Assembly (NCBI GenBank): GCA_038087875.1
Contig: CM075977.1
Coordinates: 40,920,001-40,984,000 of the forward strand
Length of the DNA: 64,000 nt
Origin: Malacoraja senta
Lineage: Eukaryota
Direction: 5' to 3'
Under the pieces are notes generated by a model that ran no database searches, was not told where the DNA came from, and was given only the letters and a program-made list of their open reading frames with translations. The position numbers were made by a program, and so were the translations under genes. How positions within the stretch are numbered: position 1 is the stretch's first letter; every line of letters begins with the position of its first letter. Positions 1-64,000 of this stretch are shown here, in pieces.

Positions 1-210
1 CTAAACGCCAGCGAGTAGAGACCCAATTCTGTCAAACTCAAATGCTAAGTAAGCAAAACTGATAAGATGAAACAAAATTTTAACTTCACTCACTATTATT
101 AGACATACAAACCTTGAAACAAAATGAATAACCAAAGTGTGTTATATCTACTCATAATCCTCACCAGTGTCTGAATAGATTAAGTCATGAATTAAGAAAG
201 ACCATCTCAC

Positions 211-328
211 CCAGGATTAATTTGTGCAAGAGCAGAATGTTTGTTGCTATGCCACACCCTAAAGTTGTGTGTATTCTTCCAGGCGGTAACAAAGAGAAGG
301 CCATAGTCTGCCAACATTTTCTCATTAT
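211..328 (-). CDS. AVL9: AVL9 coding exon (~human exon 13): (D)NEKMLADYGLLFVTAWKNTHNFRVWHSNKHSALAQINP
   Basis: Manual minus-strand translation matches the vertebrate AVL9 C-terminal region. AG acceptor at 329-330, GT donor at 209-210, 118 bp. Confidence 0.93.
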
Positions 329-615
329 CTGATGAAAAAGAAAAGTCATATAGGTATATTGCTTTAACAGTTAATGGTGTTCAGCCAATTATTCTGTTGT
401 ACTAGCATAAATAGATGAATATTAATTGCATATCATTAATTCACAGCTTATAGAGTGAAAACAGCAATGAAAAGGCTATCTGGAATATATATAACAATAA
501 AACACTTTTGACCAGTCAGTACTGTTCACGGCAAGAGCAATATAGACAGGTCCCACTACCATATCTGTTTCCCACATCAGAGAGATTTATTTCCCTTCAA
601 GATCAGATTCTATTT

Positions 616-2906
616 TTATGGATTAAGTTACTATATAACAAACCTACAGCTAGAATACTTACTAATAACATATTATCCTCGAAATTTCAACTATCAAGGG
701 GAAATAGACAAGGATGCTCATTATCACCACAGCTGTTTGCTCTCATTATTGAACCGCTAGCAGAAAAAATTAGAATACACCCTGATATTCATGGATATAA
801 TACTAAAGACTCATATAATAAAATATCTTTATACGCGGATGATATATTATTGTATATTACAAAACCTCAAATCACTATACCAAATATATTAAATTTAATT
901 GAAGACTTCGGATCTTTTTCTGGATATAGAATAAATTGGAATAAAAGTGAAATTATGTCAATAAAACCGAAAGATTCAACACATCTTTTAAAATTCCCTT
1001 TTAAAATAGCTACAGAAAAATTTAAATATTTGGGAATCGAAATTACCAGAGCATATCAAGGTATGCTCAGGGCAAATTTTGACCCCCTACTTAATAAACT
1101 GAATACATTAATTAAATTCTGGAAAACGCTTCCGATGTCTTTAATAGGCCGAATAAACGCAATAAAAATGATCTTTTTACCACAAATTTTATACCTATTT
1201 CAATCAATTCCTATATACTTACCTAAGAAGTTTTTTAAAAAACTCGACTCAGATATCACTAATTTTATATGGGACTATAAATCACATAGAATACAAAAAA
1301 CCCATCTGAATAAATCTAAAGTATTGGGGGGTCTAGCACTACCCAATTTTATGTATTATTATTGGTCAGTAAATATTAAAAACATGATTCAACTGATGGA
1401 TAACTCCGCCCAGCAAGTAGACTGGATTGTAATGGAGAAAGAGGATTGCTCCTCTAGAAACATTGGAGCGATCCTCCTCTCTCCAATGAAATTGAATAAC
1501 ATAAACTATAATAAGAACCCAATTATTCATAGTACAATCCGTATTTGGAAACAAATAAAACAAAATTTAAAATTAAGAAACTTATCACTTTTATTACCTA
1601 TAGTCAATAACCCTTCGTTTAGTCCTTCTATTATAGATAAAGCTTATACACAATGGGATAGACTAGGAATTAAAACGCTTGGTGACTTGTATGAAACTGG
1701 AAAATTACTTTCATTTCAACAATTACAAATAAAATATAAACTCGGAAATAATCAATATTTTAAATACTTTCAAATATGTGACTATTTGAAAAAATATATA
1801 AAAGATCATCATAATAACCCAGCAGATGTACTGGACGAGGCAATGCAGATAAAAGCGGAATCAGCAAACTTAATATCATATTTGTACAATATTATCTTAA
1901 ATGCACAAATACCATCTACGGAGGGTATCAGAAGAGACTGGGAACAAGAGTTAGCTATTAAAATTTCAAAGGAAAGTTGGAATGAATACTTATTAAAAGT
2001 GCATAAATGCTCGATTAATGTAAGACACACTTTAATACAATTTAAAATTTTACATAGATTATATTATTCGAAAACTAAAATTCATAAAATTTTCCCAAAC
2101 GTATCATCTATTTGTGATAAATGTCAATCCCAAGAAGCAACTATAGCGCACTCATTTGTCTTCTGTACAAAAATTCAAAAATTTTGGAATGAAATTTTTG
2201 AAATCTTTACAAAGTTATTTAAAACAAGACTGATACCCAAAGCAGAATGGGTTATCTTCGGAATAACGGAAGATGATCCAGAACTAAATGTGTTTCAAAA
2301 GAAATTAATGGATTATGGGTTAATAACTGGAAAAAAGCTAATTCTAAAATTTTGGAAGAAGGCTCCAATACCAACTATAAATATGTGGATTTCAAATATG
2401 TTTGAAACATTACACCTTGAAGAGATAAGACTCCTCCTAGCAGGTAAACCAGATCACTTCCACCTGACGTGGTCTGCATTTATAGAATTATTACAAACAT
2501 AGGGTGCAAAAGTACTTTAAAAAAATAAAAAATTGAGGTCGGGTAAGGGGGGATGATAGTTGAAGAGTTGGTATGTCCTATTTACGTGATGCTCAAAAAA
2601 AAAACATTTGTTTTTCTTTTTTTCTCTTTCTCTTTTCTTTTCTTAGGGCCTATTTCTTAACTCTTTTTCTTTTTGTTTTTAATTTCGTTCTTATAGGGTC
2701 TTCGTCCTTTTTTGTTGTTACATTTTCTACACTTTTCTACACTTGCACTTTTTCCTTCACTTTCTTCTCTCTTTCAATCTTTTCTTTCTCTAGTGTAAAA
2801 AAATAAATAAAGGGAGTACATTAATTGTAAGAAGATATAAATGACGAGTATTAATGTATGTGGTTGTAATGTAATGTACTTCTAATAAATAAAAATTAAA
2901 AAAAAA
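616..2906 (+). mobile_element. 5'-truncated L1-clade LINE (ORF2 RT C-half, Cys-rich C-terminus, 3'UTR, poly(A))
   Basis: ORF 508-2502 contains RQGCSLSPQLF, YADD, KYLG, GGLALPN and the CDKC..H..C knuckle. AATAAA and an A-tail end at ~2906. TSD AAGATCAGATTCTATTT at 599-615 and 2907-2923. Confidence 0.95.
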
Positions 2907-3339
2907 AAGATCAGATTCTATTTCTCTTTGAAAGCCACAAGTTCCCCACCTACCTGTCAGGCAATGCAGTCCCGATGCTCTGTGTATGCACCAACATTCG
3001 TAGCTCATTCACCGGAACTAGTTCCAGCAAAGGCTCATTCCCACTGAGTCCAGAAACTATTCCTCAAAAAAATTGTCTTGAACACAAAATAATTCTCCTT
3101 CTCTGCCCTTTGAACAATTCACATTCGCATCGACATCAAAATATCTTGGCCCCTTTCTTCCTTTCTCTTCCCCCCTCTGGTTTTATTTATTTCATCCTTC
3201 ATCAATTTTGCCACACACATTCTTTTATTTTTTCTCTGTATCTTCAACTTTACAATCCCATATGGCTATTTGCAATTTACCTTCAATCACACAAATAAAA
3301 TCGCTCTTGTATTCCATGCTGCTTAAGTAATCATCAGCG

Positions 3340-4035
3340 CAGCCACTGTACATGGCAGCTGCACCAACAGCCTGTCTTGTCTTTTTCTTCTTTTGCTGTT
3401 TTGGTCTGTGTTTACTTGTATGTTTTAGTGTACCTTTAGTCTTTGTATTATGTGGGGGTGGGGTTAGAGGAAACCTTTTTTAATCTCTTTCCTCAACAGA
3501 GATGTGACTAATTCATCGTATCTCAGTCTGCACTGCGGCTTTAATATCGTGGATCTGGCGTCCCTTTGTTAGGGATCGACTGCAGGAGCTTCGATCGCCC
3601 CGATGCGGGAGTTTCCATCGCCCCAATGCGGGAGCTTCGATCGCCCCGACTGTGGAAGTTTTGATTGCCCCGACCGCGCCAAAACACAAGATGGCCGTGC
3701 TGCCTGCATTGGTGCGAATGTGGACGGCTTTCTGACCGTTCAGGCGGACAGGGAGTGCAGAGAGAGTGACAGCGTACAACTCTGGTCACATCACGGTGAA
3801 GGAGTGTGTGTGTGTGGCCCGGACATTGAATTGATGGCTGTGGGTCACCACTTATGCTGTGTGCCCTGGGGATTTTCACACGCCGCTGTGGTGGCTGTCT
3901 ACGTCTATGTTTCTTTTTTTTAATGTGGTTATATATCTTGTTGCTTTTTTTGTATGACTGTTGGGAAATCAAATTCCTTGTATGTTTACATACTTGGCTC
4001 ATAAATTTATTACAATTACAATTAACTATAACTGA
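3340..4035 (+). mobile_element. Non-autonomous GC-rich retroposon (SINE-like) with internal 23-bp tandem repeats and a (CAATTA)n-like tail
   Basis: Four copies of GGAGCTTCGATCGCCCCGATGCG at ~3585-3677. The head resembles the elements at 4180 and 53590. Ends in a short-repeat tail. Boundaries approximate. Confidence 0.6.
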
Positions 4036-4179
4036 CAACACTTTTTGCAGTTAGAATGGATTTCCCAGATGACATAGTACATTCAATTAACTGTGGTGTA
4101 CTGCAGCCATTTAGTATGCAGGCAATTCTACACATTACATAGGAGTACCATTGAGTCAAGATCTTTCTTGACACAAGGA

Positions 4180-5099
4180 GGAGGAGCCATGTTGGGGAAC
4201 GGCTGCTAACCAGCAGCCGTCTGTTTAATTCACCTTTTTTTAATAGTTTTTAGTGTGTTTAATGTGTCCAGAATGGGGTGAATGGGGGTAATTTTATTCT
4301 TAGTCCCTACCTGGTCGGTGAGGCAGCTTTTTCTCCGGGCTGCCTCGTCGACCCGTCCTCGTGGCCTACCAGCGGGCATGGAGCGCCGTTTCCTGACGGG
4401 GACCGCCCAGCACCTTCAGCTTCGGTCGGCGGCACAGCGCTGGAGCGCTATCGGAGAGCGTAGCGGGCGATGCCTTGCCTGGGTCGCCGCGCTGGATCGA
4501 CACGCTGGAGCTCCGGTATGCGGTGACCGTCGAGATCAACACCTCCGGGCTGCGGGTCTGCGGAGCGACCAGCTGCGCCGACTTTAACATCGGGAGCCTC
4601 GTGGCTCCAAATCCGCGCGGCCCTGTCGGCTTCAGGTGCCATCGATCCCGCTGGGAAACCGGCCGTTCCAGCCGCTGCGAGGACTCTCCCGACGGCCAGG
4701 AACATCGGGCCTCCGTAGAGGCAACGGTGGCGGCCTCGATGGGCCCGACTCTGGGGAGAACTGGGTTGGGGACTGGACATTGTGCCTTCCCCCACAGTGG
4801 TAACCATTGTGGGGGGATGATTTTGTGTGTAGTGTTAAGTGTCTGTGTTAGTCTGTCCAACATGGCGGGCGGAAGGGAGAGTGTACGCTGGCGCGGTTTG
4901 GCTGCCGCTGCTCTCCCTTCATGTTGTGTTTTCTGAATTTTGTTGTTGTCTTTTTTGGATCAAATTTCTGTTTTTAATTTATGTATTGGTGTTGTCTTAT
5001 TTTACTGATTATATGTTTATATGTTTCTTAAATTGTAAGGTGTCCTAGAGACCTCGGTATTAGGCGCCCTTAAAATAAAATCTATTATTATTATTATTA
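4180..5099 (+). mobile_element. Non-autonomous GC-rich retroposon with an AATAAA..(TTA)n L2-like tail
   Basis: CpG-rich body, T-rich 3' region, ends AATAAAATCT(ATT)n. No credible coding motifs. Confidence 0.6.
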
Positions 5100-5101
5100 C
5101 A

Positions 5102-5465
5102 TCATGATTTCAACCTTGGACGTGTCTTCCTTCTTGAGATATGCTGCCTTGGGCAAGGAGTTTGAACCGGCCCGTCGCGGACGGAGCATGGATTCAGCCG
5201 CAGGACTGACTTACCATCACCCGGCGGGGTCACAACGTCAGAAGCCTGGATTGCCTCAGCGCAGAGGGAGAACAAAGAGGGAAGAGACAGAGACTTTAAG
5301 ACTTTTGCCTCCATCACAGTGAGGAGGTGCCTGGTGAACTCACTGTGGTGGACGTTAATTTGTGTTTATTGTGTGTTTTGTTATTTATTATATGTATGAG
5401 TGCAGGCAACGAAATTTCGTTCAGACCGAAAGGTCTGAATGACAATAAAGGAATCTAAGTCTAAG
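5102..5465 (+). mobile_element. 5'-truncated non-autonomous retroposon, same 3' family as 53590-54570
   Basis: The last ~200 bp (GACTTTTGCCTCCATCACAGTGAGGAG...CTCACTGTGGTGGA...AATAAAGG) align with 54360-54542. (TCTAAG)n tail. Confidence 0.75.
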
Positions 5466-6096
5466 GGGGGGGGGGTCACATAGAAAGCTTCCGGAAATGC
5501 TCTTATTTGGAAATATCTCACAATGCTGATGTGAACAGATCTTGTGGATTTGATTTAGGAATTACAGAACTGTACAGCATAGGAACAGGTCCTTCAGCCC
5601 ACAATGTCTGTGCCAAAGTAGATTAACAGTGCCACGTTAATCTCCTCAGCCTGCATGTCCATAACCCTCCATTTCCTGCGTATCTATGTGCCCATTTAAA
5701 AGCCTCTTTACACACCAATAAAAGCAATATAATAGAGTGGAACAAGGTAATTTTTTTTAGTGGAAGTTTATCTGGAATCTCGATGAACAATCCACAGAAT
5801 TTCTTCTTCACTCGAAGGAAATACTTTCTTGCCCACATCATGTCCCGCTCCTACCCCCATTCCAAACCCCTTCAACTTTAAGAAACGTTGTTAAAACCTG
5901 TTCCAAGCTTTCAGGGCAACTAAATTTAAACAAGACAAAATTGGCACAAAAATCAAAGCAAGAAAAGGAAAGGTTTGCCAGGGCATGGCTCAGAGCATGT
6001 TTTTTAATACACATGCCCGAAAGAAATTTTGAGATCCATTCTATTTTGATATTATTATATTAAAAACGTAAAATATATTCAAAATCTTATTCTCAC

Positions 6097-6316
6097 CTGG
6101 CTGCAATGTTGTAGCAAGAAGGGAATGAATATAGAGTGAAAACTGGGCCCTGATCCACTCATCTCCTCCTTCCCAACCTGTCCCATCGAGAAACACATCG
6201 TCTCTATTTTCAGTTACATGCTTCACCAAAAAGTCTGCAAAACGCAAGTCTGCTGTAGTGAGGTTTAATAGTTTGCGTAGTTCCGGATCATGTGTTTGTA
6301 TGCCAGCTTCTTCAAT
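6097..6316 (-). CDS. AVL9: AVL9 coding exon (~exon 12): IEEAGIQTHDPELRKLLNLTTADLRFADF...LLATTLQP
   Basis: Contains the conserved DGTGWEGGDEWIRAQF. AG at 6317-6318, GT at 6095-6096, 220 bp. Confidence 0.97.
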
Positions 6317-6507
6317 CTGTAAAAATATACAAGTTAAAAGAGCTTTGGATTCCTCTTATCTTTAAGAAATGTTTATTTATCTTCAGATTTGACAAAAGCC
6401 TCATGCATGTGAGGAGAGGTTGCTCTTTCCTCAACTTCAAATCATCTTTAACAATATTTCAAGGTATTTTGTTAAATAGTCATGGAGAAGCTCCACATAA
6501 TTTGTGG

Positions 6508-6825
6508 GTTTAGTTTAGAGATACAACATAACGGGTCCATGGGCCCATCAAGTCCACACCGATCCTCGATCACCTGTTCACACTAGTAGTATGTTATCAC
6601 ATTTTCTTATCCACTCCTTACACACCAAGGGAATTTACAGCAGCCAATTAATCCAACAAACCCACGTCTTTGGGATGTGGAAGGAAACCGGAACACCCGG
6701 AGGAATCCCACATGGTCACAGTTAGAATGTGCAAACTCCACACAGACAGCACCCAAAGTCAGGATCTAACCTGTGTCTCTGTGCTGTGAGGCAATAGATA
6801 CCAGCTGCATCACTGTGTCACCCTT
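6508..6825 (-). mobile_element. V-SINE (HE1-like tRNA-derived SINE)
   Basis: Minus strand shows a tRNA-like head, the V-domain GTGTGGAGTTTGCAC..TCCTCCGGGTGTTCCGGTTTCC and a (CTAAA)n tail. Confidence 0.75.
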
Positions 6826-6834
6826 CTTGGGTCA

Positions 6835-7235
6835 TACCGCATGGAAACAGGCCCTTCAGCTCAACTTTCCTTCGCCGACCAACATGTCCCATCTACACTA
6901 GTCCCACCTGCCTGCGTTTGGGCCATGTACCGCTAAACTTATCCTATCCATGTACCTGTCTAAATGTTTCTTAAGCATTGCGATAGTACCCGTCTCCTCC
7001 GGCAGCTTGTTCCATATACCCACCATCCTTTGTGTAAAAAAGTTATCCCACGGGTTCCTGTTAAATCTTCCCCCCTCCTCCCCTCCTCTTGATTCCCCTC
7101 CTCTGGGCAAGAGTCTCTGTCCATTACCTTTCCTGATTTTGTACATCTCTATAAGATCACCCCTCATTCTCCTCCACCGAAATAGTCCTAGCCTGCTCAA
7201 CCTCTCCCTACAGCTCAGGCCCACGAGTCTCTGCC
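6835..7235 (-). mobile_element. CR1/HER1-like LINE 3' fragment
   Basis: ORF 6898-7257 contains the CR1 C-terminal motifs RRMRGDLIE and FFTQRMVGIWNKLP. Confidence 0.85.
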
Positions 7236-7586
7236 AAATAACCAACAGAACTGTCAAGTTAATCTGTATAGCCCTCCATTCTTAATTTATCAAATCCATA
7301 AATAGTACATGTCTTTATATTGTATGATATAAATAGCAAAACACAATTGAATCCAGTGGGAAACATAACGGATTGATTTCAGGTCAAAATAGGGTTTTGC
7401 TGGCTGGCAATCCAATGGCAATCTAATGGCTCGTAATCATTTTATATAATATACATTACATTTTAATAGATCAGAGATTTTTAATGGGTTAATTACACTG
7501 CTAGCCATTCTATCATGCTTTCAAAAAGGTTAATACATTGTATTTAAAGCCATAAACTAAATTAGATTTTAGAGCATTGCACTTAC

Positions 7587-7721
7587 GTCAATCACTGCAT
7601 CACTCAGGTGTTTTTGCTGCCGAAAAAGGATATTTGTTGCCCCTGCAACAAACCCACGCACAGTGACATCAGAGAGAAGGTGATGCTGCTGCAAAGCCAT
7701 ATATGGTAAACAAAGATAACC
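7587..7721 (-). CDS. AVL9: AVL9 coding exon (~exon 11): GYLCLPYMALQQHHLLSDVTVRGFVAGATNILFRQQKHLSDAVID
   Basis: Near-identical to vertebrate AVL9. AG at 7722-7723, GT at 7585-7586, 135 bp. Confidence 0.97.
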
Positions 7722-7844
7722 CTGCAAAAAAGGATTAGTGTCACTAATTTTCAAATGTAGGCAATAATGCAATGGAAAACATAAAAACTAGTTTTTCCAA
7801 TTGCAGAGACCTGAAGAATTAGCAATCTGTAATTTCAGATACAT

Positions 7845-8000
7845 AAATACATAGACAATAGATCGGCCCTTCGAGCCAGCACCGCCATTCAATGTGATCA
7901 TGGCTGATCATCCACAATCAGTACCCCGTTCCTGCCTTCTCCCCATACCCCTTGATTCCACTAGCCCTAAGAGCTCTATCTAACTCCCTTTTGAATACTC
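7845..8000 (-). mobile_element. CR1 3' end fragment
   Basis: Reverse complement of the CR1 3'UTR seen at 11480-11600. Confidence 0.75.
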
Positions 8001-8163
8001 CCCACCCTGACATGATATTCTGAAAAGAAAGACTAGTTTTGTCCAACGGTAAATTAATTTAACTAACAGTGTGTAATTTAGTTACATTAATTTGATTTTA
8101 CTGCAATCTCAAAACAATCAAGAAAACAAAACTAGCATGAAAATTGCCATTTAAAATTATAAG

Positions 8164-8905
8164 GTAGCAAAAATGCTGGAGACTCAGCGGGTGAGGCAGA
8201 GATCAGGTTGGTTATTGCAAACTGAGCTGAGGTGTTGGGCGAAGCGATTGCCAAGCCTGCGCTTGGTCTCACCGATGTAGAGCAGTTGACACCTGGAACA
8301 GAGGATGCAATAGATGAGGTTGGAGGAGGTGCAGGTGAACCTCTGCCTCGCCTGGAAAGACTGCTTGAGTCCTTGGATGGAGTCAAGGGGAGAGGTAAAG
8401 CGACAAGTGTAGCATTTCCTGCAGTTGCAAGGGAAAGTACCAGGGGAGGGGATGGTTTGGGTGGGAAGGGACGAATTGACCAGGGAGTTACGGAGGGAAT
8501 TCCCAGTGGCTCAGCACTTCAACTCCCCCTCCTATTCCGAATCCGTCCTTTCTGTCCTGGGCCTCCGCCATGGCCAGAGTGAGTCCCACTGTAAATTGGA
8601 GGAGCAGCACCTCATATTTCGCTTGGGTAGTTTACACCCCAGTGGTATGAACATTGACTTCTCCAATTTTAGGTAGTCCTTGCTTTCTCCCTCCTTCCCC
8701 TCCCCTTCCCAGCTCTCCCACAGCCTACTGTCTCCGCCACTTCCTTTCTTTTTTCCGCCCCCCTCCCCCCATATCAGTCTGAAGAAGGGTCTCGACCCGA
8801 AACGTCACTTATTCCTTCGCTCCATAGATGCTGCTTCACCCGCTGAGTTTCTCCAGCATTTTTGTCTACCTTCGATTTTTCCAACATCTGCAGTTCTTTC
8901 TTAAA
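8164..8905 (+). mobile_element. Penelope-like element fragment with inverted 5' part, GIY-YIG C-terminus and pseudo-LTR
   Basis: VAQHFNSPS..KLEEQHLIFRLGSLHPSGMNIDF. 8161-8199 is the reverse complement of 8831-8872. Flanked by the 16-bp direct repeat CATTTAAAATTATAAG at 8148-8163 and 8906-8921. Confidence 0.88.
8773..8812 (+). ncRNA. Minimal type I hammerhead ribozyme motif in the Penelope pLTR
   Basis: atcagt-CTGAAGA-a-gggtc(tc)gaccc-GAAA-cg-TC-acttat: intact core, stem II, minimal stem III, GUC cleavage triplet, stem I 5/6 paired. Confidence 0.8.
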
Positions 8906-9074
8906 CATTTAAAATTATAAGATTGGTCAAAATTATATGAACACCCAATTTCTAAAAATGCAGTGGCTACTTGATGTAATTTTAAACTGCAGTTTCAAAC
9001 AATTTGTGTACTGGATTAGTTTTACACTTAAACAATATAAACTATGAAAATAGTCTCTGTGGCAGACTGTTGCC

Positions 9075-9516
9075 AGGACTAGAGGGTCTGAGGAGAGGTT
9101 GAGTCGGCTGGGACTCTATTCCTTGGAGCGCTGGAGGTGAGGGGTGATCTCATAGAGGTGTATAAGATCATGAGAGGAATAGATCGGGTAGATGCACAGA
9201 GTCTCTTGCCCAGAGTAGTTGAATCGAGGACCAGGGGACATAGGTTTATGGTGAAGGGGAAAAGATTAATAGGAATCTGAGGGGTAGCTTTTTCACACAA
9301 AGGGTGGTGGATGTAAAGAACAAGCTGCCAGAGGAGGTAGTTGAGGCAGGGACTATCTCAACATTTAAGAAACAGTTAGATAGGTACATGGATAGGACAG
9401 GTTTGGTGGGATATGGACCAAATGCGGGCAGGTGGGACTAGTGTAGGTGGGACATGCTGGCCGGTGTGGCCAAGATGGGCCGAGGATCCTGTTTTCACAC
9501 TGTATCACTCTATGAC
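9075..9516 (+). mobile_element. CR1/HER1-like LINE 3' fragment
   Basis: RGDLIEVYKIMRG-type coding remnant and CR1 3'UTR. Similar to 19150-19607. Confidence 0.85.
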
Positions 9517-10144
9517 AGTCATTGTTCTCGCCACCTTTTTGGTTTGTCATGAAAATGCCAATTATCTAAGCTAACAGCAACTTGTGCACTCCCTTGTGTG
9601 TGTTTTGTCATTTTCTTTTCACACGCCAGAGAAGTCACTTCTAGTATATTTGGCAACAACTGCATTTACAATAAACTTTAGAAAGTTATATTAGCTTCAT
9701 TGCATCTCAAGTCCATTTGCACCTTGACAAAACCACTGGAGAAATTTGATGTCTTTTAGCATTGAGTTAGTTAGATCCAAAATACCTTACCTGAAAAGAT
9801 TTTGGAAGTCCTCATCATTTTGAAAGGCTCCATAAATTTACCTCTTAGCCTCTTCGGAACACATTCTTGAATCTTCTAACTAAAATCCCTTATTGTTGAT
9901 AATAACCTGGTAAATCACCATTGGACACTATTTGATATTTTACAATATCTTGGCAAAATGTGCATAATGGATTAAGACACATTAGCTATAAATTACATTT
10001 CTAGAATTTAGATTTATGAAAACAATCCACCATAATTTTTTCAGGCAAAAGGCATCCGTCTACACGATAATGCTGCCTAATATAAAGATTAGGATAAGCC
10101 TTGCTTGACAATTTAAATCAAAATTGAACATTTTTCAAAGTTAC

Positions 10145-10671
10145 CTTTGTAAAGATAGCTAAGGGCATTCCATACTGGTCTTCCTCTAGACCTGAAATTA
10201 AACCTGGAACTATCACAGTCTCAATTGTATTTGCCTGTGGTTGCACAGTGATTGGTAAAGATTGAGAAACCAAAGAATCTGAGATAAACACTTCTTTTTG
10301 ATTATTCTTTTCATTCATTGTCTCTTCCTTTGTCCCATTATCTGCATCAAGTATGCTGGTGTCCAAAGTTTCCCAATCACTTTCAGATGAATTGGGTGAA
10401 GTGCGTGGTGGAGGTCGTAATCTATCTTCTACTTGCTCGGACCTCGCTGCATCTGCAAAGCTTACCAGCTTTGCTGTAACATTTTTCTGATGATCTCCTG
10501 CTGGATATTTTGTGTCTACACTGAATTCTGAAGTAATACTTGAAACGTCTGACACAGAAATGGAAACATATTCTTCAGCATTCAAACCATGCTCCTGGAA
10601 AACGATATCTTCTGAAGTGCTTTTACGTGGTTTGTATTGTGACGCATCTGCTAAACCATGTTCTACCATTC
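10145..10671 (-). CDS. AVL9: AVL9 large coding exon (~exon 10): (G)MVEHGLADASQYKPRKSTSED...SSESDWETLD...GLEEDQYGMPLAIFTK
   Basis: ORF 10118-10699 with conserved AVL9 blocks. AG at 10672-10673, GT at 10143-10144, 527 bp, phase consistent with neighbours. Confidence 0.96.
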
Positions 10672-10865
10672 CTAAATAAATCATTAAAAAAAAAATCAAG
10701 ATTGCAAATTAATCAGTCCAACCTCTACATACAAAGAATAACCCAGTAACTCAAAGATGGGGGAAGAACAACTATATTCAATGCTTCTTAAGAATTTGAT
10801 GCTAAAGAAACCATAGGCTGCAAAATTCACTTAAAAAAAAAAAAAAAAAAATCAGGAGTTCCAAA

Positions 10866-11603
10866 AGTAACACTAGCAAATTTGCAGATGACACAAAGCT
10901 GGGTGGGAGTGTGAACTGCGAAGAAGATGCTAGGTGCAGTAGGCAGTGAAGAAAGTTAATGGCATGTTGGATAACAAGAGGATTTGAGTATAGGTGTAAA
11001 GAGGTTCTTCTACAGTTGTACAGAACCCTGGTGAGACCGCAACTGGAATATTGTGTGCAGTTTTGGTCTCCTAATTTGAGGAAGGACATTCTTGCTATTG
11101 AGGGAGTGCAGCGTAGGTTTACGAGGTTAATCCCTGGGATGGCGGGATTGTCATATGAGGAAAGATTGGAAAGACTGGGCTTGTATTCACTGGAATTTAG
11201 AAGGATGAGAGGGGATCTTATAGACACATATAAAATTATAAAAGGGCTGGACAAGCTAGATGCAAGAAAAATGTTCCCAATGTTGGGGGAATTCAGAACC
11301 AGGGGCCACAGTCTACGAAAAAAGGGGAGGCCATTTAAAACTGAGACGAGAACAAACTTTTTCACCCAGCGAGTTGTGAATTTGTGGAATTCTCTGCCAC
11401 AGAAGGCAGTGGAGGCCAATTCACTGGAGGAATTTAAAATAGAGTTAGATAGAAGTTTTGGGGCTAACGGAATCAAGGGGTATGGGGAGAAGGCAGGCAC
11501 GGATTACTGATTGTGGATGATCAGCCATGATCACAATGAATGGCGGTGCGGGCTCGAAGGGCCGAATGGCCTCCTCCTGCACCTATTTTCTATGTTTCTA
11601 TGT
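10866..11603 (+). mobile_element. CR1 LINE 3' portion
   Basis: FADDTKL remnant, ORF 10959-11510 (LVRPQLEYCVQFWSP, RGDLI), (TTCTATG)n tail. Confidence 0.92.
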
Positions 11604-12105
11604 ATCCTGATCATAGAGATTCGGGAGTAGGTTTTGTACATGTAAGATAATCCATGTTAAGTGAACTCCTTCTCCATGGCAATTTTTCTCATGTATTTAA
11701 ATTCAACGGCAGTAATCTTGCCACAGGGGCAGTAAATCATAAACACTAATGCAGAGATTTGACCATACAATCAGGGTTGACACTGATGCTGTTTAAGGAG
11801 TGTTACAACAGTGATGTGGTTTTAGATGACATTGGACCAAGATTCCTTCTACCTTAGGTACATTGAAATGATTCCATGTTAGGATACAAGCTTGAGGAAC
11901 TCTCCCATTTTATCAACCAATATCACTTAAAGCTTACTCTACATATTGCTTGTGGCATTTTATGCGTGGAAATTGGCTGCCATATTTCCCAAGTACTTTA
12001 ATTTGAAAAAATATTTAATGTAGTTACATAAACACATTTAGAAATCCAAAGCATTTTTCAGTCAAATGTGTTTAACTAATTTATTGATAAAATATAGATA
12101 GCTAC

Positions 12106-12175
12106 CTGGAAATAGTGATAGTACAGTCATCAGGGTTCCAACTAGACGGTTCACTGGTGATAAATAAAATAGAAC
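12106..12175 (-). CDS. AVL9: AVL9 coding exon (~exon 9): VLFYLSPVNRLVGTLMTVLSLFP
   Basis: Translation match. AG at 12176-12177, GT at 12104-12105, 70 bp. Confidence 0.95.
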
Positions 12176-12741
12176 CTGCAAAGTAAGTTGCTGTTTTACT
12201 ATCACACTCAAAAACAGATAATAAATATTATTAAAAAACATACAATTACTAAAGGTTTCTAGCAATGTCATAAATTGAAAACCATTGACTCCCATCTCAG
12301 CAAATTTCAGGTGGAGTAAATGTTAAGGTAAAATGGTCTACTTGTAATCTTAAACCAAACTACAATCTAAAAGCAACAAAATTGCAGTTGGTGGAAGTCT
12401 GAAGTAATACTAAGAATGGAGCTAGGACCTCTGGCTCAGAATAGAGATATTGTCTTTATCATATTCATCACTTCCCCACCCTTTTGGCTACTTAAAACTA
12501 GTCTGTTTGTCACATTCCCACAGTCTGTTGAATGGCCTACAACCCGAAGTGTTAACTCTATCCAGATTCTATTTCGCTATTCACATATGCTGATTCCTGT
12601 ATTTCCTGTTTTATTTCTGATTTCCAGTGACTGCAGTCTTCTGATTTTCAAACATGTTAACACTCTTAGTTGTACAAATGTTCTGAATGCAAGAGAAAAT
12701 TTGATGAGGATTAACTACTTACACTTGCCAAGATTACTTAC

Positions 12742-12780
12742 TTTTTTCTCTAAAAGAATCAATTTGAAGAGAATTATTGT
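12742..12780 (-). CDS. AVL9: AVL9 coding exon (~exon 8): TIILFKLILLEKK
   Basis: 39 bp, polypyrimidine-CAG acceptor, GTAAGT donor; fills the expected gap in the protein. Confidence 0.9.
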
Positions 12781-13039
12781 CTGCAAAAAAAGCCTAAAAT
12801 TAGCATTTGTATGAGCAATTGTATGATTGAGGACAAAAATTACATTTATATAGTACATTTACTACTGTAAAACATTCCAACACCCTTCCTGGAAATGTAA
12901 TTTGAAAAAGACCGCCATTTTAAGGAGACATGATCATAAACCAGATCGGTTTTCAGAGCATTGTAAAGAAAGGAGAATTGCTTTGCAAGAGGTGAAGTTT
13001 GAGAACAGCTTTCACAAAAAGCAACAAAAAGATAAGCAG

Positions 13040-13300
13040 CGTCCAGACGAGAGGGCCTGTACACCTGGCCCCCGCAGCGGCGACTGCGGAGGTTTATGGC
13101 CCCGACCACGGGAACAATGGAGGAGGACTGACTGTACTTTGTGCCTTCCACCAGTGAAGAATGCTGTGGTGGATGTTTGTGTTAAATTTTGATTGTGTAT
13201 TGTGTGTTCTTTTTTGATTGTACTGCTGTTGGCAAAATTCATTTCACTGCACTTTATTGTGTATGCAATGAATACATCTGATTGATTGATTGATTGATTG
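13040..13300 (+). mobile_element. Truncated non-autonomous retroposon with Rex1-like 3' tail and (TTGA)n
   Basis: TTCATTTCACTGCAC..GTGTATG resembles the Rex1 3' end at 26420-26470. GCCTTCCA..GTGGTGGATGTT is shared with the 5102/53590 family. Confidence 0.6.
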
Positions 13301-13517
13301 AGAAGAGGTTGTGGAGCCGAGGCCAGCATAGACGTCATGATCATGAGGCTTGAAGTGCCAAGTGGCCTACTCCTGCTCCTATTTTCGCCCATTTATTGTG
13401 ATTAAAGGTTAAGTACCATTAGATACTTGTCTTCATGTTTATATACTTAAATAAGAAAATTACTAAAGAAAAACACCAAAGTCACATGGAGGGGTGAGAA
13501 TCCTTGGATATGCTTGA

Positions 13518-14268
13518 GGGGCCCGTCCCACTTAGGCGACTTTTCAGTGGACTGCCTGCGACCTTCAAGCTCGCGGCACTCGCCTGAAAAACCGCGAACT
13601 GAACGGCGACCGTCAGAGCGGAACACACACACACACACACACATCGCAAAGGCGGGGGCCAGGGAAGCGGGGGAGCGCTGTCTGAAATTCACACGGAACA
13701 AAGCCAAGGTGATACAGACCACACAGGAAGGTTAAAGATGGCTAGCACAGTCCATGGTATGTCGTTTAAAAGAGCTGGGGGGGGGGGGGGGGGAGTAGGA
13801 GTGGAGACACTTTTAAGAAGCCAGAAAACTTTTAATAAGCCATAGATACACAGCTGTGAAGTTTAGGGGGCATTTAACACTACTGGTTGGTTTTCCTTGG
13901 TTCTGAAAACTCGTGCTTACGTTTTTTTTCCCCAATGAGCCAATGAAAACTACCGAAAACTAACTAAAACTACCTACGGCTACCTCGACTACCTACAATG
14001 ACATGGCGACCCCATTACCACTGCACCTACAACTACAAAACTATAGATTTTCTCCATGGCGACCAATTTTTGCTCGCAGAAAATGTTTCAACATGTTGAA
14101 AAATTTGCTGCGACCATACTGACGCTGCGACTAATTCCCAGACTGCGGGAACTCCTCTCGACCATGAAGGAGACTCACCAGAGACCACCAGCGAACATGT
14201 GGCGACCATGTGGCGAGCGCAGAGTCTCCTGCACTCGCCTAAAAAGTCGCCTAAGTGGGACAGGCCCT
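13518..14268. mobile_element. MITE, probably PIF/Harbinger-like
   Basis: TIRs GGGGCCCGTCCCACTTAGGCGACTTTT / AAAAGTCGCCTAAGTGGGACAGGCCCT; TGA/TAA flanks. Confidence 0.8.
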
Positions 14269-14270
14269 TA

Positions 14271-15980
14271 AGGGTGATTCTTCAGTAAGTGTCTACTTTT
14301 AATTTTCTGGAAACCTGAAAATAAAACTTAAATATTTGCAACTTTGAATGTTGTTTCACATAGATGAACATCTCTACTATGGGAAAAAATATGTTTGCCG
14401 CAATTTTTTAGAGAATTTAATTTATTTTTTCCTCTTCTTTTTCCAGGTTGCCCATTGCATTTAGTCATATCAGTCATATTTTTATGATGAACACTGCAAA
14501 ATAACTGATTTAAGAATATTAAATCAAATTTTTGTCACAGTCATTCAAATTAGAGTATCTTCCTCAAATAAAACACACAAAAAAACTTTATCAGTCAAAC
14601 GCATTGATTTTAAACCTTCGTAACAGCTTACTGCTGAAAAAAGTCGTGATTTGCAGCAAGAATGGTAACCTTCACATAACCTTTCATCAACTTCCTCTAA
14701 AACAATATTAACCAGATGAGTAGGCAGAAGCATACTGTTCATTTATCAACTACAATTGATAATTATGGTAATTGTTGTATTATTTTACACATTATGAGCA
14801 TAAAATACTCGTGTGACAGATATGACTCAGCATGGTGGAAATGATCAAGCTTGGGAGCGCCACGTGATGGATGACTAAAACTATCTTTAGGGCTAGTGTT
14901 CGGGCTAGGGCTGGGGCTAGGGCTAGGATTAGGGTTAGGACTCGGGTTAGGGCTGGGGCTAGGGTCACTTACCCCCAATCTCCAGCAACTCCAGCTCCAT
15001 CTCCAGCCGGGCGCAAAGTCATCGCAGCCGTCGCATCTTCCCGTGACCTGATGTCCCTCTCCATGCCCGGCCCTCTGCAGCCCTTGTTCCCCGGTGGGGG
15101 GGAGAACAAGGGCTGAAGGGGGCCGGGCGTGGAGAGGGACATCGGGTCACGGGAAGAAGCGACGGCTTTGTGTCCGGCTGGAGATGGATGGAGATCGGGG
15201 GTTAAGTTGCAGATGTGGCCGTAACGGGAATGGTAGCCCAAGCCTTTAGCCCAGGATGGCCTCGCCGGAAGGCCATACCTGGCCATATCGTTTGGACGAA
15301 TGGCACATGGCACGATTTGTTCTCCAGAACAAATCCAAAAAGAACAATTAAAAAAAAAATTCTAAGAGTTCAGCACCGTTCGGGAATGGCGCTGAATAAA
15401 GGTACGTCTGATATGCAGCAGAAAACGGTGTTTTCACACGCTTCTTATCCCGCGAATCAGGAGAAATTCACAAGGTAGCGGCATTTTGAATTCTGCAGTC
15501 TTTTGAAGTCGGAGTTCGCGTCTTTTCTATTCATAGCCATGTGGGATTGCTGAACAAAGGTGCGTGACGGTAAATGACTCCAATCATTGGGACAAGGAAT
15601 TTTTGATAAAACGGTAAGATTTATAATTTTATCGAGAATAGAGGAATTTTTTTAAGGGTGATAAATATTTTAATTATTAATATCTACCGTTTAAAAATAT
15701 TTTCATTTCAGATAGATCCCCCACTAAATAAATATGCCGACTTGAAATTTCACTAGTAACCATCGGGAAATGCGTTTTTCGCGGCGGAGGGGGTCATCGA
15801 ACATCGGGAATTAAAAAAAAAACTAACACTTTATTCATTTAGGGTTTAATCTTTAATTATGAGGATTATGTTTATTAGCTTTATAGAAAAAGAAGAAATG
15901 GGATAGACTTATGGATTTTCCTGATATACAGCATCAAAGTAGCGGGACACCAAAGTAGACACTTACTGAAGAATCACCCT
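14271..15980. mobile_element. 1.7-kb non-autonomous DNA transposon with perfect 29-bp TIRs
   Basis: AGGGTGATTCTTCAGTAAGTGTCTACTTT at 14271-14299 and its exact reverse complement at 15952-15980. No transposase ORF. Confidence 0.85.
14887..14964 (+). repeat. Degenerate telomere-like hexamer array (TTAGGG/CTAGGG/CTGGGG)
   Basis: About 13 units of 6 bp, read directly. Confidence 0.85.
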
Positions 15981-16474
15981 TGAATTCAAGGTTTCAAGGT
16001 CAGTTTATTGTCACATGTACCAGTTAAGGTACAGTGAAATTTGTGTTATCATACAGCCATACTAAGTGAAAAGCAACAAGACACACAACCACATACAAGT
16101 TAACAAAAACATCCATCACAGTGGATTAAAGAAAGGACCAACAAATGACATGATTTTACAAAGGCTTTTCACAAAATTATACATGACCAACTGTCCAGAA
16201 CAGTACGAGACTATACCAAGAGTTTTGGAAAAAATATCAAGCTACAAATTTTCTTCTGACACCAATCTCTAGACTAATTCTGACTAATATTAAATAATGG
16301 AATACTGAAATAGTTTCTGCTATTATAAGCCTGACAACAAATGCACAGGTTCCTACGGAAATCAATAATAAATTATGACTCATCACTATTGGTAAAATTA
16401 TTTAATTATAATGCATCTTTATTGCAACAAAAAAAACCATGGCATTTTATAAACCAAGCATAGAGAAAGACTTA

Positions 16475-16978
16475 AGAGTCTGTCCCACCGCGGCGACCTA
16501 ATCCGCGTGTTCTGGCGAGTTTGCCCTCGACTCATACTCGCAGCATGGTCGACACAAAGTCCTAGGAGGTCTTTGTAACTACCCTTCATGCTCTTGAGTA
16601 GTCCCCGTGTACTCGAGGCCTCAGCTAGGTCGCGGTGTATTTTTCAACATGTTGAAAAATTCCTGCGAATAAAAAAGGTCGCCATGGAAAAAATCAATAC
16701 TTTTTTTACTCGTAGGTTTAGTCGAAGTAGGTCGGCATGTTATTCGTAGGTAATCAAGGGGGTTGAAAGGAGGTCGAAGGAGATCGAAGGAGGTCGTCTT
16801 CACTCTCCACTATTCGGTGTCCAATTTTCCCGAAGCTAGTCGAAGCTAGTCAAAGCTAGTCTTCAACATAGTCGAAGGAGGTCTTCTACATAGTCAAAGG
16901 AGGTCTTCAACATGACATTTAACTCTCATCAAACTCTCCTAAACTCACCAATTAGATCGCTGCAGTGGGACAGCCCCT
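16475..16978. mobile_element. MITE, same TIR family as 13518-14268
   Basis: AGAGTCTGTCCCACCGCGGCGACCTAAT / ATTAGATCGCTGCAGTGGGACAGCCCCT; TTA/TAA flanks. Confidence 0.78.
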
Positions 16979-17390
16979 TAAGTTAGAGATGATCAGAGAT
17001 AGGGCAGGAATATAGGCTTTGAGGAAGTTTTGGAGAAGAGCAGAAGCTAGCAAACGGCATTGTGCAGAAATTCTGGAGCCAGGCATCCGATTATTAAACT
17101 CAGACTCAAAGTAACACAGAGGTCATGGAAACTTGGAACAGAGAAGTGAAGGGTAATGGTGAGACACGGAATTAGGGAAAAAGCATGCTGACAAGAAAAA
17201 AAATCTATTATTCAATTTAAATATTAGTATGAATATTTTTAAATTAAATTGATAATCTGAAGTTGTGTTTGAAATGCTGACTGTGCACAGAAGAAATTGA
17301 GAGGCTATCTAAATCAGCTGGCTAATATTAAACTCGCATTATTTTATATCAAGGCCCAACAAATATCCAAAACCAATTTGGTTAATATAC

Positions 17391-17431
17391 CTTATGTCTG
17401 AAATGGAGAACCAGGTCACGAGGCGACAGAC
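17391..17431 (-). CDS. AVL9: AVL9 coding exon (~exon 7): (S)LSPRDLVLHFRHK
   Basis: 41 bp, AG at 17432-17433, GT at 17389-17390, exact motif match. Confidence 0.94.
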
Positions 17432-19149
17432 CTAAAAAGAGAGCCAATTTATATTAAATTGTAATGTCAATAAATAATCCTAACTGAAAAATAATATCAT
17501 TACAATAAACAATAATTAGATCACCTATTCTTTCCATTAGACATGTTAAGGAACCAGAGAATGAATCATCTAAGAAACAGTAATATGTATAATTAAGCCT
17601 ATGCCCATTCTTTCAAATAACAATGAAATTAATCCCACTCTCCAGTCCTTCCCATTGTCCCACCAACTCCAACCCCTTCATTTTCCAAGTTTTATTGAAT
17701 ATGGTTTCAGCGCTCGCTCAGCAGTACATCCCAAATCATAACTCGCCGTCAAAACAAAATTCTTGGCTTCCCTCCATCACTGCCAGCCAAATTAGCTCCT
17801 CATCTGTCATTCAGAAAGTGTTAAAAATGTATTGAAGGCATTACTACAACACACTTAAAAAAATTCAAAGCAATTAGGAAAAGTCGACATGGTTTTAGAA
17901 AAGGGAAATCATGCTTGACCTGGTTTATTCTTCATTTTGATGGAAAAATTCAAAATGGCAAACAAATAGAGAATTAAGGGATCTTAGATGTAGAGGTATC
18001 TAGGTTTCCTGGAGTATGATTTACAAATAGTAATTATGTAGGTAAAGCAAATAATTATGAAAGTTATCGTTGAGGAATTGAATACAATAAGAGGGAAATT
18101 GTGAGTCAGTTAAATGGAACATTGGTGAAACCACATATGGAGTACTGTGTACAGTACCCGTCTTATTTCAGAAATAACATAAATGCATTTAACAGACCAC
18201 ATAGTACACCATAGGAGCATGCTCTTCAGGTCAATTTCTCTGAAGACTATGATGCCAATTTAAACTAATTCTGTCTGCACATTGTTTATCCCTCCATTCT
18301 TTGCCTGCTCATGTGCCTGTATTAATGCTACTCAAGCGTTGCTATCATATCTGATGCTACCTTCTCTCTTGGCAGCACATTCCAGGTACCTGTGAGAAAC
18401 ACTATCCTTGATCATATTGCCAGAGTGACCAATGCAATGTCATCGTAAAGATCAAGTTTCATCTGCATTTGGAGGAAGAGACAGTCCTGAAGAAAATTTA
18501 ACCTCCCCATTGAGGTGGGGGTTGGGTGGGGGCGAGGGAACTAGGGGGCCCTCTCTCAGCACACAGAAGGCCTGGCACCACCTTGTCCAGCGCAGCTGGG
18601 GAACGATAATAACCGCTGCCACTGATTCCTGCATTCAGAGATTATGGAAAAAAATGGGAGATCTAGGGATTTGGAGTGGCGGCGTGGTGGAGTGAGGAAA
18701 CCATGTCTCGCTCTCAGTGAGACTCCCACAACCAACTGTTCGCCCGAGTTCAGGGTGAAAGAACAACAACCAAGTTATTTTTAATAGCTAAAATTATATT
18801 TTTGTAACTGCAAGCTAAAAATACTAAGGCTGTTTGTGACATTGTTTAAGAGTTTTATTGCACGTGTTGATCAAAGCAATTGCGTGTCAATTTCAATGGC
18901 CTCCCACGTGTTATGTATTGCCAGGAACAATAACCACAATGGAGCTAATAGTAGTTTAATAGTTAACTTTGAACTTTAAACATAATTGTGATTTACAAAA
19001 GATGGCTGCAGCCTTTAAGACTGGGTCCCGCGCAAGTCCTGAGTCACCATCCACCGATTGTATGGTGTTTCCAATCTACCTTGCATGTGCGACGCTTCTG
19101 GCCGGCAAGGTAGACAACACATTGCAACTAGCAGCCTATGTTCTTCCAA

Positions 19150-19607
19150 GGATGTTGCAGGACTAGAAGGTCTGAGTTCTTGGGAGCGGTTGAGTAGGTT
19201 GGGACTTTATTCCTTGGAGCGCAGGAGGATGAGGGGTGATCTTATAGAGGTGTATAAAATCATGAAACGCATAGATCGGGTAGATGCACAGAGTCTCTTG
19301 CCCAGAGTAGGGGAATCGAGGACCAGAGGACATAGGTTTAAGGCGGAGAAGAAAAGATTTAATAGGAATCCGAGGGGTAACTTTTTCACACAAAGGGTAT
19401 TGGGTGTATGGAACAAGCTGCCATAGGAGGTAATAGAGGCTGAGACTGTTCCATCATTTAAGAAACAGTTAGACAAGTACATGGATAGGACAGGTTTGGA
19501 GGGTTTTGGACCAAACAAGGGGAGGTGTAGCTGGGACATGTTGGACGGTGTAGGCAAGTTGGGCCGAAGGGCCTGTTTTCACGCTGTATCACTCTTTGAC
19601 TCTATGA
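19150..19607 (+). mobile_element. CR1/HER1-like LINE 3' fragment
   Basis: ORF 19058-19426: LGLYSLERRRMRGDLIEVYKIM..FFTQRVLGVWNKLP; (ACTCTATG)-type tail. Confidence 0.88.
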
Positions 19608-20140
19608 CAGTAGTGTCTGATTATTGTGGGATCGCTCCGCTACAACTGAAATCCATTATAAAGAGGTGGGTAATAACAAAGGTAGACTGTACACAGGCAG
19701 CTAATTTCAGCATAGGCCATTAACAGTTGACAAGCAATCACTTCATTGACACATGCAACAATACTCCATTAAAACACCCTTCATTTTTGAAAACCGGACA
19801 GGAAAAATAACGTTGTCAATGCAAACGTTCCTGGTTCCCAATCTCCTTTATCCCAATGACATTTTTAAAATAATATAAGAGGTGTTTGGAATGGAACTCT
19901 CATGTTATAGCAGATCAAAGTGTATATTTGAATGATTTGGAAGGCAAGATCAGAAAGTTAGTGGATGACATGAAGATTGGGCAGAGTTGTTGAACAGTGA
20001 ATGCAGACTTAACTAACTGCAACATAAAATCGGAATCATCAACATTCCTGTGACAATTTAGAGCGAACCTGTTTTTCCTCCCTTTGTGTGTGTTTTGGGG
20101 GTAACCAAAAAAATGTGTGATGTGATCGATGTTTACTTAC

Positions 20141-20207
20141 TTAAATAAGCCTGGGATCCCTCTAAGGCATTTCCTCCTAAAGAGCTGTTCATGTGTTCAT
20201 AAAGTTC
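20141..20207 (-). CDS. AVL9: AVL9 coding exon (~exon 6): ELYEHMNSSLGGNALEGSQAYL
   Basis: 67 bp, AG at 20208-20209, GTAAGT donor. Confidence 0.95.
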
Positions 20208-20395
20208 CTAGTATAATCATTTAAAAAAAATCATGTTAAAAGCATTCAAACTCTGAAAAGGACAAATATTATATCCATCTTTTATTTGCCTTGTACAAGC
20301 ATTACACATGTACAAAAAAGTCAACCCACTCAAGCACAATGTAAGAAGATTCATCATTTAAGTTGCTAACACAGATCTTAAGTGCAGAAGTCTAA

Positions 20396-20933
20396 AGGGC
20401 CAGTCCCACAGGCGATTTTTTAGGTGACTAGGCTGTCGCCACTTGGTTGCCGGGGTGTCGCCTGTGTGGTCGTGAGTAGTCTCCTCAGTCGCCCAAAGAG
20501 TCATATCGTTTTTCTGGTCGCCTCTGGATTTTGAAATGTTCTAAATTTTTCGGCAACAGTTGGTGACAGTGGGCTTGACGCCAATGAGCGTAGCTTGTCT
20601 TCTCCTGACGTAGGTTGTCGCCAGGATGACGTAGGTTGTCGTCAGGTCGCTGGTGCTGACTTTGGTGAATTCCATCTACGTCAACCGGCGACAGGTACCG
20701 GCGACTGAATTGTCTTAAGTTGTCTTCAGTTGTCATAGCTGACGTAGGTTGTCATAGGTGTGGTCGTAGGTGGACTTCCTAATGGGTCGCCGATTGTCGG
20801 TAGCTTGCCGTAGCTTGACATCGACTCGGTGGTAGGTTGTTGCAGCTTGTCGTAGACATTGTCGCCGGTTTTTCAGCGACTGGCTACGACTATGACAGTC
20901 GCCGAAAAAAATCGCCTTAATGGGACAGACCCA
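20396..20933. mobile_element. MITE, same TIR family as 13518-14268
   Basis: AGGGCCAGTCCCACAGGCGATTTTTT / AAAAAATCGCCTTAATGGGACAGACCCA; TAA on both sides. Confidence 0.78.
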
Positions 20934-21004
20934 TAACTCCTAAAATGTTCATCTTTAAAAACCTAGTGTAAAGTCAGATTTAAAATTGTAATGATCCCAA
21001 TGTA

Positions 21005-21146
21005 CAGTGCTCTCCATAATATTTTGGACAAAGACCCATCATTTATTTATTTGCCTCTTTACTCCACATTTTGAGATTTGTAATAGAAAAAAAATCACAT
21101 GTGGTTAAAGTGCATTGTCAGATTTTATTAAAGGCCATTTTTAAAC
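21005..21146. mobile_element. Tc1/mariner terminal fragment
   Basis: Begins TA|CAGTGC..CATAAT, a typical Tc1 TIR start. No partner end seen. Confidence 0.55.
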
Positions 21147-21811
21147 AAACAAAATACGGGAGTAACTCAGCAGGTCAGGCAACATCACCAGAGAACATTT
21201 CAGGTCAAAATGTTCGAAATAGAGGCGAGGTTTTGAGTCGGGACGCTTTTTCAGACTGCCTTCGCCAGCATGTAAACCAGCATCTGCAGTTCCTTCTGTC
21301 TACATTATAAATTCAAGTATCAATGGAATTGGCTTTTGATATTTCCAAACTTCTGCTCTCACAGAATTCTCAAAGAATGTTGAACAAAAAAACTAAGCGA
21401 TGGAGAAACTCTGTGGAGGGAAATGGACAGACGACATTTCTTTTCGGGAATTTTCTTCAAACTGATCCCTGATAAGTCTGTGCCTTTACAAATGTGAGTA
21501 AATTATAAATTTAAGAATTTTCTCCAGTAAATTTCCTACCATAATGAAAATCTACTAGTTGTATTTTCTTGGTTTGTCCCTTTGCCCTTCCTGAACAAAT
21601 GGAGGACTGGATAATTTTCAGTCCTCGCCTTGATGATCCACACATCTATTGGCATGTAACAAAATGTACCTCACTCCAGAAGCACAACGTCTAACATACC
21701 ATATGAATGCAAGGATGCAGAAACATAGTGACAAAGAACGTGCAAATCATGTTTATTGCAGATTCCCATTTATAATATGTCAGCTGATAGCATGAATTTC
21801 TAATACATAGT

Positions 21812-23312
21812 CAAGATATAAGAAATAGGAGTAGAATGAGACCATTTAGCCCATCAAGTCTACTCTGCCATTCAATCATGGCTGATCTCTCTCTCCCTCC
21901 TAACTCCATTCTCCTGCCTTTTCCCCTTAACCTCTGACACCTGTAGTAATCAAGAATATGTCTATCTCTATAAAAAATATCCACTGACTTGGCCTCCACA
22001 TCCATCCGTGGCAAAGAATTCTACAGATTCACTACCATCTGACTAAATTTCTCCTCATCTTTATCCTAAAAGAACGTCCTTTAATTCTGAGGCTATAACC
22101 TCTAGACTTAGACTCTCCTACTAGTGGAAACATACTCTCTAAATCCACACTATTTAAGCCTTTCACTATTCTGTATATTTCAATGAGGTCCCCCCTCTTT
22201 CTTCTAAACTCCAGCGAATACAGGCCCAGTGCCGAAAAATGCACATCATAGGTTAACCTACCGATTCCTGGGATCATCCTCTGGACCCTCTCCAGATCGA
22301 ACACATCCTTCCTCAGATATGGTGCCCAAAAATGCTCACAATATTCCAATTACAACCTCACCAGCACATTACAGAGCCTCAACATTACATCCCTGTTTTT
22401 GTATACAAACCCTCTTCAAATAAATGCTAGCATTGCAGTTGCTTTCTTTACTACCGATTCGACTTGCAGATTAACTTTCTGGGAATCCTGCACTAGTACT
22501 ACCAAGTCCCTTTCCATCAAGGGGTCCCAGGGTGTAAATTTGTTTCTGGATTCTGGATTTGTACATATTTTTTCTCATTGACTGACTTATTTATGAACAA
22601 CTAATGATGAACAGATATCTGTTCATCATTAGTTGTTCATAAATAAGTGAAATAACATTTTTATGTGCTATTAAAGTTGCCTGGGGTAAACAGGACAAAA
22701 AAGGTTGGGAACCCCTGCTTTACACGTCCAATTTCTGGATTCTCACCTCATTTAGAAAATAGTCTACGCCTTTATTCCTACAACCAAAATGCATGACTCC
22801 ACACTTTGCTACACTATATTCCATCTGCCACTTCTCTGCCCACTCTCCCAACATGTCCAAATCCTTCTGCAGACTCCCTGCTTTCTCTACATTACCTGCC
22901 CCTCCACCTATTTTCATATCATCTGCAAGCTTTGCCACAAAGCCTTCAATCCCTTCGTCCAAATCATTAAAATATACAACATGAAGAGTAGTGGCCCCAG
23001 CACTGCCCCTTGCGGAACTCGTGGTTGGCTGCCACTAGTCACTGGCAGCCAACCAGAAAAAGCCCCATTTATTGCCACTCTTTGTCTTGTGCCATTCAGC
23101 CAACATGCTATCCATGCTAGTATCTGCCCTTTGATACAGTTGGCTCTCAAAGCAGCCTAACGTGCCTCCTTATCAAAGGCTTTCTGAAAATCTAAGTAAA
23201 CAACATCTACTGACACTCCTTTGTCTGTCCTGCTATTTACTTCTTCAAAGAATTTCAGCAAATTTGTCAAGCAAGACCTCCCCTTCACAAAGCCATGCTG
23301 ACTTTGACCTAT
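21812..23312 (-). mobile_element. Degenerate CR1 LINE (RT region to 3' end), interrupted by a hAT MITE
   Basis: VPQGAVLGPLLF, KLADDMKIGG, EYCEHFWAPYLRKD in broken minus-strand ORFs. Confidence 0.9.
22518..22717. mobile_element. 200-bp hAT (Charlie-like) MITE
   Basis: Termini CAAGGGGTCCCA / TGGGAACCCCTG. Degenerate 8-bp TSD CTTTCCAT (22510-22517) / CTTTACAC (22718-22725). The host CR1 resumes afterwards. Confidence 0.8.
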
Positions 23313-23692
23313 TTAAAAAAAATCATTAATAGCCTATCCGCCTATTTTAGGGATCTATCCCAGGATACTAACAGAGACAAGAGGGGAGATTGAAGGAGCA
23401 TTGGCAAAGATCTTTGCATCTTCTCAAGCTGGAGGCAAGGTCCCAGAGGACTGGAGAGTAGCCAGTGTTGTTCTTTTGTTTAAGATGGGAAGTAGAGATA
23501 ATGCAGGGTATTAGAAACTGGTGAGCCTCATGTCAGTGGTATGGAAGCAGTTGGAGAGGATTCTTCAGGATCAGATTTACTCCCGTTTGGAAGGCTAATT
23601 AGGGACAGGCAGCACGGCTTTGTCATGTTAACTTGATCATGTTTTTTGAGGTGATGAAGGCGATCATTGAGGGTAGGGTCGTGAATGCTATC

Positions 23693-24280
23693 TGTTAAAT
23701 TCCGGACGGCAGAATGAATAACAACTTATACACTGGTTGCCTGAATCACGAGAGAGAAATGTATTGTCTGTTCTGATTTCCTGTCTGTTCTGGTGTAGCA
23801 AATCACCTAAAACTTAGCTGTACAAAGGCCATACAGCTTGAGGAACTCGACAAAAAATACTTCAGTTTAAAATCTTATACCATCCCAAGGTGGGCATCTT
23901 GCCACGCAGACACAACATAGAGATAGCCTGACAAACATTCGCCGATTTGTGCAGCTGCTGTTTTAAACTACAGTCCCCTGCATAGAAGGATCTGCGGCCT
24001 ATCGTGTCCAGCTCGCAAACAAGTGCGACACAGCTCCGTATTTGCTTTTTTAAATGTTAAACAATACTGCATGTTGCCAAACAGTCCTGCACTGTATTTA
24101 AAGGATGAGTTCACAAACTCTATCCCGTCCTCCTCGCCAATTTTGTTATATTCCGGACGGCAGAATGACACTTACACACTGGTTGCCTGGATCACGAGAG
24201 AGATTTATTACCCAGCATTCCCTGCTTATATTGAACACCAACTCATTAACATACACATGAATATGTATGAATACATTACA
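23693..24280 (-). mobile_element. Miniature non-autonomous LTR retrotransposon (TRIM-like)
   Basis: TG...CA termini, 5-bp TSD CTATC (23688-23692, 24281-24285), direct repeats at 23693-23757 and 24144-24280. PBS-like TGGCGAGGAGGACGG on the minus strand at 24125-24139. Confidence 0.78.
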
Positions 24281-24852
24281 CTATCTACATTAATTTTAGT
24301 AAGGCATTTGATGAAGTCCCCACAGTATACTAATCCAGAAGATTAAGATGCGTACGATTCACAGTGACTTGGTCGCATGGGTTCAGAATTGGCTTATGAA
24401 TAAAGAACAGAGGCTTGTGGTGAAAAGGCATTATTCTGGTTGGAGGTCTGTAACCAGTGGTGTTCTGAAAAGATCTTTGCTGGACCCTCTGTTGTTTATG
24501 ATACATATAAAAATGGACATAAATGGAGATGGGTTGGTTAATACATTTTCAGATGATACTAGGATTGCTGGAGATGTGGACTATGAGGATGGCTGTCAAA
24601 ATATTTGGTGGAGTTAGATCAGTTACAGAACTGGGCGGAGAAATGGCAGATGGAGGGTCATCCAAGCAAATTTGAGGTGTGGCACTATGGGAGATCAAAT
24701 GCCAGGGGACGTATACTGGTAAGAACCGTAACAGCACTAATATAGAAAGAAGGATCTTGGGATCCAAGTCCACAACTTACTGAAATTGGCCACACAAGTA
24801 TATAGAGTGGTAAAGGTGTATGATTTACTTGTCTCAGGGCACTGAGTACAAG

Positions 24853-26471
24853 GGCACTGAGGAGGGTTCTGACACGGGTGAACACGAGGAAAGCTGCAGG
24901 CCCCGATGGCATCTCGGGGCGAGTACTTAAGTCCTGTGCTACGCAGCTAGCTCCGGTGCTCACTACAATATTTAACCTCTCCCTGAACAAGTCCGTGGTC
25001 CCTGCCTGCTTCAAAAAATCCATCATTGTACCGGTACCTAAAAATGCCTCCCCAGCCGGTCTGAATGACTACCGTCCGGTGGCCCTCGCCTCAGTAGTCA
25101 TGAAATGCTTTGAGAGGCTGGTGAAGAAACACATCTGCGCCTTCCTCCCTCACAACATGGACCCGTTACAATTCGCATACCGTCCGAACAGATCCACGGA
25201 CGATGCGGTCTCCCAGGTTTTGCACACCGCTCTCTCTCATCTTGACAGCCAGAAGGGGGGGGGGGGGGGGCTGCTACATGAGGATGCTGTTCATAGACTT
25301 CAGTTCAGCCTTCAACACGATAGTCCCCACCAGACTGGCCGAGAAGCTACTGGAATTAGGGCTCAACACCCCCGTGTGCCTGGGCCCTGGACCTTCTCAC
25401 CGCCAGGCCCCAGGTAGTCAAGATGGGAGGGAATACATCAAAGTCCCTCACCCTGAGCACAGGATCCCCCCAGTGTTGCGTCCTCAGCCCCCTATTGTAC
25501 TCCCTGTACACACATGACTGTGTGGCTAGGTTCAGCTCCAACTCGATAATCAAGTTTGATGATGACACTTGGGTGGTGGGCCTGATCTCAGACAACGATG
25601 AGAAGGCCTACCGGGAGGAGGTGGCTGATCTGGCACTCTGGTGTCAGGACAACAGCCTCCTCTTGAACATCAAAAAAATGAAGGAGCTGATCGTGGACTT
25701 TAGGAGGACACATCATCCGAGGACGTACACACCATTGAGGATAAATGGGGATACTGTGGATAGGGTGAGCTGTTTTAAATACCTGGGAGTCCACATCTCT
25801 GAGGATATGACATGGACATCACACGCTGCAGCACTCGTGAGTAAGGCAAGGCAGCGCCTTTACCACCTCAGGCAATTGAGGAAATTCAGAGTGTCTCCGA
25901 GGATCCTCCAGTGCTTCTACCCAGCGGCTGTGGAAAGCATCTTGTCCAGAAATATTACAATCTGGTTTGGGAATTGCTCTGCCCAGGACAAGAAGGCTCT
26001 GCAGAAAGTAGTGCGTTCGGCCGAACGCACTATGGGAACTTCACTCGCCCCCCTGCAGGAACTATACATCAGAAGGTGCAACTCCAGAGCCAACAAGATC
26101 ATGGGGGACCCCTTCCACCCCTGCAACGGACTGTTCCAGCTGCTACAGTCAGGCAAACGCCTCCGTTGCCATGCTGTGAGAACGGAGAGGTTGAGAAGGA
26201 GTTTCTTCCCAGAGGCCATTAGGACTGTAAACTCCTACCTCTCCAGGGATTAACTTTACTGGACCATTCTACTGGGTTTTTTTTAATTGCTGTTTTTTTC
26301 CCCCTTTTTCCTTCCCCCCACAATATTTAATATGTAAAAGAATATATGATTCTGTTCCATTCTGTTTGTAGTTTGTTTGTTTGTTTGTTTTTTGCACAAA
26401 GTCCGCGAGCATTGCCACTTTTCATTTCACTGCATATCTCGTATGTGTATGTGACGAATAAACTTGACTTG
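24853..26471 (+). mobile_element. Rex1/Babar LINE, 5'-truncated, RT region nearly intact
   Basis: [47 protein letters not shown]. Frameshifts near the poly-G at 25255-25270 and at ~25380. (CTTGA)n tail. ACAAG at both junctions. Confidence 0.93.
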
Positions 26472-26644
26472 ACAAGAGTCAGCAAGTCATGATGTAGCTT
26501 TGTAAGATTTTGGCTTGGCTGAGACCAGAGTATTGCATGCAGTTCTCGTCGCTCTGTAACAATAAGGATATGGAGGTGTTCCAGGTGAGATAGTTTAACT
26601 TGCCATGTTTGGCACAGACATTGTGGGCGAAAAGTTCAGTGTGT

Positions 26645-27462
26645 CTATAATGTGGATAAATGTGAGGGTATCCACTTTGGTGGCAAGAACAGGAAAGTAG
26701 ACTATTATCTGAATGGCGGCCGATTAGGAAAAGGGGAAATTCAACGAGACCTGGGTGTCATAGTACACCAGTCATTGAAAGTAGGCATGCAGGTGCAGCA
26801 GGCAGTGAAGAAAGCGAATGGTTTGTTAGCATTCATAGCAAAAGGATTTGAGTATAGGAGCAGGGAGGTTCTACTGCAGTTGTACAGGGCCTTGGTGAGA
26901 CCACACCTGGAGTATTGCGTACAGTTTTGGTCTCCTAATCTGAGGAAAGACTTTCTTGCCATAGAGGGAGTACAGAGAAGGTTCACCAGACTGATTCCTG
27001 GGATGGCAGGACTTTCATATGAAGAAAGACTGGATAGACTCGGCTCGTACTCGCTGGAATTTAGAAGATTGAGGGGGGATCTTATAGAAATGTACAAAAT
27101 TCTTAAGGGGTTGGACAGGCTAGATGCAAGAAGATTGTTCCCGATGTTGGGGAAGTCCAGAACAAGGGATCACAGTTTAAAGATAAGGGGGAAGTATTTT
27201 AGGACCGAGATGAGAAAAAAAAAATTCACACAAAGAGTGGTGAATCTGTGGAATTCTCTGCCACAGAAAGTAGTTGAGGCCAGTTCATTGGCTATATTTA
27301 AAAGGGAGTTAGATGTGGCCCTTGTGGTTAAAGGGATCAGGGGGTATGGAGAGAAGGCACGTACAGGATACCGAGTTGGATGATCAGCCATGATCATATT
27401 GAATGGCGGTGCAGGCTCGAAGGGCCGAATGGCCTACTCCTGCACCTATTTTCTATGTTCCT
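26645..27462 (+). mobile_element. CR1 LINE 3' portion with an open 243-aa frame
   Basis: ORF 26652-27383 with DLGV, LVRPHLEYCVQFWSP and RGDLI; CR1 3'UTR. Confidence 0.93.
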
Positions 27463-27479
27463 GTATACCATAGACCATA

Positions 27480-28115
27480 TATATACACAATACATAAACA
27501 GATAAAGTGCAATAGTAATAATAGACTGTTATTGTTCAGAGCTTGTTTGATGTTGTAATTAATAGCCTGATGGCTGTGGGGAAGTAGCTGTTCCTGAACA
27601 TGGATGTTACAGATTTCAAGCTCTGTACCTTCTTCCCAATGGCAATGGAAAGATGAGTGTGTGGCCAGGATGGTGTGGGTCTTTGATGATAGCAGCCTTT
27701 TTGAGGCAGCGACTGCGATAGATCCCTTCAATGGTGGGGAGGTCAGAGCCGATGATGGACTGGGCAGTGGTCACAACTTTCTGCATTTTTTTCCGCTCCT
27801 GGATGTTCAAGTTGCTGAACCAAGCCACGATGCAGCCAGTCAGTATGCTCTCTACTGTGCATCTGTAGAAGTTCGAGAGAGTCCTCCTTGACATACCGAC
27901 TCTCTGTAATCTTCTCAGGAAGTAAAGGCACTGATGTGCCTTCTTTATAATTACATCAGTGTGCTGGGACCAGGAAAGAACTTCGGAAATATGCACGCCC
28001 AGGAATTTCAAGTTTTTGACCCTTTACACCATCGTCCCGTTGATATAAACAGGATTGTGGGTCACTATCCTACCCCTTCCAAAGTCCACAATCAGTTCCA
28101 TGGTTTTGTTGGTGT
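27480..28115 (-). mobile_element. Rex1/Babar LINE 3' fragment
   Basis: KFLGVHISE.LSWS.H..KKAHQCLYFLRRL..FYRCTVESILTGCI. Confidence 0.88.
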
Positions 28116-28756
28116 TCCTCAAACATATTGATCAAAATAAATCATCAGTTCAATATGGAATCAAACCAACACAGATTGACCAACAAGAAGAGGTTGAGAG
28201 GGAGATTTAAGATGTTGGAGTACAAATTCATCAACATTTTTACTATATAAGGCTTTAAGATTGAATAGTACACTAGACAAAGAACATATTATCAGGTCTG
28301 ACAGTAAGTTAAACAGATTACAGATTTAGCTGCAAAATGATTATGGAAATCTTTATAATGGAGAGCATAACGAGAAAAATGCTCAGTTCAGAATCCAGAA
28401 GCCAAGATGATGAACAATTTAAACTTGGTTGACAATGTGATGTGTGAATGTAATAGGAACCTGTGGCAAAGATGTATAATTTATTTCAGAAACCTAAGAT
28501 GCCCTTAGTGCATCCCATGGTTTAACTGGATAACATTTGAGAACTAGATGCAAAAACAAGTAACCAAACAGCACAGAGACAAAAGTTACGACAGTTGACA
28601 GAGCGGCACAGCTAGTAATTGTTAATTGATTTGTGAAAGTGATCTCATGTCGATGCGCAAAAAGGAGTTGGTCTGTCAACTCTTCAGGCCAGTTCCAGCA
28701 CTTTGTATTTCCACTGTTTTGTATGGGAGGCACTTCATGTTATGCACATGAAGGGT

Positions 28757-28957
28757 TTGTCCCCTTTTTCCTTCTGCCCACAATATTTAATATGTAAAAG
28801 AATATGTGATTCTATTCTTCCATTCTGTTTGTAGTTTGTTTGTTTGTTTGTTTGTTTGTTTGTTTGTTTGCTTTTTGCACAAAGTCCGCGAGCATTGCCA
28901 CTTTTCATTTCACTGCACATCTCGTATGTGTATGTGACAAATAAACTTGACTTGACA
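28757..28957 (+). mobile_element. Rex1 3'UTR fragment, same subfamily as 24853-26471
   Basis: Near-identical to 26295-26473, including (GTTT)n and (CTTGA)n. Confidence 0.85.
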
Positions 28958-29989
28958 CTAATTCTGGACTCCATCCCGTAATAATCTTAAATATCTTGAT
29001 TAGATATCCCAACAATTGCACAAATTCAAGAAAATACAAGCCAAGATAATGAAAGATTACCTTTTACACTGCAGTCTCATTTAGCTTAAATTGCTAAAGC
29101 AAATATTTCCTTTTTAAGCATCTTAAACTGGATGCTACTCTCATTCAATGCCCGATCAAGGCTTTGTACAACCTGCCTAACTTTCTCCCCATGTTGCTTT
29201 CTAGTTCCCACAATGTCTGTGCCGAACATTATGCCAAGTTAAACTGATCTCACGCACTTGCACATGATCCATCCCTCTCCATTCCCTGCATATCCGTGTG
29301 CCTATCTAAAACATACCTCCTCCATTTGTATCCAAATTGTTATAGTGCACTATAGCTATAATGCACTAACTCTACATTCTGCACTATGTAGTAACATTGA
29401 ATTTGGAAAATTTAGTCTTGGTCACATAAAAGGGAGAAGACAGAATTGAGGTCTAAGAGATAGATAGAAAGTTTGGTTCAGAATGGAAAGGACAATTAGG
29501 TGTTAAAGGACTTCAGCCAATAAAGACAATGGCAAAGACTAGGAGGGATGTATCCTGATCACAAGCCAAGTATAGGAAAGCAATAACGTGGAAGTGTAAA
29601 GTGAAGGTTCATGCGGTGGTGAAATGAAGTGGAATGAAATTACCTTAAAGTCAGCTTGAAACATCAGTGTCTGATTTTAGTCAGTTCTAGAGAGGACACC
29701 GCTTTTCCAGGGACAGGCAGAATATCAGTAAACATTGTGCACTGTACACAGGGTTGAACAAATAATTAATTGTAAGCCACAGAAGTTGATACATGTCCAA
29801 TAAATTATCTTTGTGTTAATAATGTACACCAGTATATCAAGTATACAAGCAGAGAAGCAACTAGCAATGGGATTAAAACACAAAAGTCTTTGTTTCACCT
29901 GCTAATGAGAGATGATGAGGTTTAGACAAGCAATTTCAGTTGAAGGCTTGGTTATCTGAAAGGATAATTGCCAATAATTCAAAATTGGA

Positions 29990-30540
29990 AGAGAATGGGC
30001 TAATTAGGGACGTGCAGCATGGCTTTGTCATATTAACTTGATCATGTTTTTTGAGGTGATGAGGGTGATCATTGAGGGTAGGGTCGTGAATGCGATCTAC
30101 ATTGATTTTAGTAAGGTATTGGATGAAATCCCCACACTATACTGATCCAGAAGACTAAGATGCATGCGATTCACAGTGACTGAGACACATGGGTTCAGAA
30201 TTGGCTTACGAATAAAACAGAAGGTTGTGGTGGAAAGGCATTATTCTGGTTGGAGATCTGTAACCAGTGGAGTTCCGCACAGTTCTGTTGTTTATGATAT
30301 ATATAAATGGACATGAATGTAGATGGGTTGGTTAATACATTTTCAGATGATACCAAGATGGCTGGAGATGTGGACAGTGAGGATGGCTGTGAAAATATTC
30401 AGTGGGGTTAGATCAGTTACAGAAATGAGCAGAGAAATGACAGATGGAGTATAATCCGAACAAACTTGAGGTGTGGCACTTTGGGAGATCAAATGCAAGG
30501 GGAAAGTATACTGGTAAGAACCTTAACAGCACTAATATAC
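29990..30540 (+). mobile_element. Degenerate CR1 RT fragment
   Basis: Aligns with 23595-23692 plus 24281-24745. Confidence 0.75.
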
Positions 30541-30747
30541 ATATAGAGTAAAGGAGGCATATTAAGAGGCTAGAATTAGTATCCAAAAGATGCCTTGGAA
30601 GGTTAAAGAGCTGGAGGAAATTGCAAGGTTAGGGATGAATGAGACTGTGTTGGTAATTGAAAACAATAATGAGAATTAAAAACGGAGTTGATGCTTAAAT
30701 TGGAACCACTGCAGATCAATGAAAGGGATGGAAGAACATGACTTGGG

Positions 30748-31557
30748 ATTGTATTGTATTGTATATCTTTATTGTCATTTCCTAAGTATTCGCATACCCA
30801 GAGGAAACAAAAAAACGTTCCTCAACCAGTGTCCATTCCAGTGTGCAGTAAAAAATAAATAGAAGCAAAAATACATATATCATGAACAAATTAACACTCT
30901 ACTCTACTAAACATCAACAGGCGTTCCGATCGGCAGCGGCACGACAGTGGCTCTGCTGCAGTGTGTCCAGGTTGGTGGTTGGTGCACGATACTTTGGCAG
31001 GGGACAAAGTCCGTTTATCAGTCTTATAACCTGCGGGAAGAAGCTGATGAGCATCCTGCTGGTTTTGCACCTAATGCTCCGGTACCTCTTCCCAGATGGC
31101 AGGATGGAGAATATGTGATGCGATGGGTGGTGAGGGTCTTTGATGATGGAGATGGCTCTGCTGATACATCTCTTCCTGTATATGTCCAGCAGGAAAGGGA
31201 GTGGAGCACCAATAATCCTGCTGGCGGTCTTCACAATCCTGTCTAGTTGGTGCCGTTCGTACGCCTTGCAGCTCCCGAATCAGGAAGTGATGCCGTAGGT
31301 TAATGAGCTCTCGATTGTCCCCCTATAAAAAGTTCGTAGGTGTGTAGTGGGGAGATCTGCTTTACGTAGTCTTCGGAGAGGGTGTAGTCGCTGCTGGGCT
31401 CTCTTGACCAGTGCTGTGGTGTTGGTCGTGGACGTCAGGTCATCTGACAGGTGGAGTCCTAGGAACTTCACACTGTTGACCCTTTCCACATCAGCTCCAT
31501 CGATGTGCAGAGGTGTATGGTGTTATTTTCCCGCCCTCCTGAAGTCAACCACCATCC
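30748..31557 (-). mobile_element. Rex1/Babar LINE 3' fragment
   Basis: VKFLGLHLSDDL..AQQRLHPLRRL..DPHHPSHHIFSILPSGKRYRS..SFFPQ; (CAATA)n tail. Confidence 0.9.
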
Positions 31558-31885
31558 CTTAGTTTTTCCCACGTTGAGAATGAGGTGATACTGTATGTGG
31601 TCTAAAACCTGTCTCATTTATATTACAAACAGTTTGGCTCAACACAAGGAGAGGGAAGAAGTCGGTTGTTAAAGAACAGATTATTTTTAAACAAGCATCA
31701 AAGACAATGCTTTGGTCTTCCAAATATCCACATTCTTGTGGCACAGATCACCAAATAATTAATATATACGAATAGGATTAATGATAATAAAGAATAAAGG
31801 TAATCACTAAAATGACATAAAATTCCAACTGAACGTTTGCAAAGGATGAAAATGAAGAATATTCTACTTTATTTTGTTTTCGTAT

Positions 31886-32170
31886 TTTAGTTTAGAGATA
31901 CAGTGCAGAAACAGGCCTTCGGCCCACCGAGTCCACGCCGACCTGCGATCCCTGCACATTAACGCTACCCTACACACACATTAGGGACAATTTACACTTT
32001 AGCCAAGCCAATTAACCTACAAACCTGAACGTCTTTGGGGTGTGGTAGGAAACCGAAGATCTCGGAGAAAATGGTCACGGGGAGAATGTACAAACTCCGT
32101 ACAGACAGCACCCACAGTTGGGATCGAATCCAGGTCTTTGCCGCTGCAAGGCAGCAACGCTACTGCTTGG
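31886..32170 (-). mobile_element. V-SINE (HE1-like)
   Basis: Similar to 6508-6825; B-box-like GGATTCGATCCC and V-domain on the minus strand. Confidence 0.75.
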
Positions 32171-32221
32171 TGTGACTTTCTTGCAACAATTTTATTTAAA
32201 TGAAAATAGAAAAATGCTTAC

Positions 32222-32311
32222 CTTTAAGATAGAAATTTGTGAAAAATCTTTTTCCTCAAAGTAAGCATGTGTGATGAGTTGCAATTTTGCTTGAAGTAAA
32301 CCATAAAGCGG
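32222..32311 (-). CDS. AVL9: AVL9 coding exon (~exon 5): PLYGLLQAKLQLITHAYFEEKDFSQISILK
   Basis: 90 bp, AG at 32312-32313, GTAAG donor, essentially identical to vertebrate AVL9. Confidence 0.97.
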
Positions 32312-33689
32312 CTATTGAGGAAAATGGCAATAAAGTATCAATTAATTCACAACAATATTTTATAGCAATTTCATAGAATAACAGATCCTTCAACCTATCA
32401 GGTCTGTTTGTAAATTTGCAGCGAATGTGGCTATCAAATAATACAGAAGGTATGGGTGCGGAAAATGGCATTTAATTGGAGTTTAATTTGGGCAGGGCGT
32501 GAGGTATTGCTCTTTGGGAGGTCATATGTAAGGGGAAGTATAATTTAATGGCAGAATCTTGAACAACATTCATATACAGTGGGATCTTTGAAGGAGCTCT
32601 CGATTTGGGCCGAAAGCTGAAACACAAGCAGATGGAGTGGAAAATAAGGCATACACCAATCTGAGCATCGAGTATAAGAGCAAGGAATTCAAGTTGCAAT
32701 TAATAAAATGTTAGTTCGGCCGCTTGTTTAGTATTGTGTGCGGCTCTGGTCACCCCATCACAGGAAGGATGTGGAGGTTTTAGAGTGGATGCAGAAGAGC
32801 TTTGCTGTCTGGATTTGAGGATATTTGAGCTATAAGGTTGGACAAATTTGCATTGTTTTCTCTGGAGTGCAAGACGCTGTGGAGAGTCCTGCTAGAAGTT
32901 GAGGAAAACCGTAAATGTGGAATTGGAAGGATTTTAACCAAATGCATGAATCTGCCTAAAATTAAAGGATGGATTTAAAACAAAAAAAAGATAGAAATGA
33001 GTCTGGTCTAATAATACTTCAGACATCGTTTAATTGTGCCTACTAGGGTTGAGAATTAAATATTGCAGAATACTTTTCATTTAGAAAGGACTGAAAGTCC
33101 AAATAAGAGGGATGACAAGAAGGAATGAGCTAGGACTAGAAAAAAGATTATGAAGGGTATGTGAAGTCTGTCCCAGTAGAATAGCCCCCTTTCTCCTGCC
33201 ATCTCGTCTTTAATTAATGGTACTAATTACTCATAAAATCTTTCTCTCACACCACCCATTAAGCAATTTATTTGACTGATCTATTCAAACCAATACAAAT
33301 TTGGACCCGACTCAAGTAATTGTGCATAATATTTGTGGTCTGACCAAGAATCTTCAACAGTATCTTCATTGCTTTTCAGTATTATCTGGCAAGAAGTAAC
33401 CTCAAAAATATTTAAATGCGTATCTTGCATCACTAGTTCAGATAAAGAAACAACTTTGAGAGCAGATATGACATAATTGTAACATTAAAGACATTTGTAA
33501 ATGTACAATAACATTTAAATGACGCAATTTGATAGTTCCATTTAATATTTTCAAATTGCTCTTATTTAAATAATAGTTTAGGAAAAACTCCATTATAAGT
33601 CTCCCATTTCTAAGCATAGCCAACAGTATTCTGAGGCATAAGACACTGCAGATGCTGGGATCTTGATGAATTCAACAAGTTCTGCATGA

Positions 33690-34178
33690 TAAAGTTGATG
33701 AAATCACTTCATTATTAACTTCCACCCTGTCCTCAAATTCACTTGGTCTATCTTTGAAACCTTTTTCCCCTTTCTCGAACCCTTCTTCTCCATCACAGGG
33801 GACCGACCAATGATTGATATCTACTATAAACGCATAGACTCCGACAGTTACCATGACTAGAACTTGTCCTCCCTGCTTCTTGCAAGGATTCCATGCTCAC
33901 ACTCAATTTCTACAACTTCGCTGCATCCGCTTCTAAGATAAGGCTTTTCACAGATGTCCTGTTTTTTCAGTAAATGTGGCTTTCCCCATTGTTGCAGATG
34001 GAGCCCTCTCCCACATCTCCTCTGTGGTGAGATGAGGCTTTCCATTCCATTCGATATGTCCTCTTTCTGTAGAAAACATGGTTTTCCCCCTCCTGTCATA
34101 GATATATCCCTCATCCATGTCACCTGTATCCTTTAGTTCTGCTCTTGCTCCCCCTTCCCCCAGACGGAACAAGGATAG
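33690..34178 (+). mobile_element. Degenerate Penelope-like RT fragment (host of the DIRS; resumes at 38977-39135)
   Basis: FHPVLKFTWSI..PFLE..IDIYYK remnant. 34110-34178 joined to 38977-39065 aligns with the Penelope copy at 44740-44885. Confidence 0.75.
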
Positions 34179-34690
34179 TAAGATTAAACGAGAACTTACC
34201 TAAGTTTGAAGTTTGATCTTTATTTTATGAGGAGTTACGTAGGTGATTACGTGAAGAAGAAGCCCGTCAGTGCGCCTGCGCGTCAATCTTCAAAGCAGCG
34301 GTGTGAAATCACAAAAAACAAGAACCGAAGTAATATAGTCTCATACTAAAACGAGTAATACAAGAACTTCCATCTGACCTTTATGATAGAGGGTAGGGTC
34401 GTGGCGGGCACGTAATCACCTACGTAACTCCTCATAAAATAAAGATCAAACTTCAAACTTAGGTAAGTTCTCGTTTAATCTTACTATTTTACTTCGGAGT
34501 CACGTGAGTGACTACGTGAAGATTTTAAAGCTTTGTGATTTCATGCCGTGGATCAATCCCGGCTTCTCACTGCATAGATTGACTCGGAACGAGAATAATC
34601 AATCATGCATTCATAATAACATTTGTACCACAAATGCAGTAATTCATTTCAAGAATGAAATGAATCAGATCCCCTTTAAACCAGAGGAAT

Positions 34691-35664
34691 TTACACAGAA
34701 CTTAAAATAGTTTCTGCAAACAACCCCGCATTAACAATAGGCCGATGATAAAAATGTTGAAACATCAACTCATTGGACCACCCGGCGGCTGCGAGGATAT
34801 GGTCGACGGGGCCGTCTTTTGCCCTGGCCGCCGACATTTCTGCTGCCCTAGTCGAGTGAAACGTAAAAACATAAGTGTTAATACCAGCAGCTGTTAAGAC
34901 TTCTTTTATCCATCTGGAAATAGTCTGTATTGAAACTCTCTTGTGTGGTTTCTTGTGTGTGATCAAAAACCCAGTTTCCGTATTCTCAAATTCTTTGTGA
35001 CCTCAATGTATTGTAATAAATATGTCTTAATACAAAGACATGGATCATTTGGATATGCTGCCAGCATAATTTTAAATCCTGTCACACCTGGCCTAATTTG
35101 CTTTATTAGGTCATAGATATAGAATGTAACCTTGTCTTCAGTTACTTCCATACTATCTATTTGTAATTTTCCAAGTGTTTGCACTCGTTGTGCTGTCACT
35201 CATGCCATAAACATGAATACTTTCATACTGAGCTTGACCAAAAGTAAAGACACACTTGATAACCATCACAAAGTAGTTTCAGTACCACACTTACATCCCA
35301 GATTGTCACGTACCTAGGTTTCGGTGGTTTGGAATTAAAGATTCCTTTCATTAGTCTGGAAACAATTGGGTGTGACCCAATTGAGTTTCTTTCTGAATCC
35401 AGAACCAAATATGAGGACAATGCACTTCTGGCTGAATTAATTGCACTACAACTCAGACCTTCATCATAATAAAGTTTTGACAGAAATTCTAAACATTTGA
35501 AATATCTGCAGTACTTTATTGTTCTTTTGTACCCAGAACTTTTCCCATTTCTTAATATAAGAAAGGTACTGTTTTTGAGTGCTCTTCCTCCAGGCTGCCG
35601 TAAGCATGTCCACAATATGCTCAGACAGTCCTCGTCCCAGAAAAGGCATTCTTAAAACCTGCAA
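34691..35664 (-). pseudogene. DIRS tyrosine recombinase, frameshifted
   Basis: AWRKSTQKQYLSY, INSARSALSS, TAQRVQTL, HSTRAA..AAGWSN..FQHFYHRP across several frames. Confidence 0.9.
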
Positions 35665-35665
35665 A

Positions 35666-37560
35666 TCAACAAATCCAAACGATCATATAATGGATGTTGT
35701 TCCCCTGTACAGGGAGCAGCAATAAATTACTCTTTTTTGGGACTTTCATCAACATTTGTGTTGTTAATTCTAATATCAACAGATACCATGGCTGTGTAGG
35801 CCAATCTGGTACTACCAATACCCTTGAAGCAGCATCTTGCCTGATTTTAAGCAAACATTGGCTTATGAGGCAGAAAGGTGGAAATATATATGAAAACATA
35901 CCACCCCAATGTAGCGAGAAAGCATCAATCGCCACTGCTCCTGGATCTGGTTTCCATGAGACATATCTCGATAGCTGATGATTCAAGTCGATATCGGTCA
36001 TTCCAAATCTGATGACTATATCATTGAATACTTCTTGATTCAACATCCATTCTTTATTATCATGGAACTTTTCGTGACTTGGTGTCTGCTATCGTTCATT
36101 CTACCTGGTAGATAGATAGCTGAAATCCAAATGTTCTTTTCAATACACCAAGCCCAAAGTTGATTAACCATTTTGTCACAAGACACCAACTTAATTCCAT
36201 ATCATTAATATAAACAACTACTGTTGTGTTATCAATTTGAACTTGAACATGCTTATTAGTTGTGTTAGAACAATAAGCTTGGAGCCCATAGAAACATCCT
36301 AGAAGCTCCAAATAGTTAATTCCCCATGTCTGCAGTAACAATGACTCTTCCTGATTCCATCTGCCTCCTCAGCTAGATGTTAAGTCAGTTGCACCCCATC
36401 CTGGTGCACTGGCATCAGTTTGTAATATCATGGAAGGTTGTTCAATCAGCACTTTGCTGGAACTGCTTGAGACATGTAGAATCCACCACTGCAGACCAGA
36501 AACAGCATTTGTTGTTAGTTGCATGGTTCTATCAAAATGACCAACATGCATTCTCGGTGCCTGTTCTTTAAGTCTCTGAAGCTGTTCATAATGTAATGGT
36601 CCAAATTGGACTGCTGGGAATGCTGCTACTAATTTTCCCAGTACACGAGCCACCTGTCTAATTGAAGGTTTTTGCTCGTTTAGGAGATTACTGCAATCTT
36701 TAATCAAATCCACCCTTTTCCCTGGGCAAAGTGATATTCATTTGGACTGAATCAATTGTGAACCCCAAATAATTAATAGAGGTACATGGTGTTAACCTAG
36801 ATTTCTGTGGATGAATTAGAAACCCCAACTTTTCAAAAGTTGATTTCACAACTGCAACAGATACTTCTGTTGACTGTTTTGTCTTTCCTATAATCAAGAC
36901 ATCATCCAAATATGCCATTAGTACATGCCCCTGGCTACTCAGCAAGCCCAGAATTGGTTTTAACAATTTTTGTGAATATTCTGAGTGCAGATATTAACCC
37001 ATTAGGCAGAGCTTTGAACTGCCACAACTGGTTCATCTATTTAAATTTAAGATACTTCCTATCTTCTGAATGAACAGACACTGAATAATATGCATCTTTC
37101 AAGTCTATAGTTGCCATATAACATGCTTCTGAAATAAGCTGTTTGGCAGTCACAAATGTTTCCATTTTACAATGTCTAAATTGCACAAAAGGATTCAGAT
37201 TTATCAAATCTACAAGAATCCTACATCCTCCATCCTTTTTTGATCGAGGGAATATTTTTGACACAAATTGGTGACTTTGGTAGACTGATTTTTCAATAAC
37301 CCCTTTTTTTTTTTTATATAGGGTTTCAATTGCAACCTGAACCTCCATCACTTCTTTTTGTACAAAGTGCAGAGTTCGGCTAGGAACATGCTGAACAGGC
37401 AAATCATAATTTGGATTGAATTCAATTCGAAATCCTTGTATATTATTCAGGATTACCACATCTGAAGTAATTTTCTTCCAATTATTATAGAAGAAATGTA
37501 ACCTGCCTCCAACTTTTGGACTTAATCCAGTTAGTATGTTCCCATGAGAACCAGGTCCAC
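35666..37560 (-). pseudogene. DIRS pol (RT, RNase H, methyltransferase-like domain), frameshifted
   Basis: VGGRLHFFYNNW, KKDGGCR, DLKDAYY, YLDDVL, YLGFTID, TDAS, DAFSLHW..YIFPPF..VVPDWPTQPWY. Confidence 0.9.
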
Positions 37561-39403
37561 CTACCTCTCGAGTCATTTCAGTACCCTGAGATTCCTGGGT
37601 TCTCCCGGAAGCACGCCCACTGGTTCTTGCTCCCGCTGCAGGCCACCAACTACGTCCCTGCGTTGATGAGCGACTTGGTCCAGGATCCGTATGACGTCTG
37701 AAAGGATACTTCCTCTTTACAGACTTCACAACCATTGATGTCTTCATCAATCCTGTTTTCGCTTCATCTTCCAACTCTTTAATACGTCTCCCGAGATCTC
37801 TCCAAAGAGTAAGTTGGGTAATTTGTATATTACTTGGTTTGCAGAGTGCTGCGAATTTCGGATTCATAGTAGACCGTATAGCACTTCTCGAAGTGGGTGC
37901 TGCACAGCAACCCCAGTGCTTGCTGATGCAACTTCGTCATCTTTTGGTTGTTACCTGCTATTCTGGTAAAAGCAGTTATTCCAGAACCCAGCAGCTTTAA
38001 TATTCTCTGCAACTGATTCCAGATACTCTTGCAGTCTCATCCATTTCATGCTGTTCCAGCTAATGGTAAACCAAGTAATTTATTAAGGAGGCCAGTTCTT
38101 CCTAATGGCTCTCCTGACCCTGACGGGGCAGCGAATCCTACTACCAGGGTTGGAACATCTGGCAGCTGCCTTTCATCGCCTTGTACAGCCTCACCGTCAG
38201 AGTCGGGGTCTGAAATCTCATGACCCGTAGCACGCTCCTCATTCCTGAGGGTGCATTCCATCAGCCCTGAGCCAGGTGCTGTTAAGCTGCTCCTGCAGCT
38301 TGGATTACAGTACACTCCTTCCTGAGTGAACTTTTGCTCCAACAACCTATGAAAAAGGCTTCTATTTGGGCAATACGCTCGAAAGCAGTATCTAGCCCTG
38401 TACCAGGAGCTGTTTGAGCTGTTTCCAGCAGCTTGGCTTTCAGAACACTCCTCACTGAGTGAACGTTGCTCCAACAGCCTGTGTAAAAGGCTTTCTATTT
38501 GGGCAATACGCTCTAAAGCAGTATCTAGCCCTGGAGCTTCTTCATTGCCTGGGACTCCCTCCGTTGGGATTTAAACTTTGTCTTTTGCCCGACAGGCACT
38601 GACTGTGTTTTCACCAGCCCCAGGTCCACAGTCGCTATGCTCACCGCTGGCGACTGTACCGGGGTTTAGAGGCGGTTGGTCTCTAACCGCGGACTCCCGA
38701 CTTTCCCGACTTCTGTCGGCTATGTCGCTCGCCTCTTCCCCCTGTCCGTTTTTTCCCATGGCGTCTGTGGAAAAAATCGCCATAGACCCACAGTAAACGG
38801 ACCTGGAAAACCTGTAAAAAAGTTTTTACTTACCTTGTAGTTGAAAAACTACAAACCACTCGAGGAGCACTGCTCCTCACGTCCGTTTGCGTCAAGGCGT
38901 CTGACGTAATGACGCGCAGGCGCACTGACGGGCTTCTTCTTCACGTAGTCACTCACGTGACTCCGAAGTAAAATAGAGTTCCCATGGTCCTTACCTTTAA
39001 CCCCACAAGCCTCAGAATCCAAAACACCAATCTCCGACATTTCCGCCAACTTCAACATGATCCCACCACCATCTGCAAACTCCACACATACCATTTTAAT
39101 TTCAGATATCCAAGATCTGCAATTTTTTGCTTTTAAGCAACACTAACAAACCCTTTTCATCAGAATAGGTAACCAGTAAGCCCATCAGCAGGTTCACCAA
39201 TTCAATGGATCCCAAGAGAAAATGTGCTATTAAAAAATAGGCAAAAGTGAAATTAAATTTGCTCAATTGCTATGTCATTATTACTTTAAAACCAAATAGC
39301 TGAACAATGAAATGGTACTTGCACGTTATTTCCTCTTCCCAAATTACAATATTTTATTAAAGAAGCTGTATTTGATACATATTTGAGAAAAAGAGTGAAT
39401 TAC

Positions 39404-39475
39404 CAGCCTGCTGAGCACACAGACGCTCTTTTGTACAGTTTCCCTAGTGACGTCTGCTTGACGAACCTTCAGGAT
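39404..39475 (-). CDS. AVL9: AVL9 coding exon (~exon 4): ILKVRQADVTRETVQKSVCVLSRL
   Basis: 72 bp, AG at 39476-39477, GT at 39402-39403. Confidence 0.96.
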
Positions 39476-39747
39476 CTGAAATAAAGAAATAAATGCTAAA
39501 ATTAGAGCCCATAGAGGGACAGAATAATTTTATAGCTTGATAAAGAGAATGAAATTAATAAAACAAAGTATAACTTTGGAAAAAAATGCCTGCATTAACA
39601 CACTAAACAACATGGTAAATAGTGTCATCGAGCTGTACAGCATTGAAACAGGCTCTTTCACTCAATTTGTCCACACTGACTATGTTGCTCCACTGAACTA
39701 TTCCCACTGCCTACGCAGAGCCAATATCCCTACAAAACCTTTCCAAT

Positions 39748-42700
39748 AAGCGAGTTTGGTATCTGGTGCACGCAATGAATCATTAGATTTTGTCAAAGGT
39801 CATTCAGGATAAACAAAGAATTTATTGGATTCATACAAGCGATCAACCACCGAAAGCAAGCCACGTTATCTCCGACTGCCTTAATGCTGTAGCACACATA
39901 GCAAGCTTTGCCCCAATACATCAGTAGGCAGACCGACCTCCATGCCACCTATTGACCTTCACCAAATTAAACCCTTAGTGTTAATGCAACCATAATGTAA
40001 ACTGCGTGCTTAGGGCCCATTCCAAACTGAATAGTTCACTGTGAAACATAGAAAATAGGTGCAGGAGGCCGCCTTTCAGCCCTTCGAGCCAACACCACCA
40101 TTCATTGTGATCATGGCTGATCGTCCCCAATCAATAACCCGTGCCTGCCTTATCCCCATATCCCTTGATTCCACTAGCCCCTAGAGCTATATTTAACTCT
40201 CTCTTAAATCCATCCAGTGATTTGGCCTCCACTGCCCTCTGTGGCAGGGAATTTCACAAATTCACAATTCTCTGGGTGAAAAAGTTTTTTCTCACCTCAG
40301 TCTTAAATGGCCTCCCCTTTATTCTAAGACTGTGTTCTGGACTCGCCCAACATTGGAAAAAAATTTCCTGCATCTAGGTTCTCCAGTCCTCTTATAATTT
40401 TATATGTTTCTATAAGATCCCCCTCATCCTTCTAAACTCCAGTGAATACAAGCCTAGTCTTTTCAATCTTTCCTCATGACAGTCTCGGCATCCCAGGGAT
40501 CAATCTCGTGAACCTACGCTGCACTGCCTCAATCACAAGGATGTCCTTCCTCAAATTAGGAGACCAAAACTGTACACAATACTCCAGATGTGGTCTTACC
40601 AGAGCCCTATACAACTGCAGAAGAACCCGTTTACTCCTATACTGAAATCCTCTTGCTATTCCATTAGCTTTCTTCACTGCCTGCTGTACCTGCACGCCAA
40701 CTTTCAGTGACTGGTGTACAAGGACACCCAGGTCTCTCTGTACCTCCCCCTTACCTAACCTAACCCCATTGAGATAATAATCTGCGCCCTTGTTTTTGCC
40801 ACCAAAGTGGATAACCTCACACTTATCTATATTATACTGCATCTGCCATGCATCTGCCCACTCACTCAACCTGTCCAGGTCACCCTGCAACCTCCTAACA
40901 TCCTCTTCACAGTTCACACTGCCACCCAGCTTTGTGTCATCCGCAAACTTGCTAGTGTTGCTACTAATTCCCTCTTCCAAATCATTAATATATATGGTAA
41001 ACAGTTGCGGGCCCAACACCGAGCCTTGCGGCACTCCACTCGCCACTGCCTGCCATTCTGAAAAGGACGCATTCACTCCCACTCTTTGCTTCCTGTCTGC
41101 CAACCAATTTTCTATCCACGTCAACACCCTACCCCCAATACCATGTGCTCTAATTTTTGTCACCTGTCTCCCGTGCGGGACCTTATCAAAGGCTTTCTGA
41201 AAGTCTAGATACACTACATCCACTGGCTCCCCTTCATCCATTTCTCTTGTCACATCCTCAAAAATTCCAGAAGATTAGTCAAGCATGATTTTCCTTTCAT
41301 AAATCCATGCTGACTTGGACTAATCCTTTTACTGCTATCCAAATGCCCCATTATTACCTCTTTAATAATTGACTCCAGCATCTTTCCCACCACCGAAGTC
41401 AGGCTAACTGGTCTGTAATTCCCCGTTTTCTCTCTCGCTCCTTTCTTGAAAAGTGGGCTAACATTAGCTATCCTCCAATCCACAGGAACTGATCCTGATG
41501 AAAATGATCACCAATGCGTCCACTATTTCTACCTGAGGACCCTGGGATGCAGACCATCAGGCCCAGGGGATTTATCATCCTTCAGTCCCATTAGCCTACC
41601 CAATACTATTTCTCGCCTAATGAAAATTTCTTTCAGTTCCACTACCCCCTTAGATCCTCTGTCCTCCAGGACCGCCTCCCTCAAGTCTCAGACAGCGGAG
41701 GCGTGAGTTCAAAAGCACCATTCCCCGCTGACTTGAGTAGCGCTAAGCTAAATGCAACAAAGTCTGAACATTTAACATTGTTATCACACCCTGCAATGAA
41801 GTGGACCTGAGCACTCACTCACCAGAAGCTGCTGCTATTGTTGTCCCCATCGGTCTGGTCTGGTCTCAAGACAATGGCCGAGGTGAAGGGAGTCAGGTCG
41901 AGTCCGGCATCACCTGCCAAATCACTGCAGATGGTCTCGGAGTAAACCACCTGATTGCCTGGCTCCCCACCGCAGCCAAAGTCAGGCAGCAACTATCCCC
42001 ACCGGAGAGGCTGCAAACACCACCCCTGCAACCATGTGCAAACGTGAACAGCTCTCTGTGGGGCGTGGGAGGGTTGCAGCACCCTAGCTAGGTCCAAAGT
42101 CAATGAGGCAAAGTGGGGAGACCTCCGACTTGGGTGAAACAGCAGCTATGCAGGACATTTTGATGCGCCCACTAAGGTGGGTTCCCCACAACGCAAATCT
42201 TGCCTGTGCCAACATGCCGAAATATACTCTTTATGTTGGGATAACTGTTAGTTTTAGTCTAAGTGGCTCCCATGAGAGTGGAAAAGCAGAAGAAAATAGT
42301 AGGTTTATGTAGCAGTAACGTCTCTGTGAGCTGAGCTCGTTCTCTATCTCTGTGAGCTCCTACTGATTGCTTGCCTTCATGGTTAAATATTTACTATGCT
42401 GCAGCAGCCACCAGCCAGTAGGTATTAATCAGAAATCCTGTGTGATTAATCCAACGAATTTTCTTCCACGACTTGACTAGCCCCAAGCTAATTGTAGCAA
42501 ATCAACTGATTAGTCAGGAGAACAAACGTGCATACAGCCCATGGACTAGTATAGTAAGAGATGAAAACCCCACAAATACTTTCCATATTATCTATTGATA
42601 GTTATAGAAATCATACATTTCATTTCTTCCTCCTCCCCCACTCCAAAAAACCCCCAATAAAAAATGGTTGTTATTCATCGTCACGATCTTGCTCACTGAC

Positions 42701-42981
42701 CGAAGCGGGCCAGCAAGCGACCAAGGAGAAAGCCAATAAAACCACCAAAATGACCATAGTTTTATACAAATGAACCATAAATACACCTAGTTAATAGTTT
42801 TGAAAGCAGTATATTCTTACCTCGAAGAAGCAAAACTGGAAAATACATAAGAAACGCAGGTCAAAACAATTATCGATCATAATGTATACACACAGTAGCT
42901 CAGTAGGCGAGAATGTTTATCCAGAATGACCCATGACCTGGGCAAACTCACGCATGCGCAGTTGTAATACTAAACTCGCTT
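39748..42981. mobile_element. Putative non-autonomous DNA transposon (short TIRs) inserted in a CR1 3' fragment
   Basis: ATAAGCGAGTTTGGTAT (39746-39762) vs ATACTAAACTCGCTTAT (42967-42983), 16/17 inverted match. The flanks join into one CR1 3' sequence. Confidence 0.65.
40044..41668 (-). mobile_element. CR1 LINE, RT domain to 3' end
   Basis: NYRPVSLTS, QHGFMKGKSCLTNL, LDFQKAFD, VPQGSVLGP, FADDTKL; a few frameshifts. Confidence 0.95.
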
Positions 42982-43361
42982 ATACACGTACCTATCCAAG
43001 TGCCTTTAAAAGGTTATAATTATACTCGTCTCTCCCACTTCATCTGGCAGCTCTTTCCATATACTCACCAACCTCTATGCAAAAAGTTGCCCCCCTGGTC
43101 CTGTTAAATATTTCCCCTCTCATCTTAAACATGTCGCCTAATTGTAAGCTCCCCTATTGAAGGAAAGCTTCGCCATAGGATTTTATAAACTCCTACATGG
43201 CCATTCCCCATCTTGCGTTCCAGTAAAAAAACTAAATTAGTCTAACTAGCCTCTTCTCATAACATTCCAGATGTAAAAGCACTCTTTCCAGTTGAATGAA
43301 AAAATTCCTATGGCAAGATGACCGGAACTCTATACAATACTCCAAATGTGATTTACTAACA

Positions 43362-44446
43362 TCTATCTATCTATCTATCCATAACTAAAACTCTGATCTT
43401 GTTATCTTCCGGTTTGGCGGTCTTTCTATTTGTGTATAAACGGTCCGCGCTAGCGCTACGATTTTTCGCCTGTTCACTCACCGTTCTCCTGAGCTGCGAG
43501 TGCACCAAATTTCGTTCCGATTGGTTGAATACCGTACAAGTTAGCGAGGTTTAAAAAGTATTTAAAAAACGCGCGTGCACAGATCAATCTCTTCTCCTGC
43601 CAGTCAGCACCGCGCAGATTAGTCTCTTTCCCTGTCACTCCCCGGGACGGTCCGCCCCTTCCTGCGCCATCGCGTCTTTACTGGAGCTGAGGTTGGCCGG
43701 CAGAGGTTTCCAACCGGACTTTCGGAGGGTCCCACAGCAGCCCAGCCCCGCCCCAAGCAGCCAAGCCCCGCCCCAAGCAGCAGCCCCGCCCCAAGCAGCA
43801 GCCCCGCCCCAAGCAGCCCAGCGTCAGAGACTGGACCCAGCCCAGCCGAGCGTGGGAGACCCAGCTCAGCCTGGAGTCAGAGATATTGCCGAAGTTGCCA
43901 AAGGTAAAGTGGAGACGCTGATCCCAGCAGAGGAGAATGACCAGCGACCAGCGCCTGCTGTGAGCCCCATCGCACCAATTCCAGCCACTACCCCTCTGGT
44001 CCCCCTCGCTGGCTCCTCCCCACTCCCCCCATGGCTCTTCCCTCATCTTTTCTCCGAGCTCACTCACCCCGCCCACACACCCCTCTCCCCCCACAATTAA
44101 CCCCCCCCCCCACACACCCTTCCCCCCCAAGCCCCCTGCCCCACACCCTCCCGCCCACACACACCTCCTCCCCCCCACAGCCCCCCGCTCCCACACCCCC
44201 CCGCTCACAACACCCCCTCCCCGCCCACAACCCCCCTCCCCTCCCACAACCCCCCCCTCCCCTCCCACAACCCCCCCCTCCCCTCCCACAACCCCCCCCC
44301 CCACAACTGCCCCCACCCGTTGCGTTGGAGGAACGGGTTGCGTTGGTGGAACGGGTAAGTGGTGGAATATTGCGTTGGGGAACGTGTTGCGTTGGGGGAC
44401 CAGGCCTCCCGTGTGACTGGGACCCAACGGGTCACACTTAGTTTAG
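43362..44446 (+). mobile_element. Non-autonomous Helitron
   Basis: 5' TCTATC..ATAACTAAAA, 3' hairpin (GGGACCC-AAC-GGGTCAC) followed by TTAG (CTAG variant). Inserted between A and T of a CR1 remnant with no TSD. Confidence 0.78.
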
Positions 44447-44569
44447 TCTTGTACTACCATCTTAATCTTATTCATTCTTTCATGGTACAGGTGTAACATG
44501 ACACCCTAATGCTTATACACTATACCTTGGTCAAGAATGGCAAGCATACCATGCCCTTCTAAACTACAC

Positions 44570-45610
44570 TTCTTCCCACCCTACTTCCTGTAAAGACTCT
44601 ATCCCCTTCTCCCAATTCCTCGTCTACGCCGCATCTGACCCAGGATGAGTTTTCCATACCAGGTCATCGGAGATGTCCTCATTCATTAGGGAACGGGGGT
44701 TCCCCTCTTCCATTATAGATAAGGCTCTCACTAGGGTCTCCTCGATATCCCCCAGCTCCACTCTTGCTCCCCCTCCCCCATTCGTAAGAAAGACAGAGTC
44801 CTCCTTGTCCTCACCTTCTACCCCATCAGCTGTCGCATGCAGCATATAATCCTCTGACATTTTAGCCACCTCCAACGGGATCCCACATCGTCCCATCTCC
44901 ACCCCTTTCAGCTTTCCGCAGAGACCGTTCCCTCCACAACTCCCTGGTCAACTCATCCCTTCCCACACAAACCATCCCCTCCCCAGGTACTTTCCCCTGC
45001 AACCGCAGGAGATGCAACACCTGTCCCTTTTCCTCCCCCATCGACTCCGTCCAAGGACCCCAGTTTTTTCAGGTGAGGCAGAGGTTCACTTACACCTCCT
45101 CCAACCTCATCTACTGTATCCACTGTTCCAGGTGCCAACTATATATCGGCGAGACCCAGCGCAGGCTAGGCGATAAACACCTCCGCTGTTTCGCTGAACA
45201 CCTCCACTCATTTCGCTTTAACCTACCTGATCTCCCGGTTGCTCAGCACTTTAACTCACCCTGCCATTCCCATTTGAGCGTTCTGTCCTGGGCCTCCTCC
45301 ATTGTCACAGTGAGGCTCAGCGCAAATTGGAGGATCAGCACCTCATATTTTGTTGGGTAGCTTACACCCCAGTGGTATGAACATTGACTTTTCTAACTTC
45401 AAATAGCCCTTGCTTTCCCTCTTTCTCCATCCTCTCCCCCTTCCTAGTTCTCCCACCAGTCTTACTGTCTCCGACTACATTTTATCTCTGTACCACCCAC
45501 TCCCCTGACAACAGCCTGAAGAAGGGTCTCGACCTGAAACGTCACCCATTCCTTCTCTCCAGAGATGCTGCCCATCCCGCTGAGTTACACCAGCATTTTG
45601 TGCCTACCTC
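44570..45610 (+). mobile_element. Penelope-like element (Neptune-type) 3' part with GIY-YIG endonuclease remnant and pLTR hammerhead motif
   Basis: CNRRRCNTC Cys cluster, NLIYCIHCSRCQLYIGET..RL..FAEH, VAQHFN. CTGAAGA..GAAACGTC at 45516-45543. Confidence 0.9.
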
Positions 45611-46329
45611 TTCTTTACTACTCTGTCCACCTATATTGCCACTTGCAGGAAACTTTGTATTTGTACTCCAATATCTCTCTGTTCAATACACACCCCTGTC
45701 CCCTACCATACACTCTTTTTGTCCTGGCATGGTTTAACATCCCAAAATGCATTATTTCATACTTATCAGAGTTAAAATTCCATCAGCCACTCCTTGTCTA
45801 CTTTCCCAGTTGATCTAACTCATGTGGTAACCTCAGATGACTTTCTTCACTGTACATCAATTTTGATGCTATGGCAATTTAGTTAGTTACTATTAATGAG
45901 AATACATTTGTTTTTTTTAATCTGATTACTGATTGTTTATTAAATAGGTTTAGATTTGATAGTTCCTTTGGTGGAAATGTACAACTTGTTCAAGAACATT
46001 GGATGACAAGCGATATTGCAAATTCAGTAAAAATGAGAAACGAAGCATAAAGTTCATGAAAGTGCAATTGGACAGACACTTAGCAATATAAAGAAAGGAG
46101 ATAATTTAAGCAGGGAATCTGGAGGGCTAAAATGCAATGCAAAATCCTAGTAGAATAGAATTAAAGAGAATGATTACCATAAAACAGCAGAATACATTAA
46201 TTATTTTGCTGAAAACCTATTCTTACAATTGATTTAAGGTATAATAGTTCTGCATCTTTGTCAAGATCTGCTGCATTATGTTATCATAAAATGATTTTCT
46301 CCGGGGAAAGATTTTGAAGCAGCCTGAAT

Positions 46330-46558
46330 GACAACTTTTTTCCAGAGAGATGGTACATACATGGAAAGAGCTGCCAGAGGAAGTGGTAGAAGTGGGCACA
46401 AATACGATATTTGAAAGACACTTCGACAGGTACGTGGATGGGATGGGTTTGGAGGGAAATGAGCCAGGCACAGGCAAGTAGGACTAGCTCAGTTAAGCAC
46501 TTGGTCAGCATGGATAAGTTGGGCTGATTCTGTAAAGGTCACTGACTTTATGACTCTA
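46330..46558 (+). mobile_element. CR1 3' end fragment
   Basis: Similar to the 3' ends at 9290-9516 and 19380-19607. Confidence 0.65.
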
Positions 46559-46654
46559 GCTGGGCTGCATTGCAAATAAAAAAGGCCACCTTCTTGTCCT
46601 CCAAGCAAAAGTTGCCAGATTTAACTGACATGAGAAATAGTTATAATTAATTAT

Positions 46655-47475
46655 AGACAATAGGTGCAGGATTAGGCCATTCAGCCCTTCGAGCCAGCAC
46701 CGCCATTCAATGTGTCCATGCCTGATCATTCCCAATCAGTACCCCGTTCCTGCCTTCTCCCTGCATCCTCTGACTCTGCTACCTTTAAGAGCCCTATCTC
46801 GCTCTCTCTTGAAAGTATCCAGAGATGTATCTTGAAAGTATCCAGAGAACCGGCCTCCACAGCCCTCTGAGGTAGAGAATTCCACAGACTCACAACTCTC
46901 TGTGAGAAAAAGAGTTTCCTCGTCTCCGTTCTAAATGGCTTACCCCTTATTCTTAAACTGTGGCCCCTGGTTCTGGACTCCCCCAACATCGGGAACATGT
47001 TTCCTGCCTCTAGCGTGTCCAAACCCTATCATCCTACTAAACTCCAGAGTATACAGGCCCAGCGGCTCCATTCTCTCAGCATATGACAGTCCCGCCATCT
47101 CGAGAATTAACCTTGTCAACCTACGTTGCACTCCCTCAACTGCATACAATACTCCAGGTGTGGTCTCATTAGGCCCTATACAACTGCAGAAGGACCTCTT
47201 TGCTCCTATACTCAACTCCTCTTGTTATAAAGGCCAATATGCCATTCGCTTTCTTCACTGCCTGCATGCTTACTTTCATTGACTGATGAATAAGGACCCC
47301 CCAGATCCCGTTGTACTTCCCTTTTCCCAACTTGACACCATTTAGATAGTGATCTGCCTTCCTGTTTTTGCTACCAAAGTGGATAACCTCATATTTATCC
47401 ACATTAAATTGCATCTGCCATGCATCTGCCCCACTCATCCAACCTGTCCAAGTTACCCTGCATTCTCATAGCATC
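46655..47475 (-). mobile_element. CR1 LINE 3' portion, degenerate
   Basis: WQMQFNVDK.EVIHFG, VQRRLTRLI, FFSQRVVSLWNSLP. Confidence 0.9.
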
Positions 47476-47732
47476 CAGTTGATGAGGACCGATATTTATT
47501 TCATTTATGTTCCAATAGAAATCTCCAGATATTAAAATTATTCTCTGCAGATACCAACAATTACCCCAAGGAATTTCTCAAAATGCATGTAATTGACTCA
47601 CCAAGCATTAAACAAAAATTATAGTGAACTATATTAGTATTTCCTTCTCTTAAACACAATCAATTTGCAAAACAGTTCTTTCTCAGTTGCCATAACAAAT
47701 CAATAAAGTTATATTTTCAGTGAGGCACACAC

Positions 47733-47817
47733 CTTGCATCAATCTGACGATAGCAGGAAACCCCATAAACCGTCTTTAAATTTCCACTCCTTGGAGGCAA
47801 GTGAAAATAAACAGTAT
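47733..47817 (-). CDS. AVL9: AVL9 coding exon (~exon 3): (D)TVYFHLPPRSGNLKTVYGVSCYRQIDA; donor phase anomalous
   Basis: Strong translation match, AG at 47818-47819. 85 bp to the best GT donor, one base short of keeping frame. Confidence 0.9.
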
Positions 47818-48379
47818 CTAAAGGAGAAAGAAAAACAACTGTAACGTCATAGAACATATGGCAGGCTCTTCAGAACCAATTGCTGCATTATACAGGCATC
47901 AATCTAAAGTAATCAATCCTGCCTGCACATGCCCATATTCTGTGTATATCCATGTTTGCTTAAATGCCTCTTAAATGTTGTTCTCATTTCTGCTTCCACT
48001 ATCACCCCTGAAAGCATACATCTTTTATCCACCTATCACTTTGTGTAAAATCTTTGGCCCATACATCTCCTTTAAACTCCTACCCTTCCCTCACCTTAAA
48101 CCTTTGTTCCCAAGTATTTGACATTTCATCCTGGTAATGCCTCAAAGACTATGGTCCTGTAGTACTCATGTCCACCTTGATAAAGTGATTTGAGATGTTA
48201 ATAATCGCTAAAATCAACTCCTGCCTCAGAATTGACCTGGATCTGCATATCACCACAACAGGTCAACAGCATACCTGTGTCTCTGGAACACATACATCAG
48301 ACTGTCGTTCATCCACGAAAGCTTGGCATGCAACACTACCAAACCTTCCAAACACATCACCAAGCTCCAAGAGATGGTC

Positions 48380-48710
48380 CTCTATACCTTCCTTTGCATC
48401 TGGAAACCTGACTTCCTCATTGGTAGACCTCAACCAGTGCGGATCGTTAAAACATCTCCGCTCCATTGACCGTCAACACAAGTGCCCCTCAAGGCTGAGT
48501 GCTTCGCTCCCAGCTCTACTCTTACCCATGACTGTGCAGCTAAGCACAACTCCAATGCCATCTATAAATTGAGCAATTACATTATTGTGGTTGGCTGAAT
48601 CATAGGTGGTGATGAGTCAGCATTTGAGAGAGATAAAACACCTGGTTGAGTGGTGCCACAACACCCCCCCCCCTCACTGTCAACAATACCAAGGAACTAA
48701 TGTTGACCAG
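48380..48710 (+). mobile_element. Highly degenerate Rex1-like RT fragment
   Basis: GCCCCTCAAGGCTG..ACCCATGACTGTG..GTGGTGCCA..ACAAC resembles 25460-25690. Confidence 0.55.
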
Positions 48711-48899
48711 AAAGGTGATTCAATCAAATTCATGAGACGTGATCTTCCACTTACAAAGCCATGCTATCCCTAATCAACTCGTGAGTCCAAATGCATCTGT
48801 ATTTTGCCCCTCAGAATCTTGTCCAGAACATTTCCTACCAAAGGTTGGACCTACTCATCTATAGTTCCCATGTTTTACTTTGTAGCCCTTCTTAGGCCC

Positions 48900-49350
48900 A
48901 GACATTGTCTTGGCTGTGTGCTTAGGATCTTTGTCCTGTTGGAATGGAAGAACTTTGGAACCACCAGGACTCTTCATAGAGCTGGAAGCACGTCCAAACT
49001 GAGCAATCGGGGGAGAAGGGCCTTGGTCAGGGAGGTGACCAAGAAGCCGATGGTCACTCTGACAGAGCTCCAGAGTTCCTCTGTGGAGATGGGAGAACCT
49101 TCCAGAAGGACAACTATATCTGCAGCACTCCACCAATTAGGCCTTTATGGTAAAGTGGCCAGACTGAAGCCACTCCTCAGTAAAAGACACATGACAGCCC
49201 GCTTGGAGTTTGCCAAAAGGCACTTTAAACAGATTCTCTCGTCTGATGAAACCAAGTTTGAACTCTTTGGCCTGAATGCCAAGCATCACGTCTGGAGGAA
49301 ATCAGGCACTGCTCATCACCTGGCCAATACCATACCTACAGTGAAGCATG
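48900..49350 (+). mobile_element. Tc1-family (DD34E) transposase fragment, running into an assembly gap
   Basis: KLSNRGRRALVREVTK.PMVTLTELQ..VAR.KPLLSKRH..RLEFAK..SDETK.ELFGLN..IPTVKH. An inverted FQQDKDPKHTAKT piece lies at 48900-48944. Confidence 0.92.
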
Positions 49351-49621
49351 NNNNNNNNNNNNNNNNNNNNNNNNNNNNNNNNNNNNNNNNNNNNNNNNNN
49401 NNNNNNNNNNNNNNNNNNNNNNNNNNNNNNNNNNNNNNNNNNNNNNNNNNNNNNNNNNNNNNNNNNNNNNNNNNNNNNNNNNNNNNNNNNNNNNNNNNNN
49501 NNNNNNNNNNNNNNNNNNNNNNNNNNNNNNNNNNNNNNNNNNNNNNNNNNTCTTTTTATGCTTTATCTGATGGGATAAATTGCAGACATTATTTTTTAAA
49601 TCTCAAAATTTGTAACATTGC

Positions 49622-49770
49622 TAGAAGGGTCTGAAGAAGCGTCTGAAGAAGGGTTTCGGCCCGAAACGTTGCCTATTTCCCTTCGCTCCATAGATGCTGC
49701 TGCACCCGCTGAGTTTCTCCAGCATTTTGTGCACCTTCGATTTTCCAGCATCTGCAGTTCCTTCTTTAAC
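49622..49770 (+). mobile_element. Penelope pseudo-LTR with hammerhead motif
   Basis: CTGAAGA-a-gggt(ttcg)gccc-GAAA-cg-TT at 49643-49670, followed by the same pLTR tail as 8810-8905. Confidence 0.85.
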
Positions 49771-49818
49771 ACCTATTGGCGAGAATGGAATATCTATCGT
49801 CCCCACTGCAGACCTGCC

Positions 49819-49986
49819 CAAAGATACTAGAGGAGCAAGATAGACCACTCCTCCGAAATCCAATGGACTGACGTGTAGTACGTAACGGAATGTCACGGCC
49901 GCCATTTTTAAATGCAAAACGCGACTTCCGGTATGCGTCCCGCTGTGCACCAAAGATCCTATAGCGGAGCACCTCTAGTATCTTTG
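49819..49986. mobile_element. Small element with 15-bp inverted termini
   Basis: CAAAGATACTAGAGG ... CCTCTAGTATCTTTG. Confidence 0.5.
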
Positions 49987-51671
49987 CTGTGCACTCGGCT
50001 CTATCATCTTTGGTGTAATCAGTGTTGTAGGAACAGTTGTTTGATATAGCTCATCTATCACATCACATATTTTAGTTAATTTTATTGTAAATGTTTTCCC
50101 CCGTTCCCCCATTTCCCTCCCATCTTTCCTCCCCACCCCCTCCTTTGCGTAGTTTCCCTTGCATCGTATTGTGCAGATTCCCTACTATTGCTTGAACACA
50201 CACTGTGCACAAAATTAAATTTAACTTATATATATATTTATATGAATGTGTGTTTGTGTGTGCCTGTGTGTGAGAGGCAAGTTAGAGATAAATACATACA
50301 TGGATCAGAAGCAACTTTGATTTAAAGCATCACCATCACTCTCTATCTTATTTGTCAGATGATGTACATAGACCATAAAGGCAATTATATATATAATTAT
50401 ATACATATAAATATATGCATATGTATATAAATATATTTATATATATTTACAAGCTGCACACAAAATATGACATATGGGGTCAAATTTCAAATTCCTTGAC
50501 AAGCACTTTATTGGGTTCATGACTGACATAGTATCAACAACAAATGTAGAAAAGATAGCACATTGATGACAAGTTTCCAAAAATGGCATCAGAATACACA
50601 AAATCATTTTGTGTAATGGTTGTCGCGTGGTGTCCACCAGTGACCTGGTTGGCACAGTAAGTGCATGTATTTCTTATTCCTTTCTATGTTGATGAATACC
50701 ACATGGAACAATAAAATTGCAAACACCATTTCCATTTCATTCACCTGATCATGTAGTAGAATACTGCATCCATCTGAGTGGACACCGCATGTGATCTAAA
50801 CGGTACATTACCTTGTGGATCTGAGTGACATAGATGGCTGATGAGACAGTGTGTTGCTAAATTGAAGATTGGCTCAGTTTTAGTTTTGATGAACAATTTA
50901 TGTAAAAAAAAGGTGATATCGATGTATATATATACACACAAAAATAAATATTTCTCTAGTTGTGATTTCCTCCTAATTTGTTTAGCNNNNNNNNNNNNNN
51001 NNNNNNNNNNNNNNNNNNNNNNNNNNNNNNNNNNNNNNNNNNNNNNNNNNNNNNNNNNNNNNNNNNNNNNNNNNNNNNNNNNNNNNNNNNNNNNNNNNNN
51101 NNNNNNNNNNNNNNNNNNNNNNNNNNNNNNNNNNNNNNNNNNNNNNNNNNNNNNNNNNNNNNNNNNNNNNNNNNNNNNNNNNNNNNNNNNNNNNNNNNNN
51201 NNNNNNNNNNNNNNNNNNNNNNNNNNNNNNNNNNNNNNNNNNNNNNNNNNNNNNNNNNNCCAGCAAGCCTTTGATACCGCGCTACGCCAACACCGCACGC
51301 AGAACCGCCGAGATTTTTTCCATTTCGGTAGAGATTTCACTTTTCTTTACAAGTAGTTGCTCCTGATTAAATTTCGTTGTGTTTATGTACACATTTTTAA
51401 TAAAATCCATCTCCCCCCCCCCACCCCCCAAAATTTCAAAATGTTAAAAAAAAAAAACAGCTCTCAGCCATAGAATGTTAGTCAAGGTTCCGTCGTGTGA
51501 TGTCACAATGCCCAATGCTCACAGATGTCCAATCGGACTGGATCCATTTACATATGCCTTTGCAGCAGTCCCAGCCCCCGCCCCCCCCGCCAGCCTGTGT
51601 CGAAGCGCGTCGTCACGTGTGGGAATAGAAAAAGACGATTGGGGGTGATAGGGAATGGGGAACAATGGACT

Positions 51672-52980
51672 GTCCCTACCCCTTCCCTCCCTCCACACTC
51701 TTCCCCCTCCCCTCCCCTACCCCATCTCCTCCTCCCTTCCCTCTCCCTCCCCCACACCTCTCTCCCCCTCCCCTTCCCTCTCTCCCCCTCCCCGTCCCTC
51801 TCTCCTCTCCCTCTCCTCACGTCTCCCCTCCTCCCCCTCCTCCTCCCCACCCCCATCCCTCTCTCCCCCCCCCCCCTTCCCCCACAACCGCTCACCCCCC
51901 CCATGTCCCTCCCCCACCCCTCCCTCCTCTCCCCACCCCCTCCCCCATTCCCTTCCCCATCCCTTCCCTCTCTCCCCCACCCCCTTCCCCCTTCCCTCTC
52001 CCCACTCGTCCCCCTCATCCACACTTCCCACTCTACCCACTAACCCATCTCCCTCCTCGCCTCCCTCCCCCCTCCCCCACACCTCTCTCCCCTCCCTCTC
52101 TCCTCCCCTCCCCCACCCCTCTCCTCCCCCTCCATCTCCCTCTCCTCACCCCTCCCTCCTCCTCCCACCCCCATCCATCTCTCCCCCACCCCCTTCCCTC
52201 TCTTCCCCCGCACCCTTCCCCCTACCCTCTGTCCTCTTCCTCCACTCCCCTACCACTCTCCACCTCCATCCTCACTCATCCACTTCCCTCCTCCCTTCCC
52301 CCACCCCCACCCTCCCTCTCCCTCCCCCTCTCCCCCCACCCCCTTCCCCTACCCCTCTCCCTCTTCAACCACTCCCCCCTCCCCCCTCCCCCTCCCTCTC
52401 TCCCACTTCCACCACTCCCCCTACACCTCTCCCCCTCCCTTCCCATTCTTCCACTTATCTCCCCCACCCCACTCTCCCCCCCTCCCTTCCCTCTCCCTAC
52501 CCAATCTTCCCCCTCTCTCTGCTCTCCCCCTCCCTCCACTCTTCCCCCTCTCCTCACCCCTCTCCCTCCTCCCCGCCCACCTCTCCCTCCTCCCCTCCCA
52601 CCCCCTCTCTTTCCCCCTCCCCCACCCCTCTTCACCCCCACCTCCCCCCCACCCCCTTCCCCTCTCTCTTGCACCACTCCTCGCTACCCCTCACTCCCCA
52701 CTCTTCCCCTCTCCCTCCCTCCCTCTCTTCCCCTACTCCTCTCCCTTCCCCTCATCCCCTCTCTCCACCTCTAACATCCCCTCCCCCCTTCCTGCCCTCC
52801 CCGCTCTCCTCCCACTCCCCACTCTCCTCCCCTCCCTCTCCGCCACCCTGCTGTCCTCTCCCTCCCCAATCTCTCCCCTTTCCTCCTCCCCCTCTCCCCT
52901 CCCTCCCCCTCTCCTCTTCTCTCCACACCCCGTCTCCCTCTCCCCTCTTCTCTCACCACCCCGTCTCCCTCCCCCCCCGC
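51672..52980. repeat. Polypyrimidine (C/T) low-complexity tract
   Basis: Almost only C and T on the + strand; produces spurious Pro-rich and Gly-rich ORFs. Confidence 0.95.
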
Positions 52981-53087
52981 CTGTGTTTGGGGGGTGGTTA
53001 GTGTGAGTGTGATGCCGCAGCCTCCCTCCCCCCCCCCCCCCCGCAAACGCACGTTGGGGAAACAGCCCGCCAACAGTCTCTCTGTCT

Positions 53088-53203
53088 TTAAGAAGGAACT
53101 GCAGATGTCTGAAGATGGGTTTCGTCCAAAAGCGTAGCCTATTTCCTTCGCTCCATAGATGCTGCTGCACCCGCTGAGTTTCTCCAGCTTTCTTTTGTGT
53201 ACC
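53088..53203 (+). mobile_element. Short Penelope pLTR fragment with inverted head and mutated hammerhead core
   Basis: AAGAAGGAACTGCAGATG (inverted pLTR end) followed by CTGAAGA..AAAAGCGTAG and the pLTR tail. Confidence 0.75.
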
Positions 53204-53589
53204 AGTCTCTCTGTCTCTCCCCTCTCCTCTCTCTCTCTCTCTGCCCTTCTCTCTTCACAGCCCGCGGCTCGACTCATGCACGCCCGTTCCAACCCCACCC
53301 CCCTTCACCTCTCTCCCCTTCCTCTCCGCCCCCCTCCCCCCCCATCCTCACTCCCCCTCCTCTTCCCCCCCTTCCATTCCCCCCTTCCTCTACACCCTCC
53401 TCCTCCCCCCCTCCTCACAAAAAACGATAAGAATTAGCTTTATTTTTATTGGATTTAATTTATTTGTTTCTCATTTACCTGATCATTATAATCTTAAAAG
53501 ATTAATTTTTTAAGATTAACATTTGATTGCATTTCATTGTTAATTTCTTTATTTTTATTACATAATTTTCTCATTTAACTGTTCATTCA

Positions 53590-54570
53590 CTTCCGGAGTG
53601 GTGGCGCGGCCCTGGCTGCAGCGGCTCATCGGCAGTCCCGTTTGTTTGTGTTTTTTGTGTTGTTTATTTTGTTTTGGTTAGTCTAGTTTTTGGTTCTTAG
53701 TTTGTGTTTTGGGGGGGTGGGGGGTTGAAACGGGGTTTGCAGTCTCTCCCTGCGGGGGAATGTGACCTTTTTGTCGTATTCCCCTTCTCTGCCTCCGTCT
53801 GCGCTGAGGCCTAATGGAGCTGATGACCTCGAGGCTCCGGAGGCAGAGCCCGTCAGGACTCGCCCTGAGCTCGCTCCCGTGAGGGTGGTCCGGCTCAGGG
53901 CTGGAACAGTGCTCCCGTGAGAGGTTGTGGTGCTCTCGTGAGGGCAGCCAGCCCAAGGGTGGAACGAGGCTCCCGTTGGAGCGGCCGAGCTCGGGGAGGT
54001 GCGGCGCTCGCAGCCCGAGGGAGGTTCGGCGCCCATGTCGGGCGACCCGGCCGGAGGGAGAAGCGAGGCTCAAGTCGGGGCGGCCCGGCCGGAGGGAGAA
54101 GCGACGCCCAAGTCGGGGCGGCCCGGCCCGGGGAAGAGGCGACGCCCATGTCGGGGCGGCCTGGCTCGGGGGAGGTTCGGCACGGTACTCACGTGAGGGT
54201 GGCTGGGACGTTGTTCTGGCGGTGGTGGCCTGAGTCCGGGGTTCGGCCGCGGGCCAGCGGCTGCGTCTGCAGGACTGGTGGGCGGCAGCTTCGACCACCC
54301 CGGGCCGCGGTGTTTGAGCCGCGGGACTGATTTATATCATCGCCCGGGGGGTATCGCCTCAGCGCAGAGGGAGAAGAGGAGGGAAGAGACTGCAGACCAA
54401 AGACTTTTGCCTCCATCACAGTGAGGAGATGCTGGGTGGACTCACTGTGGTGGATGTTAATATGTGTTTATTGTTGTTTTTATTGTATTATATGTATCTG
54501 CTGCAATTTCGTCCAGACTTCGGTCTGAACGACAATAAAGGCATATCTATCTATATCTATATCTATCTAT
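53590..54570 (+). mobile_element. Full-length-looking GC-rich non-autonomous retroposon with ~38-bp internal tandem repeats and (TATC)n tail
   Basis: Head shared with the 3340 element, tail shared with the 5102 element; tandem units at 54030-54175. Confidence 0.75.
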
Positions 54571-56061
54571 TATAAATCTTCAAGAGTGCATTTCATTTTT
54601 TACATTAACATTTCATTGGATTTCATTGTTAAATTCTTTATTTGTTTTTCATTGAATTGAATTATTTTCACTTAACGTTACTACTTTTTAAACAATAACT
54701 TTTAATTTCAAATCCCCTCCCTCCCTCTCTCCCCCTCCTCTCTCCCCCTCCTCTCTCCCCCTTCCTCTCCTACCTTCCTCTCCCCCTTCCTCTCCCCCCT
54801 CTTCCTCCCCCTCCTCTCAAATTTTTTTTTCTAACATTACATTTTCCCCGTTTGTTACATCTTTACCATTTTGAAATTTCTAAATTCTTAACGATTGTCT
54901 TTAATTCTTAAAGACAACATTTCATTTCAAATACCGTTTTTTAGAAATAAATTTGCTGCCTTTTTATTGACAGCTTAGAGTCAAAATCATTGTTATTTCA
55001 CTTTGTCAACGTTGAATTTTTAATTTTTTTTTAAAGATAGTTTGTGGGGGCGGGTGCTTAGTGTCTGTCACTTTGCGGAGGCGGGCACGCGATCTCCATT
55101 CAAGCAGACGCTCTCATCTGTGGGGGCGCGTGCTTAGTGAAGAGTGCATTTCATTTCAAAGATTAATTTAAAAAAATTAACATTTGATTGCATTTCATTG
55201 TTAAATTCTTTATTTGTTTTTCATTGAATTGAATTATTTCTCACTTAACATTACTTTTTAACACTAACTTTTAATTTCAAATACCGTTTAAAAAAATAAA
55301 TTTTCTGTCTTTTCATTGACAGCTTAGATTCTAAATCATTGCTTTTTCACTTTGTCAACGTTGAGTTTTTTGGGATTTTTTTAAAAGATAGTTTAAAATA
55401 AACTTTTTTCTAACATTAAATTTTCCCCGTTTGTTACATCTTTACCATTTTGAAATTTCTAAATTCTTAACGATTGTCTTTAATTCTTAAAGACAACATT
55501 TCATTTCAAAGACAGCATTTTTTTGATTTTTAATTGACGTTTATATTGACAACATATTAAAAAAAAAATCATTGTAATTGATAACAGATTTCATTGTGAT
55601 TGATTTCATTCTAGAGGAAAGGCTCCATTTTCAAGAAATTTATCTGTTTTTATTGACAACTGAGATTTCAAAACAATTTCTTTGTGATTTATTTCATTTG
55701 ATCTGAAAGCTACCATTTGGAATATATTCATCTGTCATCATTGGGAACTGAGAATGTGTTTGGGCATTTTTTTATTCAGAAAAATTCCATTTTGAATAAT
55801 TTAATCCAGGCTTCATTGCCAACTGAGATTCTGTTTTCAAATCATGCCAAGAGGAAGGAATAGACATACAGGACGGTCGTGTGATGAGAAAATGAGACAT
55901 CGAGAAGTAATGAGGAGGAGAAAAGAACAACTGGACTCAGCAAGAAAGAACACAACATCTCCGAGATAATCCGGAGATAAACCAGGAGAGAAGGGCACAA
56001 CAGACACAGCCAGAAACATTTCAATGTCTCCAAGATAGTCGGGGTACACAGCGGGAGAGAA

Positions 56062-59000
56062 GTGCATATGAGACGAACCAGGAGAGAAGGGCACAAGAGA
56101 CACAGCCTGAAACATCTCAGTGTCTACAAGATAGTCGGGGTAGACAGCGGGAGAGAAGTGCACATGAGATGCAGCAAAAAACAAACTCAACGTCTCAGAG
56201 AAAAACGAGAGAGAGAGCGCAAGAGAAAGGCTGAAGAGACGCATCAAGAAAGAACTCAACGTCTCAGAAATCAACGAGAGAGGGAGGGGGAGAGAAGGGA
56301 TAAAGAGACGCTGCCAGAAAGAAGTCAACGTCTCAGAAATAAACGCGAGAGAGAGCAGGAGAGAAGGACTCAAGAGACGGAGCCAAAAAGAAGTCAACAT
56401 CTCAGAAATCAACGAGTGAGAGAGCAGGAGAGAATGACTCGAGAGACGGAGCCAGAAAGAAGTCAACGTCTCAGAAATAAACGAGAGAGGAAGCAGGAGA
56501 GAAGGACTCAAGAGACAGAGCCAGAAAGAAGCCAACGTCTCAGAAATAAACGAGAGAGGGAGCAGGAGAGAAGGACTCGAGAGACAGAGCCAGAAAAACG
56601 TCAACATCTCAGAAATAAACAAGAGAGGGAGCAGGAGAGAAGGACTCAAGAGACAGAGCCAGAAAGAAGTCAACGTCTCAGAAATAAACGAGAGGCGGAG
56701 CAGGAAAGAAGGACTCAAGAGACAGAGCCAGAAAGAAGTCAACGTATCAGAAATAAACGAGAGAGGGAGCAGGAAAGAAGGACTCGAGAAATGCATCAAG
56801 AAACAACTCAACATCTTGAGGAACATCAACAAAGAATACAAATGAGAAGGGATGCAGAGATGGGAGATGAAAGAACTAGAAGGCTGGATGAACAACGAAA
56901 TGCACGACTTACAAGGAGAAATATTAATGCTGATGTTGGTCAAATGACCAATGTTTGCGTTCATTGTCGAGCTAAACGCTACTCAGGAGAAACGACCCAC
57001 TTTTGCTGCATGAAGGGTAAGGTCAACATTGCTCCTCTGAAAACACTCCCGAATGCACTCATTAATTTGTATACAGGTGACACGCCACAAGCATATAAGT
57101 TCCAAAAGAATATTAGACAATACAATTGCCTCTTTCAATTCACGTCATTTGGTGCCAAGGAAGAGGTGTCACGTGGATGGAATCCTTCAGTGATCATTCA
57201 AGGCCAGATTCATCATTTCATTGGTTCTCTGATGCCTGACCAAGATCAACAAAGTAAATTCTTACAAATTTATTTCATGGACCCGCAAGATAGCATTGAG
57301 TTGCGAATGAGTATACTCCAAGATGCTGGTATTCAAAGGGACACTGTTGAAATGCTTGAAAACATGATAAGACTAAACAACCCTTACATTCATTCACTTG
57401 TGATGGCGATGGAGAGAATTAGAGATTTACCGGAGGCATCAATCGTTATTGATCCCAATTATCGGCCACCTTTCCAACATGAACGGAGGTTTAACACGCA
57501 AACTGCAAATGAAGTTGCCGTCCTCATTGCAAACAGTAATGAGCCTGTGGCAACATCATGCCACATTGTCTTGAGAAGAAGAGGAAGAGGAGGAGCAGAA
57601 GGAGGTCTGCAAATCATTTCAGAGTCCCATAGGTCTTATGACAGTTTTCAATACATCCTTTTCTTTCAACTTGGTGATGACGGGTGGCATTCACAACTCC
57701 AAATGAGTACCGGCAGAAAATTGACACTAATGCGATATTATGCATATAGGATCATGAATCGTGACAATGAATTCAACCAGCTTTTGAGAGGAGGACGACT
57801 CTTCCAACAATATCTTGTTGATATGGCGGCTAAAATGGAAGGTGATAGACTTAATTATATTCGCATGAATCAGGTATCGTTGAGGTCAACGATGTACAAA
57901 GGACTGAATGCATTACATGATGATGATGACTTGGAAAACATTGGAAGGCGCATCATCCTCTCTTCAACATTTGTCGGTGGTCCCAGATATATGATGGGAC
58001 GATGCCAGGACGCAATGATGTATGTTCGGAAGTATGGTACTGCTGCATTCTTCATTACAATGACCTGCAATCCAAATTGGAGCGAGATCCGACAGTGCCT
58101 CTTTCCAAATCAGCAGCCGTCTGATAGACCGGAATTAATAGCAAGAGTATTCGAGCTGAAAAGAAAAATATTCATGAAGACCGTCACTGGACCAGATGGC
58201 TTCTTTGGAAACTGTATTGCTTTCATCTTGACTATGGAATATCAGAAGAGAGGCATGCCTCATTTCCATTGTCTGCTTTGGCTTGATGAAGCGAGTAAGC
58301 CAAGACCTCAACATTATGAAAGATTTGTGCAAGCTGAAATTCCAGACCCACAAGCAGATCCTGAGCTGCATAAATTGGTACTCAAGCACATGATCCATGG
58401 ACCGTTCTGCAAGGCCACATCTCGATGTTGGAAGGAAGGAAGATGCACCAAGAGATTCCCAAAGCCATTTGTCGAAAGCACAATGTATGGAGATGATTCG
58501 TATCCTCTGTACAGGAGAAGATCTCCAGCAATGGGAGGATTTCAGGGACATCAAGAAGGACGTCCGTTACCGACTATTACTTCTAATTGGGTTGTGCCCT
58601 ATAATGCAGAACTATTGAAGGCTTTCCAATGTCACCTCAACGTCGAAATATGCTGCTCTGTACAGTCAATCAAATACGTCATCAAGTACACCTTGAAGGG
58701 ATGTGATCAGGCAGCTTTTGGAATTAACGTAAATGACGAGATTAAACAGTACCTGAATGGAAGATACATTGGTCCTTCAGAGGCAGCGGCATCAGTCCTT
58801 GGATTTCTTACTCATGAGAGACACCCCCCTGTCATTCGACTTGATGTACATCTACCAGACCAACAACAAGTATTTTTTGATGCTGCTCAGCAAGGGATGA
58901 ATGATGGAATGGCGAGAACCACTTTGACTGAATTTGTTCGATTGAGTTCTGAAGATCCATTTGCAAGAACACTATTGTACGTTGATGTACCTCGATTTTA

Positions 59001-60990
59001 TACATGGAGCAGCAAGAGATGGCAAAGAAGGAAGGTTGGGAAGAGAGTGGATAACTTCCCAGGTATCTTTGAAGTCAACGTTCTTGGACGAATATATGTC
59101 ATTTCTCCAAAACACGGTGACCTCTTCTACATGAGACTGCTTCTGCATCACGTGAAAGGACCAGTGTCTTTCGAGTCTTTGAAGACACATAATGGAGTAA
59201 TTCTTCCTTCCTTCAAAGACGTCTGCAGAGAAAGAGGTTTGTTGGAAGCTGACGACCATTGGCAACAAACAATGGAAGATGCTGATATGACAAGACTCCC
59301 CAGGGCAATCAGGGATTTGTTTGTTGTTCTGCTGACAAATACTGACATCAACGATCCTCTACAATTATGGGATCGCTTCAAGAATTGCATGTCTGAGGAT
59401 TACCTTGAAAGCGAGCGAAGAAGAAAAAGTGATCGGAATATCACAATTGATGACAGACATCATGATCAGGCTCTGTTTTATATTCAGGACAAGCTTGAGA
59501 ATTGCAACACCACACTGGAAAATTTTTCCTTGCCTCGACCAAGAAATGAAAGGATGGACATTGATGGTGAAAATGTTGATTTACTTAATGAATTGAATTA
59601 CAATAGATCAGAACAACAGCGATTTGTTGATGAGAATGAGCCTCTGCTGAATGCTGAGCAGAGAGAAGTTTATGACCATGTGTGCGACTGCTTGCAAAGG
59701 AATCTATCTTCAATGATTTTCATTGACTCACCAGGAGGAACAGGAAAGACATTTATCATAAATTTGATCCTCTCCACAGTTAGAGCTCAAGGTCAAATTG
59801 CCATTGCTGTAGCATCGTCTGGTATCGCAGCCACATTAATGCCTGGTGGAAGAACTGCACATTCTCGATTCAAGATACCTATCCATGTGACGGAGGATTC
59901 AACGTGCAACATCAACAGCAACTCTAAAACGGGAGATTTCTTCAGGAGAGTGAAGCTCATTGTTTGGGTTGAGTGTCCAATGATTAGGAGGGAGTGCTTT
60001 GAAGCGGTGGATAGAACTCTTCAAGATGTATGCCGCAAAAAGGATAATTTTGGCGGAATTCTTACCATTTGTTGTGGTGATTTTAGACAACTCCTTCCTG
60101 TAGTGAAGATGGGAAGTGATATTGATGTTCAAAACGCCTGCATCAAGACATCGTACTTGTGGCGGACTTTCACAAAGTTTGAATTGAAGAGAAATATGCG
60201 ATTGACCGAAGGAGAGGGTGATTATTCTAAATTTTTGTTGGATGTAGGAGAGGACAACATTGCAAAGAATGAAGACAATGAAATTGACATTCCAGAAGAC
60301 ATGGTTCTCTCAGCAAGAACACTGGATGACTGCATTGATTATATCTATCCAGCATTTGACCACCCTGCAACATTATTCTCTAACAATTGTATCTTGGTTC
60401 CTCACAATGATTCAATGAGAAAAATCAATTCTACGTGTGTCAGATGCTTCCCTGGAACCATGAGGGAGTACTATTCTTTCAATTCTGTCACTGACGGACC
60501 GAATTCAACTCACTTCCCAACGGAATTCCTCGATTCAGTCGAGATCTGTGGATTACCACCACACAAATTGGAGTTGAAGAAAGGATCTCCAATTGTTTTA
60601 ATCAGAAACTTGCAACCCCCAAAGCTATTCAATGGAACGAGGTTAATTGTAGAACAGCTGCACAATAATCTCATCGTTGCTAGAATCAACATGGGGGCCT
60701 ACAAAGAAGAGATTGTTCTCATTCCTAGGATGAAGATCAATTTGTCAGAAGATGAAAACATTCCCATTAGGCGGAGCCAATTCCCTATTCTGTCGAAATT
60801 TGCGATGACAATTCATAAGGCACAAGGACAAACCATGGAGAAGGTCTTGATGTACCTTGAGAAACCAGTATTTCAACATGGCCAACTATATGTAGCTCTT
60901 AGCAGAGGAAAGGTAAAGGAACAAGTAAAAGTGTTCCTGAAGGATGGGACATCAACCAGGAATGTTGTAATTAAACAAATGCTTTGTTGA
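56062..60990 (+). CDS. Helitron Rep/Helicase (RepHel) transposase, 1642-codon open frame
   Basis: Zn-finger CVHC..CC..GKV; HUH Rep motifs FITMTCNPNW, EYQKRGMPHFHCL, KYVIKY; Pif1 helicase motifs SPGGTGKT, GRTAHS, GDFRQLLP, AMTIHKAQGQT, GQLYVALSR. Confidence 0.97.
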   Translation: MHMRRTRREGHKRHSLKHLSVYKIVGVDSGREVHMRCSKKQTQRLREKRERERKRKAEETHQERTQRLRNQREREGERRDKETLPERSQRLRNKREREQERRTQETEPKRSQHLRNQRVREQERMTRETEPERSQRLRNKRERKQERRTQETEPERSQRLRNKREREQERRTRETEPEKRQHLRNKQEREQERRTQETEPERSQRLRNKREAEQERRTQETEPERSQRIRNKREREQERRTREMHQETTQHLEEHQQRIQMRRDAEMGDERTRRLDEQRNARLTRRNINADVGQMTNVCVHCRAKRYSGETTHFCCMKGKVNIAPLKTLPNALINLYTGDTPQAYKFQKNIRQYNCLFQFTSFGAKEEVSRGWNPSVIIQGQIHHFIGSLMPDQDQQSKFLQIYFMDPQDSIELRMSILQDAGIQRDTVEMLENMIRLNNPYIHSLVMAMERIRDLPEASIVIDPNYRPPFQHERRFNTQTANEVAVLIANSNEPVATSCHIVLRRRGRGGAEGGLQIISESHRSYDSFQYILFFQLGDDGWHSQLQMSTGRKLTLMRYYAYRIMNRDNEFNQLLRGGRLFQQYLVDMAAKMEGDRLNYIRMNQVSLRSTMYKGLNALHDDDDLENIGRRIILSSTFVGGPRYMMGRCQDAMMYVRKYGTAAFFITMTCNPNWSEIRQCLFPNQQPSDRPELIARVFELKRKIFMKTVTGPDGFFGNCIAFILTMEYQKRGMPHFHCLLWLDEASKPRPQHYERFVQAEIPDPQADPELHKLVLKHMIHGPFCKATSRCWKEGRCTKRFPKPFVESTMYGDDSYPLYRRRSPAMGGFQGHQEGRPLPTITSNWVVPYNAELLKAFQCHLNVEICCSVQSIKYVIKYTLKGCDQAAFGINVNDEIKQYLNGRYIGPSEAAASVLGFLTHERHPPVIRLDVHLPDQQQVFFDAAQQGMNDGMARTTLTEFVRLSSEDPFARTLLYVDVPRFYTWSSKRWQRRKVGKRVDNFPGIFEVNVLGRIYVISPKHGDLFYMRLLLHHVKGPVSFESLKTHNGVILPSFKDVCRERGLLEADDHWQQTMEDADMTRLPRAIRDLFVVLLTNTDINDPLQLWDRFKNCMSEDYLESERRRKSDRNITIDDRHHDQALFYIQDKLENCNTTLENFSLPRPRNERMDIDGENVDLLNELNYNRSEQQRFVDENEPLLNAEQREVYDHVCDCLQRNLSSMIFIDSPGGTGKTFIINLILSTVRAQGQIAIAVASSGIAATLMPGGRTAHSRFKIPIHVTEDSTCNINSNSKTGDFFRRVKLIVWVECPMIRRECFEAVDRTLQDVCRKKDNFGGILTICCGDFRQLLPVVKMGSDIDVQNACIKTSYLWRTFTKFELKRNMRLTEGEGDYSKFLLDVGEDNIAKNEDNEIDIPEDMVLSARTLDDCIDYIYPAFDHPATLFSNNCILVPHNDSMRKINSTCVRCFPGTMREYYSFNSVTDGPNSTHFPTEFLDSVEICGLPPHKLELKKGSPIVLIRNLQPPKLFNGTRLIVEQLHNNLIVARINMGAYKEEIVLIPRMKINLSEDENIPIRRSQFPILSKFAMTIHKAQGQTMEKVLMYLEKPVFQHGQLYVALSRGKVKEQVKVFLKDGTSTRNVVIKQMLC
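56185..56820 (+). repeat. 60-bp (20-aa) coding tandem repeat, ~10 copies, in the RepHel N-terminus
   Basis: Unit approximately SQRLRNKREREQERRTQETEPER; register visible line to line in the sequence. Confidence 0.95.
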
Positions 60991-63023
60991 GCAATGACTG
61001 CTGCATTAAGTGCTCAAATTTTCCTAAAGTCAATGAAAGAACGCAAAACTGAAGGCAACAAGCGATGCAAGAAGGAACCGAATGTCCAGAGTTTCGACAC
61101 TTTTGTTGATTGCTCCACAGTTCAACAAGGGATGTTTAACACAGCAATCACATTTCTGCACACAAAAGTTTAAAATGCTGCCTCAGAAAAAACTTCAAGG
61201 ACACATTAAGTGACATGTAAAATCTTGCCAGTTGCATTTGATTTTTGGATAGAAAGTTGCTGGAGCAGTTCTCATGCTTCATGATAAAGCTTGCAGATGG
61301 ATTATTTGCTGCAAGATATAAAACCACAGGCTTCCACATCTAGGGTATATCTATCAGGTACAGGTCAATTGTTGAGTCAATTATTGAGTAAATGATGATT
61401 GCCGAGATTTTGATGTTTGAGGATTTGGTGTTGGTAATGGCATTGAGTATCAAGGTTATGTGGTTAATTTCTGCCTTGTGGAAAATTATCGTTACTTTTT
61501 CTGTTTGACATGAGTGTTACTTTCCACTTTGGTCTATTGTCGAGTTATTTTGTTTGTAAGCATTGACTGCATTTTCTCAGGAGTTGCAGTGGAATTGAAA
61601 ATTCTGTAACCATCAGTGAATATCAACTTCTGATCTTAAGATGGATGAAAGGTCAGTATTTGAAATTATTTTGGACCGTGCATTGTTTTTTTTATCCTTG
61701 ATACAAAGTTACTTTAGTTTTTTCAGAATGCCCTAATACCATTCAAATGCTGCCTTTTTTTCTAGAGCTGTCACTGTCGCCTCATTTCTGGATCCGAGAT
61801 ATTTAGACTGAACATCTTTGGGATCTGCGAGAAATAAATGAAGGACAGTAGGGAACAAGCAACACAACAAGAAATTGATAGAAAACACCTAAATTGGTAT
61901 ATGATAGCAAATCTCCTTTTTATTTGTATGTTGACGGATTGACAGATAGAAGTTTATAAATATCTATATTGTAATAAATATCTCCTTTTTTAAAATTCAT
62001 GCCCAGAAGCAGGAGCAAACAAGTTGCAGGATGGTCAATGGACACTGTAAAGAGATGTTGAGAAGCAGTATGGAGCAGGTGAACAAGAGACATAACAAGA
62101 AAGGACTGAACCTCTTGAGGATCTTCAAAAATTAATGGAAGTTTGCATGGAACAAGAGACACAACAATAAGCTTCCAAATTACATACAAAATGGTACATA
62201 ATTGTGTAATGTTTTTTTAAAATTATAAGTAAATGCATTTATATATATAATTGTCTTTAGAAGTTTATAAATGTCTACAATAGATGAAATTACCGTTACA
62301 AGTTTATGAATATCTACATCGTGATAAATATCTTTCTCTTTTTTTACAGGATGCAAAGAGATGGGAGCAATCGAGTTGCTGGATGTTCAAGGAACAACAC
62401 AAAGCAACGTTGAGAAGCAGAACGGCACAAGAGACGAGAGGAAGTTGCCAAAATACAGCCAGATCTAAATGTCTTTAGAAGTTTATAAATATCTACAAAA
62501 GATAAATTGTCCTTTTTATTCATATGTTATTGGCTTCATAGAAGGAATGAAGACGCAACAAGAAATAACGTTAGAAATTTCTCCAAAAAAAGGAATTCAA
62601 GACAAAAGTAATGAACAGCCGTGACAAGAGAAACAATGTCTCGAGGGTCAATGAGAAAGAACACAAAACAGAGGGGAGCAAGAGACCCAAGAAGAAATAA
62701 CTGAATATGTCGAGGATCAACGAGAAAGAACACAAAGCATGGAGCAAGAGACACAACAAAAATGAACATAACTGAATACATTTTATATTTACCATTTAAA
62801 TTGTTGTATTTTAAGTTATTTACATTTTAAGATTTAATAAATCACTTTTCCACTTGCAGCGCCTGCCAGCCACTATCTCTCTGCTCTCTCTCTCTTTGAT
62901 CTTATCTTTTTCTCTGCCCTCTCTCTCTCTCTTCCACTCTGTCTGTGCACACTCTGCCCCCCCCTCTAGACGCACCTGAGAGGTGAGGGCTATTCGTCAG
63001 TGGATAGGGTGGAGATGGGATAA

Positions 63024-64000
63024 ATAATATCAGATCATGCTGCGACCTCCCTTGATCTTCATTTTCGTAAATGAACTAACCCCTTTAAGTGGAGGTTCAA
63101 CTCCTCACTATTAGCAGAGGCTCACTACATGCAATTCTTGCACTCCCAAATCACCCTATATTTTGAGCTGAATGACTCGCCGGACATAGAAAGAGGTATA
63201 CTTTGGGAAGCTTCAAACGCCTATATTAGGGGCCAACTCATTTCTTTTATCTCCAACCTAAAAAGAACCGAGACGTTCCAAACGGCAGATCTGTTGTAAA
63301 AAATAAAGGACATTGATGACAAATATGCATCTGACCCAAACCCTAACCTCTTTAGAGTACGCCTTAGACTACAAACAGACTTTGACCTAATATCCATTAA
63401 TAAAGCCAAACTACAACTGCTTAAATCTAGGCAACACTTTTTTGAATCTGGGGATAAAGCCGGAAAGCTTTTGGCCCATCAGGCCAGAAGAGAGGCGACT
63501 TCACGGCTAATTCCAGCCATTAGATCCAGCTCAGGGGAGACTCATACTGATCCTCTCAGAATTAATGAAGCATTTGCTAAATTCTACACTGAACTATACA
63601 CTTCCGACTGTCCCCCCACTGCAGGTGACATGTTGAGTAGTATGACGCTTCCTCGAATTGACGAAGAAGCCATGAGCGACTTGGGTGGTCCCATAACTAG
63701 CTGAAGTCCAAGCAGCCATCACATCGCTGCAAAGCGGAAAGTCACCCGGCCCTGACGGCTTCTCTGTAGAATATTACAAAGCTTTCTCTGACCTCCTCGC
63801 ACCAGTCCTGAGAGATATGTACAATGAGGCGTTTTTACATCGTCGCCTACCGCCCACCTTGTCGTGGGCTACCATCTCCCTAATTCTTAAAAAGGAGAAA
63901 GATCCCCTGCTTTGTGGTAGCTATAGACCAATCTCACTCCTGAATGTGGACCTCAAAATCCTTTTTAAAGCCCTTGCGCTTCGTCTTCAGCGAGTGATGC
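63024..64000 (+). mobile_element. L1-clade LINE ORF2 fragment (end of endonuclease to start of RT), with stops; continues past the window
   Basis: IISDH, WRFNSSLL, LWEA..AYIRG, ESGDKAGKLLA, KSPGPDGF, SYRPISLLNVDLKIL. Confidence 0.92.

What the first reader, a model, noticed from the sequence alone, without database searches (positions are those of the whole stretch)
3340..5099. Family of GC-rich non-coding retroposons sharing a covarying structured head but ending in different LINE tails
Seen: three elements (3340-4035, 4180-5099, 53590-54570) share one layout: short GC start, T-rich tract, G-run, hairpin, GGC(C/T)T(A/T)..TGGA(G/T)C motif, variable CpG-rich body (with tandem repeats in two of them), T-rich 3' region, simple-repeat tail. 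The hairpin changes sequence but keeps pairing: GAGAT-GTGAC..ATCGT-ATCTC (3499-3524), GGGGAAT-GTGAC..GTCGT-ATTCCCC (53755-53784), GTCGGTGAGGCAGC..GCTGCCTCGTCGAC (4314-4352). The tails differ: (CAATTA)n, (TTA)n, (TATC)n. There is no tRNA/5S head, and the T-runs would stop Pol III. Inference: a modular non-Pol III retroposon group with a conserved 5' RNA or promoter module, mobilised by different LINE clades (L2-like and Rex1-like). I do not recognise it as a named family.
Basis: partly seen in the sequence, partly recalled or inferred. Interest (0 to 1): 0.7.

Follow-up and report, generated by a model that had tools for sequence, protein, structure and literature searches.

The report
Skate non-coding L2-dependent retroposon family
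Three gene-less jumping elements of 0.7-1 kb in a skate-like genome share a structured RNA "head" and end in the tails of L2-type LINEs, so they are a long cousin of SINEs without a Pol III head, not a new class of element.

Summary
E1 (3340-4035), E2 (4180-5099) and E3 (53590-54570) share one layout: GC-rich start, T-rich tract, G-run, hairpin, GGCYTW..TGGAKC motif, CpG-rich body, second hairpin, T-rich tract, then a stem-loop with a short-repeat tail.

Three further 5'-truncated copies lie in the window (about 5161-5465, 13040-13302 and 15985-16126 on the minus strand).

The head hairpin has an invariant GUGA/UCGU core with a tandem G.U wobble. Four of its five outer pairs change on both sides without a mismatch. 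In 128 kb of both strands this motif occurs only at these three sites (0.5 expected).

Caveats:
- Only E1 and E3 align significantly (E 2.5e-6). E2 is linked by motif order alone.
All six tails have the L2 layout, and four or five match the tails of two L2 copies in the same window.

No tRNA, 5S, Rfam family or protein domain was found.

Reading: a non-autonomous, L2-mobilised, non-Pol III retroposon family with an SVA-like GC-rich, VNTR-prone core.

This scan has met the same family several times on other DNA of this genome. Genome-wide covariation and the origin of the head remain untested.

The parts
3340..4035 (+). E1, full-length copy (0.70 kb)
   Evidence: Read. Its head aligns with E3's (nhmmer E 2.5e-6).
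3454..3463 (+). E1 G-run GGGGGTGGGG
   Evidence: Identical 10-mer in E3 (alignment).
3499..3524 (+). E1 head hairpin B (9 bp, GUGA/UCGU core)
3537..3555 (+). E1 GGCYTW..TGGAKC motif
3581..3673 (+). E1 23-nt minisatellite (4 units) in the CpG-rich body
   Evidence: TRF. Body CpG o/e 0.86.
3844..3895 (+). E1 hairpin C (outer stem GTCACCAC/GTGGTGGC)
3976..4030 (+). E1 L2-type tail: stem-loop, CATAAA, (TTACAA)n
   Evidence: Weak match to the L2b tail (z 2.3).
4180..5099 (+). E2, full-length copy (0.92 kb) of a distant subfamily
   Evidence: Same motif order as E1 and E3. Its body matches E5 (nhmmer E 1.3e-8). Its head is not significantly alignable.
4275..4288 (+). E2 G-run
4313..4353 (+). E2 head hairpin B (17 bp, same GUGA/UCGU core, inner stem extended)
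   Evidence: z -4.4.
4363..4384 (+). E2 GGCYTW..TGGAKC motif
4789..4815 (+). E2 hairpin C (CCCCCACAGTGG/CCATTGTGGGGG)
   Evidence: z -4.1.
5036..5099 (+). E2 tail: stem-loop, AAAATAAA, (TTA)n
   Evidence: No matching LINE tail in the window.
5161..5465 (+). E4, 5'-truncated copy of the E3 subfamily
   Evidence: 81% identity to E3 over 216 nt. nhmmer E 6.5e-37. Hairpin C arms identical to E3's.
13040..13302 (+). E5, 5'-truncated copy related to E2, with an L2a-type tail and (GATT)n
15985..16126 (-). E6, short 5'-truncated copy (3' arm of hairpin C, T-rich tract, L2a-type tail)
53590..54570 (+). E3, full-length copy (0.98 kb), inserted in an AT-rich satellite
53711..53727 (+). E3 G-run
53754..53785 (+). 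E3 head hairpin B (13 bp)
   Evidence: z -3.7.
53808..53820 (+). E3 GGCYTW..TGGAKC motif
54030..54174 (+). E3 38-nt minisatellite inside a body made of degenerate units of about 38 nt
   Evidence: TRF. Body GC 71%, CpG o/e 0.88.
54413..54453 (+). E3 hairpin C (13 bp)
54506..54570 (+). E3 L2-type tail: stem-loop, GACAATAAAGG, (TATC)n
   Evidence: z -2.9. Match to the L2b tail z 3.4.
24870..26475 (+). L2a: 5'-truncated L2 LINE (RT C-terminal part, 3' UTR, tail with (CTTGA)n). Likely partner type of E5 and E6
   Evidence: Pfam RVT_1 + PF09004. Best protein hits are Leucoraja erinacea, 87-90%. Tail comparison.
30745..31620 (-). L2b: 5'-truncated L2 LINE with tail GACAATAAAG(ATACA)n. Tail type nearest to E3, E4 and E1

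Best explanation
E1, E2 and E3 are full-length copies of a family (more exactly a set of diverged subfamilies) of non-coding, non-autonomous retroposons in a skate genome.

Shown:
- They carry the 3' stem-loop plus short-repeat tail that L2-clade ('stringent') LINE enzymes recognise on their own RNA.
- Copies are often 5'-truncated, as expected of target-primed reverse transcription.

Inferred:
- They are copied in trans by L2 ORF2 proteins.
- Different subfamilies have picked up the tails of different L2 subfamilies.

Modules kept across subfamilies that otherwise share almost no sequence:
- A head of about 200 nt: GC-rich start, U-rich tract, GGGGNGGGG run, hairpin B with an invariant 5'-GUGA/UCGU-3' core holding a tandem G.U/U.G wobble, then GGCYUW..UGGAKC.
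- A CpG-island-like body that readily grows minisatellites.
- Hairpin C (CCAYCAC...GUGGUGG, then AUGUU), just before the U-rich L2-like 3' region.

Inferred from the structure:
- The wobble pairs exist only on the sense strand, and the outer stems covary. The hairpins are therefore most likely RNA elements acting in cis in the element's own cycle: RNA stability, ribonucleoprotein assembly with an L2 that has no ORF1, or template choice.
- The head has no small-RNA origin and holds Pol III terminators. Transcription would be by Pol II from within the element, or by read-through from host genes.
For: Family and layout:
- E1-E3 E 2.5e-6; E2-E5 E 1.3e-8; E3-E4 E about 1e-36; CACTGTGGTGGATGTT within 3 mismatches: 5 sites, all in the E copies, 0.63 expected.

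Hairpin B:
- The motif is unique to the three heads in 128 kb.
- The 4 core pairs are invariant. Outer pairs are T-A/T-A/G-C, A-T/A-T/C-G, G-C/A-T/T-A, A-T/G-C/G-C and G-C x3, with no mismatch.
- The stem is continuous on the plus strand but has a 2x2 internal loop on the minus strand, costing 3.5-4 kcal/mol in E2 and E3.

Hairpin C:
- The arms are 26/26 identical between E3 and E4, although the copies are 81% identical overall and the loop differs at 4 of 15 positions.
- E2 keeps the stem through an A-U to C-G change.

L2 dependence:
- All six tails and both in-window L2 tails fold as a stem-loop just before an AATAAA-like box and a short repeat.
- Tail similarity reaches z 7.7-7.8 for E5 and E6 versus L2a, and z 3.4-4.5 for E3 and E4 versus L2b.
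- Three of the six copies are 5'-truncated.
- ORF2 of stringent-type L2 LINEs binds its own tail stem-loop (Hayashi et al. 2014, PMC4176376).
- Chondrichthyan L2s lack ORF1 (PMC13343379).

Non-coding and no Pol III head:
-.

Bodies:
- GC 57-71% and CpG o/e 0.86-0.99, against 0.49 for the window and 0.36-0.51 for the L2 and CR1 copies.
Against: - Only three heads are available, so the covariation is counted on three sequences and on motifs defined after seeing them.
- E2's head is not significantly alignable to E1 or E3.
- E1's hairpin is weak (-7.6 kcal/mol, z -0.65).
- The 5' hairpin A is convincing only in E2.
- No target-site duplications were found, and the 5' ends are defined only to within about 15 nt.
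- There is no expression data and no direct evidence that any L2 mobilises these elements.
- E2's partner LINE is unknown.
- High CpG content could simply mean the insertions are young.
Confidence: 0.7

Rival explanations
1. The elements are internally deleted L2 LINEs. In this reading the head is the 5' UTR (internal promoter), or another retained piece, of an autonomous L2, and the rest is its 3' UTR. They would then be ordinary deletion derivatives, not a separate modular family.
For: - The 3' 150 nt is clearly L2-like.
- The first 50 nt of E1 resemble the last 45 nt of the ORF2 of the L2 copy at 30745-31620. They share the 9-mer AGCCACTGT and, in the same order, GCTGC and GCCTGT.
- The best local alignments of that L2 3' region fall on the heads of E1, E3 and E2 (z 6.0, 5.6 and 2.7).
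- Deletion derivatives of LINEs are common, for example HAL1 (PMC5753468).
Against: - nhmmer finds no significant L2-to-head similarity.
- The z-scores come from shuffles that do not keep the local T-richness.
- The 3' UTRs of the two in-window L2 copies are only about 200 nt. They lack the G-run, hairpin B, the CpG body and hairpin C.
- No full-length L2 is in the window, so the 5' UTR could not be compared.
Confidence: 0.25
2. The three are not one family. E1 and E3 are related, but E2 is an independent L2-tailed retroposon. Its resemblance (T-rich tract, G-run, a hairpin) would be low-complexity coincidence found after the fact.
For: - The E1+E3 profile gives E2 only E 0.11.
- The covariance model gives E2 5.1 bits, rank 18.
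- blastn finds no E2 hit to E1 or E3.
Against: - E2 has the GUGA/UCGU-core hairpin, which occurs nowhere else in 128 kb.
- The hairpin lies at the same distance from a G-run and from the rare GGCYTW..TGGAKC motif.
- E2 also has hairpin C followed by GATG and a T-rich tract.
- E2 is the top non-self hit of the profile, and the match is colinear.
Confidence: 0.1
3. They are plain 5'-truncated copies of an L2 subfamily with an unusually long, VNTR-bearing 3' UTR. The shared start would be a hot spot of truncation.
For: - There is a weak resemblance between the first 50 nt and an ORF2 end.
- 5' truncation is frequent in this family.
Against: - Three of three head-bearing copies start within about 20 nt of the same point. 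Their upstream flanks are unrelated, AT-rich and non-L2.
- No copy extends into ORF2.
Confidence: 0.07
4. The head is a self-cleaving ribozyme that defines the 5' end. Other scan notes propose this for HDV-like ribozyme-headed mini-retroposons in the same genome.
For: - The 5' end is common to the copies although no promoter is recognisable.
- Earlier scan notes (for example s1-174984) report ribozyme-headed elements in this genome.
Against: - No HDV, CPEB3, hammerhead, twister or other ribozyme family was hit, even at E up to 10.
- Hairpin B lies 140-170 nt inside the element, not at its first base.
Confidence: 0.03

Closest known systems
SINEs that share the 3' tail of an L2-clade LINE (for example eel UnaSINE1/UnaL2 and zebrafish ZfL2 partners; MIR with L2)
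   Same: Non-autonomous and non-coding. The 3' end copies the stem-loop and short-repeat tail of a stringent-type L2, which the LINE ORF2 recognises (PMC4176376, PMC1636434). 5'-truncated copies occur.
   Different: No tRNA, 7SL, 5S or snRNA head and no Pol III promoter. Internal T-runs are present. The elements are 0.7-1 kb, not 0.1-0.5 kb. They have a CpG-island-like, VNTR-prone body. One head type is joined to several tail types.
VNTR composite retrotransposons of hominoids (SVA, LAVA, PVA, FVA)
   Same: Non-coding and about 1 kb or more. Not transcribed by Pol III. A GC-rich central domain forms and varies tandem repeats. They are mobilised in trans by a LINE. The 3' modules are exchangeable (PMC4432496, PMC3287187).
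   Different: SVA-type elements use L1 through a poly(A) tail and make target-site duplications. Their modules are Alu-like and SINE-R or L1 pieces, and they are described as specific to hominoids. Here the partner is L2, the tail is a stem-loop plus microsatellite, and the origin of the head is unknown.
Non-autonomous deletion derivatives of LINEs (for example HAL1)
   Same: They depend on the parent LINE and keep its terminal sequences.
   Different: HAL1 keeps ORF1. Here nothing is coding, and only the last 150 nt or so is demonstrably LINE-like.
HDV-like-ribozyme-headed mini-retroposons noted by this scan in the same genome
   Same: Same genome. LINE-type tails and no Pol III head.
   Different: Those elements are about 140 nt and start at a ribozyme cut site. 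The present elements are 5-7 times longer and have no ribozyme match.

Membership tests
SINE (Pol III-transcribed, small-RNA-derived head) | 5' head derived from tRNA, 7SL, 5S or snRNA, with an internal Pol III promoter | tested here: not met
   ARAGORN finds no tRNA in the window. Rfam finds nothing at gathering score, and only chance-level hits at E up to 10 in the elements.
SINE (Pol III-transcribed, small-RNA-derived head) | No Pol III terminator (4 or more T in a row) inside the transcribed unit | tested here: not met
   Runs of 5-7 T occur in each head and again in the 3' T-rich region.
SINE (Pol III-transcribed, small-RNA-derived head) | 3' tail shared with a partner LINE | tested here: met
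L2-dependent (stringent-type) non-autonomous retroposon | 3' end has a stem-loop followed by a short tandem repeat, as in L2-clade LINEs | tested here: met
   All six copies and both in-window L2 copies fold this way.
L2-dependent (stringent-type) non-autonomous retroposon | Tail sequence similar to that of an L2 present in the same genome | tested here: met
   E5 and E6 versus L2a: z 7.7-7.8. E3 and E4 versus L2b: z 3.4-4.5. E1: z 2.3. E2: no partner found.
L2-dependent (stringent-type) non-autonomous retroposon | No coding capacity of its own | tested here: met
   The five ORFs of 137-206 aa on either strand have no Pfam hit. The two that were searched have no protein relative.
L2-dependent (stringent-type) non-autonomous retroposon | 5'-truncated copies, as left by target-primed reverse transcription | tested here: met
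   E4, E5 and E6 keep only the 3' part.
L2-dependent (stringent-type) non-autonomous retroposon | Mobilisation by L2 ORF2 in trans | not testable with these tools
   Needs a retrotransposition assay.
VNTR composite retrotransposon (SVA/LAVA type) | Central GC-rich VNTR domain | tested here: inconclusive
   Arrays are present in E1 and E3 but none in E2. All bodies are GC- and CpG-rich.
VNTR composite retrotransposon (SVA/LAVA type) | L1-type mobilisation marks: poly(A) tail and target-site duplication | tested here: not met
   Tails are microsatellites after a stem-loop. No duplications were seen at the flanks.
Internally deleted LINE (5' UTR plus 3' UTR) | Head homologous to the 5' UTR of the partner LINE | not testable with these tools
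   No full-length L2 is in the window.
Ribozyme-headed retroposon | Element starts at the cleavage site of a recognisable self-cleaving fold | tested here: not met
   No ribozyme family was hit at E up to 10.

The most novel reading that the evidence does not exclude
The head, and above all hairpin B with its invariant tandem G.U core, would be a portable cis-acting RNA module of a kind not yet described. It would make a Pol II or read-through transcript a good template for ORF1-less L2 enzymes, and it can be combined with the tail of any L2 subfamily. The family would then be an independent, non-primate invention of the SVA-type design: a structured head, a CpG-island VNTR core and an exchangeable LINE-derived 3' module.
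Probability: 0.12. Interest if true: 0.6.

Novelty: new variant of a known kind. Interest (0 to 1): 0.38.

Why it matters
- LINE-dependent parasites are usually thought of as short elements with a Pol III head (SINEs).
- Long, Pol III-independent, VNTR-bearing elements are described essentially only from hominoids (SVA, LAVA).
- An abundant L2-driven counterpart in a cartilaginous fish would show that this design arises repeatedly.
- It would offer conserved RNA hairpins as handles for asking what, besides the 3' tail, makes an RNA a good template for a stringent-type LINE without ORF1.
- The CpG-island-like bodies could also seed regulatory elements across the skate genome.
- As it stands this matters mainly to transposon specialists and to repeat annotation of skate genomes.

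Tried and rejected
Reads and contig tools:
I did not try again, so read laying could not be used.
The two Leucoraja erinacea L2 loci found could not be fetched.

Fishing for other copies:
- Searching the spurious ORFs of E3 and E2 as proteins found nothing.
- Exact-pattern scans from the E3/E4 conserved block found nothing in metagenome contigs or genome contigs.
- A degenerate hairpin-C pattern in metagenome contigs gave 44 loci. All are chance matches or one unrelated repeat in WNF* contigs. They were set aside and not analysed further.

Models and searches within the window:
- A covariance model of the E1+E3 head (R1) did not recover E2.
- Rfam gave nothing and ARAGORN gave nothing.
- The L1-like LINE just upstream (605-2908) ends in poly(A) and has its own target-site duplication, so it is not the source of E1.
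- CR1 copies in the window have a different tail, (TTCTATG)n, and no relation to the elements.
- An exact empty site for E3 could not be derived, because the satellite around it is irregular.
- 5' hairpin A is not consistently supported.
- Head similarity to an L2 ORF2 end remains a lead only.

Full report
**Setting.** The window is repeat-rich vertebrate DNA.
- An L2-type reverse-transcriptase ORF in it (25423-26250) has as best relatives two Leucoraja erinacea proteins at 87-90% identity. Earlier scan notes also call the genome skate-like.
- The window also holds CR1 fragments, an L1-like LINE, a Tc1-type transposase and an intact Helitron ORF.
- LINEs are the most abundant repeat class in the little skate genome (PMC9605692).

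**Observation.** Each has the following parts in order:
- a GC-rich start;
- a T-rich tract of 60-90 nt with runs of 5-7 T;
- a GGGGNGGGG-type run;
- a hairpin;
- the motif GGCYTW..TGGAKC;
- a GC- and CpG-rich body;
- a T-rich 3' region;
- a short-repeat tail.

TRF finds a 23-nt array in E1 and a 38-nt array in E3. No tRNA and no Rfam family is present. The ORFs on either strand have no Pfam domain, and the two that were searched have no protein relatives.

**More copies in the window.**
- E4 (about 5161-5465) is 81% identical to the last 216 nt of E3 (nhmmer E about 1e-36).
- E5 (about 13040-13302) matches the distal body of E2 (E 1.3e-8).
- E6 (15985-16126, minus strand) keeps only the last 140 nt.
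- The 16-mer CACTGTGGTGGATGTT, with up to 3 mismatches, occurs five times in the window: in E1, E3, E4, E5 and E6 (0.63 expected).
- So there are three full-length and three 5'-truncated copies. This pattern is expected of LINE-mediated target-primed reverse transcription.

**Are the heads homologous?**
- E1 and E3 are. nhmmer aligns about 310 nt colinearly at E 2.5e-6, with 51% identity in a global alignment.
- Islands of identity are the G-run, ATGTGAC, TCGTAT and GTCTGCRCTG-GGCYT.
- E2 is not significantly alignable. It is the best non-self hit of an E1+E3 profile and is colinear, but at E 0.11. A covariance model built on E1+E3 gives it 5.1 bits.
- E2's link rests on rare motifs in the same order and spacing (next paragraph), on hairpin C, and on its tie to E5.

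**Hairpin B.** I anchored the three hairpins on the shared core.
- All have 5'-GUGA...UCGU-3', pairing as G.U, U.G, G-C, A-U.
- Going outward from the core, the pairs in E1/E3/E2 are:
  - T-A / T-A / G-C
  - A-T / A-T / C-G
  - G-C / A-T / T-A
  - A-T / G-C / G-C
  - G-C / G-C / G-C
- Four of the five positions therefore change on both sides, with no mismatch.
- RNAalifold on E1+E3 gives the same stem, with two compensatory pairs.
- E2 extends the stem inward by 8 pairs, where E1 and E3 have the loop.
- A scan of both strands of the whole window for this core with at least 4 outward pairs returns only these three sites. Shuffles give 0.52 +/- 0.72.
- The core lies 43-51 nt after the G-run and 33-46 nt before GGCYTW..TGGAKC in all three. 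That motif has 5 matches in 128 kb, three of them here.
- Because of the tandem wobble, the stem is continuous only in the sense-strand RNA. The antisense fold has a 2x2 internal loop and is 3.5-4 kcal/mol weaker in E2 and E3. This argues for an RNA element and against a double-stranded DNA palindrome.
- Weak points: only three sequences, motifs defined after the fact, and an E1 hairpin that alone is no better than shuffled sequence (z -0.65).

**Hairpin C.** Its form is CCAYCAC...GUGGUGG followed by AUGUU.
- Its arms are 26/26 identical between E3 and E4, while the loop differs at 4 of 15 positions and the copies are 81% identical overall.
- E2 keeps the stem with CCCCCAC/GUGGGGG, one change on both sides and one on a single side.
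- In E1 the inner part is replaced by a different paired segment.

**Tails and partner LINE.** Two 5'-truncated L2 copies lie in the window: L2a (24870-26475, plus strand) and L2b (30745-31620, minus strand).
- All six element tails and both L2 tails fold as a stem-loop placed a few bases before an AATAAA-like box and a short tandem repeat.
- E5 and E6 match the L2a tail (z 7.7-7.8, 0 of 300 shuffles). E6 has an L2a-like CTTGA-type repeat.
- E3 and E4 match L2b (z 3.4-4.5). E1 matches it weakly (z 2.3), with a similar GUAUG...AUAC hairpin and a TACAA-like repeat.
- E2 has no partner in the window.
- The CR1 copies end differently, in (TTCTATG)n.
- In stringent-type L2 LINEs the ORF2 protein binds the stem-loop of its own tail (PMC4176376, PMC1636434).
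- So the tails do differ, but as subfamilies of one tail type. Nothing supports a Rex1 partner.

**Bodies.** The bodies have GC of 57-71% and CpG observed/expected of 0.86-0.99. The whole window has 0.49 and the L2 and CR1 copies 0.36-0.51. They qualify formally as CpG islands. They are either young or escape methylation.

**Origin of the head.** This remains open.
- The first 50 nt of E1 resemble the last 45 nt of the L2b ORF2. The best local alignments of the L2b 3' region fall on the three heads.
- nhmmer finds nothing significant, and composition inflates the z-scores, so this is only a lead.
- No ribozyme is detectable.
- No full-length L2 is available for a 5' UTR comparison.

**Mechanism.**
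- Shown: a discrete, non-coding element family with L2-type tails, 5' truncation, two hairpins kept across diverged copies, and no Pol III head.
- Inferred: copying in trans by L2 ORF2 through the tail; exchange of tails between L2 subfamilies; an RNA-level, sense-strand role for hairpins B and C; Pol II or read-through transcription.
- Chondrichthyan L2s lack ORF1 (PMC13343379), so cis-acting RNA structure may count for more in this system. That is speculation.

**Comparison with known kinds.**
- The elements work like SINEs that borrow an L2 tail. They fail the SINE definition on the head, on internal T-runs and on size.
- In design they resemble the hominoid VNTR composite retrotransposons (PMC4432496, PMC3287187). 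They differ in partner LINE, tail type and module origin.
- I file them as a new variant of a known kind: LINE-dependent non-autonomous retroposons.
- Earlier notes of this scan (s1-213380, s1-195562, s1-213396, s1-181372, s1-207034) describe what is evidently the same family on other DNA of this genome and reach the same class. I used them as leads only.

**Limits.**
- Scans of metagenome and prokaryote genome collections found no related locus.
- All statistics therefore rest on six copies in one 64-kb window.
- Abundance, age, expression, catalogue status and genome-wide covariation were not tested here.

Noticed in passing
window 56062-60990 (+), with a 69-nt tandem array at 55934-56885: An uninterrupted 1642-aa ORF has Helitron_like_N and PIF1 helicase domains. 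This looks like an intact Helitron Rep/Hel gene. A 69-nt (23-codon) tandem repeat runs from just upstream of the ORF into its N-terminal part.
   Followed up: partly
window 605-2908 (+): A 5'-truncated L1-like LINE (RVT_1 + zf-RVT, 664-aa open frame) ends in poly(A). It is flanked by a 15-nt target-site duplication, gatcagattctattt.
   Followed up: partly
window 34175-34487: A perfect 79-nt inverted repeat (100% complementary) lies around a 155-nt spacer. It looks like a very young MITE-like element or a hairpin-forming insertion.
   Followed up: no
window 53420-55530: An AT-rich satellite-like repeat has irregular units of about 570-580 nt. E3 is inserted in it. C-rich low-complexity tracts lie beside it (51650-53420, 54719-54818).
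   Followed up: partly
window 8759-8863, 45496-45600, 49678-49729, 53143-53194: Four copies of a short repeat share the block CCATAGATGCTGC..CCCGCTGAGTT..CCAGCATTTT at 83-94% identity. It is probably an abundant cartilaginous-fish SINE.
   Followed up: no
window 10866-11600 (+), 26646-27459 (+), 40043-41253 (-), 46653-47431 (-), 7835-8008 (-): There are several CR1-type LINE fragments with the tail ...GGCCGAATGGCCTCCTCCTGCACCTATTTTCTATGTTTCTATG. They are 76-90% alike.
   Followed up: partly
window 4855-4925: E2 carries an extra GC-rich insert in its 3' T-rich region. It has a 10-bp hairpin (GGAAGGGAGAG...CTCTCCCTTC). The E1+E3 head profile hits just downstream, at 4888-4987 (E 3.2). This may be a partial internal duplication of head-like sequence.
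   Followed up: partly
window 3340-5465: Three copies of the family (E1, E2, E4) sit within 2.1 kb in the same orientation. E4 begins 61 nt after the (TTA)n tail of E2. This may reflect an insertion preference for existing tails or microsatellites.
   Followed up: no
window 48804-49634 (+); N runs at 49351-49550 and 50987-51259: A Tc1/mariner-type transposase ORF (HTH_Tnp_Tc3_2) is interrupted by one of two runs of N. The N runs were left as they are.
   Followed up: no

What the first reader, a model, noticed from the sequence alone, without database searches (positions are those of the whole stretch)
56062..60990. Intron-less, stop-free Helitron Rep/Helicase ORF within the AVL9 locus
Seen: a 4.9-kb open frame with Zn finger, all three HUH-Y2 Rep motifs and Pif1 helicase motifs, antisense to AVL9 and upstream of the first AVL9 exon found (presumably intron 2). 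No endonuclease domain, so canonical Helitron rather than Helentron. Established: uninterrupted vertebrate RepHel ORFs are uncommon, and the active bat element was a reconstruction. Inference: a recently active family and a candidate for resurrection. Its 3' end appears displaced by the L1 at 63024.
Basis: partly seen in the sequence, partly recalled or inferred. Interest (0 to 1): 0.7.

Follow-up and report, generated by a model that had tools for sequence, protein, structure and literature searches.

The report
Disabled skate Helitron transposase copy
The long open frame is a real rolling-circle transposon (Helitron) gene lying backwards in an intron of AVL9 in a skate-like genome. This copy is lightly damaged and almost certainly dead, although its family looks recently active in skates.

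Summary
Window 56062-60990 (+) is a stop-free 1642-codon frame with a zinc-finger-like motif, an HUH/two-tyrosine Rep domain and a Pif1-type helicase, and no endonuclease. The best solved match is the bat Helraiser transposase (E 1.7e-219).

The copy is not intact:
- The native start (ATG 55844) is cut off by two single-base length differences, near 55932 and 56183.
- One codon is missing after 57907.
- The invariant Walker B aspartate reads valine (59968-59970). It is D in all 39 relatives aligned and in every skate copy.
- A retroposon sits in the 5' part (53588-54559).
- A LINE interrupts the tail.
- No Helitron end is visible: the 5' end falls in an N run and no hairpin-CTAG is in the window.

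The family is multi-copy and under purifying selection (dN/dS 0.26-0.39). Copies are 99.4-99.8% alike in Leucoraja erinacea. An identical 1651-residue frame stands at four or more loci in Rhinoraja longicauda. So this is a young family, not a domesticated gene.

Its nearest relatives outside skates are from the snail Physella acuta (64%); all others are 47% or less.

One RNA run gave no sign of expression.

The scan noted another full-length RepHel in this genome (s1-175104); it has not been followed up.

The parts
51260..55843 (+). 5' non-coding part of the element. It starts right at the N run 50987-51259, so the true 5' end is hidden. It holds a promoter-like module at about 51495-51545 and a C-rich array at 51670-53068.
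   Evidence: Co-linear homology to the regions upstream of RepHel in L. erinacea loci L003 and L005. In those loci the unit starts just after another Helitron's hairpin-CTAG.
53588..54559 (.). Window-specific 972-bp GC-rich retroposon insertion inside the Helitron's 5' part.
   Evidence: The flanks 53424-53587 and 54560-54902 are adjacent in L003 and L005. The tail 54353-54544 is 82% like window 5250-5454.
55844..55846 (+). Native start codon (MPRGRN...), now out of frame with the main ORF.
   Evidence: L005 and L003 read through from the same ATG. Rhinoraja, Physella and ERZ17085217 proteins start MPR/MPG/MPK.
55931..56184 (+). Stretch bounded by two single-base extra letters (about 55932 and about 56183) that shift the native frame twice.
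   Evidence: Alignment to L003 and L005. Contigs of runs X1 and X5 lack one letter at 55932, and X5 lacks one at 56183.
56062..60990 (+). The 1642-codon stop-free frame of the finding. It is in the native frame from about codon 42.
56187..56789 (+). 69-bp tandem repeat, 8.7 copies, encoding 23-residue basic/acidic repeats of the N-terminal region.
   Evidence: Tandem repeat finder. It aligns to the repeat region of the Rhinoraja and Physella proteins.
56956..57009 (+). Zinc-finger-like Cys cluster (C299, C302, C315, C316).
   Evidence: Aligned to the Helraiser Cys motif. These Cys are conserved in at least 90% of relatives.
57736..58689 (+). Rep nuclease domain with HUH (58261-58269) and the two tyrosines (58675-58689). 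It carries the private L732M next to HUH.
   Evidence: Pfam PF14214; motif alignment; polarised changes.
57907..57908 (+). Site where this copy lacks one codon that all other copies have.
   Evidence: 3-bp gap against L001-L005 and L002. All contigs of X1, X2 and X5 carry three more letters here.
59647..60924 (+). Pif1-type SF1B helicase domain. Walker A is at 59728-59751.
   Evidence: Pfam PF05970, PF21530; alignment to Helraiser and Pif1 structures.
59968..59970 (+). Walker B (motif II) codon GTT = Val, where every relative has Asp.
60991..62880 (+). 3' non-coding part with internal repeats. It is homologous to L. erinacea copies up to 62642 and to the Rhinoraja copy up to about 62880.
63075..64000 (+). 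Decayed, 5'-truncated LINE piece (stretch between endonuclease and RT, then the RT start) that runs off the window. It lies where the Helitron's last 100-250 bp with the hairpin-CTAG would be expected.
   Evidence: Frames with a stop and a shift; weak RVT_1 start. In L002 the terminus lies about 240 bp past the last aligned motif.

Best explanation
This is a defective, fairly young copy of a large autonomous canonical Helitron, about 11-12 kb in Leucoraja erinacea and about 18 kb in Rhinoraja longicauda. It inserted antisense into an intron of AVL9 in a skate-like genome. The element encodes a single RepHel transposase. That protein has N-terminal 23-residue repeats and a zinc-finger-like DNA-binding part, an HUH/Y2 nuclease that nicks and covalently holds one strand, and a Pif1-type 5'-3' helicase that peels that strand off for rolling-circle transposition. 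In this copy the gene can no longer make that protein. The native start is disconnected by two frame shifts, the Walker B aspartate needed for ATP hydrolysis is valine, and other conserved residues have changed. In addition, a retroposon and a LINE have landed in the non-coding parts, and the LINE separates the 3' end from the body. Shown here: the homology, the lesions, the multi-copy family and the purifying selection on the family. Inferred: loss of activity, and the role of the family as driver of the abundant non-autonomous Helitrons of this genome.
For: - Domains and Helraiser match.
- Other copies: five annotated L. erinacea loci are 95-96.6% identical to the window protein and at least eight Rhinoraja loci are 67-74% identical.
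- Selection: dN/dS is 0.39 (window vs L001), 0.31 and 0.26 (vs Rhinoraja).
- Polarised changes: the window branch has 22 replacement and 10 silent changes; the L. erinacea branch has 17 and 18.
- Private replacements at sites conserved in at least 90% of 39 relatives: R500C, D616N, L732M, D1303V, C1523F.
- Two frame shifts between the native ATG and the main frame.
- Codon loss.
- Retroposon in the 5' part.
- No hairpin-CTAG in the window, while sister copies have one.
- Helraiser needs its helicase ATPase and its left end: Walker A and arginine-finger mutants lose transposition (PMC4778049).
Against: - The 4.9-kb frame is stop-free, and the window branch still shows fewer replacements than neutral decay predicts (omega about 0.6). 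So the copy died recently or part of its branch predates insertion.
- Walker B Asp was not itself tested in Helraiser, so loss of activity is inferred from SF1 helicase knowledge.
- I had no reads from the window's own individual. Single-base lesions could in principle be assembly errors.
- Only one RNA run was laid, and its tissue is unknown to me.
Confidence: 0.85

Rival explanations
1. Intact, currently active autonomous Helitron copy. The 4.9-kb frame would make a working transposase from an internal ATG.
For: Stop-free frame with all Rep motifs and Walker A. The family is young.
Against: The native N-terminus of about 113 codons is disconnected. Walker B Asp is Val in this copy only. Other conserved sites are hit. 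Both ends are missing from view and a LINE lies in the tail. No RNA read was at least 99% alike.
Confidence: 0.05
2. Domesticated Helitron-derived host gene kept by selection at the AVL9 locus.
For: Long open frame; dN/dS below 1 against other copies.
Against: The family is multi-copy at unrelated loci in two species. The flanks of those copies are not homologous to the window's flanks. This copy has private losses at invariant catalytic sites and frame shifts. The low dN/dS is what transposase selection in an active lineage gives. No expression was seen.
Confidence: 0.03
3. The lesions are assembly or consensus errors and the real locus is intact.
For: No run holding this exact sequence was available: the best share of words was 0.54, and all contigs laid differ. 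One extra base lies beside a short A run.
Against: There are several independent lesions of different kinds: two single-base differences, a 3-bp loss, five replacements at conserved sites and two retroelement insertions. Most are not in homopolymers.
Confidence: 0.05

Closest known systems
Helraiser / Helibat1 (reconstructed bat Helitron; structure 7lcc)
   Same: It has the same single-protein architecture: N-terminal basic repeats and a Cys motif, HUH with two tyrosines, and a Pif1-like SF1B helicase. It aligns end to end at E 1.7e-219. Sister copies have a 3' hairpin followed by CTAG and then T.
   Different: The skate element is much longer, about 11-18 kb against 5.3 kb (PMC4778049), with several kb of non-coding DNA on both sides of the gene. 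The N-terminal repeat is expanded to about nine 23-residue units. It sits in a separate RepHel clade (Helraiser itself was not in the tree). This copy has Val at the Walker B Asp.
RepHel proteins of the snail Physella acuta (LOC131950184, LOC131941421) and three unnamed assemblies (ERZ17085217, SRR24189497, ERZ27288646)
   Same: These are the nearest relatives outside skates, at 58-64% identity. They form one clade with 100% SH-aLRT support on a long stem. They share the MP(R/G/K) start and the 23-residue N-terminal repeats.
   Different: The host phylum differs. The Physella repeats match Pfam STPRs (E 1.7e-27) while the skate repeats do not reach any Pfam family. I did not examine their termini.
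Helentrons (Helitron-like elements with a C-terminal AP endonuclease, common in fishes)
   Same: Rep plus Pif1-like helicase core.
   Different: No endonuclease domain is present, and the frame stops just after the helicase. Sister copies have the canonical hairpin-CTAG end.

Membership tests
Canonical Helitron (autonomous element) | RepHel protein with HUH motif and two catalytic tyrosines | tested here: met
   PF14214 at E 5.8e-55. H734-F-H736 and Y872/Y876 align with all relatives.
Canonical Helitron (autonomous element) | Pif1-like SF1B helicase domain fused C-terminally | tested here: met
   PF05970 at E 1.4e-66, and PF21530. It aligns to Helraiser and Pif1 structures.
Canonical Helitron (autonomous element) | No AP-endonuclease domain (separates it from Helentron) | tested here: met
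   No such Pfam hit, and the frame ends 21 codons after the helicase match.
Canonical Helitron (autonomous element) | 3' end with a short GC-rich hairpin about 10 nt before CTRR, followed by host T | tested here: not met
   None is in the window, allowing up to 3 mismatches or scanning with a general hairpin-CTAGT search. It is present downstream of the sister copies in L001, L003-L005 and L002. In the window a LINE lies where it is expected.
Canonical Helitron (autonomous element) | 5' TC end, inserted after host A, no target duplication | tested here: inconclusive
   Homology to sister copies runs up to the N run 50987-51259, which I did not fill. In sister copies the head is preceded by another Helitron's CTAG.
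Transposition-competent copy | Uninterrupted frame from the native start codon | tested here: not met
   Two single-base length differences lie between ATG 55844 and the main frame.
Transposition-competent copy | Intact helicase ATPase motifs (Walker A Lys, Walker B Asp-Glu) | tested here: not met
   Walker A is intact. Walker B reads Val-Glu, against Asp-Glu in 39 of 39 relatives and all skate copies.
Domesticated transposase gene | Single orthologous locus kept across species, without mobile copies | tested here: not met
   There are at least five loci in L. erinacea and at least eight in R. longicauda, on different chromosomes or contigs with unrelated flanks. Orthology at AVL9 itself could not be tested.

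The most novel reading that the evidence does not exclude
The RepHel family to which this dead copy belongs is a naturally active, or very recently active, vertebrate Helitron. Rhinoraja longicauda carries the same 1651-residue frame at four or more loci in units about 17-18 kb long, 99.1-99.9% alike and ending at a hairpin-CTAG. Leucoraja erinacea carries copies 99.4-99.8% alike. This family would be the autonomous driver of the abundant gene-capturing non-autonomous Helitrons that the scan keeps finding in this genome. Its lineage is shared with a freshwater snail and not with other vertebrates, which would point to horizontal arrival.
Probability: 0.35. Interest if true: 0.7.

Novelty: new member of a known kind. 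Interest (0 to 1): 0.42.

Why it matters
The only vertebrate Helitron shown to move is a reconstruction from dead bat copies. A skate family with natural, near-identical full-length copies would give a living system for studying rolling-circle transposition and gene capture in a vertebrate. It would also explain the many exon-carrying Helitrons in skate genomes. The window's own copy matters less. It is a dated, lightly decayed relic that shows a stop-free frame alone does not prove an intact transposase.

Tried and rejected
- Copy number from read depth was not possible. All DNA runs are Logan contigs, whose depth is not a copy number.
- No run holds the window's exact sequence; the best share of words was 0.54. 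So I could not check the lesions in the source reads or name the species.
- An empty-site test for the insertion failed for two reasons: the element is longer than the 6,000 letters allowed per reads call, and no eukaryote genome search was on hand.
- I searched for the 3' end beyond the L. erinacea breakpoint at 62642. The CTAG at 62967-62970 has no hairpin and is followed by A, so I rejected it as a terminus.
- The skate N-terminal repeats gave no Pfam hit even at E 10.
- Earlier-findings look-ups by the words AVL9 and helicase gave nothing useful.
- Paper searches for Helitrons in skates, elasmobranchs or Physella found no description.
- I did not run the large representative protein search, because the word search left nothing open.
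- I did not fill or look up the N runs.
- I found the AVL9 exons with short peptide patterns recalled from memory. They are a lead, confirmed only by the long matching translations printed.

Full report
**Observation**

The window holds one 1642-codon frame at 56062..60990 (+) with no stop.
- Pfam places a Helitron Rep domain at residues 559-739, a PIF1 helicase at 1196-1403 and the Pif1 2B domain at 1488-1533. It finds no endonuclease or OTU domain.
- The best solved structure is the Helraiser transposase (7lcc, E 1.7e-219), aligned over residues 198-1636. The helicase part alone also aligns to yeast, human and bacterial Pif1.
- The zinc-finger-like cysteines (299, 302, 315, 316), H734-x-H736, Y872/Y876 and Walker A (1223-1230) are all in place.
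- AVL9 exons lie on the minus strand near 47744, 32282 and 6155. The element is therefore antisense and upstream of the first AVL9 exon in the window. I cannot number the intron.
- A decayed LINE piece fills about 63075-64000.

**Other copies**

A word-based protein search found a 96%-identical protein in Leucoraja erinacea and a 74%-identical one in Rhinoraja longicauda. Next came two snail (Physella acuta) proteins at 63-64% and three unnamed assemblies at 58-61%. After that there is a sharp drop to 47% and below for more than 2,700 other Helitron proteins.

The 90% clusters hold five L. erinacea loci and at least eight R. longicauda loci. None is identical to the window protein; the L. erinacea ones are 95.0-96.6% alike to it. 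I fetched four L. erinacea loci (L001, L003-L005) and six R. longicauda loci (L002, L009-L013). Their flanks are unrelated to the window's flanks, so they are paralogous insertions and not the AVL9 locus.

No public run holds the window's own sequence. The best share of sampled words is 0.54. Contigs of three DNA runs from at least two labelled organisms differ from the window at the same places. The window therefore comes from a skate individual or species that is not among the indexed runs. I could not name it.

**This copy is not intact**

1. Native start. L005 reads in one frame from an ATG (MPRGRNKH...) into the zinc finger, and L003 starts the same way. The Rhinoraja, Physella and ERZ17085217 proteins begin MPR/MPG/MPK. 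The window has that ATG at 55844, but it carries one extra base near 55932 and another near 56183 relative to L003 and L005. The native start, the stretch between the two points and the main frame therefore sit in three different frames. Contigs of runs X1 and X5 also lack these bases. The first 40 or so codons of the 1642-codon frame are thus an out-of-frame read, and about 113 native N-terminal codons are disconnected.
2. Missing codon. The window lacks one codon after 57907 that all ten sister loci and all laid contigs have.
3. Walker B. Codon 59968-59970 is GTT (Val), where L001, L003 and L002 have GAT. This is the Walker B aspartate. It is Asp in 39 of 39 aligned relatives, in all L. erinacea and R. 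longicauda proteins, and in Helraiser.
4. Other conserved sites. I polarised the differences with Rhinoraja as outgroup. On that basis the window also has private changes at sites conserved in at least 90% of relatives: R500C, D616N, L732M (next to HUH, Leu in 39 of 39) and C1523F.
5. Retroposon. A 972-bp GC-rich retroposon sits at 53588-54559, inside DNA that is contiguous in L003 and L005.
6. No 3' end. The L. erinacea terminus (hairpin CAGACCC-aac-GGGTCTG, then cacttggtCTAG, then T) and the Rhinoraja terminus (GGGCCC-aac-GGGCCC, then actcggtCTAG, then T) have no counterpart anywhere in the window. The window tail aligns to the Rhinoraja tail up to about 62880. In Rhinoraja the terminus follows about 240 bp later; in the window a CT-rich stretch and then the LINE follow.
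7. 5' end hidden. Homology to L003 and L005 runs upstream to 51268, right at the N run 50987-51259. The 5' end is hidden there, and I did not fill it.

**Size and shape of the element**

In L003 the unit between two hairpin-CTAG ends is about 11.8 kb (4732-16526). In L005 it is about 11.4 kb. The Rhinoraja units are about 17-18 kb.

The gene is therefore flanked by several kb of non-coding DNA. This includes a C-rich array and a promoter-like module with a TGATGTCACAATG box and CCAAT boxes (window about 51495). Earlier agents reported a similar module in the abundant non-autonomous Helitrons of this genome (s1-193228). I did not test the TCTA detail of that note.

**Selection and age**

- dN/dS is 0.39 between the window and L001, and 0.26-0.31 against Rhinoraja. 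It is below 1 in every domain outside the N-terminal repeat.
- Silent divergence from the L. erinacea copies is 0.048. The 3' non-coding part shows 4.0-4.4% mismatches, so these two neutral measures agree.
- The window's own branch has 22 replacement and 10 silent changes (omega about 0.6). The L. erinacea branch has 17 and 18 (omega about 0.25).
- The numbers are small. They fit a copy that left a selected, active lineage and has since decayed by roughly half a percent. At that level about one stop is expected in 4.9 kb, so a stop-free frame is unremarkable.
- With the slow but unmeasured neutral rate of skates, I would put the age at the order of ten million years. This is inference.

**State of the family**

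- L. erinacea proteins P0001, P0121 and P0123 are 99.4-99.8% alike. L001 and L003 are open over the 4,056 bases compared, while L004 and L005 carry frame shifts.
- All four L. erinacea copies share Y1012H at a tyrosine that is otherwise invariant. Three of them share a different 3' tail from the point equivalent to 62642.
- In R. longicauda one 1651-residue frame is encoded identically at four or more places. The units are 99.1-99.9% alike over about 17 kb and end near the hairpin-CTAG. Most lie on unplaced, Helitron-rich contigs, two of them 45 kb apart on one contig. Segmental amplification cannot be excluded as part of the picture.
- Taken together, this is a young and possibly still active family. 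It is the opposite of a single domesticated gene.

**Function**

By homology the protein works as Helraiser does. The N-terminal part binds DNA. The HUH/Y2 domain nicks the transposon strand and holds its 5' end. The Pif1-type helicase unwinds 5' to 3' until the 3' hairpin signals the end.

In Helraiser, mutants of Walker A (K1068Q) and of the arginine finger lose transposition, the K1068 Walker A mutation abolishes ATP hydrolysis, and the left end is essential (PMC4778049). From general SF1 helicase knowledge, the motif II aspartate is needed for Mg-ATP. Val at that site, together with the lost N-terminus, therefore makes this copy non-functional with high probability. This is inferred, not assayed.

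**Expression**

One polyA RNA run (X23) gave 25 partial reads, none at least 99% alike. This gives no support for expression, but one run proves little.

**Phylogeny**

A maximum-likelihood tree of 35 RepHel proteins puts the skates, Physella and three unnamed assemblies in one clade, with 100% SH-aLRT support on a stem of 0.87. This clade stands apart from insect, hagfish, flatworm, rotifer and Nucella Helitrons. The skates are monophyletic (99). I chose the rows from the best 120 hits; Helraiser and other vertebrate Helitrons were not in the tree.

The pattern is patchy, as is usual for Helitrons, and it is compatible with horizontal transfer. However, 64% identity is far from a recent snail-skate exchange, and the sampling is thin.

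**Literature**

The held library has no paper on Helitrons of skates, rays or Physella.

Noticed in passing
window 51670-53068: A 1.4-kb C-rich low-complexity array (CCCTC-type units, GC skew down to -0.92) lies inside the Helitron's 5' part. Similar arrays flank the RepHel copies of L. erinacea and R. longicauda, and one precedes the Rhinoraja 3' hairpin.
   Followed up: partly
window 51495-51545: Promoter-like module (TGATGTCACAATG, then two CCAAT boxes) near the element's head. The same module recurs at Helitron heads in L003 and L005 and again in the replaced 3' tail of L001, L003 and L004. It may link the autonomous element to the non-autonomous families noted elsewhere in this genome.
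   Followed up: partly
window 53588-54559: GC-rich 972-bp insertion with a 38-bp tandem repeat (54030-54174). Its tail is 82% like window 5250-5454, next to the GC-rich retroposon family noted at 3340-5099.
   Followed up: partly
window 55140-55579 vs 54582-55043: Internal duplication of about 450 bp (83-86% alike) in the 5' non-coding part. This makes alignments of that part to sister copies ambiguous.
   Followed up: no
window 56187-56789; P0003 residues 1-330: The 23-residue N-terminal repeats are expanded in both skates and Physella. The Physella repeats match Pfam STPRs, a 23-residue DNA-binding repeat (E 1.7e-27), but the skate repeats hit nothing. The number of repeat units differs between copies.
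   Followed up: partly
L001, L003, L004 (from the point equivalent to window 62642): The three youngest L. erinacea copies share a different 3' tail. It has a poly-C, a copy of the head module and a LINE-like fragment, then the hairpin-CTAG. It looks like a chimeric tail that was spread with the element. All four L. erinacea copies share Y1012H at an otherwise invariant tyrosine.
   Followed up: partly
L010 and L012 (one 92.8-kb R. longicauda contig), L011, L013: The same 1651-residue RepHel frame occurs at four or more places, two of them 45 kb apart on one contig, in Helitron-rich unplaced contigs. This could be recent transposition, segmental amplification or both.
   Followed up: partly
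window 61947-62123, 62283-62435, 62551-62751: The 3' non-coding part holds repeated units that also occur three times, 1.2-1.6 kb apart, in the Rhinoraja tail.
   Followed up: no
window 508-2502 (+): 664-codon open frame with a reverse-transcriptase domain and zf-RVT: the C-terminal part of a LINE ORF2, unrelated to the finding.
   Followed up: no
window 55837-56964 (-): 375-codon antisense frame across the purine-rich repeat with no Pfam match. It is most likely a by-product of the repeat's composition.
   Followed up: partly
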